A stretch of DNA of 64,000 nt, from NCBI GenBank assembly GCA_043228905.1, contig JBHGNT010000002.1:22692001-22756000 (forward strand). The letters are read 5' to 3'. Source of the DNA: Azolla caroliniana (taxonomy: Eukaryota; Plantae; Polypodiophyta). The notes beneath the pieces are model-generated. The model made no database searches. It worked only from the letters and a program-made list of their open reading frames with translations, and was not told where the DNA came from. Made by a program: the position numbers and the translations under genes. Numbering within the stretch: the stretch's first letter is position 1; every line of letters starts with the position of its first letter. Positions 1 through 64,000 of this stretch are shown one piece after another.

Positions 1-1976
1 TGGAGAGTGAAATGTGGGCAGTGTGTCTCGACTCTCACCTAATCTCAATGGAAGCAAAAGAATCACATAATCTTTTTATTTTCAAGTTGTTATCGATAGG
101 CATCCTCCCCTTGTTACATCCCTTTCAATTCTTGTCTTAGTTGAAGCTAGTAGGGATGCATGTTTGTGGAGAGCAACTTCAAAAGATGTCCTCACACCTC
201 CTTTGGCATTTTTGCATCTTGATTGTAAGCTAGCATATGATTGTGCATACACAATCCTAGGTTATACATAGCATAACTCGTCTCTTGTGGCCATCCCACA
301 AAGTTGGCATGTTGTGACTTAGGTAGCACCAATACCCATGTACAAAAAAGTATTGTATCATCTTGTAATTCCAAATTCTAAAGGTTCTAATTGAGCTTTT
401 CACTAATGAGTGGGCTTCCCATTTGCATATTCATATTTCATATTGCTTTTCTTCCTATTCTCCCATTCTCAACATACTAACGTGCAATGGTGTTCTTCCA
501 CCTCGTCTATAGCCTCATTACAAAGCTTTGGTCGATCCTCAAGTCAACACAAGCAAATTCATTGGGAAGACGCGATTCATCTTGTCTGCACAAAAACATG
601 TGATGATGTTCTTCCACCCACACTGTTTTGTAGCCTCACTATAAAGCTTCGAGTCAATGCAAGGAAATTGGTTCTTCTTGAATTACGACATCAATCACAA
701 CATCAAAGAAGCAAATGGGCTATAAAGATCATGTGATGATGCTCCAATCCCATGTACATCGTAAAGATATTGAACTCAAGAAGCAACGAAATAGTGATAT
801 GTAGAATGTGTGTGTATTTGTGTGTGAGAGATAAGAAGAGATAAAGATAAAGATAGAGAATGTATGTTTAAGCAAGTTGGGGTTAAACATAAGTTACTCT
901 TAAACTATACTTAACCCATTACAAGAGAGGACTGGGATGCTTTATAGTTTAGATACTTACTCTTTCACTACCTTCCCAATAGGTGTCAAATTAGAAGGGA
1001 ATGAAATACATAATATCCTTTTTCCCATTAACTATTTATGGCAAGATTGACAATGCTAGTTTATTCTTGATGATAATGGACTTTAATACACATGGTTGCA
1101 TGGTGCACCCACCACACATGTTCACATGTTGGGCATAGTTGAGTTTCATTCTCAATAGGAAGCACTATAACATATAAGTGAGTAATAATACATTGCTAAC
1201 AAGAGAGAAGAATTTGGTCACTTGGTTCGAGCATAAATATTATGTAACACAATATTACATACCCTCAAGATGAAGGTAGTGACCATTCTTAAGTCAAGGT
1301 TTGATGGGATCCTAATTGAGACATTGTCAAGGCAAGAGACTCAGGATTTGCTCAAATTTTCTAATACACTTTAATTGCTTTCTTCCTCTAGTTAATCTTT
1401 AGATTATGAAGTTCGAACCAAGGTAGACAAAAAACAATTGGATTCTTGGGATTACAAATAATGTAGATAGAAATATTCAACCGCATGAATTAGTTCAAAA
1501 TCTTCAACCACATCTTGTGATGTAGCCTAACCTCCATCAATGATTCCCACAAACACTAGACTTGCGAGCTTATTCAAGAGGATGTTTTTTATTAACAAGA
1601 ATTCACAATCCATGAAACAAGAGTTGGCTCCTTAAAGAGAGGAGAGACAAGGACTAGCGACACCTAGATGTAATAAGCTCAACTTGTGTACAGAAACTCT
1701 ACTAACTTGATTCAATGAAATGAAATTAATCATGGAAACCGATTCTACATATTCTAAATTTTCCAACAAAATGGATCTAATTTTGGTTGGACTTACTCAT
1801 TCAACTTGACTAATTGATGAACTAGAAATAGGATTATCATGGCACTTGGTTCACTTTATATCGTAATCTATATGTGGATAATTAATTGTTATGCATTAGT
1901 TGAGCATTAGTTTGGATGCACCCAAATCACCAGACACACTTCATTGTGATATATGACTTTGGTTCCTAGGGAAGAT

Positions 1977-2270
1977 TGAAGAGAATATGCAGAATAATGC
2001 TCAGCCACAACCGAGTCTTCGATCACTTCGTTGAGAATTACAAACACAGAAATGGGAATGTGGAGATAGATGCACGTATACACAAAACACTGAAAGAGAG
2101 TACACAATATGTTTACATGGAAAACCCTAAATGGGAAAAACCACGGGAGTCCACAAACTCCAAGCCATCACTATGTAAGGAGAATACAACAAAGGAACAC
2201 AGAGGCAATGACCTCATCCTCACACTCTTCGCCTGGCGGCAGTTACAACAGAGACACACACACACACACA

Positions 2271-2317
<47 letters not shown>

Positions 2318-2610
2318 ACTCTGCTACGCTCTGTACAACAGTTACAACAATATGACAACACTATATTCTGCAACAACAAACCCTTGTTTGCCCTAGGTCA
2401 TATTTATACTAATATGAATTTTGGGCTATTTATAGATATAGCCACAATGGGCTAACAGAAACATATTTACATCTATGTCCCTTCATCCGGTGAGAGGTTT
2501 TCATCGGGCCTGCGTCATCCGGTTCTCACCAGGTCTTCCTTGCCGGGTACTCATCATCCGGTTCTCACCGAGCCTTCATCATCCCATCCGGAGGGACCGA
2601 AATCCTAACA
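1977..2610 (-). repeat. 3' LTR of Copia-1
   Basis: Matches 12109-12738; abuts the PPT; contains a (CA)n(CT)n microsatellite. Confidence 0.95.
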
Positions 2611-2620
2611 AACTCCCCCT

Positions 2621-4408
2621 TCACTCCGACATGGGATGTCTGGTTAGTCCAATTCGCTTCTGGCATGTGTCCAGCTTGTCGGGTGTCAGCACCTTGGTTA
2701 GCATATCTGACCTATTCTCCTTTGTGTGGATCTTTGTCAGCATGAACTCTCGATCTTCCACTCGCTTCCGGATCCAGTGGTACTTGCGCTAGATGTGCTT
2801 CGTCCTGGAATGATACGCCACGTTCTTCGCAAGGTGGATGGTACTTTGACTATCGCAATAGAGCCGGTATTCCTCTTGCCGGATCCCTAGCTCTTCGATG
2901 AAGTCCTTCATCCATAGTATTTCCTTGCCGGCTTCCACGACTGCCATGTACTTTGCCTCTGTGGTTGACAACGCAACTGTCTTCTGCAGCCTCGACTGCC
3001 AAGAAACAGCTCCCCCTACATATGTCATAACATATCTCGATGTTGACCAACTGGTATCCGCATCAGCCGACATATCCGAATTGGGGAAACTGTCAAGTTG
3101 GGGTTTGTCAGAGACGAATCAGAGACACATACTTGAGGTGCCTTTCAAGTACTGGAGTATCCATTTTACCGCATTCCAGTGCTCCTTGCCGAGATTGCTC
3201 ATAAACCGGCTCACCACTCCGACTATGTATCCGATATCCGGTCGGGTACACACCATTGCGTACATTAAGCTCCCGACGGCAGAGGCATATGGTATCTTCA
3301 TCATATCCACCTTTTCTGCCTTCGTCTTCGGGCTTTGCTTATCAGATAACCTGCAGTTTGCCGGAAGTGTCGATCCGACCAATTTCGCGTCTGACATGTT
3401 GAACCGCTGAAGCACATGTGTCACGTATTTCTCCTGTGACAGCCACAATTGCTTCTTTGACCGGTCCCGTATGATATGCATCCTCTGTCTTGCCGGACCC
3501 AAGTCTTTCATTGAGAAGGTCTAGTTCAGAGCCTTCTTCAACATCCGTATCTTGACTTGATCAACATGTTGTCCACGTACAGGAGGAGTATCAAGAAATC
3601 TCCACCTTCGAACTTCTTCACAAATACGCAGTGATCGGCCTACGTCTTGTGGTACCATTGATCGGTCATGAAGGAGTCGAACTTCCGGTACCATTGCCAG
3701 GGAGCCTACTTCAACCCATAGAGGCTCTTCTTCAACCGACAAACTAGGTGCTCCTTCCCTTTCTTCACAAATCCCTCCGGTTGCTGCATGTAGATCTCCT
3801 CTTCGAGGTCGCCGTGGAGGAACGTCGTCTTCACGTCTAACTGCTCTACCTCGAGGTCCATGCTTACAACTATGCTCATCACCGTCCGAATGGAAGTCAT
3901 CTTTACTACCAGGGCAAATATCTCGTTGAAGTCCACGCCCTTCTTCTGCTGGAATCCCTTCACCACGATCTTGGCTTTGTATGTTGTTGTTTTACCAACA
4001 TCTCCCGGTTTCAACTTGTACACCCACTTACTTCGGAGTGTCCGCTTTCCTTTCGGCAACTCCACCAATTCATACATGTGGTTCTCATGCAGAGAATCCA
4101 TCTCGTCCTGCATGACACTCAACCACCTGTGACTGTGGGTGTCCTCCTTTGCATGTTCGAAGCTTTCTGGTTCCCCCTCATTGGTTAGCAGCACGCGCTC
4201 TGCATCCGGAAATCTCTGGGGGGCCCTTCTCTCTCTGAGAGGATATTTCCGTCTTTGGCTTTCGGCAACCGGCTCCTCTATTTGTTCTTTCATCAGAATC
4301 CGATTCGGGGTCTTGGCCGGTTCCGGTTTCAGTTTCCTCTTCTTCTTCTGCCAGTTTGGTATCCTCACCGTAACTGGCCGGTTCTTCGAGTGTCAACCGA
4401 CTCTTAAC
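2621..4408 (-). pseudogene. Copia-1 reverse transcriptase/RNase H, disrupted
   Basis: ORF pieces 3706-4368, 3119-3511, 2789-3073 contain QLDVKTTFLHG, LKKSLYGLK, YASAVGSLMYAMVCTRPDI, SRTKHI; stops and frameshifts. Confidence 0.95.
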
Positions 4409-4692
4409 TGTCATGACGACATACATTTTGGCCTTACAAGGATTCGAGCCCAAGACGTCTTGGTCTATATGTTAGACCTTTAACCATTATACTAACATAT
4501 ATGATGTATAGTTATAATAAATGTATTATTAGTTATTACAAGATATTTAGAGTATTCTAGAACATTCTAGAGTATTCCAGAACAATCTAGAGTATTCTAG
4601 AACATTCTAGGATATTCCATGATTATATTAAATATCATAAATATCTAAAATATTCTAGAACAATTCTATAAATATTCTAAAATATTCTAGAA

Positions 4693-7600
4693 AGTACAAC
4701 AATATGAAGAATTATCTCAACGGGTGCATCAATTGGAGACTACTCTATTGAAATGACAAGCGGCGGAAGTTCAAAACTCGCCGAAGGAACCCAAGATTAG
4801 TCTGCTGACCAAGTTTGATGGTACAAGGTCTCAATTTCGTGGATTTTTAAATCAAGTACGACTTGTGATTAAATTGCATCCTAGCCGTTACCCAACTGAT
4901 GTTGCTCGTGTGGGTCTAGTTGGTACCTTGTTAACGAGTACCGCATTAGCGTGGTTTGCACCACTCCTAGAGAAGCACTCACCATTATTAGAAGATTTTG
5001 AAGGGTTTATTAATGAGTTCCAAGCCAACTTTGGAGAAACTGATAGTATGAGGACTGCAATAAACAAAATTCAGCGATTACGACAAGGAGATCGTCTTGC
5101 TTCCGCTTATGCTGCAAATTTTCGCCTTCTAGCATGTGATATTCCATGGGACGAGGCGACATTAATGGACCAATTTCGTCAAGGTCTGCGCAATGATGCG
5201 AAGGATTTACTTCTTACCTTCCATGATGATCCAAAATCTCTTACTGAAGCAGTAAGCCGGGCCGTGCGATGTGACAATCGCTTATTTGAGCGGCGTTCTG
5301 AGCGCCAACAAATGTTATGCTTTCGACCAACAGAAACATATGCTTCGGTGGTTGCAACTCCACCCCAAGTATCAAAGTCAAGTGTGGTGGAAGGCCCTAC
5401 TCCAATGGAAATCGAGACAACACGACGTCGAGGACCATTATCAGATGTTGAAAAGCAATGACGGCGAGCGAATCGTCTATGCCTCTATTGTGGTGGTCCA
5501 GGGCATATTGTTGTGAATTGTCCACATAAACCACGACGACAAGTTAACCAAGTAAGTGCTCATGACAATCCCATCTCAATTTCTGCCCCGCCTTCTCGTA
5601 ACCCAAGTAGGCCTAGTAGTCCCTGTCATAAAAATACATTTGATGTCTTGAGCCAATTAGATGTTAAACGAGTAAGTCCGGCCAAAATCAGAGCCATTTG
5701 GTTGGACAACCCTAGGCATGTAACGTTCGTCCCTAGTTGTGGTTCCATTTCATCTGGTCAAGTTAGTCGAGTTTTCTCTGCACAAGTTGAGCTTAACACA
5801 TCTAGGTGCCATCGAGTCCCAGCTTCTTCCCTCTTAGACTCTGGAGCCAACTCTTGTTTCATGGATTGTGAGTTTGCTATAATGCATAATATTCAGTTGC
5901 ATAAGCTCCCAAGCCTAGTGTCAGTCGGAGTCATTGATGGACGCCCCATAGCATCAGGTGATATAGTTGAAGAGTCTGAACCAATTCATGTAGTCCTAGG
6001 CAATTTGGCTAGTGTCATCTCATTCAACATCATTAGTAGTCCAGAGCACTCCCTAGTTCTTGGTCTTCCATGGTTTGAGCTACATAACCCAACTATTGAT
6101 TGGAGAAAAAGAACCATTGAAGAAGTCACAATACAGTCTAAGCCTCTTAAAACTCCAACAAAGGATATGACATTCCAAAAGATTTCAACAATCTCTATAC
6201 ATCAATTACGTGAGGAAGGATGGAAGGAAGACATGTTGGTGTTCGCAGTTTTAGCAACTCCCACATCGAGCTCACAAGAATCGGGGGTCCAACTACCAAA
6301 GAAATATATAGAATTCTCCGATGTTTTTGATAAGATGAAGGCCAATAGACTACCAGAGCATCGACCATATGATTGCCCGATTTATTTGTAGACCGGAAAA
6401 GAGCCTCCATGGGGTCCAATTTCTAACCTTTCACCCACGGAGTTAGAGGTTCTTCGGGAATATATCGATGAGAACTTGGCGAATGGGTTTATCCAGCATT
6501 CAAGATCTCATGCCGGCGCACCCATACTTTTCGTTAAGAAGAAAGATGGTTCACTTCGTCTGGTCGTGGATTATTGAGGATTGAATAAAGTAACTATTCG
6601 AAACCGATATGCTCTACCATTGATTTCGAGCCTTCTGGAACGCCTCAATGGAGCTAAGTATTTCACAAAGTTAGATCTTTGAGGTGCTTACAATCTTGTT
6701 CGAATTCATCCTAGGGATGAATGGAAGACTGCTTTTCGTACTCGCTATGGCCATTTTGAGTATACAGTGATGCCATTTGGTCTCACGAATGCACCAACAG
6801 TTTTCAAACATATGGCAAATGACATTTTTCGAGTTTTCCTCAATATTTTCCTCATAATTTACCTAGATGATATCTTGATCTACTCAAAAACTCAAGAGGA
6901 TCATGATATACATGTTCGACAAGCTTTGCAACGGTTGCGTGAATATGGTCTCTATGCAAAATTGGAGAAGTGCAGTTTTGACCAGTGTCAAGTGGAATTT
7001 TTGGGGTACATAGTCTCTTCACATGGCATCTCTATGGATCCAACAAAGGTTCAAACAGTTTTGGATTGGCAAACACCACAGTCTGTGCGAGATGTACAAT
7101 GTTTTTTAGAGTTCGCAAACTTTTATCGCAAGTTCATCAAAGATTATTCAAAGATCGTATTGCCCCTCACTCAACTGACACAAAAGAATCAACCATTTGT
7201 GTGGAGTATAAATGCAAACTCTGCATTTGAAGGATTAAAGCAAGCATTTACATCCGCACCAATTTTGATGCATGTTGATCCATTGAAGCGCTTTATACTG
7301 GAAGCTGATGCATCTGACTTCGCACTAGGAAGCGTATTATCCCAGATTAGCAATGATGGCCAACTGCACCCTGTGGCTTTTCATTCACGGAAATTCGAAG
7401 TTGCAGAAATCAACTATGAGATTCACGACAAAGAGCTTCTTGCCATTGTGGATTCTTTTCAACAATGACATCATTTTTTGGAGGGTTCGTCTCAACAAAT
7501 CATTGTCTATAATGATCACAAAAATCTAACGTACTTCCAAAGTGCTCGAGTCTTGAGTCGTCGACAAGCTCGCTGGGCGCAATTTTTAACTCGTTTTGAT

Positions 7601-9298
7601 TTTGTAATTCTATATCGCCCTGGGACGCAACAAGGCAAAGCAGATGCTTTATCTCAGCATTCATATATGGAACTTCAACAAGGAGAAGCCGCATTTGAAA
7701 GTCAGAAGCAAATCCTCTTGGGTCCTGACTGTCTACGACTAATGGTTTTTCATGCTATAGACACACCCGAGGATTCAAGTCTTCTAGACTCCATTCGGGA
7801 TCATATTGAGACTGATGAATTCGCCCAAGATATTCTAAACCATATTATCCTAGATCGTGCTTCTTGTTCACAATCTCAAAATCCTCGTGAAGACTACAAC
7901 CAGTTCAATTGGCATGATGGTTTACTTTTTCGACAAAATCTCTTATATGTGCCTGATGGTCCTTCTCGACTCCAAGTCTTGCAACAATGTCATGATACAC
8001 CAATGGCTGGACATTTTGGCATCCACAAGACTTTGGCGTTAATTTCTCGAAGGTATTGGTGGCCATGACTTCGCCATTTTGTTACGGATTATGTTTGTAG
8101 TTGTGATACATGTTGCCGATCCAAAAAACCTCGACATTATCCATATGGCTTATTACATCCAATGCCTATTCCTGAGGGTCCATGGAAATCTATTTCATTG
8201 GACTTCATTATGGATCTACCACCTTCCAAGGGTTTTGATTCTATTCTCACGGTAACAGATCGTTTTACCAAGATGGCACATTTTCTTCCCTGCACAAAGG
8301 CCATTACGAGCCAAGAGACAACCGAATTACTCATGTGAGAGGTGTTTCGGCATCATGGTCTTCCTGATGATATTATTAGTGATCGGAGTCCCCAGTTCAT
8401 CTCAAAATTTTGGCGGCACATGTTCAAACTCTTACATACTTCTTGCAAACTCTCTTCTGGCTACCATCCAGAAACTAACGGACAGAGTGAGCGCACCAAC
8501 CAAACAATAGAACAATATCTTCGTTGTTTTGTCAACTATCAACAAGATGATTGGGTTGATCTATTACATTTGGCGGAATTTGCTTACAACAACTCAGAAC
8601 ATTCTTCTACTGGATATTCCCCATTTTTTGCAAACATTGGGTACCATCCTCGTTGGACTATGCTTGAACATCCCGAACTCCCGACAAACCCGACTGCTGA
8701 AGATCGGCTCACCCGACTCCAAGAAGTTCAAGATATCCTTTTGCACCATTTATGTGATGCTCAAAACACTCAAAAGAAGGTTGTCGACCGTCATCGACGT
8801 GATTCATTGACTACGTTTCAAGTGGGGGATCGAGTATGGCTTTTACAAGGTCACATTAAAACAACCCGAACTTGCTGCAAATTGGATTATCAACGTTTTG
8901 GCCCATATGTGATATCTGGTAAGATCAATGATGTGGCATTTCGCCTTGATCTTCCCCCTCATATGCATCTTCACCCGGTCTTCCATGTTTCACTTTTGGA
9001 GCAGTACACAACCAACTCTATTCCAGGCCGTCTTACATCTCCCCCACCTCCAATCGAAGTTTCGGATGGCTCCGAATATGAAGTTGTTGCCATTCTCGAC
9101 TCCAAGATCGTTCGCAACAAACTGTATTATTTGGTTGACTGGTTAGGTTATACACCTAATGATCGAACATGGGAACCTCTTGAGAATCTTGCTAATGCCT
9201 CCGAAATAGTTGTTGCATTTCACAACAAATATCCTCATAAGCCAAGTCCGAAATCTTGTCTTCTAACTCGTGGAACTCGTCGTCGAAAAGGGGGATAA
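4693..9298 (+). pseudogene. Chromo-1 gag-pol (Gag, CCHC knuckle, PR, RT, RH, INT, chromodomain), multiple premature stops
   Basis: LLDSGANSCF, MPFGLTNAP, YLDD, ADASDFALG, YEVVAILDSK...YLVDWLGY...TWEP; collinear with Chromo-2. Confidence 0.95.
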
Positions 9299-9738
9299 TG
9301 TCATGACGACATACATTTTGGCCTTACAAGGATTCGAGCCCAAGACATCTTGGTCTATATGTTAGACCTTTAACCATTATACTAACATATATGATGTATA
9401 GTTATAATAAATGTATTATTAGTTATTACAAGACATTTAGAGTATTCTAGAACATTCTAGAGTATTCCAGAACAATCTAGAGTATTCTAGAACATTCTAG
9501 AGTATTCCAGAACAATCTAGAGTATTCTAGAACATTCTAGGATATTCCATGATTATATTAAATATCATAAATATCTAAAATATTCTAGAACATTCTAGAA
9601 CACTCCATAAGGACCTATAAATAGGTGTCTATTCATTCATCACAACTCATTCGGTTCAACACCAGTTTGTAGCCCCTTAGCCTACTCTTTGTAATCCTTG
9701 CTCTCTTATAATATAAACTCTCTTTCCATTTCTAGTGT

Positions 9739-9784
<46 letters not shown>

Positions 9785-9835
9785 TACCTTCTACTGTCAT
9801 CTTATTTTTCTCTCTCCTATTCTCAAGTCACAACA
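9299..9835 (+). repeat. 3' LTR of Chromo-1
   Basis: First ~290 bp repeat 4409-4660; TATA (TATAAATA) at 9616; (CT)n near the end; TG...CA. Confidence 0.92.
9435..9606 (+). promoter_or_regulatory. Heat-shock-element-like nGAAn/nTTCn array in Chromo-1 U3 (also at 4545-4692)
   Basis: TTCtaGAAcaTTCtaGAGtaTTCcaGAA... with 5-bp periodicity upstream of the TATA box. Confidence 0.6.
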
Positions 9836-12078
9836 TTAGTCGGGTAGGTTTGAATCTCATCAGTCTGATCCTTATCGGTCGACTCAGAGTTCATTATCTT
9901 CTTCTCCGACTCCCAGTCAGCAAGGGTCTTGTCCTCCATGAAGATAATATCTCGACTCCGAAAAACCTGCTTGTCGACCGGATCCCACACTCGGTAGCCG
10001 AACTCATCATCATCGTATCCGAGGAATATGCAAGGCCGGGACTTTGGATCCAACTTTGCTCTCCGATCCTTCGCCACATGCACGTAAGCGAGACACCCGA
10101 ACACCTTCAGATGCTGGTAAGACACTTCCTTACCGGTCCACACTCTTTGCGGCGTGTCTCCGACCAAGGGTACTGAGGGTGATTTGTTTATCGCGTACGT
10201 CGTTGTCGTCAGCGACTCATCCCAAAACGTCTTGGGTAACTTGGCATGTGCTAGCATACTCCGGACCCTCTCCATTATGGTCTGGTTCATCCTCCCGGCT
10301 AACCGGTTTAGTTCTGGCGTCTTCGGCACGGTAAATTCGAGCCGGATTCCCTTCGAGCGGTAGTACTCCTCAAACTGCCCCCGGTATTCACCTCCATTAT
10401 CTACTCGAACCGCCTTCAGCTTCCGGCCGGTTTTTCTTTCCACTCTTGCGTGGAGCTCCTTGAAGACGGATAACACCTGATCCTTCGTCTTCAACGGTGT
10501 GGCCCATAGCTTCCGGATGTGGTCGTCTATGAACGTCACGAAGTACTGTGATCTGGCATGTGACTTCGTGTCCACTTGACACACATCGGTATGCACCAGC
10601 TCCAATGGTGCATTTCTTCTCATCGGTGGCCTTGATCGGAAGGAGGTCCGATTTTGCTTACCGGCCAAGCAGTCGGTGCACCTCTCAAGGTGTACATCTT
10701 TCACTGGAATGAGGTTGTCATCAGCAAGCCTCTTCATCCCCATCTCGCTCATGTGACATAGTCTCTTGTGCCACAACTCACCAGCAGTGTCAGATGCCAC
10801 GTTCACTTCTTCCCGGCATAACCGAGCATTCATCAGGTACAGTGTATTGAATTTCCGGGCCCGAGCCATTATTAGGCTCCCTTTGCAGAACTTCATGACA
10901 CCGTTCCGAATGTTACCTGTGTAGCCTTCATCATCTAGCCGACCGGCTGATATCAGGTTCAGTCAAACCTCTGGAACGTGTCGAACATCCTTCAGCAGCA
11001 ACTTGCATCTGATTGATGTCGTCAACAACACATCTCCTATGCTGATAATTCGGCATGTCCCTTCATTCCCCATCCGGACACAACCATGCTCACCGGCTGT
11101 GTAGGATGAGAAGCATTTCCGGTTCGGGTTCAGGTGGAACGACGCTCCAGAATCAACAACCCACATTGTCTTGTCGCCAACAAGGTTCAACTCACTCTCC
11201 TTGGTGATGAGCATCAACTCCTCTTCACTTGCCACGATTGTCGTTGTTCCCTTCCGGTCCGGTCCTTGCCGATCTGAACCGTTTTGGTCCAGTGACTTCT
11301 TCGAATCGGTATTGTTGATTCCCTTGTCTTTCCAGAAATGTTGATAGTTCTTCTAAAAGTGCCCCGGCTTGCCGCAATAGAAGCAAGTGGGCCTCCCCCT
11401 TGACTTTGACCGTGTTCCCGACTTTTCACGGTTCTGGGGACTACGATTCCTTTGTCTTTCGCATTCTGATTCGGTAAGGAGCGCTTTAGAGTCGGAGATC
11501 GTATCCTTGTCTTTCCGTCGCGCCTCCTCATCTAGCAAGCTTGACTTGACTTTTGCTAGGGATAACTATTTTCCTTCCAGTCGGGCGTTGCCCAAAGTGA
11601 CAACCAACGTCTCCCAGCTATTCGGGAGGGAACCGAGCAGGAGCAGTGCTAGTACCTCATCGGCGAGAGGTACTTCCAACAATGTTGCCTAGTGAATCAG
11701 CCCCTGGAAGGCATTCATGTGCTCCGCCATGTTGGAGCCATCTTGGTACTAGAGTCTTACAAGATTCCGGAATACTGAAATCTGATTAACAAAAATTTTG
11801 TTCTGAAACATAATGTTGATCTTCTCCCAGAGCTCATAAGCCTTACTCTCCTCATTGAAGTTGTTGTACAGGCTCATGTCGATGAAGCACCATATGTACA
11901 CGGTCGTCTTCATGTGCATCACCTCCCATGTCGTGGCATCGATCTTGTCCGGTCTCTTGTCCCCGAACTGAACCGGCAACCAAAGATCTTTAACCACGAG
12001 CATGTCCCTCATCTTCGACTTCCACACTGAGTAGTTGGAGCCGGTGAGCTTGAACATGCCTCCCAATGAATCTTCCAT
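9836..12078 (-). pseudogene. Copia-1 gag, zinc knuckle, protease, GAG-pre-integrase and integrase, disrupted
   Basis: ORF pieces 11749-12078, 11353-11538 (CFYCGKPGHF), 10963-11235 (WVVDSGASFH), 9823-10896 (LWHKRLCH, VHTDV, DNGGEY). Confidence 0.95.
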
Positions 12079-12108
12079 TTTCTGTGTCGTTTCGCTCTGA
12101 TACCAGAT

Positions 12109-12392
12109 TGAAGAGAATATGCGGAATAATGCTCAGCCACAACCGAGTCTTCGATCACTTCGTTGAGAATTACAAACACATAAATGGGAATGTGGAGATA
12201 GATGCACGTATACACAAAACACTGAAAGAGAGTACACAATATGTTTACGTGGAAAACCCTAAATGGGAAAAACCATGGGAGTCCACAGACTCCAAGCTAT
12301 CACTATGTAAGGAGAATACAACAAAGGAACATAGAGGCAACGATCTCGTCCTCACACTCTTCGCCTGGCGGCAGTTACAACAGAGACACACT

Positions 12393-12455
<63 letters not shown>

Positions 12456-12738
12456 GCTTTGCACAACAGTTACAACAATATGACAACACTATATTTTGCA
12501 ACAACAAACCCTTATTTGCCTTAGGTCATATTTATACTAATATGACTTTTAGGCTATTTACAAATATAGCCACAATGGGCTAACAGAAACATATTTACAT
12601 CTATGTCCCTTCATCCGGTGAGAGGTTCTCACCGGGCCTGCATCATCTGGTTCTCACCGGGTCTTCCTTGCCGGGTACTCATCATCCAATTCTCACCGGG
12701 CCTTCATCATCCCATCCGGAGGGACCGAAATCCTAACA
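12109..12738 (-). repeat. 5' LTR of Copia-1
   Basis: Matches 1977-2610; followed on - strand by ATC and the tRNA-iMet PBS. Confidence 0.95.
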
Positions 12739-15602
12739 GTTTGTACTTTCGATGCTTCTTATTGCAAAGATGATGGAATTGTTTCTAGTTAGTGGACTTA
12801 TTAAGATAGTTCTTCATATTGTTGTGCCTTCTCGGCGCTCAAATTTGTCAAGTCTCCTATTAGACTTTGATTCTATTGCTCTATTACCACAAACTTCATT
12901 GTACACCAATCAAGATTTAACAAATTTTATATGCAATCTTGCTCGTTGATGTACTCAATAGCTACAAGAGAAGCTTTGTAAAGCTCTTGCGAGGGGAAAT
13001 GTGCGAATCTGGTTCAAATTGTCAAAGTTCTAAGATAATAATAAAATTGCTAGATTAAGAAAGAGAAATATGGGAAAAGAATTTTACTATAGACAAGAAC
13101 AAGAGGTACAAAGTTTTACGTTGAAGACTGGCGTTTGCCGTTGAACTAAAATGGTCCTGCAATATGGAAAATGAGATGTGAGTTTGTTTTTAATAATGCT
13201 CACATACATCTCAGAACCATGCTTATTGAATTATGGTTGTTATTTGTCCATACCATACGTGGGCAATATGATGATCAGCAAGGTTCAGTTGATGCTCTAA
13301 GGCAACGTCAAGTGGACTTTAAGAAATGGTGGCAAGGGCTTCACTTATTTTCAGATACAACTTCTGGTATGAGGTGGAATTATGCCATACCTTCTTTTTT
13401 ATTGCATAGCTTGTAGCTTGTGCTCCTCTCGTTTCTTATATGATATCATTTGTTTGATCAAATGTTGGTATTAGCTTTTGTATTACAATAGAGGTGAGAT
13501 GAAATGTATCCTTTTGTTTTCTATATGTACATTTCTCAAGTAATATATTAAGGTATATCTTTCTTGCAAAAAGAAAAAAAACTAAAATGGTTCTGACAAC
13601 ATTCTTATCTTCATTATATTTGGTATTCCTAGTTTGTGCATGCTCGTCGCCTAGTTTTGATACATGCTTTGCCAGTTGGCAATCATGCATAACTATCAAA
13701 TAATGTGTTATGATAACTATAACATAGAGTATCGCAATTATCTAAACATATACAATAATAAATATGAAATGTAAAACTTATGATATTGTGTATGCTTTTG
13801 TTAATAAATATCATTAATCGATAATATAAACAACTCGTCATCAACGGGTAATCAATGTTAAGCAATGTTTGTCCTGAAAAATCTTGTATATTGTGTATTA
13901 TTTGTCCACAAGTGTGAAGCAACCAAAATGGCAAGTATATGAAGCTACATAAAATAAGAAAAGTAAATATATAGTTTAAACCGCCATAAGATTAAATTAG
14001 GATTATGCAAATTGTTGGTCAAGATACCAGCAAAACATGTAATTAAAATTGAATGACAATTACATGTAAAATGTGCATAAAGAGACATTAGGTAAAAGGA
14101 TCAAGGAGGGTATACTAGGGAGCATTGTTGCTCATGGGATCCTTACCCTCCTCCCAACTAATTTGGGAAGCAAGGAAACCTTGATAGGCCACTAAGCTTT
14201 GAGCATATTGACATGTTATGTTTATTAGTGATCGTTTTTAGGACTTGGGGACCAATAAATTCTCCATCAAGGCAAACTAGAGTGCTTAGCCAAAACTCAA
14301 CATGTTGGCATTGAAAGCTGACAACATGATCGGGCAATTGGTCCAAAAGTCATGACTTATAAATAGAGGCACCTCATTCTCGTAGAACCACTTTGGTTCA
14401 ATGACAATTGTAATCTTTCTTGTCAAGTCTTCCTCATTCTATAGTGCCCTTTGTGGCATTGGACATATCATATCTTTAATATAATTTCTCGACTTTTTTC
14501 GAATATTTCCTGTAATTGTGTTCATAACTTTCTACCATTAAGTTTGTAGGTTCATGTCAAAGTGATGCATTGAAGAGAAATAATGATGCATCATCTATGG
14601 CATTCTTTGCTTAATGATGCCTATTGTCCCAAATGTTCATTTCCCCTTCTCTTGTTAACTTCTAGATTTTAGTCTTGACATTTTTAATTAACTTAGATAC
14701 TATGTTTAATATTAATCCTTCTTTTAATGTTAATGTTTTATCTTAATGTTTCACCTAGTTTGAATTGTCTTTAATCATAACATTGTATACCCATCTCTTG
14801 TATTTTTATGTAAATATGAAACCTTGATTCTACACGGAAAATCAAACCAAATTCTATTACACAACAAAATAAAAACATAATTTTGCTAAAAGACAATAAA
14901 AAACCTAATGATGAATGATGAAAGAGAGTTAGACACTTTTAGCATCCAGTAAAGGCTAGAAACATGATGTAGGTTGTGTCCATTAGCAACTTGTAAATCC
15001 AACCAAGACCAAGATTGTAAGTAAGCACATAATCCTAATGTTGATTATAAAATATTAAGAGCCTTAGATTTGAAAGGAACCTCATTCATGAAGGTCCAAG
15101 TAATAAATATTAAATTTGTCAAGGTCGGAGGTGAAGCATGTCACTCTAATGTGTCTCTTTTATGATATACACAACTTTTGGATAAACTCTTTACAAGCAA
15201 GAGAGACAAGAGAGAAGGTGAATATAATTGAATCGTTGTTTTGTTGCATATATCTTGTCTTTGCTTCCTCCTCTCCTTAATAAATTTCTACGTGATTGTG
15301 CTCTAATTAACTAGTGCTTACATGATACAATGCACAATGCTACATTGTACGTGAACTTTAGTGCCTCTAATCATCTATTCATGATTATCACATACTTCAT
15401 AGCACTATAGTAGAGCTCAAATGGATCCTCTATTCCCCATCTTTTAAACCATTTCACAATGTCAAACAACCAGCCAAATGATACTTGTATACTATTGCAT
15501 GGCTAGCACCTCTATGAGCCAAACACTTGTTTCTAATAGCATGACAAGATAGGATGTTGAGAATTTAACTCCTAATGGTCCGCGTAAGAACAATTTTCTA
15601 AG

Positions 15603-18600
15603 TTTTTTTTCCCCCCAACAATGGTTTATATTATGTTTAAAGCGATTTACATGAAATTTCATCATAGATTTTTACCCTTTCTACTGCTCTTGGAATGCTA
15701 TAGACATAAGTATGTCCCAAATCATTAGTAATAACAGGTATACATGGCCACATGCCTCATGTCGGTGGAGGAAATACCCAAAGCGGTGGATGATACCTCC
15801 AATGTATACAACCATCAACCATGCAGAACACCTTCATCATTTCCAATCTCTTCTTAAAAACCTCTTGTTGTCGAAAGACTACATCTGAATCACCTTTGAT
15901 AGCATCATATTCTCCTTTTAGTGTATGCACCAAGGTCACCCAAATCTCCTTAACTACATCCACATCATTCCATTGAATTTGCTGAAATATCCTTTGACAT
16001 CTACTAGTCCACAAAACCCATAAGGTTATTGAACTAATCACCTCCCAAACTACTCCATTCTGGACTAAATAATAGGCATACATGGTGACACTTCCTCAAC
16101 ATATCGACCTCTTGTATATAATGCAATGTTAACCTTTTCTTTTTCATAATCTTGTACCTCGCCCTTAATATCAGCCCAATCATTGTCCCCCATTTATATA
16201 CTCTAGAGCCATACACCCCAGAATTGGCCTAACATCCTCCCCAGAATATGATGTAGGTGGCCACTTCCATTCCCCTGGGTTCCATTCCAATTCACATAAT
16301 GGTTTTTTCCCCACTACCCATAGATCCCACCATGGATGAACATCATTAGGATCAGGGTCAATGACCCAAACCTTATCTACCTTAGCTAGAATTCTAATAG
16401 GTTTTAATATAGCTTCAACCAAACATTCATCTTCCCGAGGAATCATCTCTAATCGTCCATCCTGTAGAACATCATAACTTAAGAAAGTGTCATCATCTCT
16501 AAGGCGACGAACTCTAAGTAAAATCTGAAATTTTGAAATAATCCCACCCACTTATGACAATTAGAAAGTATATTATTCTACAAGGGTAACTGCAACTTCC
16601 TTAAGTCATCAACTATCACCTTTCCTCCTCTTATTCCTTTATACTCTTGTTGAATAATATGAGTAAGGTTGTGAACAAATTGTTGCCAATTACCAAGCGA
16701 TGAGGCAAAAGATGAATCCACTTGAGCCCAATTTAATTTGACTTTCCTCCCCAACATAGATCCTTCATCATCTAGAAATAATGGATTCCAAACCAAGGGT
16801 TGATGTAACCATTCATCCATTGAAATGGGCCGAACTTGTTACAAAGTATCCTTTATGGACCACCAGGGTCACTTTATCACAGCGAAGAACCTATCATTTT
16901 GAAGCATTATCTTATGCAAATGGAAGATAGGAATAAACCACCATTGGAGAGACATTGTCCATTCACCTCCAATTTCGGGGAAGACCTCTTTCATTCTCAA
17001 TTGAAGAAGCATCTTCCACAGCTCGTTTCTTGGCAATAATCCTCATACTATAAATTTTGCCAATAATGGCTTGATCTACCAAACCTAAACCCCCTTGAGA
17101 AGTCGGCGCTATAATAGTTTTCCAAGTTACCATTGGTTTAACATTCTTAAAATCAGTAGATCCTCATAAAAAATTCCTAATCAACTTTTGTAGCTTTGAC
17201 AACAAAGATCTGGAGAATAACCAAGAGGATAGAATATACCACATCGAGGAGAGTAATACATGATTAGAAATAGACTAGCCTCCCTACAAGTGACAAATTC
17301 TTAGAACTCCAAAAAATCAACTTCTTCCTCAAAGGAAGTAGTAATGGTTGGATATGAGCTTCTGGATGAAGACTAATTCCCACGTGACACCCTAAATATC
17401 TCACAGGAGAGCCCTTTGGTATCCAACGGAATCCAATGTTTGGACACCAAGTGGGAGTAAGATCTTCCCCAACCCAAAATCCCACTTATTTATGCCAATT
17501 AATAATAGCACCTAAAGCATCACAAAAATCATGGATCACATTTTGTACATTACAGAGATTTTTGTCATCTCCTACAACATATAATGTTGTGTCATCTGCA
17601 AATTCATGGTCTAACACAACCTCCTCCACACCTAGTCATTGTATACCCTTAATAGATACCCTTATGTTCTAAACAATCCAAAACTGTTTTTCTTTTTTGG
17701 AGTTGTTGAACCAAAATTTGTTGGGCTGTTAGTAGATTTTTATAAAAAGATGTTGCAATGTCCCTCATTGCATTAGTGTCCTTTGTAATAGACCCATCTT
17801 CCCTTTGAAGTTGTCTCATACAACTACCTAAATGACCAGGAGGCAAATTATTCTAGAACAAGAACACGACAAGATTGTGGCAAAGAAATTTTGGATACAG
17901 GAGGGCATTAGTGAAAGGAGACTAGATAAATTCTGGAAAATGATATGGCATGACATATATGATGACCGCAAGATAATGATGCGCGTATGGCTTATTGCAC
18001 ATAGAGCCTTGCCGGTAGGGACATAGGGTAAAGGCCCCAATGTAGACCCTAGATGTATTGCATGTGGACAGATAGAAAGCATTTCCCATTGTCTATGGGA
18101 ATGTCGCGAGGCAGTGGTTGTATGGGGAAGGGCACTACGTTTGCTTTGCCATGCCTCTAGTTCGTTCACCCTCAACTGGGAACATGCTTGTTGGATTTGT
18201 CTTGAGGATGATGTGGCGAAATACGATAGCACATGTGATGCTCAGTAGAGAGGGGAGAATGACATTGTTCGGCTTATCACTGACAACAGGGTACCTACAG
18301 CTTGTGCACAAAATCAAAAACTTGGAGATCTTTGGATGTTGCTTGCCCCCATTACTATATGGTGTATATGGACAACAAGTGTACCAGGGTATTTTCAGCA
18401 CACAAACGCCCTCCAGTTGAATCGATTAAGCTAATGTGGCACACATTAATAACTACACTAAGAGCTCAATATGAGCAGATTGATGGTACTTATGTTGTTG
18501 CATAACTAATGAGGCTGAATTTTTGAAAGCAATGGTGTACTACAACAATGCCCGCAGCAAATGGAATGGATATACTATGGAAGTATGAAGTACCCAGATG

Positions 18601-19000
18601 GTTGTTCCCCCCTCCCATTAGTTGAATGAGGGGCGTGAAAGACATGGCATGTGGGATAGTGAATTTAGGTGAAGTGTATGAAAGGATGGCTAGAGACATA
18701 TGTGAAAGTGTAAGATAAATAAGCAAGATCTCTTATGTAGGATAGGATAGTCTTGGCACGGCCTACTCGAGAAAGGGATCGAGTTTGTGTATATTTTAAC
18801 TAATGGAGTATATTCTTTTTTGGAAAAAAAAACTACCTAAATGACCACCTTTATAATATGTAAAAAATTCGAAATTCACATTATCACCTAATCGAGTCCA
18901 CTTTGCAGCAACAACATGAAACTGTATTTGAGATATCTTATCTTCACAATTTTTTAAGTTTTCTCTATTTCATTCCACACACTAAGTGAGACTGTGTCAC
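15603..19000 (-). mobile_element. LINE-a: degenerate L1/Tx1-like non-LTR retrotransposon, ORF2 3' part, internally deleted; right boundary approximate
   Basis: Minus-strand motifs WTRLGDNVNFEFF (~18870-18910), EFADDTTLY (~17580-17605), VRYLGCHVG, C-terminal HWRYHPPLWVFPPPT; T-run at 15603-15610 fits a poly(A) tail. Confidence 0.8.
17839..18830 (+). mobile_element. LINE-b: 5'-truncated LINE inserted antisense into LINE-a
   Basis: Perfect 17-bp TSD AACTACCTAAATGACCA at 17822-17838 and 18831-18847; A-tail at 18824-18830; zf-RVT-like WLIAHRALPVG...CIACGQIESISHCLWEC; C-terminal PRWLFPPP. Confidence 0.9.
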
Positions 19001-22000
19001 TCCACACTTCCACTCTATAAAGCAACACTACATATAATAGCATTGGTATCAACAATGACCCTTAGCCTTCTAAGATAATGATGTAGGTTCAACTCCCACC
19101 CACGAATGGTTATCCAAATGGACTTGTTTTTCTTTCTTGTTTCTAAACTCTGTCACGAATAAAAACTCTTGAGTGTTGGCAATGTGGTGCTCTAGCTAGA
19201 GATATTGTCATGCATGTATTGACATTTACATCATTGACTTATTCCACTAAGATTGATCCATTCACATGAATATATTCTCAATTTCAGTTAAAACGTATAT
19301 GTAGTGCATATACAATACAGGGGTAAAGAAAAGTTTGATTACATATATGTATTGTGAACTTTTGTGGCAATGATGAATGAGTTGAGGATATACTCAAAAT
19401 ATGGTGAGAAGTTCAGAAAATGTGCATGGGGGTTTTCATTCAATATGTATCTTTAATTCTACATGCATTAACAATGTCACACCCTATTCATATGCATGTT
19501 TCATATGCATCTGCTCACCCTCACAATTACAAGCAATCAATCAACACCACCACTCAAGGATATTAATTATCGGGATAGCAATTGCGGAATATCAACCACT
19601 TGATCACCTCGAGATCCCCCAATCTCTCTCCTTTGGTTTTGAAGTCCTCGATATTTTCCCTCACCAAACAAATGCAAAGTTGTGGAAAATCCTTCAAGTT
19701 CATTGTGATTGATTCATTTTGGGAAAACTAACTTCACTTGAGTTTTATTTTCTTATTCACTGCGTGTTTATATTTAACAAATATCACCATAGTAATCAAG
19801 CTCCCATCAAGAAACTTAACATGTATCAATCAATATGACCTTTGATCAATGTGAAACAAACCATGTTCATTTAACCTTGGAAGAATATCAAAACATAGCC
19901 CTTGTTGAGCTTTAAAATCCACAAAAAGTTAACCATAAATAAAATAACCCAGGCAGTTCAACTCCAAGCACCACAAAATCAATTCATTTATTAATGGACT
20001 CAAAATGAAGTAAAGGAAAAGGATGTGTGTTATGAGCATGCATCAAGAAAGTCTTGGGATTTATTTTAAATAAAAGAGAATGAGTTACTATATGAAAGGA
20101 AAAGAAACGTAAAAGAATAAACTCACGACAATTAGAAGAATGGATAGTTACACCAACGACTAATAATTAAAAAGACTTTGTGCCAACGAAGATTGATGAT
20201 AAGGATAAGAGGTTTTAGTTAGAACTTAGGGAGAAACTCCAATGTTCTAGAATGAATATAATACACATGCACATGCGTATATTAGATTTTATAAATATAA
20301 GATCAATTCAACCTTTTTGTGTAGCAATGGGCATCTAGAAAGAAAGAAATGTTGAAAGACAAAGTAGTGTGGCTATGGAAATCAAGTACAACATCATGTC
20401 ATGATATAGTTCATTGAAATTCAAGGATATGACAAAGTAGAAAGTGGTAAGTGGTAAGTTAGATTGCTATGGAGTATTCTTGAGACATAAATATATTAGA
20501 TATTTACATTATGTATTATTTTGGAGATTGGATTCCCAAATAGTAATAACCTTAGATTATTGTCTCCTCCCTCCGACATATATTGTCTGTATGCTAATAA
20601 CTATATCATAATTCATTGTGATATCAACCCCTCCAAACTATTCTTGAGACACAAAGATGTTAAGAGTAGTAGAACAACTAAATACTTATGTTATGTAGTG
20701 TGGTTTGGCGAGCTCGCCCACATAGCAATAACTTCATATTATAATCTCCACTTCATGGCATATTTTTCTAGATATCAAAGACATACTTGCGATATCAATC
20801 CATAATCTTTTTGCACTCTATAAGTATATGAAAATTAGAGATAGGTAGCCATCAACTAAATGTTAATCTAGCTCCTTGACCAAGGTACCCCCTTAACCAT
20901 AAAAGGAATGAATACCAAATTGATGCATCGTTAATTTTGTTTCACAACACTTCGAAAGAGTGTGTTTAAGTGTGGAGAAAGGACAAAAGCATGAATTCGA
21001 AGAATGGTTAAACATATAAACCAAGAAGAACAATATAATTTGGAAACAAGGATAGATTTTCAATACTTGCATTCTTGGGTTGTCATTTTATGGTAAAGCT
21101 TCCTATTTTAAATTCAAAAGCTCATTGTAGTAAGTGTCCTAGTTGAGTGGAATTTCTTGATGTTTGGGGAATTCTTGAATGTGTTAATTATGCTATATTT
21201 AACAACATCGTAGTCAACATAATTAGTTGAGGAAGTTCAAGAAGGAAAAATGTACACAACATGTGATCTTTAAAGTGCTTGCATGTGTGTATGCAATCGC
21301 ACGTGAGTGAGAAAGATAGATTATATTATTGTTCTCATTTGTCAAATATGACCATCAAATCAAACTTAAAAATATTGCACATTGTGGTTGAGAGATAAAG
21401 GCATGTAGGGATAAGTCACAATTGATAATGTGGGAAAGCAAGTTCAAATGTGATTTAAGATTCAACATTGCAATAGAGTGTTTGGGATTAAATATGCATT
21501 GCCAATGAATGTCCTTATCAACACTCCACACCTTGCTTCACAAAGAGGAGAGTGTGAGCTAAGTCAGAAGGATGTAGATGGCACACAATGTGCACAAAGA
21601 TGGGCTTCGAGAGGGAAGGACTACGTTCAATATGCATGTTTGTAGTATAGTGCATTGTGCAACATATCTAATGTAATTATGAAGCGCAAGGGAAAAATCT
21701 CTCCCAAATTGTGATATGATTGGCATTGCAACAAAAAAAGCCTCATTAACTAAGGAATTCATTGAGATACTGTGTCACATGTGTATGAAAGAGATCATGT
21801 GTTCTCACGAAACGCCTTTATGCTATATTGTGTGAACTCATTGAGACTAGCGAGTCCTTAAGAGTATATTCTCAATCATTTAACACTTTCGCTTGTTACC
21901 AATTACTCCATTACTGGGTTAGTGGAATTAGTTATGATGTTCTATGCGTTTATAACATTCAGTCATCGAGTAAAGTTTTTAGTTCACCTTGTCAAAATCA

Positions 22001-25000
22001 TCACTCACTTACAAAACCACTTCCATGAAATATTTTCCCTTGCTTTCCACATGATTAATAATTCGTCTTAGTTTTCTCTTTAGCACACATCATAGGTTAC
22101 GTGTCTATGCGCTTATTTCATTAGATGCACTCAACCCAAAGTATGAGCATTGATGTGGCACAATACATTGTTAACTATTCCAAAATATTAAGCTTTTGTC
22201 AGTTAATCAACATCCTTGATTACAAGGTTAGATTTAATAGAGCCTATACCAATCACATGCCATATTGGATCAGGAAGCGTCAACTGTTCCACGTTCAGTT
22301 ATTCACTAGCATATATGATCAATTAATTTATGAATTTGAGTATCGTCTTAGATGTTTTAAAAATGCTTCCATCCTCCAGTTTATTCCATCATTGAATGTC
22401 CTTGTTTAGATTTCATTGCATTCAACAAGGTGAGGATTTTACTAAACTTCATTAAGCATATACATGAAGATTGAGAGTAAAAGGCATGAGTATCATTGCT
22501 TAAATTTTGTTATTTTTCACTAATTGTTAGTATCTCATTACAAAAACAATCAAAATTCGTTATAGTGCATTTTGAGTTAGAAAAGAGAAGATCAAGGTGA
22601 ATAAGGTGACTCCTTGCTTCTTATCATTAACTTCATATTTGTTAAAAATGATAGCGTCTTCCATGGCATTCTCTATGTGGACATGTTTATTTCTCATATC
22701 GAAAAGAGAGCTAAAACTATAAACCTATCCACTCGTGGGGATGAATTGGATCATTGGAGTAGGATAAACAATAAGAGGGAGAAAGGGATTGGTTTCAATC
22801 TATCTTTTCACTCACAAAGTTACAAAAATGCTAGAGCTAGATCCATCAATATTTTCCTACTATTATCATAATATTGACAATGTCATACATGAGGTTTTGA
22901 GAAATTTAATTTTCATCTATAATGCCATCAATTACAACAAAGTATTAATGGTCCATTTCATACATGCACGATGCACAAAGAAGTGATGATGGATATTTTG
23001 GAAGCCCGACATTGAAATCCATATACGAACAAGACATTACGTGGTAAAGTACAATGTGGATGCATTGAATATAAGACTGTTTAGATGTCAACGATAATTC
23101 AATCCGACATATTGTTGATATTTTAACGAGAATATAAATTCTCAAAAATAAGCATGTGTTTATTCATCCTTAATGCTATAATCAATCTAAAAGTAATGGC
23201 TTCAAATATGCAAATATATGTTTCTCAAAAAACTAATTCGGTATATATTGTTGTATTAATCACAATGGACAACAATGAACTGCCAAAGACAACAAAAATA
23301 GCACCTGACATATGGAACCATATTATGTGATGGACAAAACAAGTGGTGAATATAATGTCTTGTTAGAAAACACATTTGAGCATCCTTAGTTGATAACAAT
23401 CTTGATTCCAACAACGAGAATTGCAAGAGTGACCTATCTTTCAACCTCTGGACATGTCTCTACATCCTAGACTGGGTGCCCAAAGACAAATTCATTTTGC
23501 ATATGCCAAATATGCCATAACCCCCAATATCTCACAAAGTGTACACTTATTTGAACTTGTGTCAATGGCCACTTTGACCCAACCTAAGGAAACAATCGTT
23601 AAAATGGGACCTTTGAAACCCCAAGTACGGAACCCACGCTAATATATATGTGTGTTATGGTCCAAACATATTAAAAAGAAACAGATTCCTCTAGCAATAT
23701 CCTTTTCCTATCCAAATGGTAATCCCTCGAGCATAACCCTCCAAAGAAACAACTTAGCTCTAAATGGAAGACATGATTGCCCACCCATACCACCAAGTTA
23801 AGGGTTTTCAATTTCCCACACCTGGATAACCTTCCATCTCATCCAATATTTTAATAACATAGTATTATAATTAATGTTGTTATGCATAGAGGTAGAAATT
23901 ACACATGATTAAAATCAATATGATACTTGCCATTGTGACTAACATTGCATCACTAAAAAAAGTACAATTCTAGATTAAAAACTAAATACCTCAATATATA
24001 TTGGACATGAATTTGAGTACATGTTGTACTTTATATTCAACACATTGAAAACAAGATTATACGTGCACAAAAAACTTGATGCTTGATCAAATTGCATTGC
24101 ATCACAAGAATTGGAATTGTAGATGACAACATAGTTAACACACAACAAATAGTCTTGGCAAACCCCAAGGTGCTTGTAGCACTATAGCCCTATATATTCT
24201 CAAAGTGTTAGTGAAAGGGGGTGTGATCCTTCCTACAAGGTCACTACAAATCACAAGACTTGTGCATGTCATTCGCTCTTGCAGTTTGGGACGTAGGATG
24301 ACTTGACGATGTTTGACGAGACTAGGCTCAACACTACCAATTGGGGTTGGAAGGTTTGATATCTAGTCACTCCTTAATTTCATTATTGATAGTGTTTAAT
24401 TAATTGGAACCCTAAAGGGCCTCTTGTGAACAATCAACTTGACACAAATCTTTGAACGCCCTTGCAAATAATTTTGTGGATGTCACTCTCACGTGAACAA
24501 TTCCTCAACTAAATCTTAAATGACTCTTTTGAATAAATTTGTGGATGAGATTCACTTAAAGAAATGTGGCAACCACTTTAGACACTTTCCATATCACTAT
24601 TTCTCTCTAGACACCTTGTAAGACAATTTTAAGTCTATATGGATGGAACAACATGAACAAAAGATTTTGTCGAACGTCATTCATTACCTTTACTAGGAAA
24701 TTCTCAATTATAAGGAAGAAATCCTAACATGTCATGGGAAATCTAGGTTCAGAGGTTTTCAAACTAAAGTGGAATTAGTTGGGAATACATGCCATATTGT
24801 TTGATGTTCGTTTTCTCATTTCACATTGCAAGGCTTTTCGGTATAACCCAATAAGTCATGTCCAATAGTATATCCATTTGTATGTTATACATGAACACGA
24901 AAGGGAGGTTTGATGTGAATAGACATTATAGATAAGCTTCGGTTTCTAGGTGTTCAATGTTGTAAGACATGAAACTTAACATATTTCCTCCATGTTCTAG

Positions 25001-25172
25001 ACACCATCATCCTGACAACACCTTTAAACAAGTTATGAGGTTCACTCTCCTCAACATATTTGGGGGAATAGGTTTCCTCGTCTCATAGATGAGATCCTCT
25101 TGCGCGTGCAGCATCGCCGCACCAAGCTGACGAAGTGTCCAGTGTGATGTCGTATGTAATCACGTGTAGCTA

Positions 25173-25623
25173 GCTCTGATACTAACTGTTAGAGCTAGCT
25201 ACTAATGTACGCATATGATATGGATAAAATAGATAAATAGATAAGGAGAGAGAGAAAGAAGGGTGCCGATCCACCTGACCACCCCTGAGTGAAGGGATTG
25301 AGACGGACTCGAGCCTCGATCGGCGTCCCATACCACTGTCGTGGCGTTGAGTTGTACTTAGTATTAGCGCACTCGCTACAAGAGTTGATCCACCACAAGG
25401 TCAGAGTCTTGACATAGTCAAGAGATGTCAATTGAGGGTAGCTAGGCCTCATATTTATAGCCAGACCTAAGGGCCCTAGGCAAGTTCACACTTGGCCTAA
25501 TGGGTTGTTTGAATCCCAAGGATTAAAAGTAATCCTTCCCTTCTTTACGTTCTCGTTTAACCCTCACGCTTTTATCCACGTGTATAGAATACCACGGGAT
25601 ATTATATGGTCATGCCCATAACA
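25173..25623 (-). mobile_element. Truncated LTR retrotransposon: LTR (25187-25623) plus tRNA-iMet PBS remnant
   Basis: TGTTA...TAACA termini; GCTCTGATACTA (PBS complement, 1 mismatch) at 25173-25184; CTATAAATAT on - strand near 25451-25460; no partner LTR seen. Confidence 0.75.
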
Positions 25624-26515
25624 ATATGTCTATAAAATGCAATTTCATAAACGAAGAACAATTGTTTGTTCCTCATAAGGGAGTGCGAGTCGTGTCATTT
25701 AGAGTGACACGATGTATCATAACCAGAACACCCCCCCCCCCCCCCCCCCCCCCATGATTCAATGCCCCCAATCCTCGATCGGATCACTCTGGTTCTCAGA
25801 AGACGTCTTAAACCGTATGGTGCTATACAGGATCAGATGCAGGTGTTAAGATACGATACATGGAATTGATGTGGCGGGACTATTGCCGCGCGAGGACCCG
25901 AGTTCGATTCTCGGGACTCACTCATTCAATTAGTAGTAGTAGTATTAGTAGCAAGTGGTGTATGTACATATGTAGTAATAGTATTTATTCATTGATATCT
26001 CTCAAATTCATTCACACACACACACACACAAAGGGAAACAGGGGAGACAATTTCCTTCTTTTCCTTTCTTCCTTCTTCTTCTTCCTTCTTCTTCTTCTTC
26101 TTTCTTTCTTACTTTCTTTTTCAGATCTGAGTCTTCTTCACTCTTAACCCTAATTTTCTTTCTCCTTTGCCCCCCCCCCTCTCCCTGCAATCGATTACCC
26201 TAACCTTGGAACGCTTTCTCCCTCCCTCCCTCCCTCTCCATCTTTTATTTTTTGTTTGTTTGTTTCCCCCCTTTCCTACAGATAGATCTCTGCGTTTTCC
26301 TCTTTATCCCGAGCAGGGAAACAGAGGCAGAGGAGTGGGGTAGACAGAGGAAACAAACCAGATTCGCAGAAGCGGAATCAATAGGAGTGGAGAAACAGAA
26401 GGACAAAGACACGGAGACAGCCCCCAAAAAAAAAAGGAATAAAATTTGACAGAGCAAGAGTGATAGAAATAATCACTAAAAGAACATTCATTCTTTATTT
26501 CTTCATCAGATAGAC

Positions 26516-28150
26516 ATGAGTAATCACGAATTGTCATCATCATACTGGTGCCATCGGTGCTTTGCGAGGATAAGCTTAACGAGAGATGGATCTGAACCTG
26601 TGTGCCCTACCTGCAGAGAAGGGTTTCTCGAGCAGATCGAAATGACGGAAACGCAAGGAATTCAAGGAATGGACAGAGTTCAAGGAAGGATAGAAGGAAG
26701 ATTAGAAAGAGCTATCGAAAGAAGGATAGGTGGAATAGAAGCTCTTCCTGCTGCTCTCCTATTTGCTAGCTACCTGGCAGCCAGCAACAGGAGGTCTCGA
26801 GAGAGATCTACAAGCGTTACTGCTAGAGAAGGATTCCGAAGAAGGTTTTTCCGAAGATTTAACTCTAACTCTAACTCTAACTCTAATACTAGTTCCAGCT
26901 CCAATGGTAATTCTAATACCAATGTTAGTGCTAATGCTCGTGCTTCTGGTTTTCATCGATTAGACCTTGTCTCAATCCTCAATGGTGCTTCCCAGACAGA
27001 AGGTGAGGTAAGACCGTATGATGTGTTAGATTCAAGATTTCGTGCTTTCTTGTCAGGAAGAGCCCTTTCAGATGATACAACTGTTGATAATGCCAATGAT
27101 GGTGATGACAATGCCCAAAATGTCCATGATGGTCATGTTAATAGTCATGATTCAAATGGGCATGGTCATCATGATGCTTTATCTTCATCAAGAAGAGTTG
27201 TGGATGCGAGAGATTTCTTCCTTGGATCTGGTCTGGATGCATTTCTTCAGCATCTTGCTGATAGAAGTGGAGCTAGACATGGCTCAGCCCCAGCCTCAAA
27301 ATCTTCGATTGATGCCATGCCGATACTTAAGTTCAAGAAAAAGAGTTCAGATGATGACGATGATATAAATTGTGCTGTATGTAAAGAAGCGTTTATTCTG
27401 GATGGTGAAGTTAGAGAGATGCCATGTAAGCATATCTACCATTCAGATTGTATTCTTCCATGGTTGGCTCTACACTGTTCTTGTCCAGTTTGTAGACATG
27501 AGATGCCAGCCGAGGAGATTCCGTCTTCTTCCTTGATATCAGTGGCTGATCGAGGTGTGAATAGGCCGTGGAGGAACCGAGTTGCCGGTGAGCAAAATGG
27601 ACCTTTCGGGTTGGCTATTGTTGGTGATTTAGGGTTTGGGATCCATGTTCATTCAGTCACTCTTTGGGGTCTAGATGGGGCTGTTTCTCCTGAAGAGAAT
27701 GAAAGAGGAAACAATGTAGAGTCGGCGGATGTAGGTGGTTCTGACACGCCCTCTACAAGCTCACTTTCCGCTTTATCTTCAGGAAACAACCACATCCTAT
27801 CCTCTTTGGGAAACCCTGTTGCTCTTTCCTCTTTTAGAAACCACCCAGTTGTTTCCTCATTGGGATACAGCACATTGCCTTCCTTATCGGGAAATTCAGT
27901 GGTTGTTCACCGTAGCATTGAGGGTCATGATGATCCTTCACTAGACACGATTGGAATGACGTCATCGGAGAATGTAAGCGTGTTGGGAGATAGCTCTTCA
28001 AGACTGAGGAGAAGTGGTAGCCGGCGATGGCATGGAAATAATAGGCTTTGGGATTGGATCTCTAGGTATACTTGTGGTTCTTTATCCTCCTCCTCCTCCT
28101 CCTCCTCCTCTTCTCCTCCAACGTTACCAACAAGAAGACGCTGGTGGTAA
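26516..28150 (+). CDS. RING-H2 E3 ubiquitin ligase with N-terminal zinc ribbon (BTL/RNF126/RDUF-like), 544 aa, single coding exon
   Basis: YWCHRC...CPTCREGFLEQI zinc ribbon; PASKSSIDAMP; CAVCKEAF...MPCKHIYHSDCILPWLALHCSCPVCRHEM C3H2C3 RING; uninterrupted ORF; CT-rich leader upstream. Confidence 0.93.
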   Translation: MSNHELSSSYWCHRCFARISLTRDGSEPVCPTCREGFLEQIEMTETQGIQGMDRVQGRIEGRLERAIERRIGGIEALPAALLFASYLAASNRRSRERSTSVTAREGFRRRFFRRFNSNSNSNSNTSSSSNGNSNTNVSANARASGFHRLDLVSILNGASQTEGEVRPYDVLDSRFRAFLSGRALSDDTTVDNANDGDDNAQNVHDGHVNSHDSNGHGHHDALSSSRRVVDARDFFLGSGLDAFLQHLADRSGARHGSAPASKSSIDAMPILKFKKKSSDDDDDINCAVCKEAFILDGEVREMPCKHIYHSDCILPWLALHCSCPVCRHEMPAEEIPSSSLISVADRGVNRPWRNRVAGEQNGPFGLAIVGDLGFGIHVHSVTLWGLDGAVSPEENERGNNVESADVGGSDTPSTSSLSALSSGNNHILSSLGNPVALSSFRNHPVVSSLGYSTLPSLSGNSVVVHRSIEGHDDPSLDTIGMTSSENVSVLGDSSSRLRRSGSRRWHGNNRLWDWISRYTCGSLSSSSSSSSSSPPTLPTRRRWW

Positions 28151-28690
28151 CAAAAGACTTAGATTTACATCATTCTCTTAGTGGAGTATGGTCATGTCAA
28201 ATTGTTTTCAAGTTGTTTTGCCAAATCTATATCCGCCCTATATATTAAGAATTGTGCTTTGTATATATTGGTTTCGTGGGTTTTTGGATAATGCTACCAA
28301 TACTCCTCGATTCACACTATAGAATCAGAATAGCTATTAAATAAGTGGTTTATATTTGGTTTTGGTCCCCCCCCCCCCCCCTTGTGTTTATCGTGTTTGT
28401 TTAGTTGTGTTCGTTATTGTTTTTGTTAAAAGTTACTTAAGTTGGTTGTTGAATGGCAATGACGGAGTACACTCGAAAATCGTTTAGTAGTAGATTGTTG
28501 AATATTATATGGATCTATGCCTTATTGCTTTATTTCATTTACTCTCATGTTCTAGTAGATTTTAGGAATAAATCACCTAAATTGTGTGCACTTACGGAGA
28601 GGTGTCCTCATCTTTTTAAACCAAACTTAGCATTTACCTGCGTAGTGTAAAGTTTTGAAGATTGAGGGGTATTCTGGTAATTACATCAAG

Positions 28691-29207
28691 GTAAGGGTAT
28701 TTTTGGTGCTTTCTTTCACGTCAATTCTGTATAATGTCTATTTGGGATTGTGACTTATTGTTTTCTTTCGCTCATGTAGAGTGGTTGTATATGCATGTGA
28801 GTGTTTCCAATTATGCGAAACTTATTTCATGTTTATGTGAGGAAAGATTGTTGGATTTCTTATCACATGTTTTCCATTGCTGCTGATCAAAAGTCTGTCA
28901 CAATCTCTCATTATATACCTCAAAAGTTCAATGGATCTTGAAATTTAAAAGAAATTTTCCTGATCTATCCTCTCATTTTAAAGGTCAAGAATACTTATGT
29001 GTGCAAGTATGAGTATTATTTTTATGTGGTTTTGAGATGTTGATGTTTGAAAATGAGATTGGTTTGTTTGATGTCAGAATGCTTCTATGGTTTGTTCTGA
29101 TTATGTTTGTTGCATTAGTTATGAAAATAGTGTTAAATTTGTGATAATGGGGTGATAAAACATTCTAAAGTAAAATATTAACATTGCCGTTTCTTTTTCT
29201 TCCGCAG
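28691..29207 (+). other. Putative spliceosomal intron downstream of the RING CDS
   Basis: Donor AG|GTAAGG at 28691; T-rich body; acceptor TTTCTTTTTCTTCCGCAG|GT ending at 29207. Confidence 0.55.
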
Positions 29208-29319
29208 GTTTTTTGTATGGCAATCATCATACTTTGATCCAAAAAAATGCTCTGCTTTGATGTCAAATTCTTTCATTATTATGATGCAGGACCATACTTG
29301 ACGGTAAAAGAATTGTGTG

Positions 29320-30050
29320 GGGGAAAAGCATCGGGAATCTTTTGTTTCTTGTGAGGAAAAGAAAAAAGCATTGGGAATTGTAACTTTTATGTATTCAGTA
29401 TTTTGTCAAGATTACAAATCAATCGATAGATAGAAAACGTTTGTGGCGATGCAACTTCATTCATATTGTGCATAAAAAAAGGGGGGCAACATAAGCATTG
29501 GGGATAGTGCTTCTCATTGGGATAACAACAAAAAATGCGTTGATAGAAACCTTACTCTGAATTGCTACTTCAAATCAGGATAAAAAAAGGGGTTGAAAGT
29601 ATTGGAAATCGAAGCATCTTATTAAAGCATTAAGAGCATCTATTGAAATGACGAGAGAATTGGAAAAAGTATATAAAAGCATGGGTGAATTATGACTTCA
29701 TTTCATCCGGCGTACAAAGGACAAATGAGTAAGTAAGCCACTGGGATTATGCGCTCCTCTTCAAACATACGAAAGAGTATCAAGACTTTTGGTTGCTTAT
29801 GTGTGAAAGAGAGAAATATATTTGATATTCATGGGATATTGACATTGATTCATTGGAGGGGGCCAAACTCAAGGCGAGAATCAAACTTGGACGATTAAAA
29901 AAAGATTGATGACAAAGCATTTGGAGATTGTTGTTTTTTGTTCGGGATAAGCAAGCATAACAATTTTAAAAGCATCAAGAATTGCGACTTATATTTATCA
30001 CAAATAAAAAGTATTCATGGGAAAGCATTCAGGAATTGTGGGCTCTTGTT
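29320..30050. repeat. Highly degenerate array of an AAAAGCATTGGGAATTG-like motif
   Basis: About 10 variants, e.g. at 29325, 29364, 29493, 29597, 29676, 29735, 29914, 29968, 30022. Confidence 0.5.
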
Positions 30051-30120
30051 GAGGATAAAAATAACACCGTTAAAAATCACATATTTGAGGTTTTGATATC
30101 GTCTTCTTAGAGATAATAAT

Positions 30121-30555
30121 AAGTTTAACCTTCGAAAGAAACTTAAAGGGGATTTACATGTGATTTGCTTGGCAAGGGACTCCATGCTTTCTATGACACA
30201 ACATCAAACTTCACATGTCTCCGTCTAAGAATGGTGGTCATTTAACTATTGATTGTTGGAAAGGTCAAAATGAAAAAAGGAACTTTATCTGATGATTGCC
30301 TTACAACTTATAATGAATGGTCGAGTATCAAGCATGTGTCGGAAAGTTTAACCTTCGAAAGAGACTTAAGGGGATTTACATGTGATTTGTGTGGCAAGGG
30401 ACTCAGTGCTTTCTATGACACAATGTCAAACTTCACACGTCTTTGTTTGAGAATGGTGGGCATTTGATTATTGATTGTTGAAAAAGGGAATTGTATTTGA
30501 TGATGGCCTTACAACTTGTAATGAATGGTTGAGGATCGACCATCATGTATCGGAA
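30121..30555. repeat. Diverged tandem duplication, unit about 223 bp
   Basis: AAGTTTAACCTTCGAAAG... starts at 30121 and 30344, collinear throughout. Confidence 0.9.
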
Positions 30556-30577
30556 TGGGTAAAATAATATTAAATAA

Positions 30578-31715
30578 TGTGGTGTGCATGTGTGCCTTTG
30601 TGCCACCCTTTTAGCACACCCTTTTTAGGATGCATGTACCTAAGCCGACCCGCCCTTTTAGCATTACTCTTTTTAGCTAAGCCAACCCAAATGGGTACCT
30701 TTGTATAAACTATAAGAAGTAAGAAGTTAACCATGTTGATTTTGATTGCTTATGTGCATTTCACATATTGGTGGAGAAGCGGGGTACCAGTACCCCACGT
30801 CCAAGTATCCACCTCTTCCCCCTCACCTTAGGTTGCCCACTAACTTATTGTCCCACAGGTTTCTCCGATCCCCTTCCAACACGATAGTCCTCCTGTCCCC
30901 CACCTTAGCCAAGTCTAGGTGGCCCTTAGTCCATAGGAGCGATTGATCTCTATCTGCCTATAGCCCTCCTATCCCCCACCTAAGCCAAGTCCAGGTGGCC
31001 CTTAGTCCACAAGAGTGATTGATCTCTATTCGCCTATAGCCCTCATGTCCCCCACCTAAGCCAAGTCTAGGTGGCCCTTTGTCCACAGGTTCGATTGATC
31101 TCTATCCGCCTATAGCCCTCTTGTCCCCCACCTCTGCCAAGTCCAGGTGGCCCTCAGTCCACAGGAGGGATTCTCTATCCGCCAATTGGTAGCTCGTTTT
31201 CCGTCACTAGCCCCGTCTAATTATTATCTGATTAGGGTCGTTAGTTCCACAGGGATGTCCTCAACGTCGTGGCAACTTAACTAGGTGTCCAGCAAGTGTT
31301 TACATCCTCATACCATCCTCAGACCAAGGGCCTCACCAAACGCCTCAACAAGACCATCAAGCAGGAGGTTGTCGCACAAATCAGCCCTTTTAGAGAACTC
31401 TATAGGCGTGATCCTCACCTCCCACCAGAATCGTCCATTGACGTTCATTCCGAACTTGCCAACATGCCACCCTAGGCCCATCTTCTAACCCCCATCCTTT
31501 CCCCATGTTGTAAACCTCCTTGTTTCTCTCAGGGGGGAAATATGGTGTGCATATGTGCCTTTGTGCCACCCTTTTAGCACACCCTTTTTAGGATGCATGT
31601 ACCTAAGCCGACCCACCCTTTTAGCACACCCTTTTTAGGATGCATGTACCTAAGCCGACCCACCCTTTTAGCATACCCTTTTTAGCTAAGCCAACCCAAA
31701 TGGGTACCTTTGTAT
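30578..31715 (+). mobile_element. Small non-coding LTR element (TRIM-like)
   Basis: 5' LTR 30578-30765 (TG...CA); PBS TGGTGGAGAAGCGGGG at 30769-30784; PPT AGGGGGGAAA at 31531-31540; 3' LTR from 31541, truncated near 31715, with an internal ~46-bp duplication. Confidence 0.85.
30884..31183 (+). repeat. 4 x 76-bp tandem repeat inside the TRIM-like element
   Basis: Units start at 30884, 30960, 31036, 31112. Confidence 0.93.
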
Positions 31716-32638
31716 CCATATCTTGTTTTTATATGGATATAAGTGTCATACTCACAATGATGATATAGATAATAGAACTATAGGTTGATTGCAAGTTTTC
31801 TATCTAAATATAAGTTTGGGGCAATCACAAAACTACTCAATATATCATCTATACCATTGATATTTTTGAAATATTGAGATTATCCTTGTCAAAGAAGCAA
31901 AGTAAGGGAAGGATCTTTGGAGAGTGAATGGTATTCTATGAAAGTGTATAGCTAAAATTACAATGAAAGGGAGTACATTTAAGTGGATTGCAAGAAAATG
32001 GGCGACTTGCCAATGATTGGGTGGCACAAGCCCAAATCTAATGTGGCACGTATTAGGCGATGTCTTTGGGATTCAAGCTAATGATCTTTTTCTTAAATGT
32101 CTTCTTCAATCTATTGATTAGTAGAAGTGCTAGTTTGTGAATTTTTTCTGGTATTGTAAAATCACTAGTTTATGTAGATTCTTTATTGGTTTCATTTCCT
32201 AGTTTTCAAGAGTGGGACTTGTAGAATTTGCCTAAGAAAAAAGATGGACATAGTACTTTCATAGAATATAAGGATATAATTTATAAAAGAAATGTGATGC
32301 GAGCTTGATATGCCATCAAGGGAACAATTAGGGGCGTGTTTTGGCAATGACTCATTTTCAATTCATGGGGTCATGAAAATGATATGTAAAGCCATAGGTA
32401 AAAGATGTAGTATGGACGTGTTTTAGGTCGGCAGAATCATCGAGTACACAATCACTTGTTAATTCACAATAATTGAATACAACTTGTTTTCTCGACAAGG
32501 AATCAAATCAAATCTTCAATGCTACTTCTTTTGCATTGAAGTTTTCAACGAAGCAATGTTGCGTTGTAAATTAAATTATGATTTGATGTATCCTTTAGAG
32601 TGACAAATCTCGAAACTAGATTTGTGATCCAACGAGAA

Positions 32639-33172
32639 TGTTAGACTAGGAGAATGTTGGACGGGGAGAATGCTCGAGGTGGAGAATGCTTGAGGAGGAG
32701 AAAGATCAAACTTCTCACCAAGTGATCGGAATCACATTCCGAAAGTTCCGACATGAACCTCACAATAAATGGTTCCCATCTACAGTGCAAGTTTTGCAAA
32801 GCAGTAACTAAAGGATACAACTTTTCATGAATCTTGCTCCAAATCATCGTAAGTTCACACTTTGAACTTAGAATCACAATTTGAAACTTCCAACACGATC
32901 CTTGATGGATTGAGAATAAGATAATACAATAGATTTCTGAAATTAATTTTATATGAATACCAAAAACCTATTATATAGAAGATTAAATAATCGATCTAAA
33001 CACAAAGAAGATAAATTTTGACTCTATTACATGAGGGGATTGAAAGGTAATAATATGCGATGATAGAGATGTAGGAATTGTGGGTAGATCTTTGAAGGGA
33101 TATCCTCAAGTTTTTGCTTGGATTGACCAATGAGACATCTTCGTTGCCTCTTGTCGTTGGTGATCTCTAACA
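32639..33172 (-). repeat. Probable old 3' LTR with adjacent PPT
   Basis: 7-bp inverted termini TGTTAGA...TCTAACA, followed by CCCCCTTG (PPT on -); no partner LTR in the window. Confidence 0.55.
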
Positions 33173-33599
33173 CCCCCTTGTTTCACCACTCCAAGATTGA
33201 AATTTTACCACACTTTTTCCTTCTTACCACATAACTCAATCATACCTTGTCACCTTCTGCTCCTATTCTAAGTTCTTGATGATTGAACTAAGTCTTTTCA
33301 TTATCTCTAACGTCTTTTCCCATGACCTGACTTTCTTTTCATACTTATAGTTATGCCTTATCCTTCAATATTTTGTATACATATTTAATTTAACTTGTTT
33401 CCTCACATGCATTTTCCACATCACGAAAACATTCCTTGTCGTATGTCTCGTTGTGACTACAACCATGAATAGCTCAATCTCTTCTCTTGTGGTCATATTC
33501 TTCGTGGCACCTACAACTACAACGATCTTGATCATCTCCCAATATTCTCTTGTCCTCACCATTGCACGTATAATCACAAACTGATCCTCGATTACATAG

Positions 33600-34485
33600 A
33601 GGCTACACTCTTGATGTCGTCATGTTACGGGCATGACCATATCCCGTGGTAAGTTTTACTGTAGTATTCTATACACATGGATAAAGTGTGAGGTCAAAAA
33701 GAGAATTCTTTTTGAATGCCATGATAAACCGTGGAATACATCGTACACTCGTTCTCATCTCCACTCAATTCTATTGGCATAAGATGCGTCCTGGCATACA
33801 TAGTTATGTGACAAAATGTCACCAGTGTCAGGTTAATAAAGTCGAGCGACTTAAAGCCGCTGGACTTTTACATCCCTTGGAAATTCCCAACAATAAGTTG
33901 GAAAATATATCCATGGATTTTATTGTTAGCCTTCCTCGCACCCAAAAAGGCCATGATGCCATATGGTTTGTGGTTGATCGACTAACTAAAATGGCCAGAT
34001 TTATTGCTACTAAAACCACGACAACATCTCTTGAATTGGCTTACCATTCGTTGACGAGTTATTTCGTTTTTATGGGTTACCGATGGGTATCGTGAGTGAT
34101 CGAGATCCAAAGTTTACTAGCGACTTCTGGACACAAGTCTTTAAGAAGTTAGAAACTACATTGAGCATGAGTTCCATGGATCATCCTCAATCCGATGGAC
34201 AGATAGAACGAGTAAATCAAATTATTGAGGACATGCTTTGAGCATACGTTGGTGCAAAACCAACAAAATGGGAACGTTATCTCCCAAATTTGGAGTTTGC
34301 TTATAACAACTCCAAGCATACATCGACGAGATATAGTCCTTTTATATTGATGTATGGTTTTCAACCATGAGCCCCGATTGATGTTAATATACATTATGAT
34401 GAGTTGCGAAGTATGCAAAACTTTATTCGGGATATGCAAGATATGTTGCATATTGCACGAGATAATATAAAAACAGCTCAAGATA
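33600..34485 (+). pseudogene. Old Ty3/Gypsy integrase fragment
   Basis: FYWHKM...CHQCQ, LLHPLEIP, ISMDFI, VVDRLTK, IVSDRDPKFTS, HPQSDGQIERVNQ, EFAYNNS; frameshifts and stops. Confidence 0.9.
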
Positions 34486-35398
34486 TAAACCGTCCCTAGG
34501 CGGAATCCGAGTTTAGCGTGTGTAAACCGGCTCTTACACGCGAGCACACTTTTCGTTGTATAGTAAGTAGGTAGGTACAAGTCGGCAGAGGTGAAATCCT
34601 AGGTAGAGCGCATTCAATAGGGAGAGAATCGAGCTGTATCTCTGTCCGAAAAGACAGAGAATTAATGTGATGTAACAGATGATAACGGCCTCCCTCCTTG
34701 AGCTATAAAAGAGAGGGAGAGGAATGAAAAGGGGGATCGCGTGTTGGCAAGGAGGAAGTGCTACTGTAGAACCGAGTGCCGAGCTCTCTCTCCCCCAATC
34801 GTCATTCTCTGCGGGTGTCAGGAGTTTGCTGCCTCTGCTTCGTGGACAACCCGTGTGCTTCCAGCAGAGTCTCTCTCTCTTTCCCTTTTCCCCCCCTTGT
34901 GTTTCTTCGAGTCGTGTGGTTGTCGTCGGTGTGCGTGAGTAGGACCCCGTGTCGGGTCCATTACCGGGTTGCCGGTTGTAATTGTTCGAGTTGTAAGCTA
35001 TTGACTATAGTAATCGGATCCCTATTTTCTTGCTCTTAATCTCTTTCTGTGTACTTGTAACTCTCTCTCTCTCTCTCACTCTCTCCTTGGTCCAAGACCC
35101 CCGTGGTCCCGCCTCTTCCTACATGCGAACGCGAAACTTCGCGACATCTTGGTGAACCTGACGTGAACAGGCGACAAAGGAGTCGGAAGATGAGGGGATC
35201 GGAGCTAGCAGAGGCAATGGCGGTAGCCGTCGACCGGCTGGTAAGCGCTCGTGAGGGGACAAGTACCCTCGACAGAGCCATCGAATCGATCGTCGGCACT
35301 ATAGGCCGATTCGGAGGGAAAGACGCCAGGAGTTATTTGGAGGCTTACTGGGCCGAAATGATCATGAGGGATATCCCGGTGGACAGGCGGCTATCTGG
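34482..35398 (+). mobile_element. GC-Gypsy copy A: 5'-clipped LTR (to 35146), PBS (35150-35167) and first ~70 gag codons
   Basis: LTR homologous to 35399-36034; TGGTGAACCTGACGTGAA; MRGSELAEAMAVAVDRLV; cut by the LTR of copy B. Confidence 0.88.
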
Positions 35399-36079
35399 TG
35401 TCGTGAAGAAAATCGGCCATAGGCGGATTCGGAGAGAAAGGCGCGTGAACCGGCTCTTACACGGATGGACGCGTAACTTGATATTTTGTACCCGATCCAT
35501 AAATGGATCGGTGGGTGAAATATGAGGCGACATGCATTTATCAGGGGTTTGTGCGTATCTCTGTCAGACGGAGGGGAGGACAAGGAATAAAAAGGGACTT
35601 GACAAGAGAAGAAGGGGTATCGCGCGGGAGGAGGTGGAAGGGGGTTGCTGCAGAACGGAAGGCGAGCTCTCTCTCTTGGAGGAGGAATCGTCGCTCTCTG
35701 CGGGTGTCGGGAGGTCGCTGCCTCTGCTTCGTAGACAGCCCGTGTGCTTCCAGCAGAGTCGTTCCCCTTCCCCTTTTGTTTCTTGGAGTCGGTGACCGTC
35801 GTTGGTGTGCGTGAGTAGGGTCCCTATGTCGGGCCCGTCGCCGCTTTGTCGGTTGTAACTGTCGGAGTTTGTAATCTCTGTCATTATAATTAAGTGTTAC
35901 GTTCTGTGTCTCTCTTCCTCGCTTCTACGTGTCGGTAAATCTTTCTCTCTCTCTGTATCTCTCTCTCTCGCTCCTCCGTCGAAGACCCCCGTGGTTCCGC
36001 CCTTTTCTACACGTACGCGCGTAATAACGCGACATCTTTGGTGAACCGGACGTGAACAGGGCGGCAAAGGAGTCGAAAG

Positions 36080-38209
36080 ATGAGGGGATCGGAGCTAGCA
36101 GAGGCAATGGCGGTGGCCTCGACCGGTTGATGAGCGCTCATGAGGGAACGGGTACCCTCGACAGAGCCATTGAATCGATCGTCGGCTCTATAGGCCGTTG
36201 CGGAGGGAAAGACGCCACAAGTTATTTGGAGGCTTACCGGGCCGAAATGATCATGAGGGATATCCCGGTGGACAGGCGGCTGTCCGGATTCCCTCGGGTG
36301 GTGACGCCGGGCATCCATGCGGAGGTGCTCGAGGTGCTGGCCGGATGCCAGACTTGGGAGGAGTTCGAGCTACAGCTCCTCGAGAAGTACGGGTTTGACG
36401 ACTCGCTCCGACTGTCGAGGCGGGACTTCATGGCGTGGGTGGAAAGCCCCGGAAAAGGGAGGAACACGTCGGTGCTCCTCCAGGAGTTCGAGAAACGGTT
36501 CCCGCGGCTGTCAACGTTGGACTGGACGGTGCTCGAAACGAGTCGAGTGCTGCTATTTGTCAAGTCGGTGGATGCGCTCGACAGGGAAAAGGTGGGTCCC
36601 CTGCTGGAAACGGACGAAGGGCTCACGACGGATTGGGTCGTGGTAAAACGGGTCTACAGCCGTTTCGACAAACGGCGCGATTGGGGCGACGGAAGCACGT
36701 CGGGGTCAGGGCCGGTCCCGGGGAGGAGGCTCGAAGAGCCGGTTTTAGTGCTGGCTGGGAGGAAGGAAGAGACCCGAATCTGGTCGGAGTCGGGGTCGGC
36801 ATCGAATGACGTGGTCAGAGGCCCGTCCGGAGGAGTGGCTCTGGAGGAGCTAACACAGATGGTGCGCGACCTGCAGATCGCACAGGCCCGAAGAGACAGC
36901 GGTGAACAACCTTGCGACCGGAGGCCGCCGACTGGGCAACGGTGCATGTGGTGTGACGCGATTGGTCACATTCGGAAGGATTGCGTGGACTTCGCCGACG
37001 CGCTCAGGACCAACGTGGTGTATCTCTGGAACGGGCGGGTGCATGCGAGTGAGACCCGGAGAGCCCTTGAACTGAATACGGGGCGTGACGGCATGAAGAG
37101 GTTGATGGAAGAGGCCGCGGCACGGCACGTCGAAGCCGTTAACTACTCAGTGTCGGCGAGAATTCGGGTCGGGGGTGATGAGACCCGGAAGGCGAAGGAC
37201 TCCGAATTCTGGCCACTAGTGCTGGAAAGCCTCTCCGGAGTTCGGCTGAGGAGGGAAGAGGCAGACCGCGCGGAACAACGGGTCCAGGAGGTCACCGGTT
37301 GGGACGATCCGGTGGAAGAGAAAACGGGCTTCGTAGAAGCCACTTGCCAAAACTACGAGGTTCTAGTGGAGGAAAAACGGGCAGGAAAGGCTAGAGGGGT
37401 CGACCCCCCGAGGTATGAGACCCGGTTCGGATCAAAACCGACCGGTGCCGGCAACCCAGGCGTGCCGGATGGGAAGAAGCAGGCGGGGTTTCGGTTGAGC
37501 ACCGAAATCGAGTGAGCAACGGACCTACGGAAGGTCCTTGAAGAGCGAATCCTCGACAGTAAAGTGGAGCTGTCGTTGCGGGAGGTGTGGGGATCGCCAA
37601 GAGGGAGTTCCACGACTCTATCGTAGACTTGGTGAAGCGTAAGAGGCTCTCGACGGAGCTGGAACCGGAGAAGCCGGTGGAGGTGTGGACCACGCACCTG
37701 GAAGACGAAGCCTTGGAAGACGAGCTGGCGAGAAGCCACTACACGAAGTCGCATTGGCCAGGGCGACTACGGAAACCCCCGTACGGATCGGCAACGTTCT
37801 GGAACTGGTGGTGGCGTTGGTAGACCATGGATCCGAAATCAACCTGATGTCCATGGAGTTCTACAAGAAGGGTAAATGGCCGATCAACACCAAGCACGAC
37901 TAGAAGATACGAGGAGCGACGCACGCCACGGAAGAACTACATGGGGCCTGTTCGAACGTACGGGTGAAAATCGGCGATGTCGAGATCGACCAACACTTCT
38001 TTGTGCAGGAGACGTCCTCGCATCCGGTTATACTAGGAGAGCCATATATCACGGCGGCACGGATGGAGACCAAGGTGCTGGACAACGGTTCAACCTATGC
38101 AAGAGTCAAAAGCCAGGACGAGCGCCACTCGGTTCAGTTCCTAACGGTGAGACCAAACCACGAGTGTAACCGCGAGGCCCTCGGTAGCGAAGCCCGAGGG
38201 GATTTTTAG
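36080..38209 (+). pseudogene. Copy B Gag-zinc knuckle-protease ORF1, disrupted
   Basis: Collinear with intact ORF 47518-49641; CMWCDAIGHIRKDC; ALVDHGSEIN; 1-bp deletion near 36117, stop at 37513-37515, further frameshifts. Confidence 0.92.
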
Positions 38210-38692
38210 AGAGGGCTATCAAGGCGTGGGGTCGTGATAGTCCGGACTCCCGGGAACAACCCCACAGTACGGAAGAAGACTTGTACCATGGGTAGGAAGT
38301 TTTGGTTCTCCGGCAACGGAGGTTGTACTATAACCAGCGTCAGCGGCCGGGAGAGGAAGCGAGCGGAGGAGCAGCTCAAATGGATGCAGAGTCCTCTTCC
38401 CCGACGAATGTTAGGAATTGACTCTTTCCAAAACCTTCCCCTCTCGGCCACAACCGAGGAAACACGAATCAATGCAGCAGAAAATCGAAAACACAGAGAG
38501 AGACTCGAATGCACAGGATTTAGCGTGGAAAACCCTAGACGGGAAAAACCACGGGTGTCATAACTAGACTCGAACCCATAACCTTTTGTTACACGGGTCG
38601 AGACTTTACCATTAGGTTATGAATTGTAATTTGAAGGATATTATTTTCATTTAGGTTTTATTGGGAAATTGATGTATATTCCAGATTTCTCT

Positions 38693-38738
38693 GGAACATT
38701 CTAGAAACTTCAGGAGTATTCCTGAAGACACTATAAAA
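38693..38738 (+). promoter_or_regulatory. HSE-like array plus TATA box in the Chromo-2 5' LTR
   Basis: GAAcaTTCtaGAAacTTCagGAGtaTTCctGAA followed by TATAAAA at 38732. Confidence 0.65.
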
Positions 38739-38845
38739 GGAGGCGCAAGGCATTAGTTCGAACCAAATCGGTTCAACGCCAGTCTTAAGCCTTCTAACTA
38801 CTGTTGTATATCTTCCGTCATATAATACATATATCTTTCGCATCA

Positions 38846-38887
<42 letters not shown>

Positions 38888-39108
38888 ACTCATTCCTTCT
38901 CTCAAAGTTCGACACCTCTCATAGTACTAATCCTTCTCTGTCTTAGTACTATTCCCCAACAATAGTACTAATCCTTCTTTTAGTACTAATTCCTTCTCTG
39001 CCTTAATAGAGTTCCTGACAGTTTGAACCGATTTTGACTACTAGTCTCCCTCTTCCTTCTGTCTCCCTCCTTTCCTACTAGTCTCTTATTTCCCTTTTCC
39101 TTCATCCC

Positions 39109-40278
39109 ATGGCCACCGTTAGCGCTGAAGAGTATCAATCCGTTTTCTCGGAATTTCAATGCTTGAAAGAGAAGTTTCATGCTTTGGAACAAGAAAATCA
39201 ACGCTTGTTGGGGGATCTTCAGCAAATTTCCTTAGAAAAGCGGCAAACGCAACAACAGCATGGGGAACTTGCGTTACGCGTGCAACAACTCGAAGCAACC
39301 ATCGTAGCAATGCAACAACAAGGGCACGGAGCACAAGGGATTTATAAAGAACCCAAGATTGGCCTTCCCACGAAGTTCGATGGAACGCGATCGCAGTTTA
39401 GAGGGTTTCTTAACCAGGTACGGTTAGTTATTCAAATGCATCCGTCCCGATATCCCACCGATGCATCACGAGTGGGTTTAGTAGGCACGTTGTTAAATGG
39501 CTCAGCATTAGCATGGTTCGCTCCGCTACTAGAAAAGGAATCTCCAGTACTAAATAATTTTGAAGAATTCATAAGTGAGTTTAAAGCATGTTTTGGAGAT
39601 ACTGACAGCATAAGGACTGCAATCAACAAAATCCGGCGATTACGCCAAGGTGACCGTCCAGCCTCCGCATATGCTGCAGATTTCCGCCTACTCGCCGCCG
39701 ATATCCCCTGGGATGATCAAGCATTGATGGAGCAGTTCCGCTATGGTCTACGCAACGATGTCAAGGATTTACTCTTGACTTTCCCTGAAGAGCCAAAATC
39801 ATTAACAGAAGCAATCAGTCGAGCGGTCAGATGTGACAACCGCCTCTTCGAGCGACGTTCGGAACGACAATTTCAGATGCCGAGGGCAAGATCCGAGCCT
39901 ACCTATGCCTCAGTGGTAGCGAAACCTTTTCAAAGGGAGTCACATAATGCGCCTCCAGTAAGTACTCCAACTCCAATGGAAATTGACACTACACGTCGTC
40001 GTGGGCCGCTATCGGAGGAGGAAAAGCAACGACGCCGAACAAACCGATTATGCCTTTATTGCGGTGGACCAGGGCATATCGCGATAAACTGTCCCCATAG
40101 ACCAAGAAGGCAGGTAAACCAAGTCATTGTTAGTTCTGACTATACTAAACCCGAGTCTATTTCAGTAGGAATCTCTGATAATCCTCATAGTCATAATAGT
40201 CCTAATAGTACTAATAGTCCGAATCTCGCAAACAAATTTGATGTCCTTAGCCAATTAGAAGAAGAGTTAAACGACTAA
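39109..40278 (+). CDS. gag: Chromo-2 Gag (coiled coil, Ty3/PEG10-like capsid, CCHC knuckle), 389 aa
   Basis: Intact ORF; PTKFDGTR, LRQGDRPASAYAADFR, CLYCGGPGHIAINC. Confidence 0.95.
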   Translation: MATVSAEEYQSVFSEFQCLKEKFHALEQENQRLLGDLQQISLEKRQTQQQHGELALRVQQLEATIVAMQQQGHGAQGIYKEPKIGLPTKFDGTRSQFRGFLNQVRLVIQMHPSRYPTDASRVGLVGTLLNGSALAWFAPLLEKESPVLNNFEEFISEFKACFGDTDSIRTAINKIRRLRQGDRPASAYAADFRLLAADIPWDDQALMEQFRYGLRNDVKDLLLTFPEEPKSLTEAISRAVRCDNRLFERRSERQFQMPRARSEPTYASVVAKPFQRESHNAPPVSTPTPMEIDTTRRRGPLSEEEKQRRRTNRLCLYCGGPGHIAINCPHRPRRQVNQVIVSSDYTKPESISVGISDNPHSHNSPNSTNSPNLANKFDVLSQLEEELND

Positions 40279-43159
40279 GTCCAGCCAAAATAGGAGCCGT
40301 TTGGTTGGACAGCCCTAGATCTGTGCAGCCCATTAGTGGTTCCATTCCCTCTAAGCAAGTTAGTGATGTGTTCGTAGCCCAAGTAGCAGTTAGTACTAAA
40401 AGTACCCCTCCAGTACATACCTTAGCCCTTCTAGATTCCGGAGCTAATTCTTGCTTCATGGATAGGAATTTTGCCCGAGCTCATCAGATATCTCTCAGAA
40501 AGCTCCCATGTCCAGCCTCAGTAGTAGTCATTGATGGTCGTCCCATTGCTTCTGGTAATATCATAGAAGAGTCGGAACCCGTTAATATTGTCCTAGATAA
40601 CTTAACATGTGTAGTATCATTTAATATTATTAGTATTCCAGAACATCCCATAGTTTTAGGATTACCATGGTTCGAGTTACATGACCCAGACATAGATTGG
40701 AGGACAAGGGAAATCCGGTTGCGACAAACCCAAGGATCTACCCAGAAGGTTGCAACCATTTCGCTACGTCAGTTGCGTGAGGAAGGGCGCAAGGAGGAAA
40801 TGTTTCTCTTTGCAATATCAGTACAACCCTCCAGCACCACCAAAGAGGAGTCCACCGTTCAACTTCCCGAGAAGTATCGTCAGTATGCTGATGTGTTCGA
40901 TAAAGTACAAGCCAACACACTTCCTCATCATCGGCCGTACGACTGCGCCATCGACTTACAACCGGGAAAAGAACCGCCATGGGGGCCGATCTACAATTTG
41001 TCACCAACCGAGCTAGAAGTCCTTCGAGCCTATATAGAGGAGAATTTGGAGAACGGTTTCATTCGGCATTCGAAATCTCCAGCCGGCGCACCCATTTTCT
41101 TCGTCAAGAAAAAAGATGGCTCGCTTCGACTCGTTGTAGATTACCGTGGCTTGAATAAGGTCACAGTAAGAAATAGGTATGCTCTTCCCCTTATCTCAAG
41201 TCTTTTAGAACGGATCAACGGTGCCAGGTTCTTCACGAAGATCGACTTACGAGGAGCCTATAACCTCGTACGGATCCGACCAGGAGATGAATGGAAGACC
41301 GCGTTTCGCACCAGATATGGGCACTTCGAGTATACGGTCATGCCGTTCGGACTCACTAATGCGCCGACAGTCTTCCAGCACATGGCGAATGATATATTTC
41401 GAGATCTCTTGGATGATTTTTTGATCATCTATTTGGATGATCTACTGGTTTATTCAAAGACCCAAGAAGAACATGATTCTCATGTACTATTAGTACTAAA
41501 ACGACTTCGAGAACATGGTCTGTATGCAAAGTTAGAGAAATGTAGTTTCGGGTGCAACCAAGTGGAGTTTCTCGGCTATGTCATCTCCTCAGAAGGCATA
41601 TCTATGGACCCAGCCAAGGTCAAAACGGTGATAGAATGGCACACTCCGCGTTCGGTGCGGGATGTGCAATGCTTCCTAGGCTTTGCAAATTTCTACCGGA
41701 AGTTCATACAAAATTACTCAAAAATTGTGCTGCCTCTCACACAGCTCACCAGGAAGGGACAATCATTCATTTGGTCTAAAGAGACGGACATGGCTTTCGA
41801 GAGTCTTAAGAAGGCGTTTACATCAGCTCCAATTTTAGGTCATGTGGATCCGGAAAAACCATTCATTATCGAAGCTGATGCATCGGATTTCGCATTGGGG
41901 AGCATTCTGTCACAACAGGGTAAGGACGAGAAGCTACATCCTGTGGCTTTCCACTCCCGTAAGTTTGACGCCGCCGAAATCAACTACGAAATTCATGATA
42001 AAGAGCTATTAGCAATAGTTGATTCTTTTATGCAATGGAGGCATTTCCTGGAGGGATCTCCTCATCAGGTCACTGTATTCAGTGACCACAAGAACCTTGC
42101 CTACTTTCAAGATGCTCGTGTACTGAATCGACGTCAAGCTCGGTGGGCCCACTTCCTCACACGCTTCGACTTCAAAATTACATATCGTCCGGGGAAGCAC
42201 CAAGGGAAGGCAGATGCATTATCACGACGTTCGTATCTAACACCACGTCCCGGTGAGCCAGCTTTCGATAACCAGAAACAAGTAATCTTGGGTCCAGCAC
42301 GACTGCAAGCAGCACAGGTCTTTGACATGCCCGTGGATTCCGACATTACCAATACTATACGTGAGGACTTGAAGACTGACGCTTTCGCCCAAGCTATACT
42401 AGCACAAATTGACCCCTCTCGAGCGTCATGTTCACAATCACAATCACCAGGTACGGATTATCGGCAATTCAAATACTGTGATGGATTACTCTTCTTTAAA
42501 GAACTTTTGTATGTTCCTAATGGTTCTTGCCGCCTTCGAGTAGTACAAAACTGCCATGACACATATACAGCAGGACATTTTGGTAGTACTAAAACATTAG
42601 ATTTAGTACAACGATCATTTTGGTGGCCCCGTATGCGACAATTTGTCGAAGATTTTGTTCGGACTTGCGATACATGCTGCAGAGCGAAAATGCCAAGACA
42701 TCATCCATATGGTTTATTAGAACCATTACCAATTCCAAGCAAGCCATGGCAATCCATTGCTCTTGACTTCATTACAGATCTTCCAGTCTCTAAGGGATTC
42801 AGTGCGATTTTCATAGTGGTGGATCGATATACGAAGATGGCTCATTTCTTACCATGTACTAAAGAAATATCTAGTGAAGACACCGCCGAAATTGTCATGC
42901 GGGAAGTATGTCGGCATCATGGACTCCCTGATAATATCATCAGCGATCGTGGACCCCAGTTTGTGTCAAAATTCTGGAAGCACCTTTTTAAAATGCTGAA
43001 GGTCACTTGTAACCTCTCCTCCGGCTACCACCCACAAACCGACGGTCAAGCTGAACGAACAAATCAAACACTGGAGCAGTATCTGCGGTGCTTTCTCAAC
43101 TATCATCAGAATGACTGGGCATATATTCTTCAGTTCGCCGAATTTGCCTATAATAACGC
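40266..43159 (+). CDS. pol: Chromo-2 Pol, 5' part (PR, RT, RH, most of INT), -1 frame relative to gag, interrupted at 43160
   Basis: LLDSGA, YLDD, ADASDFALG, HHCC, SDRGPQF, QAERTNQ, FAYNNA then the insertion. Confidence 0.95.
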
Positions 43160-43566
43160 TGTGGAGATATTACGCAAGTGCGTGTGGAATCGAGGCGGGA
43201 CCGCGGGGGTCTCGAACCAAAGAGCAAGCGAGGGAGGAGAAAGAGAGAGAACCGGCTACGCAGGACCGGGGATACACAGGGACACGGCCCTTCAGCACGG
43301 AGAACGCGAACAGACACCGACACAGACAGATGCGAACGACTAAATATGTATATTAACAAAATTGCTAACACGATTACAACCCTCGATGGGGCACAGGTTG
43401 GTTACAACCGAACAGGCCGGCGAACAGATGCCGATGCCTGTTCGCTTCGACGCACAAACGGGGTAGCAGGTCGGAGGTGCTGCCGGAAGCACTCGGGCGT
43501 TCCTCGAAACAGCGCGAGCCTCCTCGGAACCCTGCACAGAAGCTATGGAGCTCGAGAAGGAAGGAG

Positions 43567-43601
<35 letters not shown>

Positions 43602-44038
43602 CTCCCAGAAACGGTCCGGCAGCACTTCGTCCTCTCCGCGCGTCGAGATCCCTGCAACAGCTCTTTCCCGCTCCTTATATAGGCCGACGAGCAGGCCGTC
43701 GTGTCAGCTTTATTCCCTGTCCCTTTTGGACAGGGATCCGCTCCGTTTTTCACGCATCCGCGTAGTTACGCCGCCGACTCGTACAGTTCGCGCGCGCGAC
43801 CGAAAAGACTGTTCGCGCGGTCTTTGTCTCCACGCGAGTTAGGGCCCGTTCTTGCCGATTATCCTCCTAATTCGCTTCTATGTACAACTTGGAGCGTGCG
43901 CGCGTGAAGAACCGGTTCCCACGCCTTGGTGCGCCGATTCCGCCTATGGACGGTTTTCTTCACGACATCCGCCCCCACCTAACCGCGCATCCTCCGGTAT
44001 GCGCCAAGAGAGTTGGGACGGAGAAAACCGGCCCGTCT

Positions 44039-47000
44039 TCATTCCTCGCCCGTCGGTTCTTCCTCGTTCTCGGATCGTTCGTCACTGCCGACCAGGAGAG
44101 CCGGGTCCGGCTCATCGTCATGTCGCTTCTTGAACGCTTTGATCCGCTTCCCTGCAACCGGTATCGCCACTCTCGTGCCGTCAAGTTCCGCCAGGTGATA
44201 TGTCCCGTTGTCATTGGCGCTCCGTACCACGTAGGGCCCAAACCACCTTCGTGCGAACTTCCGTGTGGCTCGGTGCTGGTTGTCGAGGCTGCTGTCGTAG
44301 ACGAGCACCCAGTCACCTTCTTCGATCTTCTTTGGTCGGAGCCGGTGCGTTCGGTCGAACCTGGCTTTGTTCTTTGCTCTCGCCACCCGGAGCCTCTCCG
44401 TAGCCAGTTCCACGTCCTCCGGTCTCCGCTCGAGCTGTCGTATGCGCGCGGCCAACAACTCCTCCCGGCTCATCTCGTCCCGCCAGGCGACCGTTGCCCA
44501 CGAGGAGATCGTCCGTTCCATCGGCATGACCGGCTTCTGGCCGAACATGAGCTCCGTCGGCATGTACCCGGTTACCGAACTGTGCGTGGTCCGGTCTGCC
44601 CACAAAGCATAAGGTAGCAGCCGCGGCCAGTTACCGACTTGGCCTCCGCATGCCCGAACCAACGCCTTGACGATCGGCCCGTGTCCGCGCTCCACCTTCC
44701 CATTCGCCTCCGGATTGTACGCAGTGGTGAGCGAGAGCTTGACTCCCAGCCGGTCGAACAGCTCCGCGGCTTCTTCGGCGTCCAACTCCCCTCGGTCAGC
44801 CACGATCTTCCCGACGCACCCGTACCGGCATATCACGTCCTCGATCAGGAACCGACACACGGCCTCGGTCGTCTTGTTCTGAAGGGCTCGGCCTTCCACC
44901 TGGTTCGTCAGGTCTTCCCGCGCTAGGACCAGATACCGCATCTGTCCTACCCCCATCGGCATCGTCACTAGATCTACCATCCATTTGAAGTGGATAGTCG
45001 GAGGGTACGTAGGGCGAAGCCCGTCCCGGTGTCGGACCATCGAGTGCATCTGACAACTCTCGCAAGTTGACACGAACCGATGCACGTCCCGGTACAATCC
45101 CGGCCACCAGTACTTCCCCTTCAGCTTCTCAAATGTCGCCCACGTTCCACGGTGTCCAGCCCAAGGGCTGTCATGGTAGGCCGCCAGTAGCTCCTCCTGT
45201 TCTTCCTTCATCGCCACCACCCGGAGCGGGACGCCGTTCCTCTTCTTCGGGTGCTTCCACAAATGCCCATCTCGGAGAAAGAATCGATATGCTTTCTTCC
45301 GGATCCGGTTGGCCTCGTCCTTCGTCCATGACGCATCGGGCGTCATTGTCTTCAAAAACCCGCCGATCTGCAGCCACTCCCCGTCGTACTTGCTCGCGTC
45401 GAACTCGTTAAGCGCCGGAGTGCTCATCCCGTCGGTCGTTATGTATGCCGCCTCGAAGAAATCCACGCCGACTTCTTCGTCTTCCGAAACCATGCCGCCC
45501 TCGTCGTCGAACCTCGCCCTCGAAAGCATGTCGGCCATGGCGTTGTCTTTCCCGGAAATGTGTCGTATTTCCGGGTCCAGGGACTTGATGTACGCTATCC
45601 ACCTGAGCATCGCCAGGTCCGGAGTCGCGCATCCGGAAACCATACCGAGAATCGGCAGGCAATCCGTCTCGATGATCACTTCTGTCCCTATCAGGTAGTC
45701 TTTGTCGGCCTTAACCGCCGAAACAATACCCCAGAGTTCGCGTTTAACCTGGGCGTATCCTCGCTGTCGTTCGCTGAGGACTTTCGCGCCGAACCGGATC
45801 GGAAACCGATTGCCGTCCTCGTCTTCCTGGTTCACGACCCATCCGATCCCGGTCGGACTGGTATCCACCGTTATGAATACCGGGGTACCCTTCCCGTATA
45901 CCGCCTTCCGGAGTGCCGGTGCCGCTGCAAGGGCCTCTTTCAGCTTCCGGACCGATTCCGCGTGCTCGTCTAGCCATTCGAACCTTCGCCCCTTTTTCAG
46001 CAACCCGTACAGTGGCTCCGCGACGTGTGCGTAATGCGGGATCCATATGTGGTAGAACGCGCATGCCCCCAGGAATCTCCGTACTTCCGTGACCGAGCTG
46101 CAGTCGGGCTTCATCGCGGAGATGGCTTCTACCTTTGCCGGAGACGGTTTCCGGCCATATGGTCCGCACAGGTGCCCGACCACCATGATTTCTGACTGCC
46201 CGAAGGCCGACTTCTCCCCGGAGAAGGTGAGTCTCGCATCCTCTAGCCTTTGCAGCACCTTCTCGCAGTCGTCGATGTGCATTACCACGAATCGCCGGCA
46301 TCCGTCCGGCCCGACCGTCTCGTCCTTCTCTTCTACCGGGCATCCCTTGATCGGGATGTCGTCTAGAAACGGCATGGTGATGTCCGGGATGCAGTCCCTC
46401 AGCACCTTGTTCATTGCATTCACCATGTGGGCCACCGAGTTGGTCCCTCCTTGCGGCAGTGTACACATCCGAACTAGGCCGAGGGGAGTTCGCATCGTCG
46501 TAATGTCTCTGCTCTCCACGGCTAGCTGGAACTGGTCGTACCCTGAGTATAGATCCCCGACCAAGTAAATTGACCTCCCGGCGAAGGCCTCCGCGAACTC
46601 GTCTATGGTCGGTCCGATCCCTGCGTTCCGAATGGTCACTCGATTGACCGGCTGCAGGTCCTGGATGAAGCGCAACGAACCGTTTTTCTTCGGTACGGTA
46701 AACCATCGATTCGAATATGGGGCGCTCGACGGCTCGAGAATTCCCATATCAACTTTCTGCCTCAGCAGCTCCATCAACTTCGGGATGTGAGCTCTCGGAA
46801 CCGAAATTGCCTTGAGATTCCACGGTACATGCGGTACCGTGAATATCACCATCGGCTCTACGATCGTCGGGTCCACGCACCCGATTTCCTCCGGCGAGAA
46901 TGCGAAGGCTTTCCCGTGCCTTCCGAGCATTCTCCGGAACCGGTCTTCCTCCGCCGGCAATAGGAACCCGCCCCCACCGATCTTCAGCTCGCGGAGCGTC

Positions 47001-47527
47001 TCGTTGGTGAAGGTGTGTCCTATGCAGGCCGGATCTCGTAAGCTGGGGTCCGATGCAACCCCTTTGATTCGGGACTCGCTGCCCTCCGGTAAGGGTGCCG
47101 CGACTGGCCTCACCTTCCGATCCACGGTCTTGTACTTGGTGCTCACTCGGGCCGTCTGTTCCGACTCGAGCCCTCGACCGAAGTCCGCGATGACCTCGTA
47201 CATTTCCTCTGAACATACCGGTATCGTCCGGTCTTCGTTAAAGTCTTCTTCGACTACCTCCCCCAGCATTCCCAAGGTGTCGTCGAAGGAGACTGCCTCC
47301 ACGGCTCCGATGATTCCTTCGTCAGGGCCGAGAACTCCGCACGCCCGAAGTCTCCCCTCCGTCTTTGTTTTCTCTCGGCCGGTGATGCCGACCATCGTAC
47401 ATGCTCCGCTGTCGGAGAAGCAAAATTTCCTACCTATTGTACACGGTTTTATCGTACAGATGTGGGGTTTTCCCGGAGCATCCGGACTGTCGCGGCCCCA
47501 CGCCTTGGCAGTCCTCTCTAAAAATCC
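44039..47527 (-). CDS. pol: Copy C ORF2: RT, RNase H, integrase with GPY motif, no chromodomain; entered by predicted -1 frameshift
   Basis: Open from the slippery site to 44039; YKTVDRKVRPV, LPQGGTNS, PFLDD, VDTSPTG, H..H..CESC, VDLV/ADRGE/VERGH, WFGPY. Confidence 0.93.
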   Translation of the reverse strand, partial: GFLERTAKAWGRDSPDAPGKPHICTIKPCTIGRKFCFSDSGACTMVGITGREKTKTEGRLRACGVLGPDEGIIGAVEAVSFDDTLGMLGEVVEEDFNEDRTIPVCSEEMYEVIADFGRGLESEQTARVSTKYKTVDRKVRPVAAPLPEGSESRIKGVASDPSLRDPACIGHTFTNETLRELKIGGGGFLLPAEEDRFRRMLGRHGKAFAFSPEEIGCVDPTIVEPMVIFTVPHVPWNLKAISVPRAHIPKLMELLRQKVDMGILEPSSAPYSNRWFTVPKKNGSLRFIQDLQPVNRVTIRNAGIGPTIDEFAEAFAGRSIYLVGDLYSGYDQFQLAVESRDITTMRTPLGLVRMCTLPQGGTNSVAHMVNAMNKVLRDCIPDITMPFLDDIPIKGCPVEEKDETVGPDGCRRFVVMHIDDCEKVLQRLEDARLTFSGEKSAFGQSEIMVVGHLCGPYGRKPSPAKVEAISAMKPDCSSVTEVRRFLGACAFYHIWIPHYAHVAEPLYGLLKKGRRFEWLDEHAESVRKLKEALAAAPALRKAVYGKGTPVFITVDTSPTGIGWVVNQEDEDGNRFPIRFGAKVLSERQRGYAQVKRELWGIVSAVKADKDYLIGTEVIIETDCLPILGMVSGCATPDLAMLRWIAYIKSLDPEIRHISGKDNAMADMLSRARFDDEGGMVSEDEEVGVDFFEAAYITTDGMSTPALNEFDASKYDGEWLQIGGFLKTMTPDASWTKDEANRIRKKAYRFFLRDGHLWKHPKKRNGVPLRVVAMKEEQEELLAAYHDSPWAGHRGTWATFEKLKGKYWWPGLYRDVHRFVSTCESCQMHSMVRHRDGLRPTYPPTIHFKWMVDLVTMPMGVGQMRYLVLAREDLTNQVEGRALQNKTTEAVCRFLIEDVICRYGCVGKIVADRGELDAEEAAELFDRLGVKLSLTTAYNPEANGKVERGHGPIVKALVRACGGQVGNWPRLLPYALWADRTTHSSVTGYMPTELMFGQKPVMPMERTISSWATVAWRDEMSREELLAARIRQLERRPEDVELATERLRVARAKNKARFDRTHRLRPKKIEEGDWVLVYDSSLDNQHRATRKFARRWFGPYVVRSANDNGTYHLAELDGTRVAIPVAGKRIKAFKKRHDDEPDPALLVGSDERSENEEEPTGEE

Positions 47528-49641
47528 TCTCGGTTTTCGGAACCGAGGGAATCGCGGTTACGTTCGTGGTTCGGCCTTACCGTCAGAAACTGGACCGAAT
47601 GGCGCCCGTCTTGGCTTTTGACCCTCGCGTAGGCCGAACCATTGTCCAGCACTTTGGTCTCCATTCGCGCCGCCGTGATGTACGGCTCTCCCAGAATGAC
47701 CGGATGCGAAGACGTCTCCTGCACGAAGAAATGCTGGTCAATCTCGACGTCGCCGATCTTGACTCGCACATTCGGACAGGCCCCGTGCAGTTCCTCGGTG
47801 GCGCGCGTTGCCGCCCTTATTTTCCACCCGTGCTTGGTGTTGATCGGCCATTTGCCCTTCTTATAGAAGTCCATGGACATCAAATTGATCTCCGATCCGT
47901 GGTCTACCAAAGCTATCACCGGTTCCTGGACATCGCCGATCTTCACCGGGGTTTCCGTGGTCGCTCGGGCCCAGTGCGGTCTCGAATAGTGGCTTTCCGC
48001 CCACTCGTCTCCCAGCGCCATGTCGTCTAGGTGCGTCGTCCGCACTTCCACCGGTCTTTCCGGTTCTGTCTCCGTTGACAGCCTCTTCCGTTTCACCAAG
48101 TCCACGATGGAGTCGTGGAACTCCTTCTTGGCGATTCCCAGCACCTCCCGTAGCGACAGCTCCACCTTGCTGTCGAGGATCCGTTCCTCCAGGACCTTTC
48201 GTAAGTCCGTGGTTCTTTCTATCTCCGTCCCCAGACGGTACCCGCCCTTCTGGGGTTTATCTTGCGTACCGGCCCCGCCTGCTTCGTCCCGTCGTGGCCC
48301 GGACCGGGTCTCGTATCGTTGTGAGGGCCCGGTCGTCCCGGGTTTCCCCACCCGCTTCTCTTCTACCAGAGCCTCGTAGTTCCGGCAATCGGCTTCCACG
48401 AAGCCCGTCTTTTCCTCGACCGGGTCGCTCCACCCGGTCATCTCCCGTACCCGTTTCTCCGCACGGTCCGATTCCTCCCTCTTCATCCTCGTATCGGCAA
48501 GGCCTTCCAGCACCGTCGGCCAGAATCCGGCTTTGCTTCCTCTTCGGGCCTCGTTGCCCCCGACTCGAATACCGGCCGACGCCGAGTAGTGGACGGTTTC
48601 CGCATGTCGGGCCGCCGCCTCTTCCATCAACCTCTTCATTCCGCCTCGCCCGTCGTTTCGGCTCAGGGCCCTTCGGGTGTCGCTGGCATGCACCCGTCCT
48701 TCCCACAGGTACACCACCCTGTCCCTTAGCGCCTCCGCGAAGTCGCCGCAGTCCTTCCGAATGTGGCCGACTTCATCGCACCACATGCACCTGTTTCCTG
48801 CCGCCGGCCGTCGGTCACGAGCCGGTTCGCCACCTTCCCTTCGGGCTTGCGCGATTTGGAGGTCCTTTACCGCCCTCGTCAATTCCTCCAGCGCCGCTCC
48901 TCCGGTCGAGCCTCTGACTACGCCGGTCGAAGCCGAACCGGTTTCCAACCACTCTCCGGTCTCTTCCTTTCGCACCCGTGGCGCTGGTTCGAACTTCCTT
49001 GCTGCGACCGAGCCCGACCCGGTTACCCCGTTATCCACCCATTCTCGCCGTTTGTCGAAACGGCCACAGACTTTCTTGACAGCTGCCCAGTCGGTAGTGA
49101 GCCCGTCTTCGGTTTCCAGCAAGAGGCCCACTTGCTCCCGATCCCGCTCATCGACCGACTTGACAAACAGCAAGACCCGGCTTGTATCCAGGACCATCCT
49201 GTCAAGCGCCGAAAGGCGCGCGAAGTTCTCGAACTCCCGGAGGAGTGCCAACGCATTCCTTCCTTTCCCGGGAGACTCCACCCATTCCATGAACCTTCGC
49301 TTCGAAAGCCGGAGCGCGTCGTCCAGCCCGTATTTCTCTAGGAGCCGACCTTCGAACTCCTCCCAGGTACGGCTCTCCGCCCGCACCTCGAGCACCTCCG
49401 CATGGATGCCCGGCATTGCGACTCGGGGAAATCCGGCAAGACGCCTTTCTTCCGGAATGTCCCGCATCAACATTTCCGCACCGTAGGACGCCAGATACTT
49501 CGTGGCATCCCTCCCATCGAACCGGCCGATCGTGCCGACAACCGCCTCAATAGCTCTGTCGAGGGCACCGGTGCCCTCGCGCGCGTTTACAATCCGATCC
49601 ACGGCCGAAGCCATGGCCTCTGCAAGATCCGACCCCCTCAT
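47518..49641 (-). CDS. gag: Copy C ORF1: Gag + CCHC knuckle + aspartic protease
   Basis: First ATG at 49641 (MRGSDLAEAM); CMWCDEVGHIRKDC; ALVDHGSEIN...VILGEPY; ends GAG GAT TTT TAG. Confidence 0.92.
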   Translation of the reverse strand: MRGSDLAEAMASAVDRIVNAREGTGALDRAIEAVVGTIGRFDGRDATKYLASYGAEMLMRDIPEERRLAGFPRVAMPGIHAEVLEVRAESRTWEEFEGRLLEKYGLDDALRLSKRRFMEWVESPGKGRNALALLREFENFARLSALDRMVLDTSRVLLFVKSVDERDREQVGLLLETEDGLTTDWAAVKKVCGRFDKRREWVDNGVTGSGSVAARKFEPAPRVRKEETGEWLETGSASTGVVRGSTGGAALEELTRAVKDLQIAQARREGGEPARDRRPAAGNRCMWCDEVGHIRKDCGDFAEALRDRVVYLWEGRVHASDTRRALSRNDGRGGMKRLMEEAAARHAETVHYSASAGIRVGGNEARRGSKAGFWPTVLEGLADTRMKREESDRAEKRVREMTGWSDPVEEKTGFVEADCRNYEALVEEKRVGKPGTTGPSQRYETRSGPRRDEAGGAGTQDKPQKGGYRLGTEIERTTDLRKVLEERILDSKVELSLREVLGIAKKEFHDSIVDLVKRKRLSTETEPERPVEVRTTHLDDMALGDEWAESHYSRPHWARATTETPVKIGDVQEPVIALVDHGSEINLMSMDFYKKGKWPINTKHGWKIRAATRATEELHGACPNVRVKIGDVEIDQHFFVQETSSHPVILGEPYITAARMETKVLDNGSAYARVKSQDGRHSVQFLTVRPNHERNRDSLGSENREDF

Positions 49642-49663
49642 CTTCTGCTCTTCTGCCGCCTCT

Positions 49664-49681
49664 TTCACGTCGGGTTCACCA
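49664..49681 (-). other. Primer-binding site complementary to the 3' 18 nt of plant cytosolic tRNA-Trp
   Basis: TGGTGAACCCGACGTGAA, 4 nt after the LTR; tRNA-Trp 3' end recalled as ...TTCACGTCGGGTTCACCA. Confidence 0.85.
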
Positions 49682-50092
49682 AAGATGTGGAGATATTACG
49701 CAAGTGCGTGTGGAATCGAGGCGGGACCGCGGGGGTCTCGAACCAAAGAGCAAGCGAGGGAGGAGAAAGAGAGAGAACCGGCTACGCAGGACCGGGGATA
49801 CACAGGGACACGGCCCTTCAGCACGGAGAACGCGAACAGACACCGACACAGACAGATGCGAACGACTAAATATGTATATTAACAAAATTGCTAACACGAT
49901 TACAACCCTCGATGGGGCACAGGTTGGTTACAACCGAACAGGCCGGCGAACAGATGCCGATGCCTGTTCGCTTCGACGCACAAACGGGGTAGCAGGTCGG
50001 AGGTGCTGCCGGAAGCACTCGGGCGTTCCTCGAAACAGCGCGAGCCTCCTCGGAACCCTGCACAGAAGCTATGGAGCTCGAGAAGGAAGGAG

Positions 50093-50127
<35 letters not shown>

Positions 50128-50493
50128 CTCCCAGAAACGGTCCGGCAGCACTTCGTCCTCTCCGCGCGTCGAGATCCCTGCAACAGCTCTTTCCCGCTCC
50201 TTATATAGGCCGACGAGCAGGCCGTCGTGTCAGCTTTATTCCCTGTCCCTTTTGGACAGGGATCCGCCCCGTTTTTCACGCATCCGCGTAGTTACGCCGC
50301 CGACTCGTACAGTTCGCGCGCGCGACCGAAAAGACTGTTCGCGCGGTCTTTGTCTCCACGCGAGTTAGGGCCCGTTCTTGCCGATTATCCTCCTAATTCG
50401 CTTCTATGTACAACTTGGAGCGTGCGCGCGTGAAGAACCGGTTCCCACGCCTTGGTGCGCCGATTCCGCCTATGGACGGTTTTCTTCACGACA

Positions 50494-51200
50494 ACGCTAT
50501 CCACGCATCGACTAAAGTCACGCCATTCTACGCTTATACGGGATATCATCCCCGGTGGTGTGTCCTTGAAACCCCAGAAGTGTCCACAAATCCTTGCGCG
50601 GAGGATCGTTTGGAGCGGTTACGCAAGATACAAGCGGATTTATCTACTCAACTCCAGCAAGCTCAACAATCACACAAGGACTACGCAGATCGTCATCGAC
50701 TTCCATCCAGTTTTAACATTGGAGATCGGGTGTGGCTGCTACGACGACACATCAAGACTACTCGCCCATGTGAGAAGTTGGATTATCGGCGATTAGGTCC
50801 TTTCCGTATTATCGGGAAGATTAATGATGTCACTTTTCGTCTCGAGCTACCTCCGCAACTTCGGATACACCCGGTGTTTCATAGTTCTCTCCTCGAACCC
50901 TATCACGAGAGCACTATCCCAGGACGTACTATACAACCTCCACCTCCTATCGAGCTCGAAGATGGACCTGAGTATGAGGTCGCTGCCATCCTCGATTCCA
51001 AGATTGTTCGCAACAAGCTCTACTATCTAGTCGATTGGCTAGGATATAGTCCCAGCGAGCGTACTTGGGAACCGATCGAGAATGTGACCAATGCTCGTGC
51101 TCTTCTAGAAGACTTCCATCGACGATATCCCGAGAAACCGGGTCCTCAATCCAAAACGACTCGTGAAACTCGTCGTTTTAAAGGGGGGATAGTGTCATAA
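50494..51200 (+). CDS. pol: Chromo-2 Pol, 3' part (INT C-terminus, GPF, group-I chromodomain); stop lies inside the 3' LTR
   Basis: Same frame as the 5' part; LGPFRI, IHPVFHSSLL, YEVAAILDSK...YLVDWLGY...TWEP. Confidence 0.93.
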
Positions 51201-51482
51201 CTAGACTCGAACCCATAACCTTTTGTTACACGGGTCGAGACTTTACCATTAGGTTATGAATTGTAATTTGAAGGATAATATTTTCATTTAGGTTTTATTG
51301 GGAAATTGATGTATATTCCAGATTTCTCTGGAACATTCTAGAAACTTCAGGAGTATTCCTGAAGACACTATAAAAGGAGGCGCAAGGCATTAGTTCGAAC
51401 CAAATCGGTTCAACGCCAGTCTTAAGCCTTCTAACTACTGTTGTATATCTTCCGTCATATAATACATATATCTTTCGCATCA

Positions 51483-51522
<40 letters not shown>

Positions 51523-52305
51523 ACTCATTCCTTCTCTCAAAGTTCGACACCTCTCATAGTACTAATCCTTCTCTGTCTTAGTACTATTCCCCAACAATAG
51601 TACTAATCCTTCTTTTAGTACTAATTCCTTCTCTGCCTTAATAGAGTTCCTGACAACGGGAGTGCAAGACTCCAACTATCACTATACGCAGGGAATGTAC
51701 AATGGCGAGCTGCAAGGCGACGACCTTGAGCTCGCTGTCCTCGCCACAGGCGGCGGTATTACACAGAGGCGTCGACCTCTTCCTTTCTCTCTCTCTCTCT
51801 CTCACTCTCTCTAAGTGGAAAACAAAAAAATGAGCAACCACTACAAAACTGTTTGCCCTAAGTCATATTTATACACATATGACTTTCGGGCTATTTACAA
51901 ATATAGCCTCAAGAGCCCTTGGCAAACATATTCACAAATATGTCCCCGCATCCGGATCTCTCTCCGGGTACATTCGTCATCCGGCTCCGTAGCCGGGGTC
52001 TTCATCATCCGGATTCGGAACCGGGTCTTCATCATCCGGCTCCGATACCGGGTACTCCTCATTCGGGTCTTCATTCCCGATTCCCAGACATCCGACCATC
52101 CCATCCGGAGGGACCGTAATCCCAACAAACTCCCCCTTCACTTCGGCATGGGATGTCTTTTCAGTCCGACCCTCTTCCGGCACGCTTCCAGCTTGTCGGG
52201 TGTGAGCACTTTGGTCAGCATATCCGACCCGTTCTCGTCCGTGTGGATCTTCGTCAGCACGAACTCCTGGTCTTCTATCCTTTCCCGGATCCAGTGATAT
52301 CTTCG

Positions 52306-55300
52306 CTAGATGTGCTTCGTCCGGGAGTGATAGGCCGCGTTCTGCGCAAGGTGGATGGCACTCTGACTGTCGCAGTAGAGTCGGTACTCCTCCTGCCGGA
52401 TACCGAGCTCTCTAATGAAGTCCTTCATCCATATTATTTCCTTGCCGGCTTCAACAGCCGCCATGTACTCCGCCTCCGTGGTTGACAACGCAACCGTCTT
52501 CTGCAGCCTCGACTGCCACGAAACAGCTCCCCCTGCATACGTCATCACATACCCTGATGTGGACCGGCTGGTATCTGCATCAGCCGACATATCTGAATCG
52601 GTAAAGCCGTCGAGTTCGGGCTTACCGGAGCCGAATTGGAGGCACACGTTTGTCGTGCCCTTCAGGTATCGGAGTATCCACTTGGCCGCGTTCCAGTGCT
52701 CTTTGCCGGGATTGCTCATGTATCGGTTCACCACTCCAACTGCATATCCTATGTCCGGTCTTGTACACACCATTGCGTACATCAAGCTTCCGACGGCAGA
52801 GGCATATGGTACTTTCATCATGTCCTCCTTCTCAGCCTTTGTCTTGGGGCTTTGCTTGCTGGACAACTTGCAGTTTGCCGGGAGGGTTGACCCGACCGGT
52901 CTTGCTTCCGACATGTTGAACCGGTGAAGCACCTTTGTCACGTACTTCTCCTGTGACAGCCACAACTGCTTCTTCTTCCGGTCCCGGATGATGTGCATCC
53001 CTAGTATTTGCCTCGCCGGACCCAGGTCCTTCATTGAGAAGGTTCGGTGAAGCGCTTTCTTCAGCATCCGTATCTTGACTTGGTCCCGTCCGACGATCAA
53101 CATGTCGTCCATGTACAGGAGGAGTATTAGAAAGTCTCCTCCTTCGAACTTCTTCACAAACACGCAGTGATCGGACTGCGTTTTGTGGTACCCTTCGTCG
53201 GTCATGAAAGAGTCGAACTTCCGGTACCATTGCCGGGGAGCCTGCTTCAGTCCGTAAAGGCTCTTCTTCAACCGGCATACCAGGTGCTCCTTCCCTTTCT
53301 TCTCGAATCCTTCCGGTTGCTGCATGTAGATCTCTTCTTCGAGGTCACCGTGAAGGAATGCCGTCTTCACGTCCATCTGTTCTACCTCGAGGTCCATGCT
53401 TGCCGCTATGCTCAGCACCGTCCGGATGGAGGTCATCTTCACTACCGGGGCAAATATCTTGTCGAAGTCGACGCCCTTCTTCTGCTGAAACCCCTTCACC
53501 ACGATCCTGGCTTTGTATCTCGGGGGGTTTCCGGCATCTCCCGGTTTCAGCTTGAACACCCACTTGTTTCGAAGTGCCCGCTTTCCTTTCGGCAACTCCA
53601 CAAGTTCATATGTGTGGTTCTCATGCAGGGAATCCATCTCCTCCTGCATGGCACTTAACCACTTGCGGCTATGGGTGTCAAGCTTTGCTTCTTCAAAACT
53701 CTCCGGCTCCCCTTCGTCGGTTAGCAGCACATGCTCTGGTTCCGGAAATCTCCGGGGGGCCCTTCTCTCTCTTAGAGGATATCTCCGTTCCGGAGATTCG
53801 GTAACCGGCTCCTCCGTTTCCTCTTCATCCGAATCCATTTCGGGATCGGGGCCGGTTCCGGTATCAGTTTCATCTTCCTCGGCCGGTTCTGTTTCTTCAC
53901 CGTCTTCGGCCGGATCCTCGAGTGCTAACCGGTCCCTTGCCGGTCGGGACTGCTCCTCGTAGAGTTGATCCTCACCGGTCGACTTGGAGCTCTTCATCTT
54001 CTTCTCCGACTCCCAGTCGGCGAGTGTCTTGTCCTCCATGAAGATGATATCACGACTTCGGAATATCTTTTTGTCGACCGGGTCCCATACTCGGTAGCCG
54101 AACTCGTCATCGCCGTAATCGAGGAATATGCATGGCCGGGTCTTTGGATCTAGCTTTCCTCTCCGGTCCTTTGCCACATGCACATATACGAGACACCCGA
54201 ACACCTTCAGATGCCGGTAGGATACTTCCCTACCGGTCCACACTCTCTGCGGCGTGTCTCCATCCAAAGGTACTGAGGGTGATCTGTTTATCACGTATGT
54301 CGCCGTCGACATTGCCTCAGCCCAAAACCCCTTGGGTAATTTCGCATGCGCCAGCATACTCCGGACCCTCTCCATTATGGTCCGGTTCATCCTCTCGGCC
54401 AACCCGTTCAGTTTCGGCGTCTTCGGCACAGTAAACTCGAGCCGGATTCCCTTCGAGCGACAATACTCCTTGAACTGCCCCCGGTATTCCCCTCCGTTAT
54501 CCGCTCGTATCGCTTTCAGCTTCTTGCCGGATTCCCTTTCCACTCTCGCGTAGAGTTCTTTGAAGACGCACAACACTTGGTCCTTTGTCTTCAACGGTGC
54601 CGTCCACAACTTCCGACTATGGTCATCAATGAATGTCACGAAGTACTGGGCTCCGCCATGTGACTTCGTTTCTACTTGACACACGTCAGTGTGTACCAAC
54701 TCCAATGGTGTGCTACGTCTCGTCGGTGGCCTTGAGTGGAAGGAGGTTCGGTTCTGCTTACCGGCCAGGCAATCGGTGCACTTCTCCAGGTGCACATGCT
54801 TCACTGGAATAAGGTTGTCTTCTGCAAGCCTCTTCATCCCCTTCTCACTCATGTGGCACAGTCTCTTGTGCCACAGCTCACCGGCAGTGTCGGCTGCCAC
54901 GTTCAACTCCTCCGGACACAACCAGGCATTCATAAGGTATAGTGTGTTGACTTTCCGGGCCCGAGCCACTATCAGGCTCCCCTTGCTGAACTTCATTACG
55001 TCGTTCCGGATGCTACCTGTGTAGCCTTCATCGTCTAGCCTCCCGGCCGAAATCAGGTTCAATCGAACCTCCGGAACGTGTCGGACATCCTTCAGCAACA
55101 TTTTGCATCCGGTCGAGGTTGTCAACCACACGTCTCCTATGCCGGCAATCCGGCACGTACCTTCATTTCCCATCCGAACACAGCCATGCTCACCGGCTGT
55201 GTAGGATGAGAAGTATCTTCTTTCCGGGGTCAGGTGGAACGACGCTCCGGAATCGACCACCCAGGTAGTCTCATCGCCGACAATGTTTAGTTCACCTTCT

Positions 55301-56211
55301 TCGGTGATGAGCATGATCTCCTCTTCACTTGCCGCGAGTGCCGTCGTTCCTTTCCGGTCCTGCTCTCGCCGATCCGAACCATTCCGGTCCGTGGCTCCCC
55401 GGTAAGCACCGTTCCGTTCCGAAGACTTCTTCGAATCGGTGTTGTCGGCTCCGTTGTCTTTTCGGTAATGCCGACAATTCTTTCGGAAGTGCCCCGGCTT
55501 CCCACAGTGGAAGCATGTGGGTCTTCCTCTTGACTGCGACCGGGTCCCCGACTTCTCCCGTCTTTGCGGACTCCGGTTCCGTTGTCTTCCCCGATCCGAT
55601 TCGGTAAGCAGCATCTTCGGATCGGAGGCCGGTTCTTTATCTCTCTGACGCGCTTCTTCGTTCAAAATGCTTGTCTTTACCGTTTGTAGGGACAAGTTAT
55701 CTTCGGTGCAGGAGGTGCTGTGAGTCACCACCAAGTTCTCCCAGCTTGCCGGCAATGTACACATCAGGATGATGGCTTGTATTGCATCCTCCAACGGGAA
55801 CTTGATCGCCGCAAGCTGGTTCACGAATCCCATGAACGTGCTTACGTGTTCCACCATACTCTCGCCGTCCCGGTACTTGAGGTTCACTATCTTCCTCATC
55901 AGGGAGGTCCGGTTCAACGCATTCTTCCTCTCGTAGAGGCCCGACAGCTTCTGCCACATCTCATATGCGTTGGTGTCGTTCGCCACATGTTGTAGAACGC
56001 TCACGTCGACGTATTGCCGAATGGTTGCAACGGCTTTCCGGTTCAGAAGCCTCCATTCCGTCTCAAGTACCCCCTTGGGTATTTCCGACCTGTCGATCGG
56101 TTCATACAGGTCCCGAACAATGAGCAGATCCTCCATCTTTATCTTCCAATCGGCGTAGTTCTGCGCATTCAGCACTATCATCCCCGGCTGCCCGCTGTTG
56201 CCGCCTTCCAT
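52306..56211 (-). CDS. Copia-2 Gag-Pol polyprotein; TAG after SRTKHI, frame stays open to 52138
   Basis: Single ~1300-aa ORF: CFHCGKPGHFRKNC, WVVDSGAS, VHTDV, DNGGEY, YMDD, TDSD, YCDSQSA; ATG at 56211. Confidence 0.95.
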   Translation of the reverse strand: MEGGNSGQPGMIVLNAQNYADWKIKMEDLLIVRDLYEPIDRSEIPKGVLETEWRLLNRKAVATIRQYVDVSVLQHVANDTNAYEMWQKLSGLYERKNALNRTSLMRKIVNLKYRDGESMVEHVSTFMGFVNQLAAIKFPLEDAIQAIILMCTLPASWENLVVTHSTSCTEDNLSLQTVKTSILNEEARQRDKEPASDPKMLLTESDRGRQRNRSPQRREKSGTRSQSRGRPTCFHCGKPGHFRKNCRHYRKDNGADNTDSKKSSERNGAYRGATDRNGSDRREQDRKGTTALAASEEEIMLITEEGELNIVGDETTWVVDSGASFHLTPERRYFSSYTAGEHGCVRMGNEGTCRIAGIGDVWLTTSTGCKMLLKDVRHVPEVRLNLISAGRLDDEGYTGSIRNDVMKFSKGSLIVARARKVNTLYLMNAWLCPEELNVAADTAGELWHKRLCHMSEKGMKRLAEDNLIPVKHVHLEKCTDCLAGKQNRTSFHSRPPTRRSTPLELVHTDVCQVETKSHGGAQYFVTFIDDHSRKLWTAPLKTKDQVLCVFKELYARVERESGKKLKAIRADNGGEYRGQFKEYCRSKGIRLEFTVPKTPKLNGLAERMNRTIMERVRSMLAHAKLPKGFWAEAMSTATYVINRSPSVPLDGDTPQRVWTGREVSYRHLKVFGCLVYVHVAKDRRGKLDPKTRPCIFLDYGDDEFGYRVWDPVDKKIFRSRDIIFMEDKTLADWESEKKMKSSKSTGEDQLYEEQSRPARDRLALEDPAEDGEETEPAEEDETDTGTGPDPEMDSDEEETEEPVTESPERRYPLRERRAPRRFPEPEHVLLTDEGEPESFEEAKLDTHSRKWLSAMQEEMDSLHENHTYELVELPKGKRALRNKWVFKLKPGDAGNPPRYKARIVVKGFQQKKGVDFDKIFAPVVKMTSIRTVLSIAASMDLEVEQMDVKTAFLHGDLEEEIYMQQPEGFEKKGKEHLVCRLKKSLYGLKQAPRQWYRKFDSFMTDEGYHKTQSDHCVFVKKFEGGDFLILLLYMDDMLIVGRDQVKIRMLKKALHRTFSMKDLGPARQILGMHIIRDRKKKQLWLSQEKYVTKVLHRFNMSEARPVGSTLPANCKLSSKQSPKTKAEKEDMMKVPYASAVGSLMYAMVCTRPDIGYAVGVVNRYMSNPGKEHWNAAKWILRYLKGTTNVCLQFGSGKPELDGFTDSDMSADADTSRSTSGYVMTYAGGAVSWQSRLQKTVALSTTEAEYMAAVEAGKEIIWMKDFIRELGIRQEEYRLYCDSQSAIHLAQNAAYHSRTKHI

Positions 56212-56704
56212 TTTCTGCACTGCAGTCGCTCTGATACCAGATTGTTAGGAATTGACTCTTTCCAAAACCTTCCCCTCTCGGCCACAACCGAGGAAACACG
56301 AATCAATGCAGCAGAAAATCGAAAACACAGAGAGAGACTCGAGTGCACAGGATTTAGCGTGGAAAACCCTAAACGGGAAAAACCACGGGAGTGCAAGACT
56401 CCAACTATCACTATACGCAGGGAATGTACAATGGCGAGCTGCAAGGCGACGACCTTGAGCTCGCTGTCCTCGCCACAGGCGGCGGTATTACATAGAGGCG
56501 TCGACCTCTTCCTTTCTCTCTCTCTCTCTCTCACTCTCTCTAAGTGGAAAACAGAAAAATGAGCAACCACTACAAAACTGTTTGCCCTAAGTCATATTTA
56601 TACACATATGACTTTCGGGCTATTTACAAATATAGCCTCAAGAGCCCTTGGCAAACATATTCACAAATATGTCCCCGCATCCGGATCTCTCTCCGGGTAC
56701 ATTC

Positions 56705-56895
56705 GTCATCCGGCTCCGTAGCCGGGGTCTTCATCATCCGGCTCCGTAGCCGGGGTCTTCATCATCCGGCTCCGTAGCCGGGGTCTTCATCATCCGGATC
56801 CGGAACCGGGGTCTTCATCATCCGAATCCGGAACTGGGTCTTCATCATCCGGCTCCGATACCGGGTACTCCTCATTCGGGTCTTCATTCCCGATT
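56705..56895. repeat. ~27-bp tandem repeats in the Copia-2 5' LTR (U3)
   Basis: CATCCGGCTCCGTAGCCGGGGTCTTCAT three times plus variants; fewer units in the other LTR. Confidence 0.9.
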
Positions 56896-56940
56896 CCCGG
56901 ACATCCGACCATCCCATCCGGAGGGACCGTAATCCCAACA

Positions 56941-59900
56941 ACGAAGACATCAGCGGCGCCGTGGAGGCGGTCTCTTTTGACGAAACCTTGGGTGAACTAC
57001 GAAAGGTGATCGATGAGGACCTTAGAGAAGACCGGACCGTTCCGGTAGGATCGATGGGAATGTACGAAGTCATTGCGGGCTTCGGGGAAAGGATCGGGAC
57101 GAATCGGACAGCCCGCGTGGATACGAAATACAAGACTGTGGACCGGAAGGTGAGGCCAGTCGCGGCACCCTTGCCGGAGGGCAGTGAGGAGCGGATGAAA
57201 GGGGTCGCATCGGACCCAAGTTTGCGGAATCCGACTGGTATAGGGCACCGGTTCACCGACATAACGCTACGGGAGCTCAAGGTCGGTGGGGGCGGCTTCC
57301 TACTGCCGGCAGAGGAGGACCGGTTTTGGAGAATGCTCGGAAGGCACAGGAAAGCTTTCGAATTCTCACCGGAGGAGATCAGGTGTGTAGACCCGACAGT
57401 TGTCGAACCGATGGTGATCTTCACGGTACCGCATGTACCGTGGAGTCTCAAGCCGATTCAGGTGCCAAGAGCTCACATCCCGAAGTTGTTGGAGCTCCTA
57501 GAGCAAAAGGTGGAGATGGGCATCCTCGAACTGTCGAGTGCCCCGTATTCGAATTGGTGGTTTACGGTGCCGAAGAAGAACGGCACAATTCGCTTCATCC
57601 AGGACCTACAACCGGTCAACAAGGTGACCATCCGTAACGCAGGGATCGGACCGACAATAGACGAGTTCGTAGAGGCCTTCGCTGGAAGGTCGATCTATTC
57701 TGTCGGTGACCTGTACTCGGGGTACGATCAGTTCCAGCTAGCTGTGGAGAGTAGAGACATCATGACGATGCGGACTCCTCTCGGCCTGGTGCGGATGTGT
57801 ACCTTGCCACAAGGAGGGACGAACTCAGTGGCTCACATGGTGAACGCAATGAACAAAGTGCTCAGGGATTGTATCCCGGACATCACCATGTTGTTCTTAG
57901 ACGACATCCTGATCAAGGGATGCCCAGTGGAGAAAAGGGACGAGGCAATCGGGCCGGACGGATGTCGGAATTTCGTGGCGTCCCACATCGATGACTACGA
58001 GAAGGTGCTGCAGAGGCTAGAGCGCGCGAGGCTCACCTTCTCCGGGGAAAAGTCGGCCTTCGGTCAGTTAGAGATCTTGGTGGTCGGACACCTGTGCGGG
58101 CCTTACGGTAGGAAGCCGTCTCCAGCAAAGGTAGAGGCCATCTCCGCGATGAGGAACGATTGCGGGTTGGTCACGGAGGTCCGCAGATTCTTGGGGGCAT
58201 GCGCGTTCTATCACATCTGGATCCCGCACTACGCACATGTCGCGGAACCCCTCTACGGACTATTGAAAAAGGGGCATAGCTTTGAGTGGAGGACGGAGCA
58301 CACGGAGTCGGTTCGGAGACTAAAGGAGGCGCTTATGGCGGCGCCGGCTCTCCGTAAAGCGGTTTACGGCAAGGATGTTCCCATCTGCGTAACGGTGGAC
58401 ACCAGCCCGACCGGGATCAGGTGGGTAATCAATCAGGAGGACGAGGGCGGCGTACGATTCCCGATCCGGTTCAGGGCGAAGGTGTTGAGTGAGCGGCAGC
58501 GAGGGTACGCCCAAGTTAAGCGCGAACTTTGGGGTGTCGTTTCGGCAGTCAAGGCCGTCAAGGATTACCTGATCGGGACGGAGGTGATTATCGAGATGGA
58601 CTGCTTGCCGATACTTGGCATGGTTTCCGGATGCGCGACGCTGGACCTAGCAATGCTCCGATGGATAGCGTACATCAAGACCCTGAACCCGGAGATACGA
58701 CACATCTCCGGAAAGGACAACGCCATGGCCGACATGCTTTCAAGGGCAAGGTTCAAAGACGAAGATGGCATGGTTTCAGATAACGAAGAAGTCGGCGAGG
58801 ACTTCTTCGGGTCGGCTAACGTAACGACGAGGAAAGGGAACACTCCGGCACTTAACGAATTTGACGAAAATAGGTACGACGGGGAGTGGCTCCAAATCGG
58901 GAGGTTCCTACGGACAATGACGCCGAACGCAGCGTGGGCGAGAGAGGAGGCAAGCCGGATACGGAGGAAGGCGTATCGATTCTTCCTGCGGGACGGGTGC
59001 ATATGGAGGCACCCAAAGAAGAGAAGCGGCATTCCACTCCGAGTAGTGGCAAAGAAAGAAGAACAGGGGAAACTACTAACGGCATTTCACGAGAGCCCCA
59101 GGGCAGGACACCGCGGGACGTGGGCCACTTTCGAGAAGCTGAAGGAAAAGTACTGGTGGCCGGGGCTGTACCGGGACGTGCATCGGTTCGTGACGACTTG
59201 CGAGAGTTGTCAGATGCACTCCGTAGTCCGACACCGGGACGAGCTACACCCGACCTAAACCCGCCTACGGTCCATTTCAAGTGGATGGTGGACTTGGTGA
59301 CGATGCCGATGGGGGTAGGACAAATGCGATACCTGGTGCTTGCACGGGAAGACTTAACGAACCAGGTGGAAGGCCGTGCACTACAAAGCAAGACAACCAC
59401 GACGGTATGCCGGTTCCTGATCGGAGAAGTAGTGTGTCGCTACGGGTGCGTTGGGAAGATCGTGGCAGACCGGGGAGAGCTGGATGCGCGGGAGGCCGAG
59501 GAGTTGTTCGACCGGCTGGGCGTCAAACTCTCCCTCACCACGGCGTACAATCTGGAGGCGAACGGAAAGGTGGAACGTGGGCACGGACCGATTGTAAAGG
59601 TGTTGGTGCGTACATGCGGTGGTCAGGTCGGGAATTGGCCACGACTCCTTCCTTATGCGCTATGGGCGGACCGGACTACGCATAGTTCGGTGACAGGGTT
59701 TATGCCGGCGGAGCTCATGTATGGACAAAAGCCGATCATGCCAGTGGAACAGATGGTTTCTTCGTCGGCGGCGGTAGATTGGAAGGACAAAATGAGCCGG
59801 GAGGAGTTGCTAGCGGCGCGGATTCAACAACTTGAGCGGAGGCCGGAGGACGTGATACAGGCGAAGGAAAAGCTGCGAGCAGCGAGGGAGCGTAACAAGA

Positions 59901-60226
59901 CCCGATTCAACCGGACACACCGGTTGCGACCAAAGAAGATCGAGGAAGGCGACTGGGTCTTGGTATACGACAACAACCTCAACAATCAGCACAAGGTGGT
60001 GCGAAAGTTTGCTAGGAGATGCTTCGGGCCCTACATGGTGACAAGCGCGAACGGCAACGGCACGTACCACCTCGCGGAACTCGACGGGACACGGTTAGCG
60101 GTGCCGGTTGCCGGAAAGCGGATCAAAGATTTCAAAAAGCGGTACGAAGACGAGCGGGAGCCTGCGAGTGGGAGCGACAGTGACGATCAGTTCGGGCCCG
60201 GCGGAGAATCAGAGAGCAACGAGTGA
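56941..60226 (+). pseudogene. Copy B pol (RT, RH, INT), continuing from 38200-38408
   Basis: ORFs 56961-59258 and 58886-60226 collinear with copy C ORF2; small frameshifting insertion near 59256. Confidence 0.93.
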
Positions 60227-60918
60227 GGCCGGTTTTCTTCGGTATCTACCTGTCTCTGGCACATGCCGGTGGATGCGCGGTTTGGTGGGGGTGGATGTCG
60301 TGAAGAAAATCGGCCATAGGCGGATTCGGAGAGAAAGGCACGTGAACCGGCTCTTACACGGATGGACGCGTAACTTGATATTTTGTACCTGATCCATAAA
60401 TGGATCGGTGGGTGAAATACGAGGCGACATGCATTTATCAAGGGTTTGTGCGTATCTCTGTCAGACGGAGGGGAGGACAAGGAATAAAAAGGGACTTGAC
60501 AAGAGAAGAAGGGGTATCGCGCGGGAGGAGGTGGAAGGGGGTTGCTGCAGAACGGAAGGCGAGCTCTCTCTCTTGGAGGAGGAATCGTCGCTCTCTGCGG
60601 GTGTCGGGAGGTCGCTGCCTCTGCTTCGTAGACAGCCCGTGTGCTTCCAGCAGAGTCGCTCCCCTTCCCCTTTTGTTTCTTGGAGTCGGTGACCGTCATC
60701 GGTGTGCGTGAGTAGGGTCCCCGTGTCGGGCCCGTCGCCGCTTTGTCGGAGTTTGTAATCTCTGTCATTATAATTAAGTGTTACGTTCTGTGTCTCTCTT
60801 CCTCGCTTCTACGTGTCGGTGAATCTTTCTCTCTCTCTATATCTCTCTCTCTCGCTCCTCCGTCGAAGACCCCCGTGGTCCCGCCCTTTTCTACACGTAC
60901 GCGCGTAATAACGCAACA

Positions 60919-63299
60919 TCTTTGGTGAACCGGACGTGAACAAGGCGGCAAAGGAGTCGAAAGATGAGGGGATCGGAGCTAGCAGAGGCAATGGCGGTGG
61001 CCTCGACCGGTTGATGAGCGCTCATGAGGGAACGGGTACCCTCGACAGAGCCATTGAATCGATCGTCGGCTCTATAGGCCGTTGCGGAGGGAAAGACGCC
61101 ACAAGTTATTTGGAGGCTTACCGGGCCGAAATGATCATGAGGGATATCCAGGTGGATAGGCAGCTGTCCCGATTCCCTCAGGTGGTGACGCCGAGCATCC
61201 ACACGGAGGTGCTCGAGGTGTTGACCGGGTGCCAGACTTGGGAGGAGTTCGAGCTGCAGTTCCTCGAGAAGTACGAGTTTGACGACTCGCTTCGGCTGTC
61301 GAGGCGGGACTTCATGGCGTGGGTGGAAAGCCCCGGAAAAGGGAGGAACACGTCGGCGCTCCTCTAGGAGTTTGAAAAACGGTTCGCGCGGCTATCGACG
61401 TTGGACCGGACCGTGCTCGAAACGAGTCGAGTACTACTGTTTGTCAAGTCGGTGGACGCGCTCGACAGGGAAAAGGTGCGTCCCCTATTGGAAATGGACG
61501 AAGGGCTCACCGAAGACTAGGCCGTGGTAAAACGGGTCTGTAGCCGTTTCGACAAACGACGCGATTGGAGCAATGAAAGCTCGTCGGGGTCAGGGCTGGT
61601 CCTGGCGAGGATGCTCGAGGAGCCGGTATTGGTGCCAGCCGGTAGGAAGGAAGAGACACAAATTTGGTTGGAGTCGGGGTCGGCATCGAACGACGTGGTC
61701 AAAGGCCCTTCCGGAGGAGTGGCTCTGGAGGAGCTGACACAGATGGTGCGTGACCTGTAGATCGCACAGGCACGAAGAGACAGCGACGAACAACCTCGCG
61801 ACTGAAGGCCACCGGCTGGGCAGCGGTGCATGTGGTGTGACGTGATCGGTCACATTCGGAAGGATTGCGTGAATTTCGTCGATGCGCTCAGGACCAACGT
61901 GGTGTACCTCTGGAATGGGCGGGTGCACGCGAGCGAGACCCAGACAACCCTAAAACTAAATACGGGGTGCAGCGGAATGAAGAGGTTGATTGAAGAGGCC
62001 GCGACACGGCATGTAGAAGCCGTTAACTACTCAGTGTCGGCGGGAATTCGGGTTGGGGGTGATGAGACCCGGAAGGTGAAGGACTCCGGATTCTGGCCGC
62101 TAGTGCTGGAAGGCCTCTCCGGAGTTCGGCTGAAGAAGGAAGAGGCGGACCGCGCGGAACAACGGGTCCAGGAGGTCACCGAATGGTACGATCCGGTCGA
62201 AGAGAAAACGGGCTTCGTAGAAGCCACTTTCCAGAACTACGAGGCTCTGGTTGAAGACAAACGGGCAGGAAAGGCCAGGTGCGTCGGTCCCCCGCAGAGG
62301 TACGAGACCTGGTTCGGACCGAAACCGATCGGTGCCGGCAACCCAGGCGCGCCGGACGGGAAGAAGCAGGTGGGGTTTCGGTTTAGCATCGAAATTGAGA
62401 CAACAACGGACCTACGGAAGGTCCTTGAAGAGCGGATCCTCGACAATAAAGTGGAGCTGTCGTTGTGGGAGGTGCTGGGAATCGCCAAGAGGGAGTTCCA
62501 CGACTCCATTGTAGACTTGGTGAAGCGGAAGAGGCTCTCGACGGAGACCCTTGTGAGGATCGACGACGTTCCGGAACCGGTGGTGGCCTTGGTAGACCAT
62601 GGATCCGAAATCAACCTGATGTCCATAGATTTCTACAAGAGGGGTAAATGGCCGATCAACACCAAGCATGGGTGGAAGATATGCGCGGCAACGTGTGCTA
62701 CGGAGGAGCTGCATGGTGCGTGCCTGAATATACACGTAAAGGTCGGTGACGTCGAGATAGATAAACATTTCTTCGTGCAGGAAAAATCGTCGCACCCGGT
62801 GATTCTCGGCGAACCATACATTACGGCAGCACGCATGGAGACAAAGGTGTTGGATAACGGTTCGGCGTACGCGCGTGTCAAGAGCCAAGATGGTCAACAT
62901 TCCGTCCAAATCATGACCGTATGTCCGAACCATGAGAGGGATCGCGAGACCCTTAGCGGCGACAACCGAGGGGATTTTTAGAGGGGGCTATCAAGGCGTG
63001 GGGCCGCGGTAGTCCGGACGTACCGGAAGAACCCCACACATGTACAGTAGGTAGGAAGTTTTGGTTCTCCGAAAACGGAGGTTGTACTATAGCCGGCGTC
63101 AGCGGCCGGGAGAGGAAGCGTGCGGAGGAGCGGCTCAGGGGATGCAGAGTCCTCTCCCCCGACGAAGAAATCAGCGGCGCCGTGGAGGCAGTCTCTTTTG
63201 ACGACACTTTGGGCGAGTTGCGAAAGGTGATCGGTGAAGACCTTAGAGAAGACCGGACCGTTTCGTTTAGTTTGATGGGAATGTACGAAGTCATCACGG
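60919..63299 (+). pseudogene. GC-Gypsy copy D: PBS (60923-60940), disrupted gag-protease and pol start, directly after the second LTR of copy B
   Basis: TGGTGAACCGGACGTGAA; ORF pieces 60936-61367, 61524-61760, 61830-62981; frameshift cassette 62972-63037. Confidence 0.9.
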
Positions 63300-64000
63300 T
63301 GTCGTGTGAATCTTCACACTCTATGTAAAAAAATAATGAAATAATTATTATAGATTAGATTAGTAGCTTACTATAGAAAGATGGATATACTCAAGAGCTT
63401 CAAAATGTATTTTACTATATACAAAATGGAGAAATACATATCAAGTTATGTGAAAATAAAGTTTGAGAAGATAGAGAAATTAGAACTATCCCACATAGAT
63501 AGGAAACTTAAGGCCCTGGCTATATAAGCACCTTTAGCTCCATCATTTTTCATTTGTTCTAAGAGCACTTTGGTCACTTTGTCTTGATGGATGATGGTGG
63601 CCAAATTTCCTAAATCTGGAAACCGGCCGGTAAACAAATCCGGAAACCGGCTGGTAAGCAAATCCGGAAAATGGGTCCGGTAAGCAAATCCGGAAACTGG
63701 CCGATATGCAAAATCGGAACCGGAACCGGCAAGCAAATCGGAACCGGCCAGCAAGCAAAACCGGAACCAAAATTGGTATGCAAACCAGAACCGGAATCGG
63801 TATGCAAATCGGAACCGCCAAGCAAACTGGAACCGGCCGACAAGCAAAATCGGAACCGGCCGGCAAGCAAAACCGGAACCAGAACCGGAACTGGCCGGCA
63901 AGCAAAATGGAACCGGTCGGCGAGGGATTCGGCGATCGGGCGGAACCGGCGACCGTACGAGGTTGGACGCAAATCGAACGGATAAAAGGATCATGTGGCT
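63300..64000. mobile_element. Start of a further insertion (LTR-like), running off the window
   Basis: Abrupt break of copy D pol at TGTCGTGTGAA; AT-rich block, then degenerate CCGGAACCGG/CAAGCAAA repeats at 63610-63950. Confidence 0.5.

What the first reader, a model, noticed from the sequence alone, without database searches (positions are those of the whole stretch)
38765..39034. Tf1-type self-priming signature instead of a tRNA PBS in Chromo-2
Seen: no TGG after the 5' LTR. Instead TTGAACCGATTT (39023-39034) is the perfect 12-nt complement of AAATCGGTTCAA (38765-38776), which starts 33 nt after the TATA box where the transcript should begin. The diverged Chromo-1 LTR keeps TCGGTTCAAC (9651-9660) at nearly the same distance from TATA. 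Known: S. pombe Tf1 primes reverse transcription with the first 11 nt of its own RNA. Inference: a recently active plant element using this mechanism.
Basis: partly seen in the sequence, partly recalled or inferred. Interest (0 to 1): 0.7.

Follow-up and report, generated by a model that had tools for sequence, protein, structure and literature searches.

The report
Self-priming moss retrotransposon, primer ends mapped
A young jumping gene in what is probably a moss has no tRNA primer site; its 12-base primer site pairs with its own terminal repeat and changes in step with it across related copies, so it likely starts copying itself from the front 12 bases of its own RNA, a trick known from yeast Tf1 and already predicted for this group of moss elements.

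Summary
Observation confirmed: 39023-39034 is the exact complement of 38765-38776, 33 nt after the TATA start, and there is no TGG. The element is a young Ty3/gypsy chromovirus (LTRs 38556-39020 and 51193-51655, 5-bp TSD) that fits the plant Tcn1 (Tf1/sushi) clade; this copy is interrupted by a nested element. The PBS motif occurs 2,259 times in the genome. Primer and PBS change together at two positions in several lineages. Two copy-level scars place the primer ends. (1) Near-identical copies are invariant through PBS base 12 and hypervariable from base 13; a tRNA-Trp-primed family in the same genome has that edge at 18/19. (2) Of 37 fold-back copies (PBS running into inverted U3; 9 with exact TSDs), the 30 that rejoin inside R-U5 never do so at R bases 1-11, and 9 rejoin at 12-19. 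No RNA data were found, so the TSS and the cleavage are inferred. Self-priming is already predicted for 83% of plant Tcn1 elements (PMC6317226), and this scan noted it twice before in other mosses. Verdict: new member of a known kind, with unusually good in-genome support.

The parts
38551..38555 (+). left 5-bp target-site duplication ACGGG (right copy 51656-51660)
38556..39020 (+). 5' LTR (465 bp, TG...CA); differs from the 3' LTR by one substitution and one CT indel
38732..38738 (+). TATA box (by consensus match)
   Evidence: TATA-to-primer-end distance 44-45 nt in 79 of 87 rows
38765..38776 (+). self-primer, predicted first 12 nt of the RNA; predicted TSS 38765, predicted cut between 38776 and 38777
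   Evidence: TSS and cut are inferred
39021..39022 (+). GT spacer between LTR end and PBS
39023..39034 (+). 12-nt primer-binding site, complementary to 38765-38776
39035..39037 (+). hypervariable junction just after the PBS (21 forms in 32 near-identical copies), likely a scar of copying to the primer's 5' end
   Evidence: control
39109..40278 (+). gag ORF (Retrotrans_gag, Ty3 capsid, CCHC)
40251..43159 (+). pol, overlapping gag in another frame: protease, RT, RNase H, integrase N-terminal part and core; interrupted at 43160
43160..50493 (-). nested non-chromovirus gypsy element (Phygy-like: 808-bp LTRs 99.9% alike, 4-bp TSD ACGC, 18-nt tRNA-Trp PBS); not part of the finding, used as a tRNA-primed control
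50494..51200 (+). rest of pol: integrase C-terminal part, Tf2-like SH3 domain, chromodomain with aromatic cage
51180..51189 (+). polypurine tract, followed by TAG and the 3' LTR
51193..51655 (+). 3' LTR (463 bp), with the second copy of the primer sequence at 51402-51413
9649..9659 (+). 11-nt self-primer of the related Chromo-1 family, in its 3' LTR; the matching PBS is seen only in other genomic copies

Best explanation
This is a young Ty3/gypsy chromovirus whose 12-base primer-binding site pairs with 12 bases of its own LTR, and it likely primes reverse transcription as Tf1 does, with the front of its own RNA. Shown: anatomy, complementarity, fixed distance from TATA, covariation, the conservation edge at PBS base 12, and the fold-back insertions. 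Inferred: transcription starts at 38765; nt 1-12 fold onto the PBS about 250 nt downstream; the element's RNase H cuts after nt 12, leaving a 3'-OH that RT extends through GT, U5 and R to nt 13 before the first strand jump. Inferred: plus-strand synthesis later copies the primer to its 5' end, which rewrites the PBS from the LTR sequence (hence the concerted changes) and adds untemplated bases (hence the variable junction at 39035). Inferred side reaction: in about 2% of insertions a DNA or RNA end carrying U3 plus R1-12 primed on a PBS, or the PBS copy primed on R1-12, which gave the inverted-U3 copies.
For: Exact complement, no TGG; 3 of 5,000 shuffles match as well. The duplex forms in the unconstrained fold, z = -5.9, 0 of 200 shuffles as good; mean pair probability 0.90-0.95 in 16 of 16 chosen copies. 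In the window's subfamily, 66 of 70 copies have the perfect pair. In Chromo-1, 7 of 8 PBS-bearing copies pair over 11 nt with a change on both sides. In 79 chr1 copies, PBS base 8 is G:C 23, A:T 47, discordant 9 (p = 2e-11) and base 10 is T:A 68, A:T 5, A:A 5, C:A 1; pairing holds in 74 of 79 at base 12 and 8 of 79 at base 13. Not an age effect: a neighbouring CpG shows no link (p = 0.60), and the A:T state needs 8 changes on a gag tree, at least 4 forced by well-supported branches. Conservation edge at 12/13 against 18/19 in the tRNA-Trp-primed control. Fold-back copies: 36 pattern hits, 0 control hits; 9 exact TSDs; junctions 0 of 30 at R1-11 and 9 of 30 at R12-19. RT-RH groups with fungal and vertebrate elements, apart from seed-plant and algal ones, SH-aLRT 99. 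Mechanism in Tf1: PMC7175516 passage; PBS copy and untemplated bases on Tf1 cDNA ends: PMC11042837 section 8.
Against: No direct TSS, cleavage or cDNA data. The two side duplexes of the Tf1 'pretzel' were not recovered: a 3-bp side stem appears in 5 of 16 folds at probability 0.45-0.78, none pairs downstream of the PBS above 0.25. PBS bases 1-7 and 9 were fixed by the search pattern and the LTR site was chosen as the best match near TATA, so only bases 8 and 10-13 and the fixed spacing are free tests. Base 8 is a CpG on both sides. 8 of 87 rows and 4 further loci were dropped (truncated LTR, mutated TATA or fold-back). The R12-19 window was chosen after seeing the data, and RT pausing at a hairpin base could give the same edge without a cut. 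An unreviewed scan note (e1-9828399) reports LTR-PBS-inverted-U3 joins in a tRNA-primed element, so the fold-back layout alone is not specific. The tree is the quick search and holds no named Tcn1 or Tf1 sequence.
Confidence: 0.88

Rival explanations
1. A tRNA fragment ending in the T-loop primes the element, and the LTR match is secondary.
For: The primer's 3' end resembles a T-loop (consensus recalled). Three tRNA genes in the genome (L151 and L153 Ala-TGC, L168 called Gln-TTG) match its last 10 bases.
Against: The match is 10 nt and ends 16 nt inside the tRNA. The next two tRNA bases would give AA at PBS 11-12, but 32 of 32 copies have TT, matching the LTR. The PBS follows the LTR through three variants. 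Only 30 of 123 pattern hits were scanned with ARAGORN, and tRNAs with a mispaired T-stem would be missed.
Confidence: 0.04
2. The RNA self-primes, but the primer is released differently from Tf1 (a host nuclease, a primer from the 3' R copy or from the second RNA), or starts are mixed so that primer length varies from 11 to 15 nt.
For: No pretzel side stems. Pairing extends to 13 nt in 7 and to 15 nt in 1 of 79 copies. Fold-back junctions peak at R17-19 (7) rather than at 12-13 (2). The fold-back copies show that an end carrying U3 can take part in the pairing.
Against: The sharp edge at base 12/13 and the same TATA spacing in two families favour one dominant start. The element belongs with the group in which RNase H cleavage was shown for Tf1.
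Confidence: 0.07
3. The inverted repeat is a structural or packaging element, or chance, and priming happens by another route.
For: Covariation by itself shows pairing, not priming.
Against: The tract sits exactly at the PBS position, no other primer site is present, the motif occurs 2,259 times against 8 controls, and the mutational edge behaves like the primer edge of the tRNA-primed control.
Confidence: 0.01

Closest known systems
Plant Tcn1-clade chromoviruses of mosses and club-mosses (REXdb; Neumann et al. 2019, PMC6317226; passages and supplementary file 5 read)
   Same: Chromodomain with aromatic cage, 5-bp TSD, overlapping gag and pol frames, size about 5.8 kb without the nested element (range given 5.5-9.4 kb), no tRNA PBS, a tract of 10 nt or more within 0-5 nt of the LTR complementary to the LTR. 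Self-priming is predicted there for 83% of 1,500 elements.
   Different: The passages read predict self-priming from complementarity alone; covariation, the junction scar and fold-back copies are not in them. Additional file 1 (per-element table) was not among the files I could search.
Tf1/Tf2 of Schizosaccharomyces pombe, with Tj1, Tosmo1-3 and Tcry1 (passages of PMC7175516, PMC4600332 and bioRxiv 2022.12.06.519325; section 8 of PMC11042837)
   Same: The 5' end of the RNA is complementary to the PBS; similar primer length (11 nt in Tf1 and Chromo-1, 12 nt here); Tf1 cDNA keeps a PBS copy and gains untemplated 3' bases, which fits the junction scar.
   Different: A 2-nt GT spacer and about 250 nt between primer and PBS. 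The three-duplex pretzel required by Tf1 was not found. Gag and pol lie in separate overlapping frames. Cleavage is proven for Tf1 and only inferred here.
Tcn1 of Cryptococcus neoformans and SM-Tcn1 of Selaginella (passages of PMC7175516 and PMC2864245)
   Same: Same clade name and domain order; fungal Tcn1 is proposed to self-prime.
   Different: For SM-Tcn1, PMC2864245 found evidence for neither tRNA priming nor self-priming.

Membership tests
Ty3/gypsy chromovirus | LTRs, TSD, PPT, order gag-PR-RT-RH-INT-chromodomain | tested here: met
Plant Tcn1 clade (Tf1/sushi group) | chromodomain with aromatic cage | tested here: met
   Y, W and Y align with the corresponding aromatic residues of CDY and HP1 chromodomains (which residues form the cage is recalled)
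Plant Tcn1 clade (Tf1/sushi group) | RT-RH groups with fungal and vertebrate chromoviruses, not with seed-plant or algal clades | tested here: met
   29-row clade, SH-aLRT 99, quick tree of 40 rows, 1 row dropped for short overlap; named hits 52-60% (vertebrates, Lyophyllum) against 43-53% (Tanacetum, Closterium)
Plant Tcn1 clade (Tf1/sushi group) | sister placement with named Tcn1 reference elements | not testable with these tools
   no REXdb or GyDB sequences held; the nearest proteins are unnamed
Plant Tcn1 clade (Tf1/sushi group) | host is a moss or club-moss | tested here: inconclusive
   Land plant; best named hits of the RING gene are ferns at 43-44%. An abundant Phygy-like family (4-bp NCGN TSD, tRNA-Trp PBS), reported from a moss, points to a moss.
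Plant Tcn1 clade (Tf1/sushi group) | 5-bp TSD, overlapping gag and pol, about 5.5-9.4 kb | tested here: met
Tf1-type self-primed elements | no tRNA PBS; PBS complementary to a site in the own LTR | tested here: met
Tf1-type self-primed elements | the complementary site is the 5' end of the transcript | tested here: inconclusive
   indirect support only: TATA +33 in two families, conservation edge at base 12; no RNA reads
Tf1-type self-primed elements | three-duplex pretzel structure | tested here: inconclusive
   central duplex strong; side duplexes weak or absent in single-sequence folds of 16 copies; no covariance model was built
Tf1-type self-primed elements | RNase H cut that frees the primer | not testable with these tools
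   the junction edge at R12/13 in fold-back copies is consistent with it but does not prove it

The most novel reading that the evidence does not exclude
The genome holds fossils of both ends of the self-primer: the hypervariable bases after PBS base 12 mark the capped 5' end (C in 27 of 66 copies may be copied from the cap), and the fold-back insertions, bounded at R base 12/13, record the RNase H cut itself. That would be in-vivo evidence for the cleavage step of self-priming in a plant, read from DNA alone, and would show a built-in cost of self-priming: about 2% of insertions are integrase-made inverted derivatives. I did not find this described (paper searches).
Probability: 0.45. Interest if true: 0.5.

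Novelty: new member of a known kind. Interest (0 to 1): 0.3.

Why it matters
Self-priming in plant Tcn1 elements has rested on complementarity alone in the papers I read. Here covariation, a primer-length ruler calibrated on a tRNA-primed family of the same genome, and integrated fold-back products all point to a 12-nt self-primer. The ruler and the junction map could place the TSS and cut site of any high-copy self-priming family without RNA data. The mechanism itself is not new, so the finding confirms a prediction rather than opening a new kind of system.

Tried and rejected
RNA evidence: no RNA holder was listed; four contig-only runs were laid on the LTR and cannot show a start. One low-depth contig of run X8 leaves the LTR at 38776 and continues as inverted U5, the fold-back junction, in a separate run; a weak hint only. 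Pretzel side stems: not recovered. tRNA 3'-end priming: rejected, no TGG. T-loop fragment priming: rejected on bases 11-12 and on covariation; 30 of 123 pattern hits were scanned, 5 held a tRNA call at the match. CpG decay with age as the cause of covariation: rejected. A search for R base 13 variants gave 296 hits and added nothing. Cluster look-ups gave no organism names for close relatives. The careful tree did not finish; the quick tree is reported. Original Tf1 papers (Levin 1996, Lin and Levin 1998, Atwood-Moore 2005 and 2006, Esnault and Levin 2015) were not held, so Tf1 details come from secondary passages. Simple genomic inversion between the 12-bp repeats was considered for the fold-back copies and rejected for most: the internal junctions differ from copy to copy and do not resume at the leader. 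No frequency control for fold-back joins was run on the tRNA-primed family.

Full report
Observation. The 12 bases at 39023-39034 are the exact reverse complement of 38765-38776. The 5' LTR runs 38556-39020, ends in CA and is followed by GT and the tract; there is no TGG. The TATA box starts at 38732, 33 nt before the first A of the LTR motif. Of 5,000 Markov-shuffled LTRs, 3 gave a match of 12 nt or more anywhere in the LTR. The predicted RNA from 38765 folds with this duplex as its outer stem, z = -5.9, 0 of 200 shuffles as good.

The element. The LTRs differ by one substitution and one CT indel and are flanked by the 5-bp duplication ACGGG, so the insertion is young. Gag (39109-40278) overlaps pol in another frame; pol holds protease, RT, RNase H, integrase, a Tf2-like SH3 domain and a chromodomain. 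A 7.3-kb non-chromovirus gypsy element sits inside the integrase gene (43160-50493), so this copy is interrupted. The host is a land plant with a 523-Mb genome, probably a moss: the nested element has the 4-bp NCGN duplication and tRNA-Trp site listed for Phygy. The host call is an inference.

Family survey. The LTR-end-plus-PBS motif occurs 2,259 times, against 8 for the reversed control. The window's subfamily has 266 copies of an exact 26-mer; of 70 examined, 66 have the perfect primer-PBS pair, 2 have a change in the LTR, 1 is a fold-back copy and 1 has a PBS joined to the end of a PPT and a second LTR. The window's Chromo-1 copy has lost its PBS. Among 30 Chromo-1 loci, 8 carry a PBS; 7 pair perfectly over 11 nt and 1 has one mismatch; relative to Chromo-2, one base has changed on both sides. 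In both families the primer starts 33 nt after the TATA start.

Covariation. I took 90 of the first 100 listed hits on contig C1 (91 matches). Four had no TATA upstream and 8 more rows were dropped (truncated LTR, mutated TATA or fold-back), leaving 79. At PBS base 8 the pairs are G:C 23, A:T 47 and discordant 9 (Fisher p = 2e-11); at base 10, T:A 68, A:T 5, A:A 5 and C:A 1 (p = 1e-5). Pairing holds in 74 of 79 at base 12 and in 8 of 79 at base 13. Base 8 is a CpG on both sides, so I tested age: the PBS state is unrelated to a neighbouring CpG (p = 0.60), and the link persists in the 56 copies where that CpG is intact (p = 2e-9). On a FastTree of the leader-gag region the A:T state needs 8 changes, at least 4 forced by well-supported branches; nine rows have long branches. 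PBS bases 1-7 and 9 were fixed by the pattern and are not evidence.

Scar 1, the primer's 5' end. In 32 subfamily copies with one leader type, unselected columns vary by 6% or less in all but two places, PBS bases 9-12 are invariant, base 13 differs from the majority in 56%, and there are 21 different junction strings; 34 copies with a second leader type show 16. Base 13 is T 34, C 27, G 3, A 2 of 66; G would be the templated base if starts lay one base upstream. As a control, 31 copies of the tRNA-primed Phygy-like family and one tRNA-Trp gene are conserved through base 18, the length of the tRNA match, and vary from base 19 (mixed subfamilies, bases 4-16 fixed by the pattern). The edge therefore behaves as a primer-length ruler and gives 12 nt, that is a 5' end at 38765. 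Tf1 cDNA keeps a PBS copy and gains untemplated 3' bases (PMC11042837, section 8), which is the likely cause.

Scar 2, fold-back copies. A strict pattern finds 36 places, 0 in the control, where U5-GT-PBS runs in register into inverted U3; two more came from other samples, and one pair is a duplicate, giving 37. That is about 1.6% of the PBS motifs (3 of 91 in the C1 sample, 1 of 70 in the window's subfamily). Nine have an exact 5-bp duplication around the whole unit and four have one mismatch; in the rest the far end was outside the fetched DNA, rearranged or unmatched. So at least these were made before integration. Seven keep U3 upstream (5 whole, 2 partial). The other 30 join other element sequence inside R-U5: none at R1-11, 2 at 12-13, 7 at 17-19, 8 at 25-40 and 13 further on (binomial p = 2e-6 for 12-19, window chosen after the fact). 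A template that ends at R13 is what a cut after base 12 leaves. Pausing at a hairpin base is an alternative, and an unreviewed scan note reports a similar layout in a tRNA-primed element.

tRNA rival. The primer ends like a T-loop. Of 123 T-arm pattern hits, 30 were scanned; 5 lay in tRNA calls, the best matching 10 bases and ending 16 nt inside the tRNA. Their next two bases do not fit the invariant PBS bases 11-12, and the PBS tracks the LTR through three variants.

Against or missing. No RNA run holds the element, so neither the TSS nor the cut was seen. The two side duplexes that Tf1 needs (bioRxiv 2022.12.06.519325, passages) were not recovered in 16 single-sequence folds.

Comparison with what is known. 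RT-RNase H groups with fungal and vertebrate elements, apart from seed-plant and Closterium elements (SH-aLRT 99, quick tree, no named Tcn1 reference), and the chromodomain keeps its aromatic residues. With the 5-bp duplication and overlapping frames this fits plant Tcn1. Neumann et al. 2019 predict self-priming for 83% of 1,500 Tcn1 elements (PMC6317226, passages and supplementary file 5). Novikova et al. 2010 found no priming signal in SM-Tcn1 (PMC2864245, passages). The Tf1 mechanism, 11 nt and an RNase H cut between bases 11 and 12, is taken from a review passage (PMC7175516); the original papers were not held. Tj1 passages were read in PMC4600332. Other papers were seen only as search listings. 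Four searches did not show the junction scar or fold-back copies described for a self-priming element; most subscription journals are not covered. This scan noted the same signature in two other probable moss genomes.

Verdict. New member of a known kind; interest 0.3, raised a little by the two scars that place both primer ends from DNA alone.

Noticed in passing
G000, e.g. L182, L193, L197, L219, L222, L230, L231, L237, L255: Fold-back derivatives (PBS continuing into inverted U3), often with several further template jumps; L193 is a bare LTR-PBS-inverted-U3 unit of about 650 bp with an exact 5-bp duplication.
   Followed up: yes
window 43160-50493 (-): Nested Phygy-like gypsy element with 99.9% identical LTRs, 4-bp duplication and 18-nt tRNA-Trp PBS; its PBS core occurs 5,834 times in the genome. 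Its 3' LTR matches 43160-43967 and its 5' LTR 49686-50493.
   Followed up: partly
one of L240-L309: An LTR-GT-partial PBS joined through a short shared stretch to the end of a PPT and a second LTR, a tandem-LTR junction.
   Followed up: no
L148 (G000:C1:22810195-22811696): Two R-U5-PBS units in tandem, 288 bp apart, the first with a deletion after the TATA region.
   Followed up: no
window 4409-9835: Chromo-1 copy with a deletion from U3 (about 4671) into gag, stops in pol and a 10-bp-period repeat array in U3.
   Followed up: partly
window 51653-56800 and 1973-12738: Ty1/copia elements: one with a 1,312-codon ORF on the minus strand directly beside the Chromo-2 3' LTR, and a related one (80% alike) into which Chromo-1 is inserted.
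   Followed up: no
window 26480-28150 (+): Host gene for a RING-type ubiquitin ligase (zinc ribbon plus RING-H2); best named hits are ferns at 43-44%.
   Followed up: partly
L151, L153, L158, L168: tRNA genes with organelle-like arrangement or sequence on large contigs (possible organelle insertions; the organelle assignment is recalled, not tested).
   Followed up: no
window subfamily, L240-L309: Copies with near-identical LTRs split into two unrelated leader types right after the PBS (32 and 34 of 70), suggesting recombination at the second strand jump.
   Followed up: no

What the first reader, a model, noticed from the sequence alone, without database searches (positions are those of the whole stretch)
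43160..50493. Intact, very young GC-rich Gypsy with a 4-bp TSD and fungal-like features
Seen: LTRs with one visible difference, two open ORFs, 4-bp TSD (ACGC; removing the insert restores YNNAIHAS in the host pol), FLDD RT motif, YKTVDRKVRPV pre-RT motif, no chromodomain, and CpG-rich composition unlike the AT-rich host. At least three LTR subfamilies occur in this window. Known: plant LTR elements usually make 5-bp TSDs, whereas Yarrowia Ylt1 makes 4-bp ones. Inference from memory: a Ylt1-like lineage poorly described in plants, possibly acquired horizontally and still active.
Basis: partly seen in the sequence, partly recalled or inferred. Interest (0 to 1): 0.75.

Follow-up and report, generated by a model that had tools for sequence, protein, structure and literature searches.

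The report
Young CpG-targeting Phygy retrotransposon, fungal kin
This is an intact, recently inserted plant jumping gene that lands at CG sites; it likely belongs to the already described Phygy group of non-seed plants, and its enzyme is closer to fungal elements than to the other plant Gypsy groups tested, which points to an old rather than a recent link with fungi.

Summary
43160-50493 (minus strand) is an intact Ty3/gypsy element: 808-bp LTRs with one substitution, two open ORFs, no chromodomain, and a 4-bp TSD (ACGC) inside a Tcn1-like chromovirus. All 15 of 15 insertions checked in the genome have a 4-bp TSD with central CG, and the primer site matches the host's tRNA-Trp over 18 nt. These traits are what REXdb lists for the Phygy lineage (4-bp NCGN TSD, tRNA-Trp, no extra domain), and Phygy nested in Tcn1 is in print. 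Nearest named relatives are from Physcomitrium, Riccia and Adiantum, so recent horizontal acquisition is not supported. The fungal kinship is real but deep. RT is 40-44% identical to chytrid, ascomycete, basidiomycete and Chara elements, against 27-30% to the host's Tat-like elements. The tree groups it with the fungal elements (100/100) and rejects a grouping with the Tat-like ones (p 9e-5). I did not find that link in the papers searched. Verdict: new member of a known kind, with a modestly interesting origin question.

The parts
49686..50493 (-). 5' LTR, 808 bp, TG...CA
   Evidence: one substitution against the 3' LTR
49664..49681 (-). primer binding site, 18 nt complementary to the 3' end (with CCA) of host tRNA-Trp(CCA), 4 nt from the LTR
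   Evidence: 4 of 4 fetched pattern loci are tRNA-Trp genes; 64 matches in all
47518..49641 (-). ORF1 Gag-protease, 707 aa: CCHC knuckle (aa 285), DUF4100, aspartic protease motif (aa 577)
47521..47527 (-). predicted -1 frameshift heptamer GGATTTT just before the ORF1 stop, followed 6 nt later by a 6-bp stem
   Evidence: (surrounding motif matched in 10 of 12 other copies); function inferred
44039..47557 (-). ORF2 Pol, 1172 aa: YKTVDRKVRPV, RT (FLDD), RNase H, integrase (HHCC, D-D-E); no chromodomain, no archaeal-type RNase H
43968..43984 (-). polypurine tract abutting the 3' LTR
43160..43967 (-). 3' LTR, 808 bp
43156..43159 (+). left TSD copy, ACGC
50494..50497 (+). right TSD copy, ACGC
38556..51655 (+). 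host Tcn1-like chromovirus (gag, pol, chromodomain; 5-bp TSD ACGGG), interrupted in its integrase by the focal element

Best explanation
An intact, recently inserted Ty3/gypsy LTR retrotransposon, likely of the Phygy lineage, whose family inserts at CG dinucleotides with a 4-bp duplication. It would be transcribed from the 5' LTR and make Gag-protease by default, with Pol made through a predicted -1 frameshift at GGAUUUU. Reverse transcription would be primed by host tRNA-Trp and the polypurine tract. The integrase is inferred to cut 4 bp apart around CG. Because old intergenic DNA here has lost most CpG, this preference would steer new copies into other young, CpG-rich retroelements and build the nests seen in the window. 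The lineage is old in land plants and belongs to a larger clade of chromodomain-less Gypsy elements that includes fungal ones. Shown: anatomy, TSD rule, PBS match, nesting, tree position. Inferred: frameshift, integrase preference as the cause of the TSD rule, present-day activity.
For: TSD: 12 of 12 LTR pairs (including the focal one) and 1 solo LTR, plus 2 further pairs, all 4 bp with central CG; background CG 1-5%, up to 12% in flanks. Second subfamily: 11 of 12 non-tandem 3' flanks begin NCGN (LTR end located in 15 of 30 loci, 3 of these tandem). PBS-Trp. REXdb Phygy row: 4 bp (100%) NCGN, tRNA-Trp 81%, no extra domain, no extra ORF. Organism-named homologues: 36 of the 120 listed Pol hits, all Riccia; 21 of the 120 listed Gag-PR hits: 14 Physcomitrium patens, 4 Riccia, 3 Adiantum. 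Protease region mostly 59-71% identical to these against 27-33% to three outer-clade proteins. Nesting: 10 of 13 sites have a retroelement protein match in a 500-bp flank, 5 of them in the same lineage. Youth: 0-3 substitutions per LTR pair, 3 of 12 with none; 8 of 12 other full copies keep both ORFs at full length. Poly(A) reads of relatives, mostly 90-95% alike, in 3 of 3 RNA runs of a different species label (one study), sense-biased over pol in 2 of 3. Tree: focal clade with Riccia 100/100; with fungal and Chara elements 100/100 on a long stem.
Against: Length 7334 bp (copies 7275-7331) is below REXdb's Phygy range of 7656-9968, which rests on P. patens alone. REXdb reference sequences were too large to read, so the element was never placed beside a labelled Phygy RT. 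The P. patens hits cover Gag-PR and only short N-terminal Pol pieces. The frameshift region folds no better than shuffles (z 0.0). One copy (L069) has a single fused ORF, and 1 of 12 second-subfamily flanks lacks CG. RNA depth is low (212-692 reads laid per about 12 million) and not from this copy.
Confidence: 0.85

Rival explanations
1. An unnamed sister lineage of Phygy in liverworts and ferns that shares the TSD rule and primer but would be a separate clade in REXdb terms.
For: Shorter than the Phygy range; no labelled Phygy RT in my trees; Gag only 30-45% identical to most P. patens hits.
Against: All structural traits match the Phygy row; the best protease matches are P. patens proteins (65-71%); Phygy has already been called in a liverwort genome (PMC12885004, passages).
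Confidence: 0.1
2. A fungal Ylt1-like element that jumped recently into this plant.
For: High GC (GC3 0.72 against 0.34 in a host RING ORF); fungal elements share DUF4100 and the pre-RT motif.
Against: Named fungal RTs are only 40-44% identical, Riccia 71-74%; relatives in moss, liverwort and fern; the PBS fits the host tRNA; the window's copia also has GC3 0.67 and CpG o/e 1.0; several diverged subfamilies (about 80-88% in pol) exist in the genome.
Confidence: 0.03
3. The CG at the target centre reflects survival or detection bias among copies nested in GC-rich DNA rather than integrase preference.
For: Most flanks are CpG-rich retroelement DNA.
Against: Flank CG frequency is at most 12%, yet 15 of 15 sites have CG at exactly the two central positions, and positions outside the 4-mer show no clear bias; the same rule is published for 186 P. 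patens elements.
Confidence: 0.02

Closest known systems
Phygy (REXdb non-chromovirus clade, Physcomitrium patens; PMC6317226)
   Same: 4-bp NCGN TSD, tRNA-Trp PBS, no chromodomain or aRH, no extra ORF, coding region fills the interior; frequent nesting in Tcn1 (PMC6911290).
   Different: Shorter (7.3 kb against 7.7-10 kb). REXdb lists the ORF layout as not determined; here it is Gag-PR overlapping RT-RH-INT in the -1 frame. The host is probably not P. patens and may be a vascular non-seed plant (aRH-bearing Gypsy elements; MIR172-like hairpin below cut-off).
Fungal chromodomain-less Ty3/gypsy elements (Ylt1-like and SN_1006 of PMC2864245)
   Same: One RT-RH clade with elements of Chytriomyces, Zalerion, Tilletia, Phenoliferia and Trametes; no chromodomain in any; DUF4100 in Tilletia and Phenoliferia; pre-RT motif of the YKxVxxKxRPV type in many.
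   Different: Only 40-44% RT identity; the plant clade has its own long stem; TSD and PBS of the fungal elements were not examined; Ylt1 itself was not available.
Selgy (REXdb)
   Same: Short non-chromovirus, 4-bp TSD, overlapping ORFs.
   Different: tRNA-Ala PBS, 4.4-6.7 kb, break between GAG and PROT, no NCGN rule.
OTA superclade (Athila, Tat)
   Same: Plant Gypsy elements without chromodomain.
   Different: Mostly 5-bp TSD (4 bp in TatI and half of TatII), longer, aRH or extra ORFs; the host's own Tat-like RTs are 27-30% identical, and grouping with them is rejected (p-AU 9e-5). Athila was not in my trees.

Membership tests
Phygy | 4-bp TSD | tested here: met
   15 of 15 insertions
Phygy | NCGN target motif | tested here: met
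   15 of 15 focal family; 11 of 12 one-sided flanks in a second subfamily
Phygy | tRNA-Trp primer binding site | tested here: met
   18-nt match to host tRNA-Trp(CCA)
Phygy | no chromodomain, aRH or extra ORF; coding region fills the interior | tested here: met
Phygy | length within the reported range 7656-9968 bp (descriptive; one species) | tested here: not met
   7334 bp; copies 7275-7331. The paper calls size relatively insignificant for classification.
Phygy | RT-RH-INT clusters with REXdb Phygy references | not testable with these tools
   REXdb FASTA and element table too large to read; indirect only: best protease hits are P. patens proteins
Ylt1-like fungal lineage | RT groups with fungal chromodomain-less Gypsy elements | tested here: met
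   100/100 clade of 39 of 49 rows; 91/75 for 95 of 109 rows under a simpler model
Ylt1-like fungal lineage | groups with Yarrowia Ylt1 itself | not testable with these tools
   no named Ylt1 sequence returned; original paper not held
Ylt1-like fungal lineage | 4-bp TSD in Ylt1 | tested here: inconclusive
Selgy | tRNA-Ala PBS and GAG/PROT frame break | tested here: not met
   PBS-Trp; the break lies after the protease
Tat (OTA) | archaeal-type RNase H; grouping with Tat RT | tested here: not met
   no RVT_3 hit; AU test rejects
Chromovirus (Tcn1) | chromodomain, 5-bp TSD | tested here: not met
   RT 28% identical to the host Tcn1-like element

The most novel reading that the evidence does not exclude
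Phygy is not a relative of the plant Athila/Tat elements but the land-plant branch of the fungal Ylt1-like Gypsy lineage, taken up from an early-diverging fungus by early land plants: a second fungus-to-plant Gypsy transfer beside Tcn1, with Chara carrying a separate branch. Its integrase is a CpG-specific, chromodomain-free targeting enzyme that uses unmutated CpG as a mark for young transposon DNA.
Probability: 0.3. Interest if true: 0.6.

Novelty: new member of a known kind. Interest (0 to 1): 0.3.

Why it matters
As a Phygy copy it is ordinary, though useful: intact young copies give the ORF layout that REXdb lists as not determined, and probably extend the host range. The more interesting point is the origin. 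REXdb states that the relation of plant non-chromoviruses to non-plant lineages 'remains unclear'; the trees here tie this lineage to fungal elements and away from Tat-like ones. A strict CG-centred target rule in a genome with CpG-depleted intergenic DNA also offers a simple, testable explanation for self-nesting without a chromodomain.

Tried and rejected
5-bp or other TSD lengths: none in 15 sites. Recent fungal transfer: rejected. CpG richness as a sign of foreign DNA: rejected, since the young copia and Tcn1-like elements share it; the Tat-like elements do not (o/e 0.55-0.63). Naming of relatives mostly failed: 0 of 10, 0 of 10, 5 of 10 and 1 of 120 carried an organism, so most tree rows are unnamed. 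Insertion polymorphism: no listed contig bridged the left junction in 4 DNA runs, but only 28 of 153 pieces were shown and the host family is multicopy, so no conclusion. No RNA holder of the stretch was listed. Frameshift structure: overall fold z 0.0; only one compensatory and one G-U change in the 6-bp stem across three subfamily copies. PDB gave only Ty3 and retroviral RTs. Paper searches: Phygy + retrotransposon 18 papers; Ylt1 with moss 2, with plant and phylogeny 5, with TSD 3; non-chromovirus, fungi, bryophytes, Ty3, horizontal transfer, DUF4100 (5 of 6 terms) 0; NCGN 2. None that I read links Phygy to Ylt1; subscription papers and the REXdb tree figure could not be seen.

Full report
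Observation. The element runs from 43160 to 50493 on the minus strand. Its LTRs are 808 bp, end TG...CA and differ at one position; the flanks match at 4 bp (ACGC) and not at 3, 5 or 6. Contigs of public DNA runs show uninterrupted copies of the host family carrying the 4-mer once. ORF1 (49641-47518) holds a CCHC knuckle, DUF4100 and an aspartic protease motif. ORF2 (47557-44039) overlaps it in the -1 frame and holds YKTVDRKVRPV, RT with FLDD, RNase H and an integrase with HHCC and D-D-E. There is no chromodomain, whereas the interrupted host element has one and a 5-bp TSD, as REXdb lists for Tcn1. One substitution in 808 bp would mean some tens of thousands of years at recalled plant rates near 1e-8 per site per year, with wide error.

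Family survey. A search of the 523-Mb genome scored 40 of 2413 candidates and fetched 30 loci. These gave 12 LTR pairs and one solo LTR with both flanks; the other five loci were single LTRs with one outer flank or none. All 13 have a 4-bp TSD with CG in the two middle positions; two more full copies do too, so 15 of 15. Background CG is 1% in intergenic DNA and about 5% in the window, and positions outside the 4-mer show no clear bias. In a second subfamily the LTR end was located in 15 of 30 loci: 3 continue into a primer site (tandem) and 11 of the other 12 begin NCGN (one side only). LTR pairs differ by 0-3 substitutions, and 8 of 12 other full copies keep both ORFs at full length. Ten of 13 sites have a retroelement protein match in a flank, five in the same lineage.

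Priming and expression. Four bases inside the 5' LTR lie 18 nt complementary to the 3' end of tRNA-Trp. The pattern has 64 matches in the genome, and 4 of 4 fetched loci are tRNA-Trp(CCA) genes. A polypurine tract abuts the 3' LTR. ORF1 ends in a GGATTTT heptamer (recalled as a -1 slippery site; from no call), kept in two other subfamily copies of the window and matched with its context in 10 of 12 family copies. A 6-bp stem follows with one compensatory change, though the region as a whole folds no better than shuffles. Poly(A) RNA from a different species label (three runs, one study) gave 330, 212 and 692 reads of about 12 million each, mostly 90-95% alike and sense-biased over pol in two runs. 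Relatives are therefore transcribed at a low level; this copy is not shown to be.

Comparison with print. Neumann et al. 2019 (PMC6317226; passages, section 15 and supplementary file 5 read; the element table and FASTA were too large) define Phygy from Physcomitrella: 186 elements, TSD 4 bp (100%) NCGN, tRNA-Trp PBS 81%, 7656-9968 bp, no extra domain or ORF, layout not determined. Jedlicka et al. 2019 (PMC6911290, passages) report 4-bp TSDs as commonest in Phygy, and Phygy inserted into Tcn1 as the commonest of their repeated nested pairs, most of them from P. patens. Phygy is also called in the liverwort Apopellia (PMC12885004, passages). Every structural trait but length matches. Named homologues agree: 36 of 120 listed Pol hits carry an organism, all Riccia; 21 of 120 Gag-PR hits do: 14 P. 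patens, 4 Riccia, 3 Adiantum. Protease-region identity is mostly 59-71% to these and 27-33% to outer-clade proteins. The direct test, a tree with labelled REXdb sequences, could not be run.

The fungal link. A search of 1.84 billion representatives shows a drop from the plant group (about 53-74%) to a broad group at 34-45%. None of the six has a chromodomain; Tilletia and Phenoliferia carry DUF4100, and the Atlas lists DUF4100 clusters as Streptophyta first and Basidiomycota next. RT identity is 71-74% to Riccia, 40-44% to the fungal and Chara proteins, 27-30% to the genome's own aRH-bearing Tat-like elements and 28% to the host Tcn1-like element. A 109-row RT-RH tree (LG+F+G4) and a 49-row subset under a mixture model both place the plant clade among the fungal elements. 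In the second, that grouping has 100/100 on a long stem, and holding the plant clade with the Tat-like elements is rejected (p-AU 9e-5; the Tat-like branch is long, and Athila and Selgy were absent). The plant clade's nearest neighbours, including the chytrid element, have only moderate support (93/87), and the Chara branch lies apart. Novikova et al. 2010 (PMC2864245, passages) divide fungal Gypsy elements into chromoviruses, Ylt1-like and SN_1006, so 'Ylt1-like' fits by elimination only. Neumann et al. call the relation to non-plant lineages unclear. Vendrell-Mir et al. 2020 (PMC7466625, passages) found the tree of P. patens RLG2 congruent with species; whether RLG2 is Phygy I could not check. 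My searches found no paper making the Phygy-Ylt1 link, within an open-access library. Other papers opened: PMC3248453, PMC8307478, PMC5014426, PMC4408406, PMC13469084, PMC12924346 (passages only).

Composition. The element is 59% GC with CpG o/e 1.19, but the window's young copia (1.0) and Tcn1-like (0.92) elements are also undepleted, while intergenic DNA is at 0.37 and the Tat-like elements at 0.55-0.63. High CpG is thus compatible with youth and lineage style and does not show foreign origin.

Host. A non-seed land plant is likely from the homologues and the Tcn1-like element. aRH-bearing Gypsy elements and a sub-threshold MIR172-like hairpin (absence of miR172 from mosses is recalled) hint at a vascular plant. 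The species was not determined.

Verdict. The feature is real and most likely a young Phygy element (0.85), so a new member of a known kind; interest 0.3. The bolder reading, an ancient fungus-to-plant origin of Phygy with a CpG-specific integrase, is not excluded (0.3) and would rate about 0.6.

Noticed in passing
window 34500-63300: A multi-level nest: focal element inside a Tcn1-like chromovirus (38556-51655), inside an LTR of a copia (about 38409-56900), inside a second Phygy-type subfamily (35399-60918), whose 5' LTR sits in the gag of a third (LTR ending 35146). Coordinates of the copia ends are approximate.
   Followed up: partly
window 60296-63300; L035, L036, L055: The second subfamily's 3' LTR is followed at once by a PBS and a new gag (tandem elements sharing an LTR); 3 of 15 located LTR ends show this, one being the window's own. 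A paper on tandem LTR structures was listed (PMC11899658; listing only).
   Followed up: partly
window about 63300: Another LTR beginning TGTCGTG interrupts the pol start of the tandem copy right after ACGG, again a CG-centred site.
   Followed up: no
proteins P0242, P0190, P0181, P0147: Chara braunii has elements in the same large clade on a separate branch (99/99; only P0242 is named), with a weak DUF4100 hit, although REXdb found no non-chromoviruses in its algae.
   Followed up: partly
G000, L078-L090: Many young Gypsy elements with an archaeal-type RNase H (102 RVT_3 matches, ORFs up to 1768 aa). PMC4408406 (passages) found moss Tat-like elements without aRH, which hints at a vascular host; PMC12885004 calls Tat I-III in a liverwort, so the hint is weak.
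   Followed up: partly
L069: One family copy has Gag-PR and Pol in a single 1883-aa ORF instead of two overlapping ones.
   Followed up: no
G000 C8:17.80-17.82 Mb, C16:4.99-5.11 Mb, C5:10.11 Mb: Matches to the tRNA-Trp pattern lie in clusters, some spaced about 0.9-1.2 kb apart like tandem arrays (64 matches); only 4 loci elsewhere were checked with ARAGORN.
   Followed up: no
window 26480-28150: Intronless ORF with zinc-ribbon and RING-H2 domains (556 aa stop to stop), the only clear host gene seen.
   Followed up: no
window 1973-12738: An older copia of the same group as the 52-56 kb one (80%), with a degenerate Tcn1-like element nested in it.
   Followed up: no
L092:1501-1670: MIR172-like hairpin with both arms, 43 bits, below Rfam's cut-off of 70.
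   Followed up: partly

What the first reader, a model, noticed from the sequence alone, without database searches (positions are those of the whole stretch)
47462..47527. -1 frameshift placed after the protease, with a covarying H-type pseudoknot in three copies
Seen: ORF1 (Gag+protease) ends G GAT TTT TAG and RT-RH-INT is open in the -1 frame. After a 6-nt spacer, stem 1 is GGACTG/CAGTCC in copy C, GGGCTATC/GATAGTCC in copy B (38200-38265) and GGGCTATC/GGTAGTCC in copy D (62972-63037): one G-C to A-U compensatory change plus wobble changes. Loop GTGGGG pairs with an invariant downstream CCCCAC. A competing CCGG...CCGG hairpin overlaps the end of stem 1 in all three. Known: GGAUUUU is the dianthovirus slippery site; Gag-PR/Pol frameshifting is the avian alpharetrovirus layout, whereas Gypsy elements typically shift before PR. 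Inference: protease made equimolar with Gag, possibly under a structural switch.
Basis: partly seen in the sequence, partly recalled or inferred. Interest (0 to 1): 0.8.

Follow-up and report, generated by a model that had tools for sequence, protein, structure and literature searches.

The report
Moss retrotransposon slips ribosomes after protease
An abundant moss-type jumping gene ends its coat-plus-protease gene with a slippery sequence followed by an RNA knot that related families keep through matched base changes, so ribosomes likely step back one base there to make the copying enzymes, and one recently active branch with the slip site one base closer to the knot would have to reach them by another route, likely a two-base step back.

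Summary
Confirmed and extended. Copy C (43160-50493, minus strand) is a young, intact Ty3/gypsy element with Phygy features (4-bp NCGN target duplication, tRNA-Trp primer site). ORF1 is Gag plus a retropepsin-fold protease and ends G_GAU_UUU_UAG; RT-RH-INT is in the -1 frame. The signal is lineage-wide: 3,619 pattern matches in the host genome versus 0 control, Pol in -1 in 64 of 71 scorable metagenome loci, and both stems of an H-type pseudoknot covary across 36 non-redundant junctions. Own-AUG translation is disfavoured, and no splice joint was seen in shallow RNA-seq. The proposed CCGG switch hairpin occurs in only 7 of 36 junctions and is not supported. Protease-in-ORF1 is already known in plant Ogre and Retand elements, but not with overlapping frames, and REXdb lists Phygy organisation as not determined. 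New: a derived, recently active clade (about 100 copies here, plus a diverged relative) has AG_GUU_UUU only 5 nt before the same pseudoknot. Its -1 frame is usually closed at once and Pol lies in the +1/-2 frame: a candidate natural switch to pseudoknot-driven -2 frameshifting. Nothing has been measured.

The parts
43160..50493 (-). Copy C: intact Phygy-type Ty3/gypsy LTR retrotransposon, 7,334 bp, TG...CA, target duplication GCGT
49686..50493 (-). 5' LTR (808 bp, one difference from the 3' LTR)
49665..49681 (-). Primer binding site: 17 nt complementary to the 3' end of a host tRNA-Trp(CCA) including the CCA, 4 nt after the LTR
47518..49641 (-). ORF1 from first ATG, 707 aa: Gag (CCHC knuckle, DUF4100) plus protease; ends REDF-stop
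47689..47949 (-). Retropepsin-fold aspartic protease with D-H-G at the catalytic-motif position
47521..47527 (-). Slippery heptamer G_GAU_UUU in the ORF1 frame
47515..47520 (-). 6-nt spacer UAGAGA, beginning with the ORF1 stop codon
47503..47514 (-). Pseudoknot stem 1, 5' arm (8-bp core at 47514-47507, looser upper part)
47496..47501 (-). Pseudoknot stem 2, 5' strand GUGGGG (in the hairpin loop)
47484..47495 (-). Pseudoknot stem 1, 3' arm
47472..47486 (-). CCGG...CCGG alternative hairpin overlapping the end of stem 1; subfamily-specific, not a conserved switch
47462..47467 (-). Pseudoknot stem 2, 3' strand CCCCAC, after a 16-nt loop
44039..47557 (-). ORF2 in the -1 frame: about 130-aa variable leader, RT, RNase H, integrase; no protease or chromodomain hit
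43160..43967 (-). 3' LTR, preceded by a purine-rich tract
38200..38265 (+). Copy B junction (same signal). Its ORF1 at about 36034-38209 carries two frame breaks and its Pol is interrupted at about 38408 by nested elements
62972..63037 (+). Copy D junction (same signal). ORF1 at about 60915-62981; Pol match ends at about 63298

Best explanation
This Phygy-type retrotransposon carries Gag and protease in one frame and RT-RNase H-integrase in the -1 frame, joined by a conserved G_GAU_UUU site and a covarying pseudoknot, so most ribosomes likely stop after the protease while a minority likely slip back one base to make the full Gag-PR-RT-RH-INT polyprotein. Shown: the frames, the site, the 6-nt spacer, covariation of both stems, no conserved Pol-frame AUG. 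Inferred: that the pseudoknot (stem 1 of 8-12 bp, about 1-nt first loop, 5-6-bp stem 2, 11-16-nt last loop) stalls the ribosome with GAU/UUU in the P/A sites; that the protease is therefore made one-to-one with Gag; that the adjacent stop codon matters as in pea enation mosaic virus. In a derived clade the ORF1 frame meets the same pseudoknot one base later (AG_GUU_UUU, 5-nt spacer) and Pol sits in the +1/-2 frame; there a -2 slip is the most likely route (about 55%, separate from the confidence below).
For: Host genome: slip + spacer + stem-1 arm + purine-loop pattern has 3,619 matches versus 0 for the reversed control. 89 of 90 nearest copies show the site and 84 of 89 keep GGATTTT. 20 of 20 fetched C-family copies stop ORF1 right after the site; 14 of 20 have a 1,159-1,162-codon -1 frame. 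Proteins: 69 of 121 ORF1 homologs end in D/G/N-F-stop (64 DF) and 24 more have D/G-F plus 1-5 residues, including Riccia and Physcomitrium entries. Metagenome loci: Pol in -1 in 64 of 71 scorable (80 fetched); 69 of 74 sites are GGATTTY, with an immediate stop of any of the three kinds in 67 of 74. Stem 1: 96.2% paired, 6 of 8 pairs with two-sided change, 0/500 shuffles, slid controls 23-46%. Stem 2: own partner beats swapped partners in 0/100,000 permutations for all 36 and for 20 clade representatives; two-sided changes at columns 27-30 and 32. The -1 frame is open from the site to the first conserved Pol motif in 30 of 34, the first Met is scattered over codons 3-111, and there is no Pol-frame AUG in the 30 nt upstream in 0 of 33. 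G_GAU_UUU is a known plant-virus shift site (PMC5009743 passages).
Against: No frameshifting was measured. The 76-nt region of copy C does not fold better than shuffles (z -0.29), and its stem 1 has mismatches. The upper part of stem 1 is only 58% paired; 5 of 36 junctions have only 4 of 6 stem-2 pairs in the fixed geometry. 7 of 71 scorable loci gave another frame; apart from L146 I took these for broken copies but did not examine each. Shuffle controls do not remove relatedness, and most metagenome contigs share one accession series, so host breadth is limited. The protease hit is weak in Pfam (E 0.007, below cut-off) and its D-H-G motif departs from D-[ST]-G.
Confidence: 0.88

Rival explanations
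1. Frameshifting occurs, but only the stem-1 hairpin stimulates it and the loop-to-CCCC pairing is incidental.
For: Stem 1 is the most stable and best conserved element. GGGG/CCCC is low-complexity, so swapped partners also pair well (mean score 13.7 versus 15.8).
Against: Matched changes in separate clades, e.g. GCAGGGA/UCCUUGC, GCGAGA/UCUCGC, ACAGGG/CCCUGU, CAAGG/CCUUG, GGGGCU/AGCCCC. Control windows 20 and 40 nt further on score about 9.
Confidence: 0.05
2. Pol is made from a spliced RNA, as in Ogre, or from its own AUG, and the junction RNA serves another purpose.
For: [quoted passage not shown] TTTTTAG resembles a splice acceptor in the window's copies.
Against: No fixed AG after the U-run in families with TAA or TGA. 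First Met is not conserved and the frame opens just upstream of the site (median 6.5 codons). No joints among 193, 128 and 360 poly(A) reads of a related organism; this is weak, because depth is low, strands are mixed and DNA carry-over is not excluded.
Confidence: 0.05
3. The CCGG...CCGG hairpin is a regulatory switch that tunes frameshifting.
For: Present in C, B and D and four close relatives; predicted about -7 kcal/mol (-13 in L103); overlaps three stem-1 pairs.
Against: Absent from 29 of 36 junctions and confined to one clade. Minimum-energy folds keep stem 1 in C, B and D.
Confidence: 0.1
4. For the variant clade only: Pol is reached not by -2 slippage but by reinitiation at a nearby AUG, by splicing into the CAG|G or UAG|G acceptor-like sites, or by a +1 shift.
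For: A Pol-frame AUG lies 16 nt upstream of the site in 44 of 50 host-genome copies and 7 nt upstream in L146. Both AG|G sites are in a usable phase. P-site re-pairing after a -2 slip (GUU onto AGG) is poor.
Against: The AUG positions differ between the two families, and such +1-frame AUGs arise by chance in 10 of 33 ordinary -1 families. The pseudoknot is kept (12-bp stem 1; dS 0.24 over the first 15 Pol codons versus 1.16 overall). The site equals the arterivirus -2 site, and shorter spacers favour -2. A +1 shift at the stop would need stem 1 melted.
Confidence: 0.45

Closest known systems
Phygy lineage, non-chromovirus Ty3/gypsy (REXdb, Neumann et al. 2019, PMC6317226; passages and Additional file 5 read)
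   Same: 4-bp NCGN target duplication, tRNA-Trp primer site, no extra domain found, coding region fills the internal part; Physcomitrium patens proteins are 61-71% identical in the protease region.
   Different: REXdb gives the polyprotein organisation as not determined; here it is GAG-PROT overlapping RT-RH-INT. Copy C (7.3 kb) is slightly below the listed 7.7-10.0 kb.
Ogre and Retand (Tat clade) plant Ty3/gypsy elements (same paper)
   Same: ORF1 ends after the protease, so protease is made with Gag.
   Different: Ogre uses a spacer/intron and Retand a single in-frame stop. [quoted passage not shown]
Avian alpharetroviruses (Rous sarcoma virus) gag/pol -1 frameshift
   Same: -1 shift with a pseudoknot at the end of gag (PMC5009743 passages); protease at the end of Gag and tRNA-Trp primer (both recalled, not from a call).
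   Different: No env; a different slippery site (recalled); a plant Ty3/gypsy element, so convergence rather than kinship.
Umbravirus/dianthovirus G_GAU_UUU signals (PMC5009743 passages)
   Same: Same heptamer type with a nearby stop codon, decoded by plant ribosomes.
   Different: Those viruses use a bulged hairpin paired to an element kilobases away; here the pseudoknot is local, within 66 nt.
Arterivirus nsp2TF -2/-1 frameshift (PMC4937337, PMC7618472; passages)
   Same: For the variant clade: RG_GUU_UUU site, useful product in the -2 frame, -1 frame closed at once by a stop.
   Different: Arteriviruses use an nsp1beta/PCBP protein complex on CCCANCUCC about 10 nt downstream and no RNA structure; the variant has an RNA pseudoknot 5 nt downstream and no such motif in the 70 nt shown.

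Membership tests
Phygy (REXdb) | Ty3/gypsy order GAG-PROT-RT-RH-INT without chromodomain or extra domain | tested here: met
   Pfam at E<=0.01; protease by fold search. An archaeal-type RNase H was not separately modelled.
Phygy (REXdb) | 4-bp target duplication NCGN | tested here: met
   GCGT in copy C; 5 of 6 further copies with both ends resolved, 14 of 20 unresolved
Phygy (REXdb) | tRNA-Trp primer binding site | tested here: met
   17-nt match to a host tRNA-Trp(CCA) 3' end
Phygy (REXdb) | Size 7.7-10.0 kb | tested here: inconclusive
   C family 7.2-7.3 kb; variant family 7.9-8.0 kb; the range comes from one species
Phygy (REXdb) | Placement with REXdb Phygy RT sequences in a tree | not tested
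   Reference sequences not obtained; only P. patens and Riccia database proteins were compared
-1 programmed ribosomal frameshift signal | X_XXY_YYZ-type heptamer in the upstream frame | tested here: met
   G_GAU_UUY in 69 of 74; G_GGU_UUU and G_GUU_UUY variants; G_GA is a recognised exception
-1 programmed ribosomal frameshift signal | 3' structure 5-9 nt downstream | tested here: met
   6-nt spacer with covarying stem 1
-1 programmed ribosomal frameshift signal | Downstream ORF open in -1 from the site, without a conserved start | tested here: met
   30 of 34; 0 of 33 upstream AUG
-1 programmed ribosomal frameshift signal | Measured transframe product | not testable with these tools
   needs reporter assay or mass spectrometry
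H-type pseudoknot | Hairpin loop pairs with a 3' strand, supported by covariation | tested here: met
H-type pseudoknot | Fold confirmed by probing or structure | not testable with these tools
   ViennaRNA does not predict pseudoknots; no SHAPE data
Ogre/Retand expression type | [quoted passage not shown] | tested here: not met
   Frames overlap in -1
Arterivirus-type -2 frameshift (variant clade) | RG_GUU_UUU with the useful ORF in -2 | tested here: met
Arterivirus-type -2 frameshift (variant clade) | CCCANCUCC protein-binding motif instead of RNA structure | tested here: not met
   Pseudoknot present, motif absent by eye in three sequences: works like, not a member

The most novel reading that the evidence does not exclude
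Within one plant retrotransposon lineage, a clade has switched from -1 to -2 programmed frameshifting at the Gag-protease/Pol junction by meeting the same RNA pseudoknot one base later (G_GAU_UUU with a 6-nt spacer became AG_GUU_UUU with a 5-nt spacer). This would be a natural, essential, RNA-pseudoknot-driven -2 frameshift and an evolutionary test of the mRNA-tension model, on top of a Gag-PR/Pol -1 layout not listed for any plant LTR lineage in REXdb.
Probability: 0.5. Interest if true: 0.85.

Novelty: new variant of a known kind. Interest (0 to 1): 0.72.

Why it matters
It fills the 'not determined' expression strategy of the Phygy lineage and shows that plant non-chromovirus Gypsy elements separate Gag-protease from Pol in three ways: intron (Ogre), in-frame stop (Retand) and now, likely, frameshift. 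The 2016 frameshifting review reported only +1-frame plant cases from the 2003 survey. The thousands of copies give a compact 66-nt, naturally varied frameshift cassette for plant ribosomes. The paired -1 and candidate -2 clades would let one test directly whether a one-base change in spacing sets slip direction, so far shown with engineered spacers in the passages I read.

Tried and rejected
Folding the three window copies alone was not discriminating. MAFFT did not align the 3' strand of stem 2 because the last loop varies, so stem 2 was scored by script with partner-swap controls. Viral-contig scan found nothing. PDB sequence search gave one irrelevant hit at E 0.12. No RNA holder was listed for the stretch; small-share runs were laid only to look for joints, and the contig 'skips' were single low-depth records, not used. 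Dropped before the 36-row set: L091 (same as C), L168 (no real junction), L121 (degenerate), L126 (too short), five loci without a site, one without a stop, and near-duplicates above 90% identity. L146 was first treated as an assembly slip; this was rejected after about 100 host copies showed the same register. The P(no stop) figure was not used, since families are related. Gao et al. 2003 and Fang et al. 2012 are not held, so I know them only through reviews. Ten literature searches listed no paper describing this signal in Phygy or a -2 shift in a retrotransposon; subscription journals, Repbase and theses were not searched, and the REXdb per-element table and FASTA supplements were not seen. 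Earlier scan notes gave nothing on this element. No complex prediction was run.

Full report
Observation. Copy C lies on the minus strand at 43160-50493, with 808-bp LTRs differing at one base, a GCGT target duplication and a primer site 4 nt after the LTR. That site matches 17 nt of the 3' end of a host tRNA-Trp(CCA), including the CCA. ORF1 ends REDF-stop. ORF2 holds RT, RNase H and integrase in the -1 frame and gave no protease or chromodomain hit. The last 157 residues of ORF1 gave only weak Pfam protease hits (E 0.007), but the AlphaFold model (pLDDT 84) matches Ddi1 and retroviral proteases (best E 8e-7), and the Atlas neighbours are aspartyl-protease clusters. So the protease is in ORF1. 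Its motif is D-H-G in 112 of 121 homologs; activity is untested.

What it is. Named homologs come from Physcomitrium patens, Riccia sorocarpa and Adiantum. REXdb's Phygy lineage has 4-bp NCGN duplications, tRNA-Trp priming and an undetermined polyprotein organisation (PMC6317226 passages and Additional file 5). Copy C and 5 of 6 further resolved copies have NCGN duplications. I file it as Phygy-type; placement with REXdb references was not tested. The host is inferred to be a moss-like plant from these hits only.

The signal is lineage-wide. A 31-nt pattern (site, spacer, stem-1 arm, purine loop) has 3,619 matches in the host genome against 0 for the reversed control. Of 90 nearest copies, 89 show the site and 84 of those keep GGATTTT. 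Of 121 ORF1 proteins, 69 end in D/G/N-F-stop, 24 have D/G-F plus 1-5 residues, and 28 do not fit, mostly gene models or fragments. Of 80 metagenome loci, 71 could be scored for frame and 64 have Pol in -1. Of 74 sites, 69 are GGATTTY and 67 are followed at once by TAG (29), TAA (27) or TGA (11). Most of these contigs share one accession series, so I count families, not hosts.

The pseudoknot. I aligned 36 non-redundant junctions. The 8-bp core of stem 1 is 96.2% paired, 6 of 8 pairs show two-sided changes, no shuffle of 500 reaches the pairing level, and slid controls give 23-46%. Four further pairs above it are 58% paired with 27 two-sided cells. This suggests a stem 1 of up to 12 bp closing a 7-nt loop, a more classical H-type geometry than the one first drawn. 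Stem 2 was scored by script because the last loop varies from 11 to 16 nt. A loop pairs better with its own 3' strand than with another family's (15.8 versus 13.7; 16.2 versus 13.1 for 20 clade representatives; 0 of 100,000 permutations each), and control windows further on score about 9. In a fixed 6-bp geometry 20 of 36 have all pairs and 31 of 36 at least five (11 of 100,000 permutations). The matched variants fall in separate clades of the protease tree. These controls do not fully remove relatedness. Against the reading: the copy-C region alone folds no better than shuffles.

Rivals for the main signal. The -1 frame is open from the site to the first conserved Pol motif in 30 of 34 families, closes a median 6.5 codons upstream, and the first Met is scattered over codons 3-111. 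No family of 33 has a Pol-frame AUG just upstream. No AG is conserved after the U-run. Three poly(A) runs of a related organism laid 193, 128 and 360 reads on a 3.6-kb stretch with no joint; this is weak evidence, given low depth and mixed strands. The CCGG hairpin occurs in 7 of 36 junctions, all near the window's copies, so a conserved switch is not supported.

A variant clade. One metagenome contig (L146) had Pol in the +1/-2 frame. The host genome has 104 matches to AGGTTTTT-N5-stem-1 arm against 2 control matches. In 20 fetched elements (14 picked for long open Pol frames, 6 not), ORF1 stops 10 nt after the site in all 20 and the -1 frame is closed at once in 19. A 1,153-codon Pol lies in the +1/-2 frame in 10, and 7 have both ORFs whole with 0-3 LTR mismatches. 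The host family and L146 are 74% identical in DNA around the junction, have Pol dN/dS near 0.09, and dS falls from 1.16 to 0.24 over the pseudoknot codons. They form one clade (100/100) nested among -1 families. The site is the arterivirus -2 site, and -2 slips are favoured by spacers 1-2 nt shorter than those best for -1 (PMC4937337 and PMC7618472 passages). Against: a Pol-frame AUG lies upstream in 44 of 50 host copies and in L146, at different positions, though 10 of 33 ordinary families have one in that frame by chance; acceptor-like AG|G sites are also present, and I had no RNA call left to test them. I put -2 at about 55%, reinitiation 20%, splicing 15%, +1 10%.

Comparison and novelty. 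Protease at the end of ORF1 is known in Ogre (spacer/intron) and Retand (stop), but REXdb lists no lineage with GAG-PROT overlapping RT-RH-INT. The 2016 review says the plant elements with separate frames in the 2003 survey were +1, and names G_GAU_UUU for pea enation mosaic virus (PMC5009743 passages). The alpharetrovirus layout and tRNA-Trp primer are recalled, not checked. Ten searches listed no description of this signal; Gao et al. 2003 could not be read. Papers seen: passages of PMC5009743, PMC6317226 (plus one supplement), PMC7466625, PMC12786077, PMC11963269, PMC4937337 and PMC7618472; all others as search listings only.

Verdict. A real, conserved frameshift signal: a new variant of a known kind. 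Confidence in -1 frameshifting with a pseudoknot is 0.88; the switch hairpin is rejected; the candidate -1 to -2 switch is the most surprising lead. Interest 0.72.

Noticed in passing
G000:C8:1484837 (L314), about 100 other host sites, and L146:2498: Variant clade with AG_GUU_UUU, 5-nt spacer, same pseudoknot and Pol in the +1/-2 frame; young intact copies. Not in the window.
   Followed up: yes
window 47902-47904 (minus): Protease motif is D-H-G, not D-[ST]-G, in 112 of 121 homologs; the usual dimer-stabilising Ser/Thr is missing (general knowledge).
   Followed up: partly
L142, L158, L164, L167; P. patens entries such as P0127: In some families ORF1 runs five codons past the slip site, so the stop lies inside stem 1 (e.g. 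...DFGEVPL-stop); the 6-nt spacer is unchanged.
   Followed up: partly
window 35399-63300: Apparent four-level nest: Phygy copy B interrupted at about 38408 by a Copia element (internal 52306-56244, minus), whose LTR holds a second Gypsy element (LTRs 38555-39020 and 51192-51655, 99.4% identical), which holds copy C. B's Pol seems to resume at about 56940, and copy D follows in tandem from the LTR at about 60296.
   Followed up: partly
window 62541-62548: Copy D changes from 92% to 78% identity with copy B here, suggesting a recombinant between subfamilies.
   Followed up: no
window 44039-47557, first 130 codons after the site: A variable leader of 121-156 codons precedes the first conserved Pol motif in all 30 open families; function unknown.
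   Followed up: no
window 30121-31715: Tandem and dispersed repeats of about 76-227 bp in an AT-rich stretch.
   Followed up: no
L251 (G000:C16:5033640-5036661): Three tRNA-Trp(CCA) genes in tandem about 700 bp apart, yet the 22-nt pattern matched only one place with up to one mismatch.
   Followed up: no
G000:C231 (L032, L062): A small contig holds near-identical (98-99%) versions of the B and D junctions only 6.8 kb apart, possibly an allele without the nested insertions.
   Followed up: no
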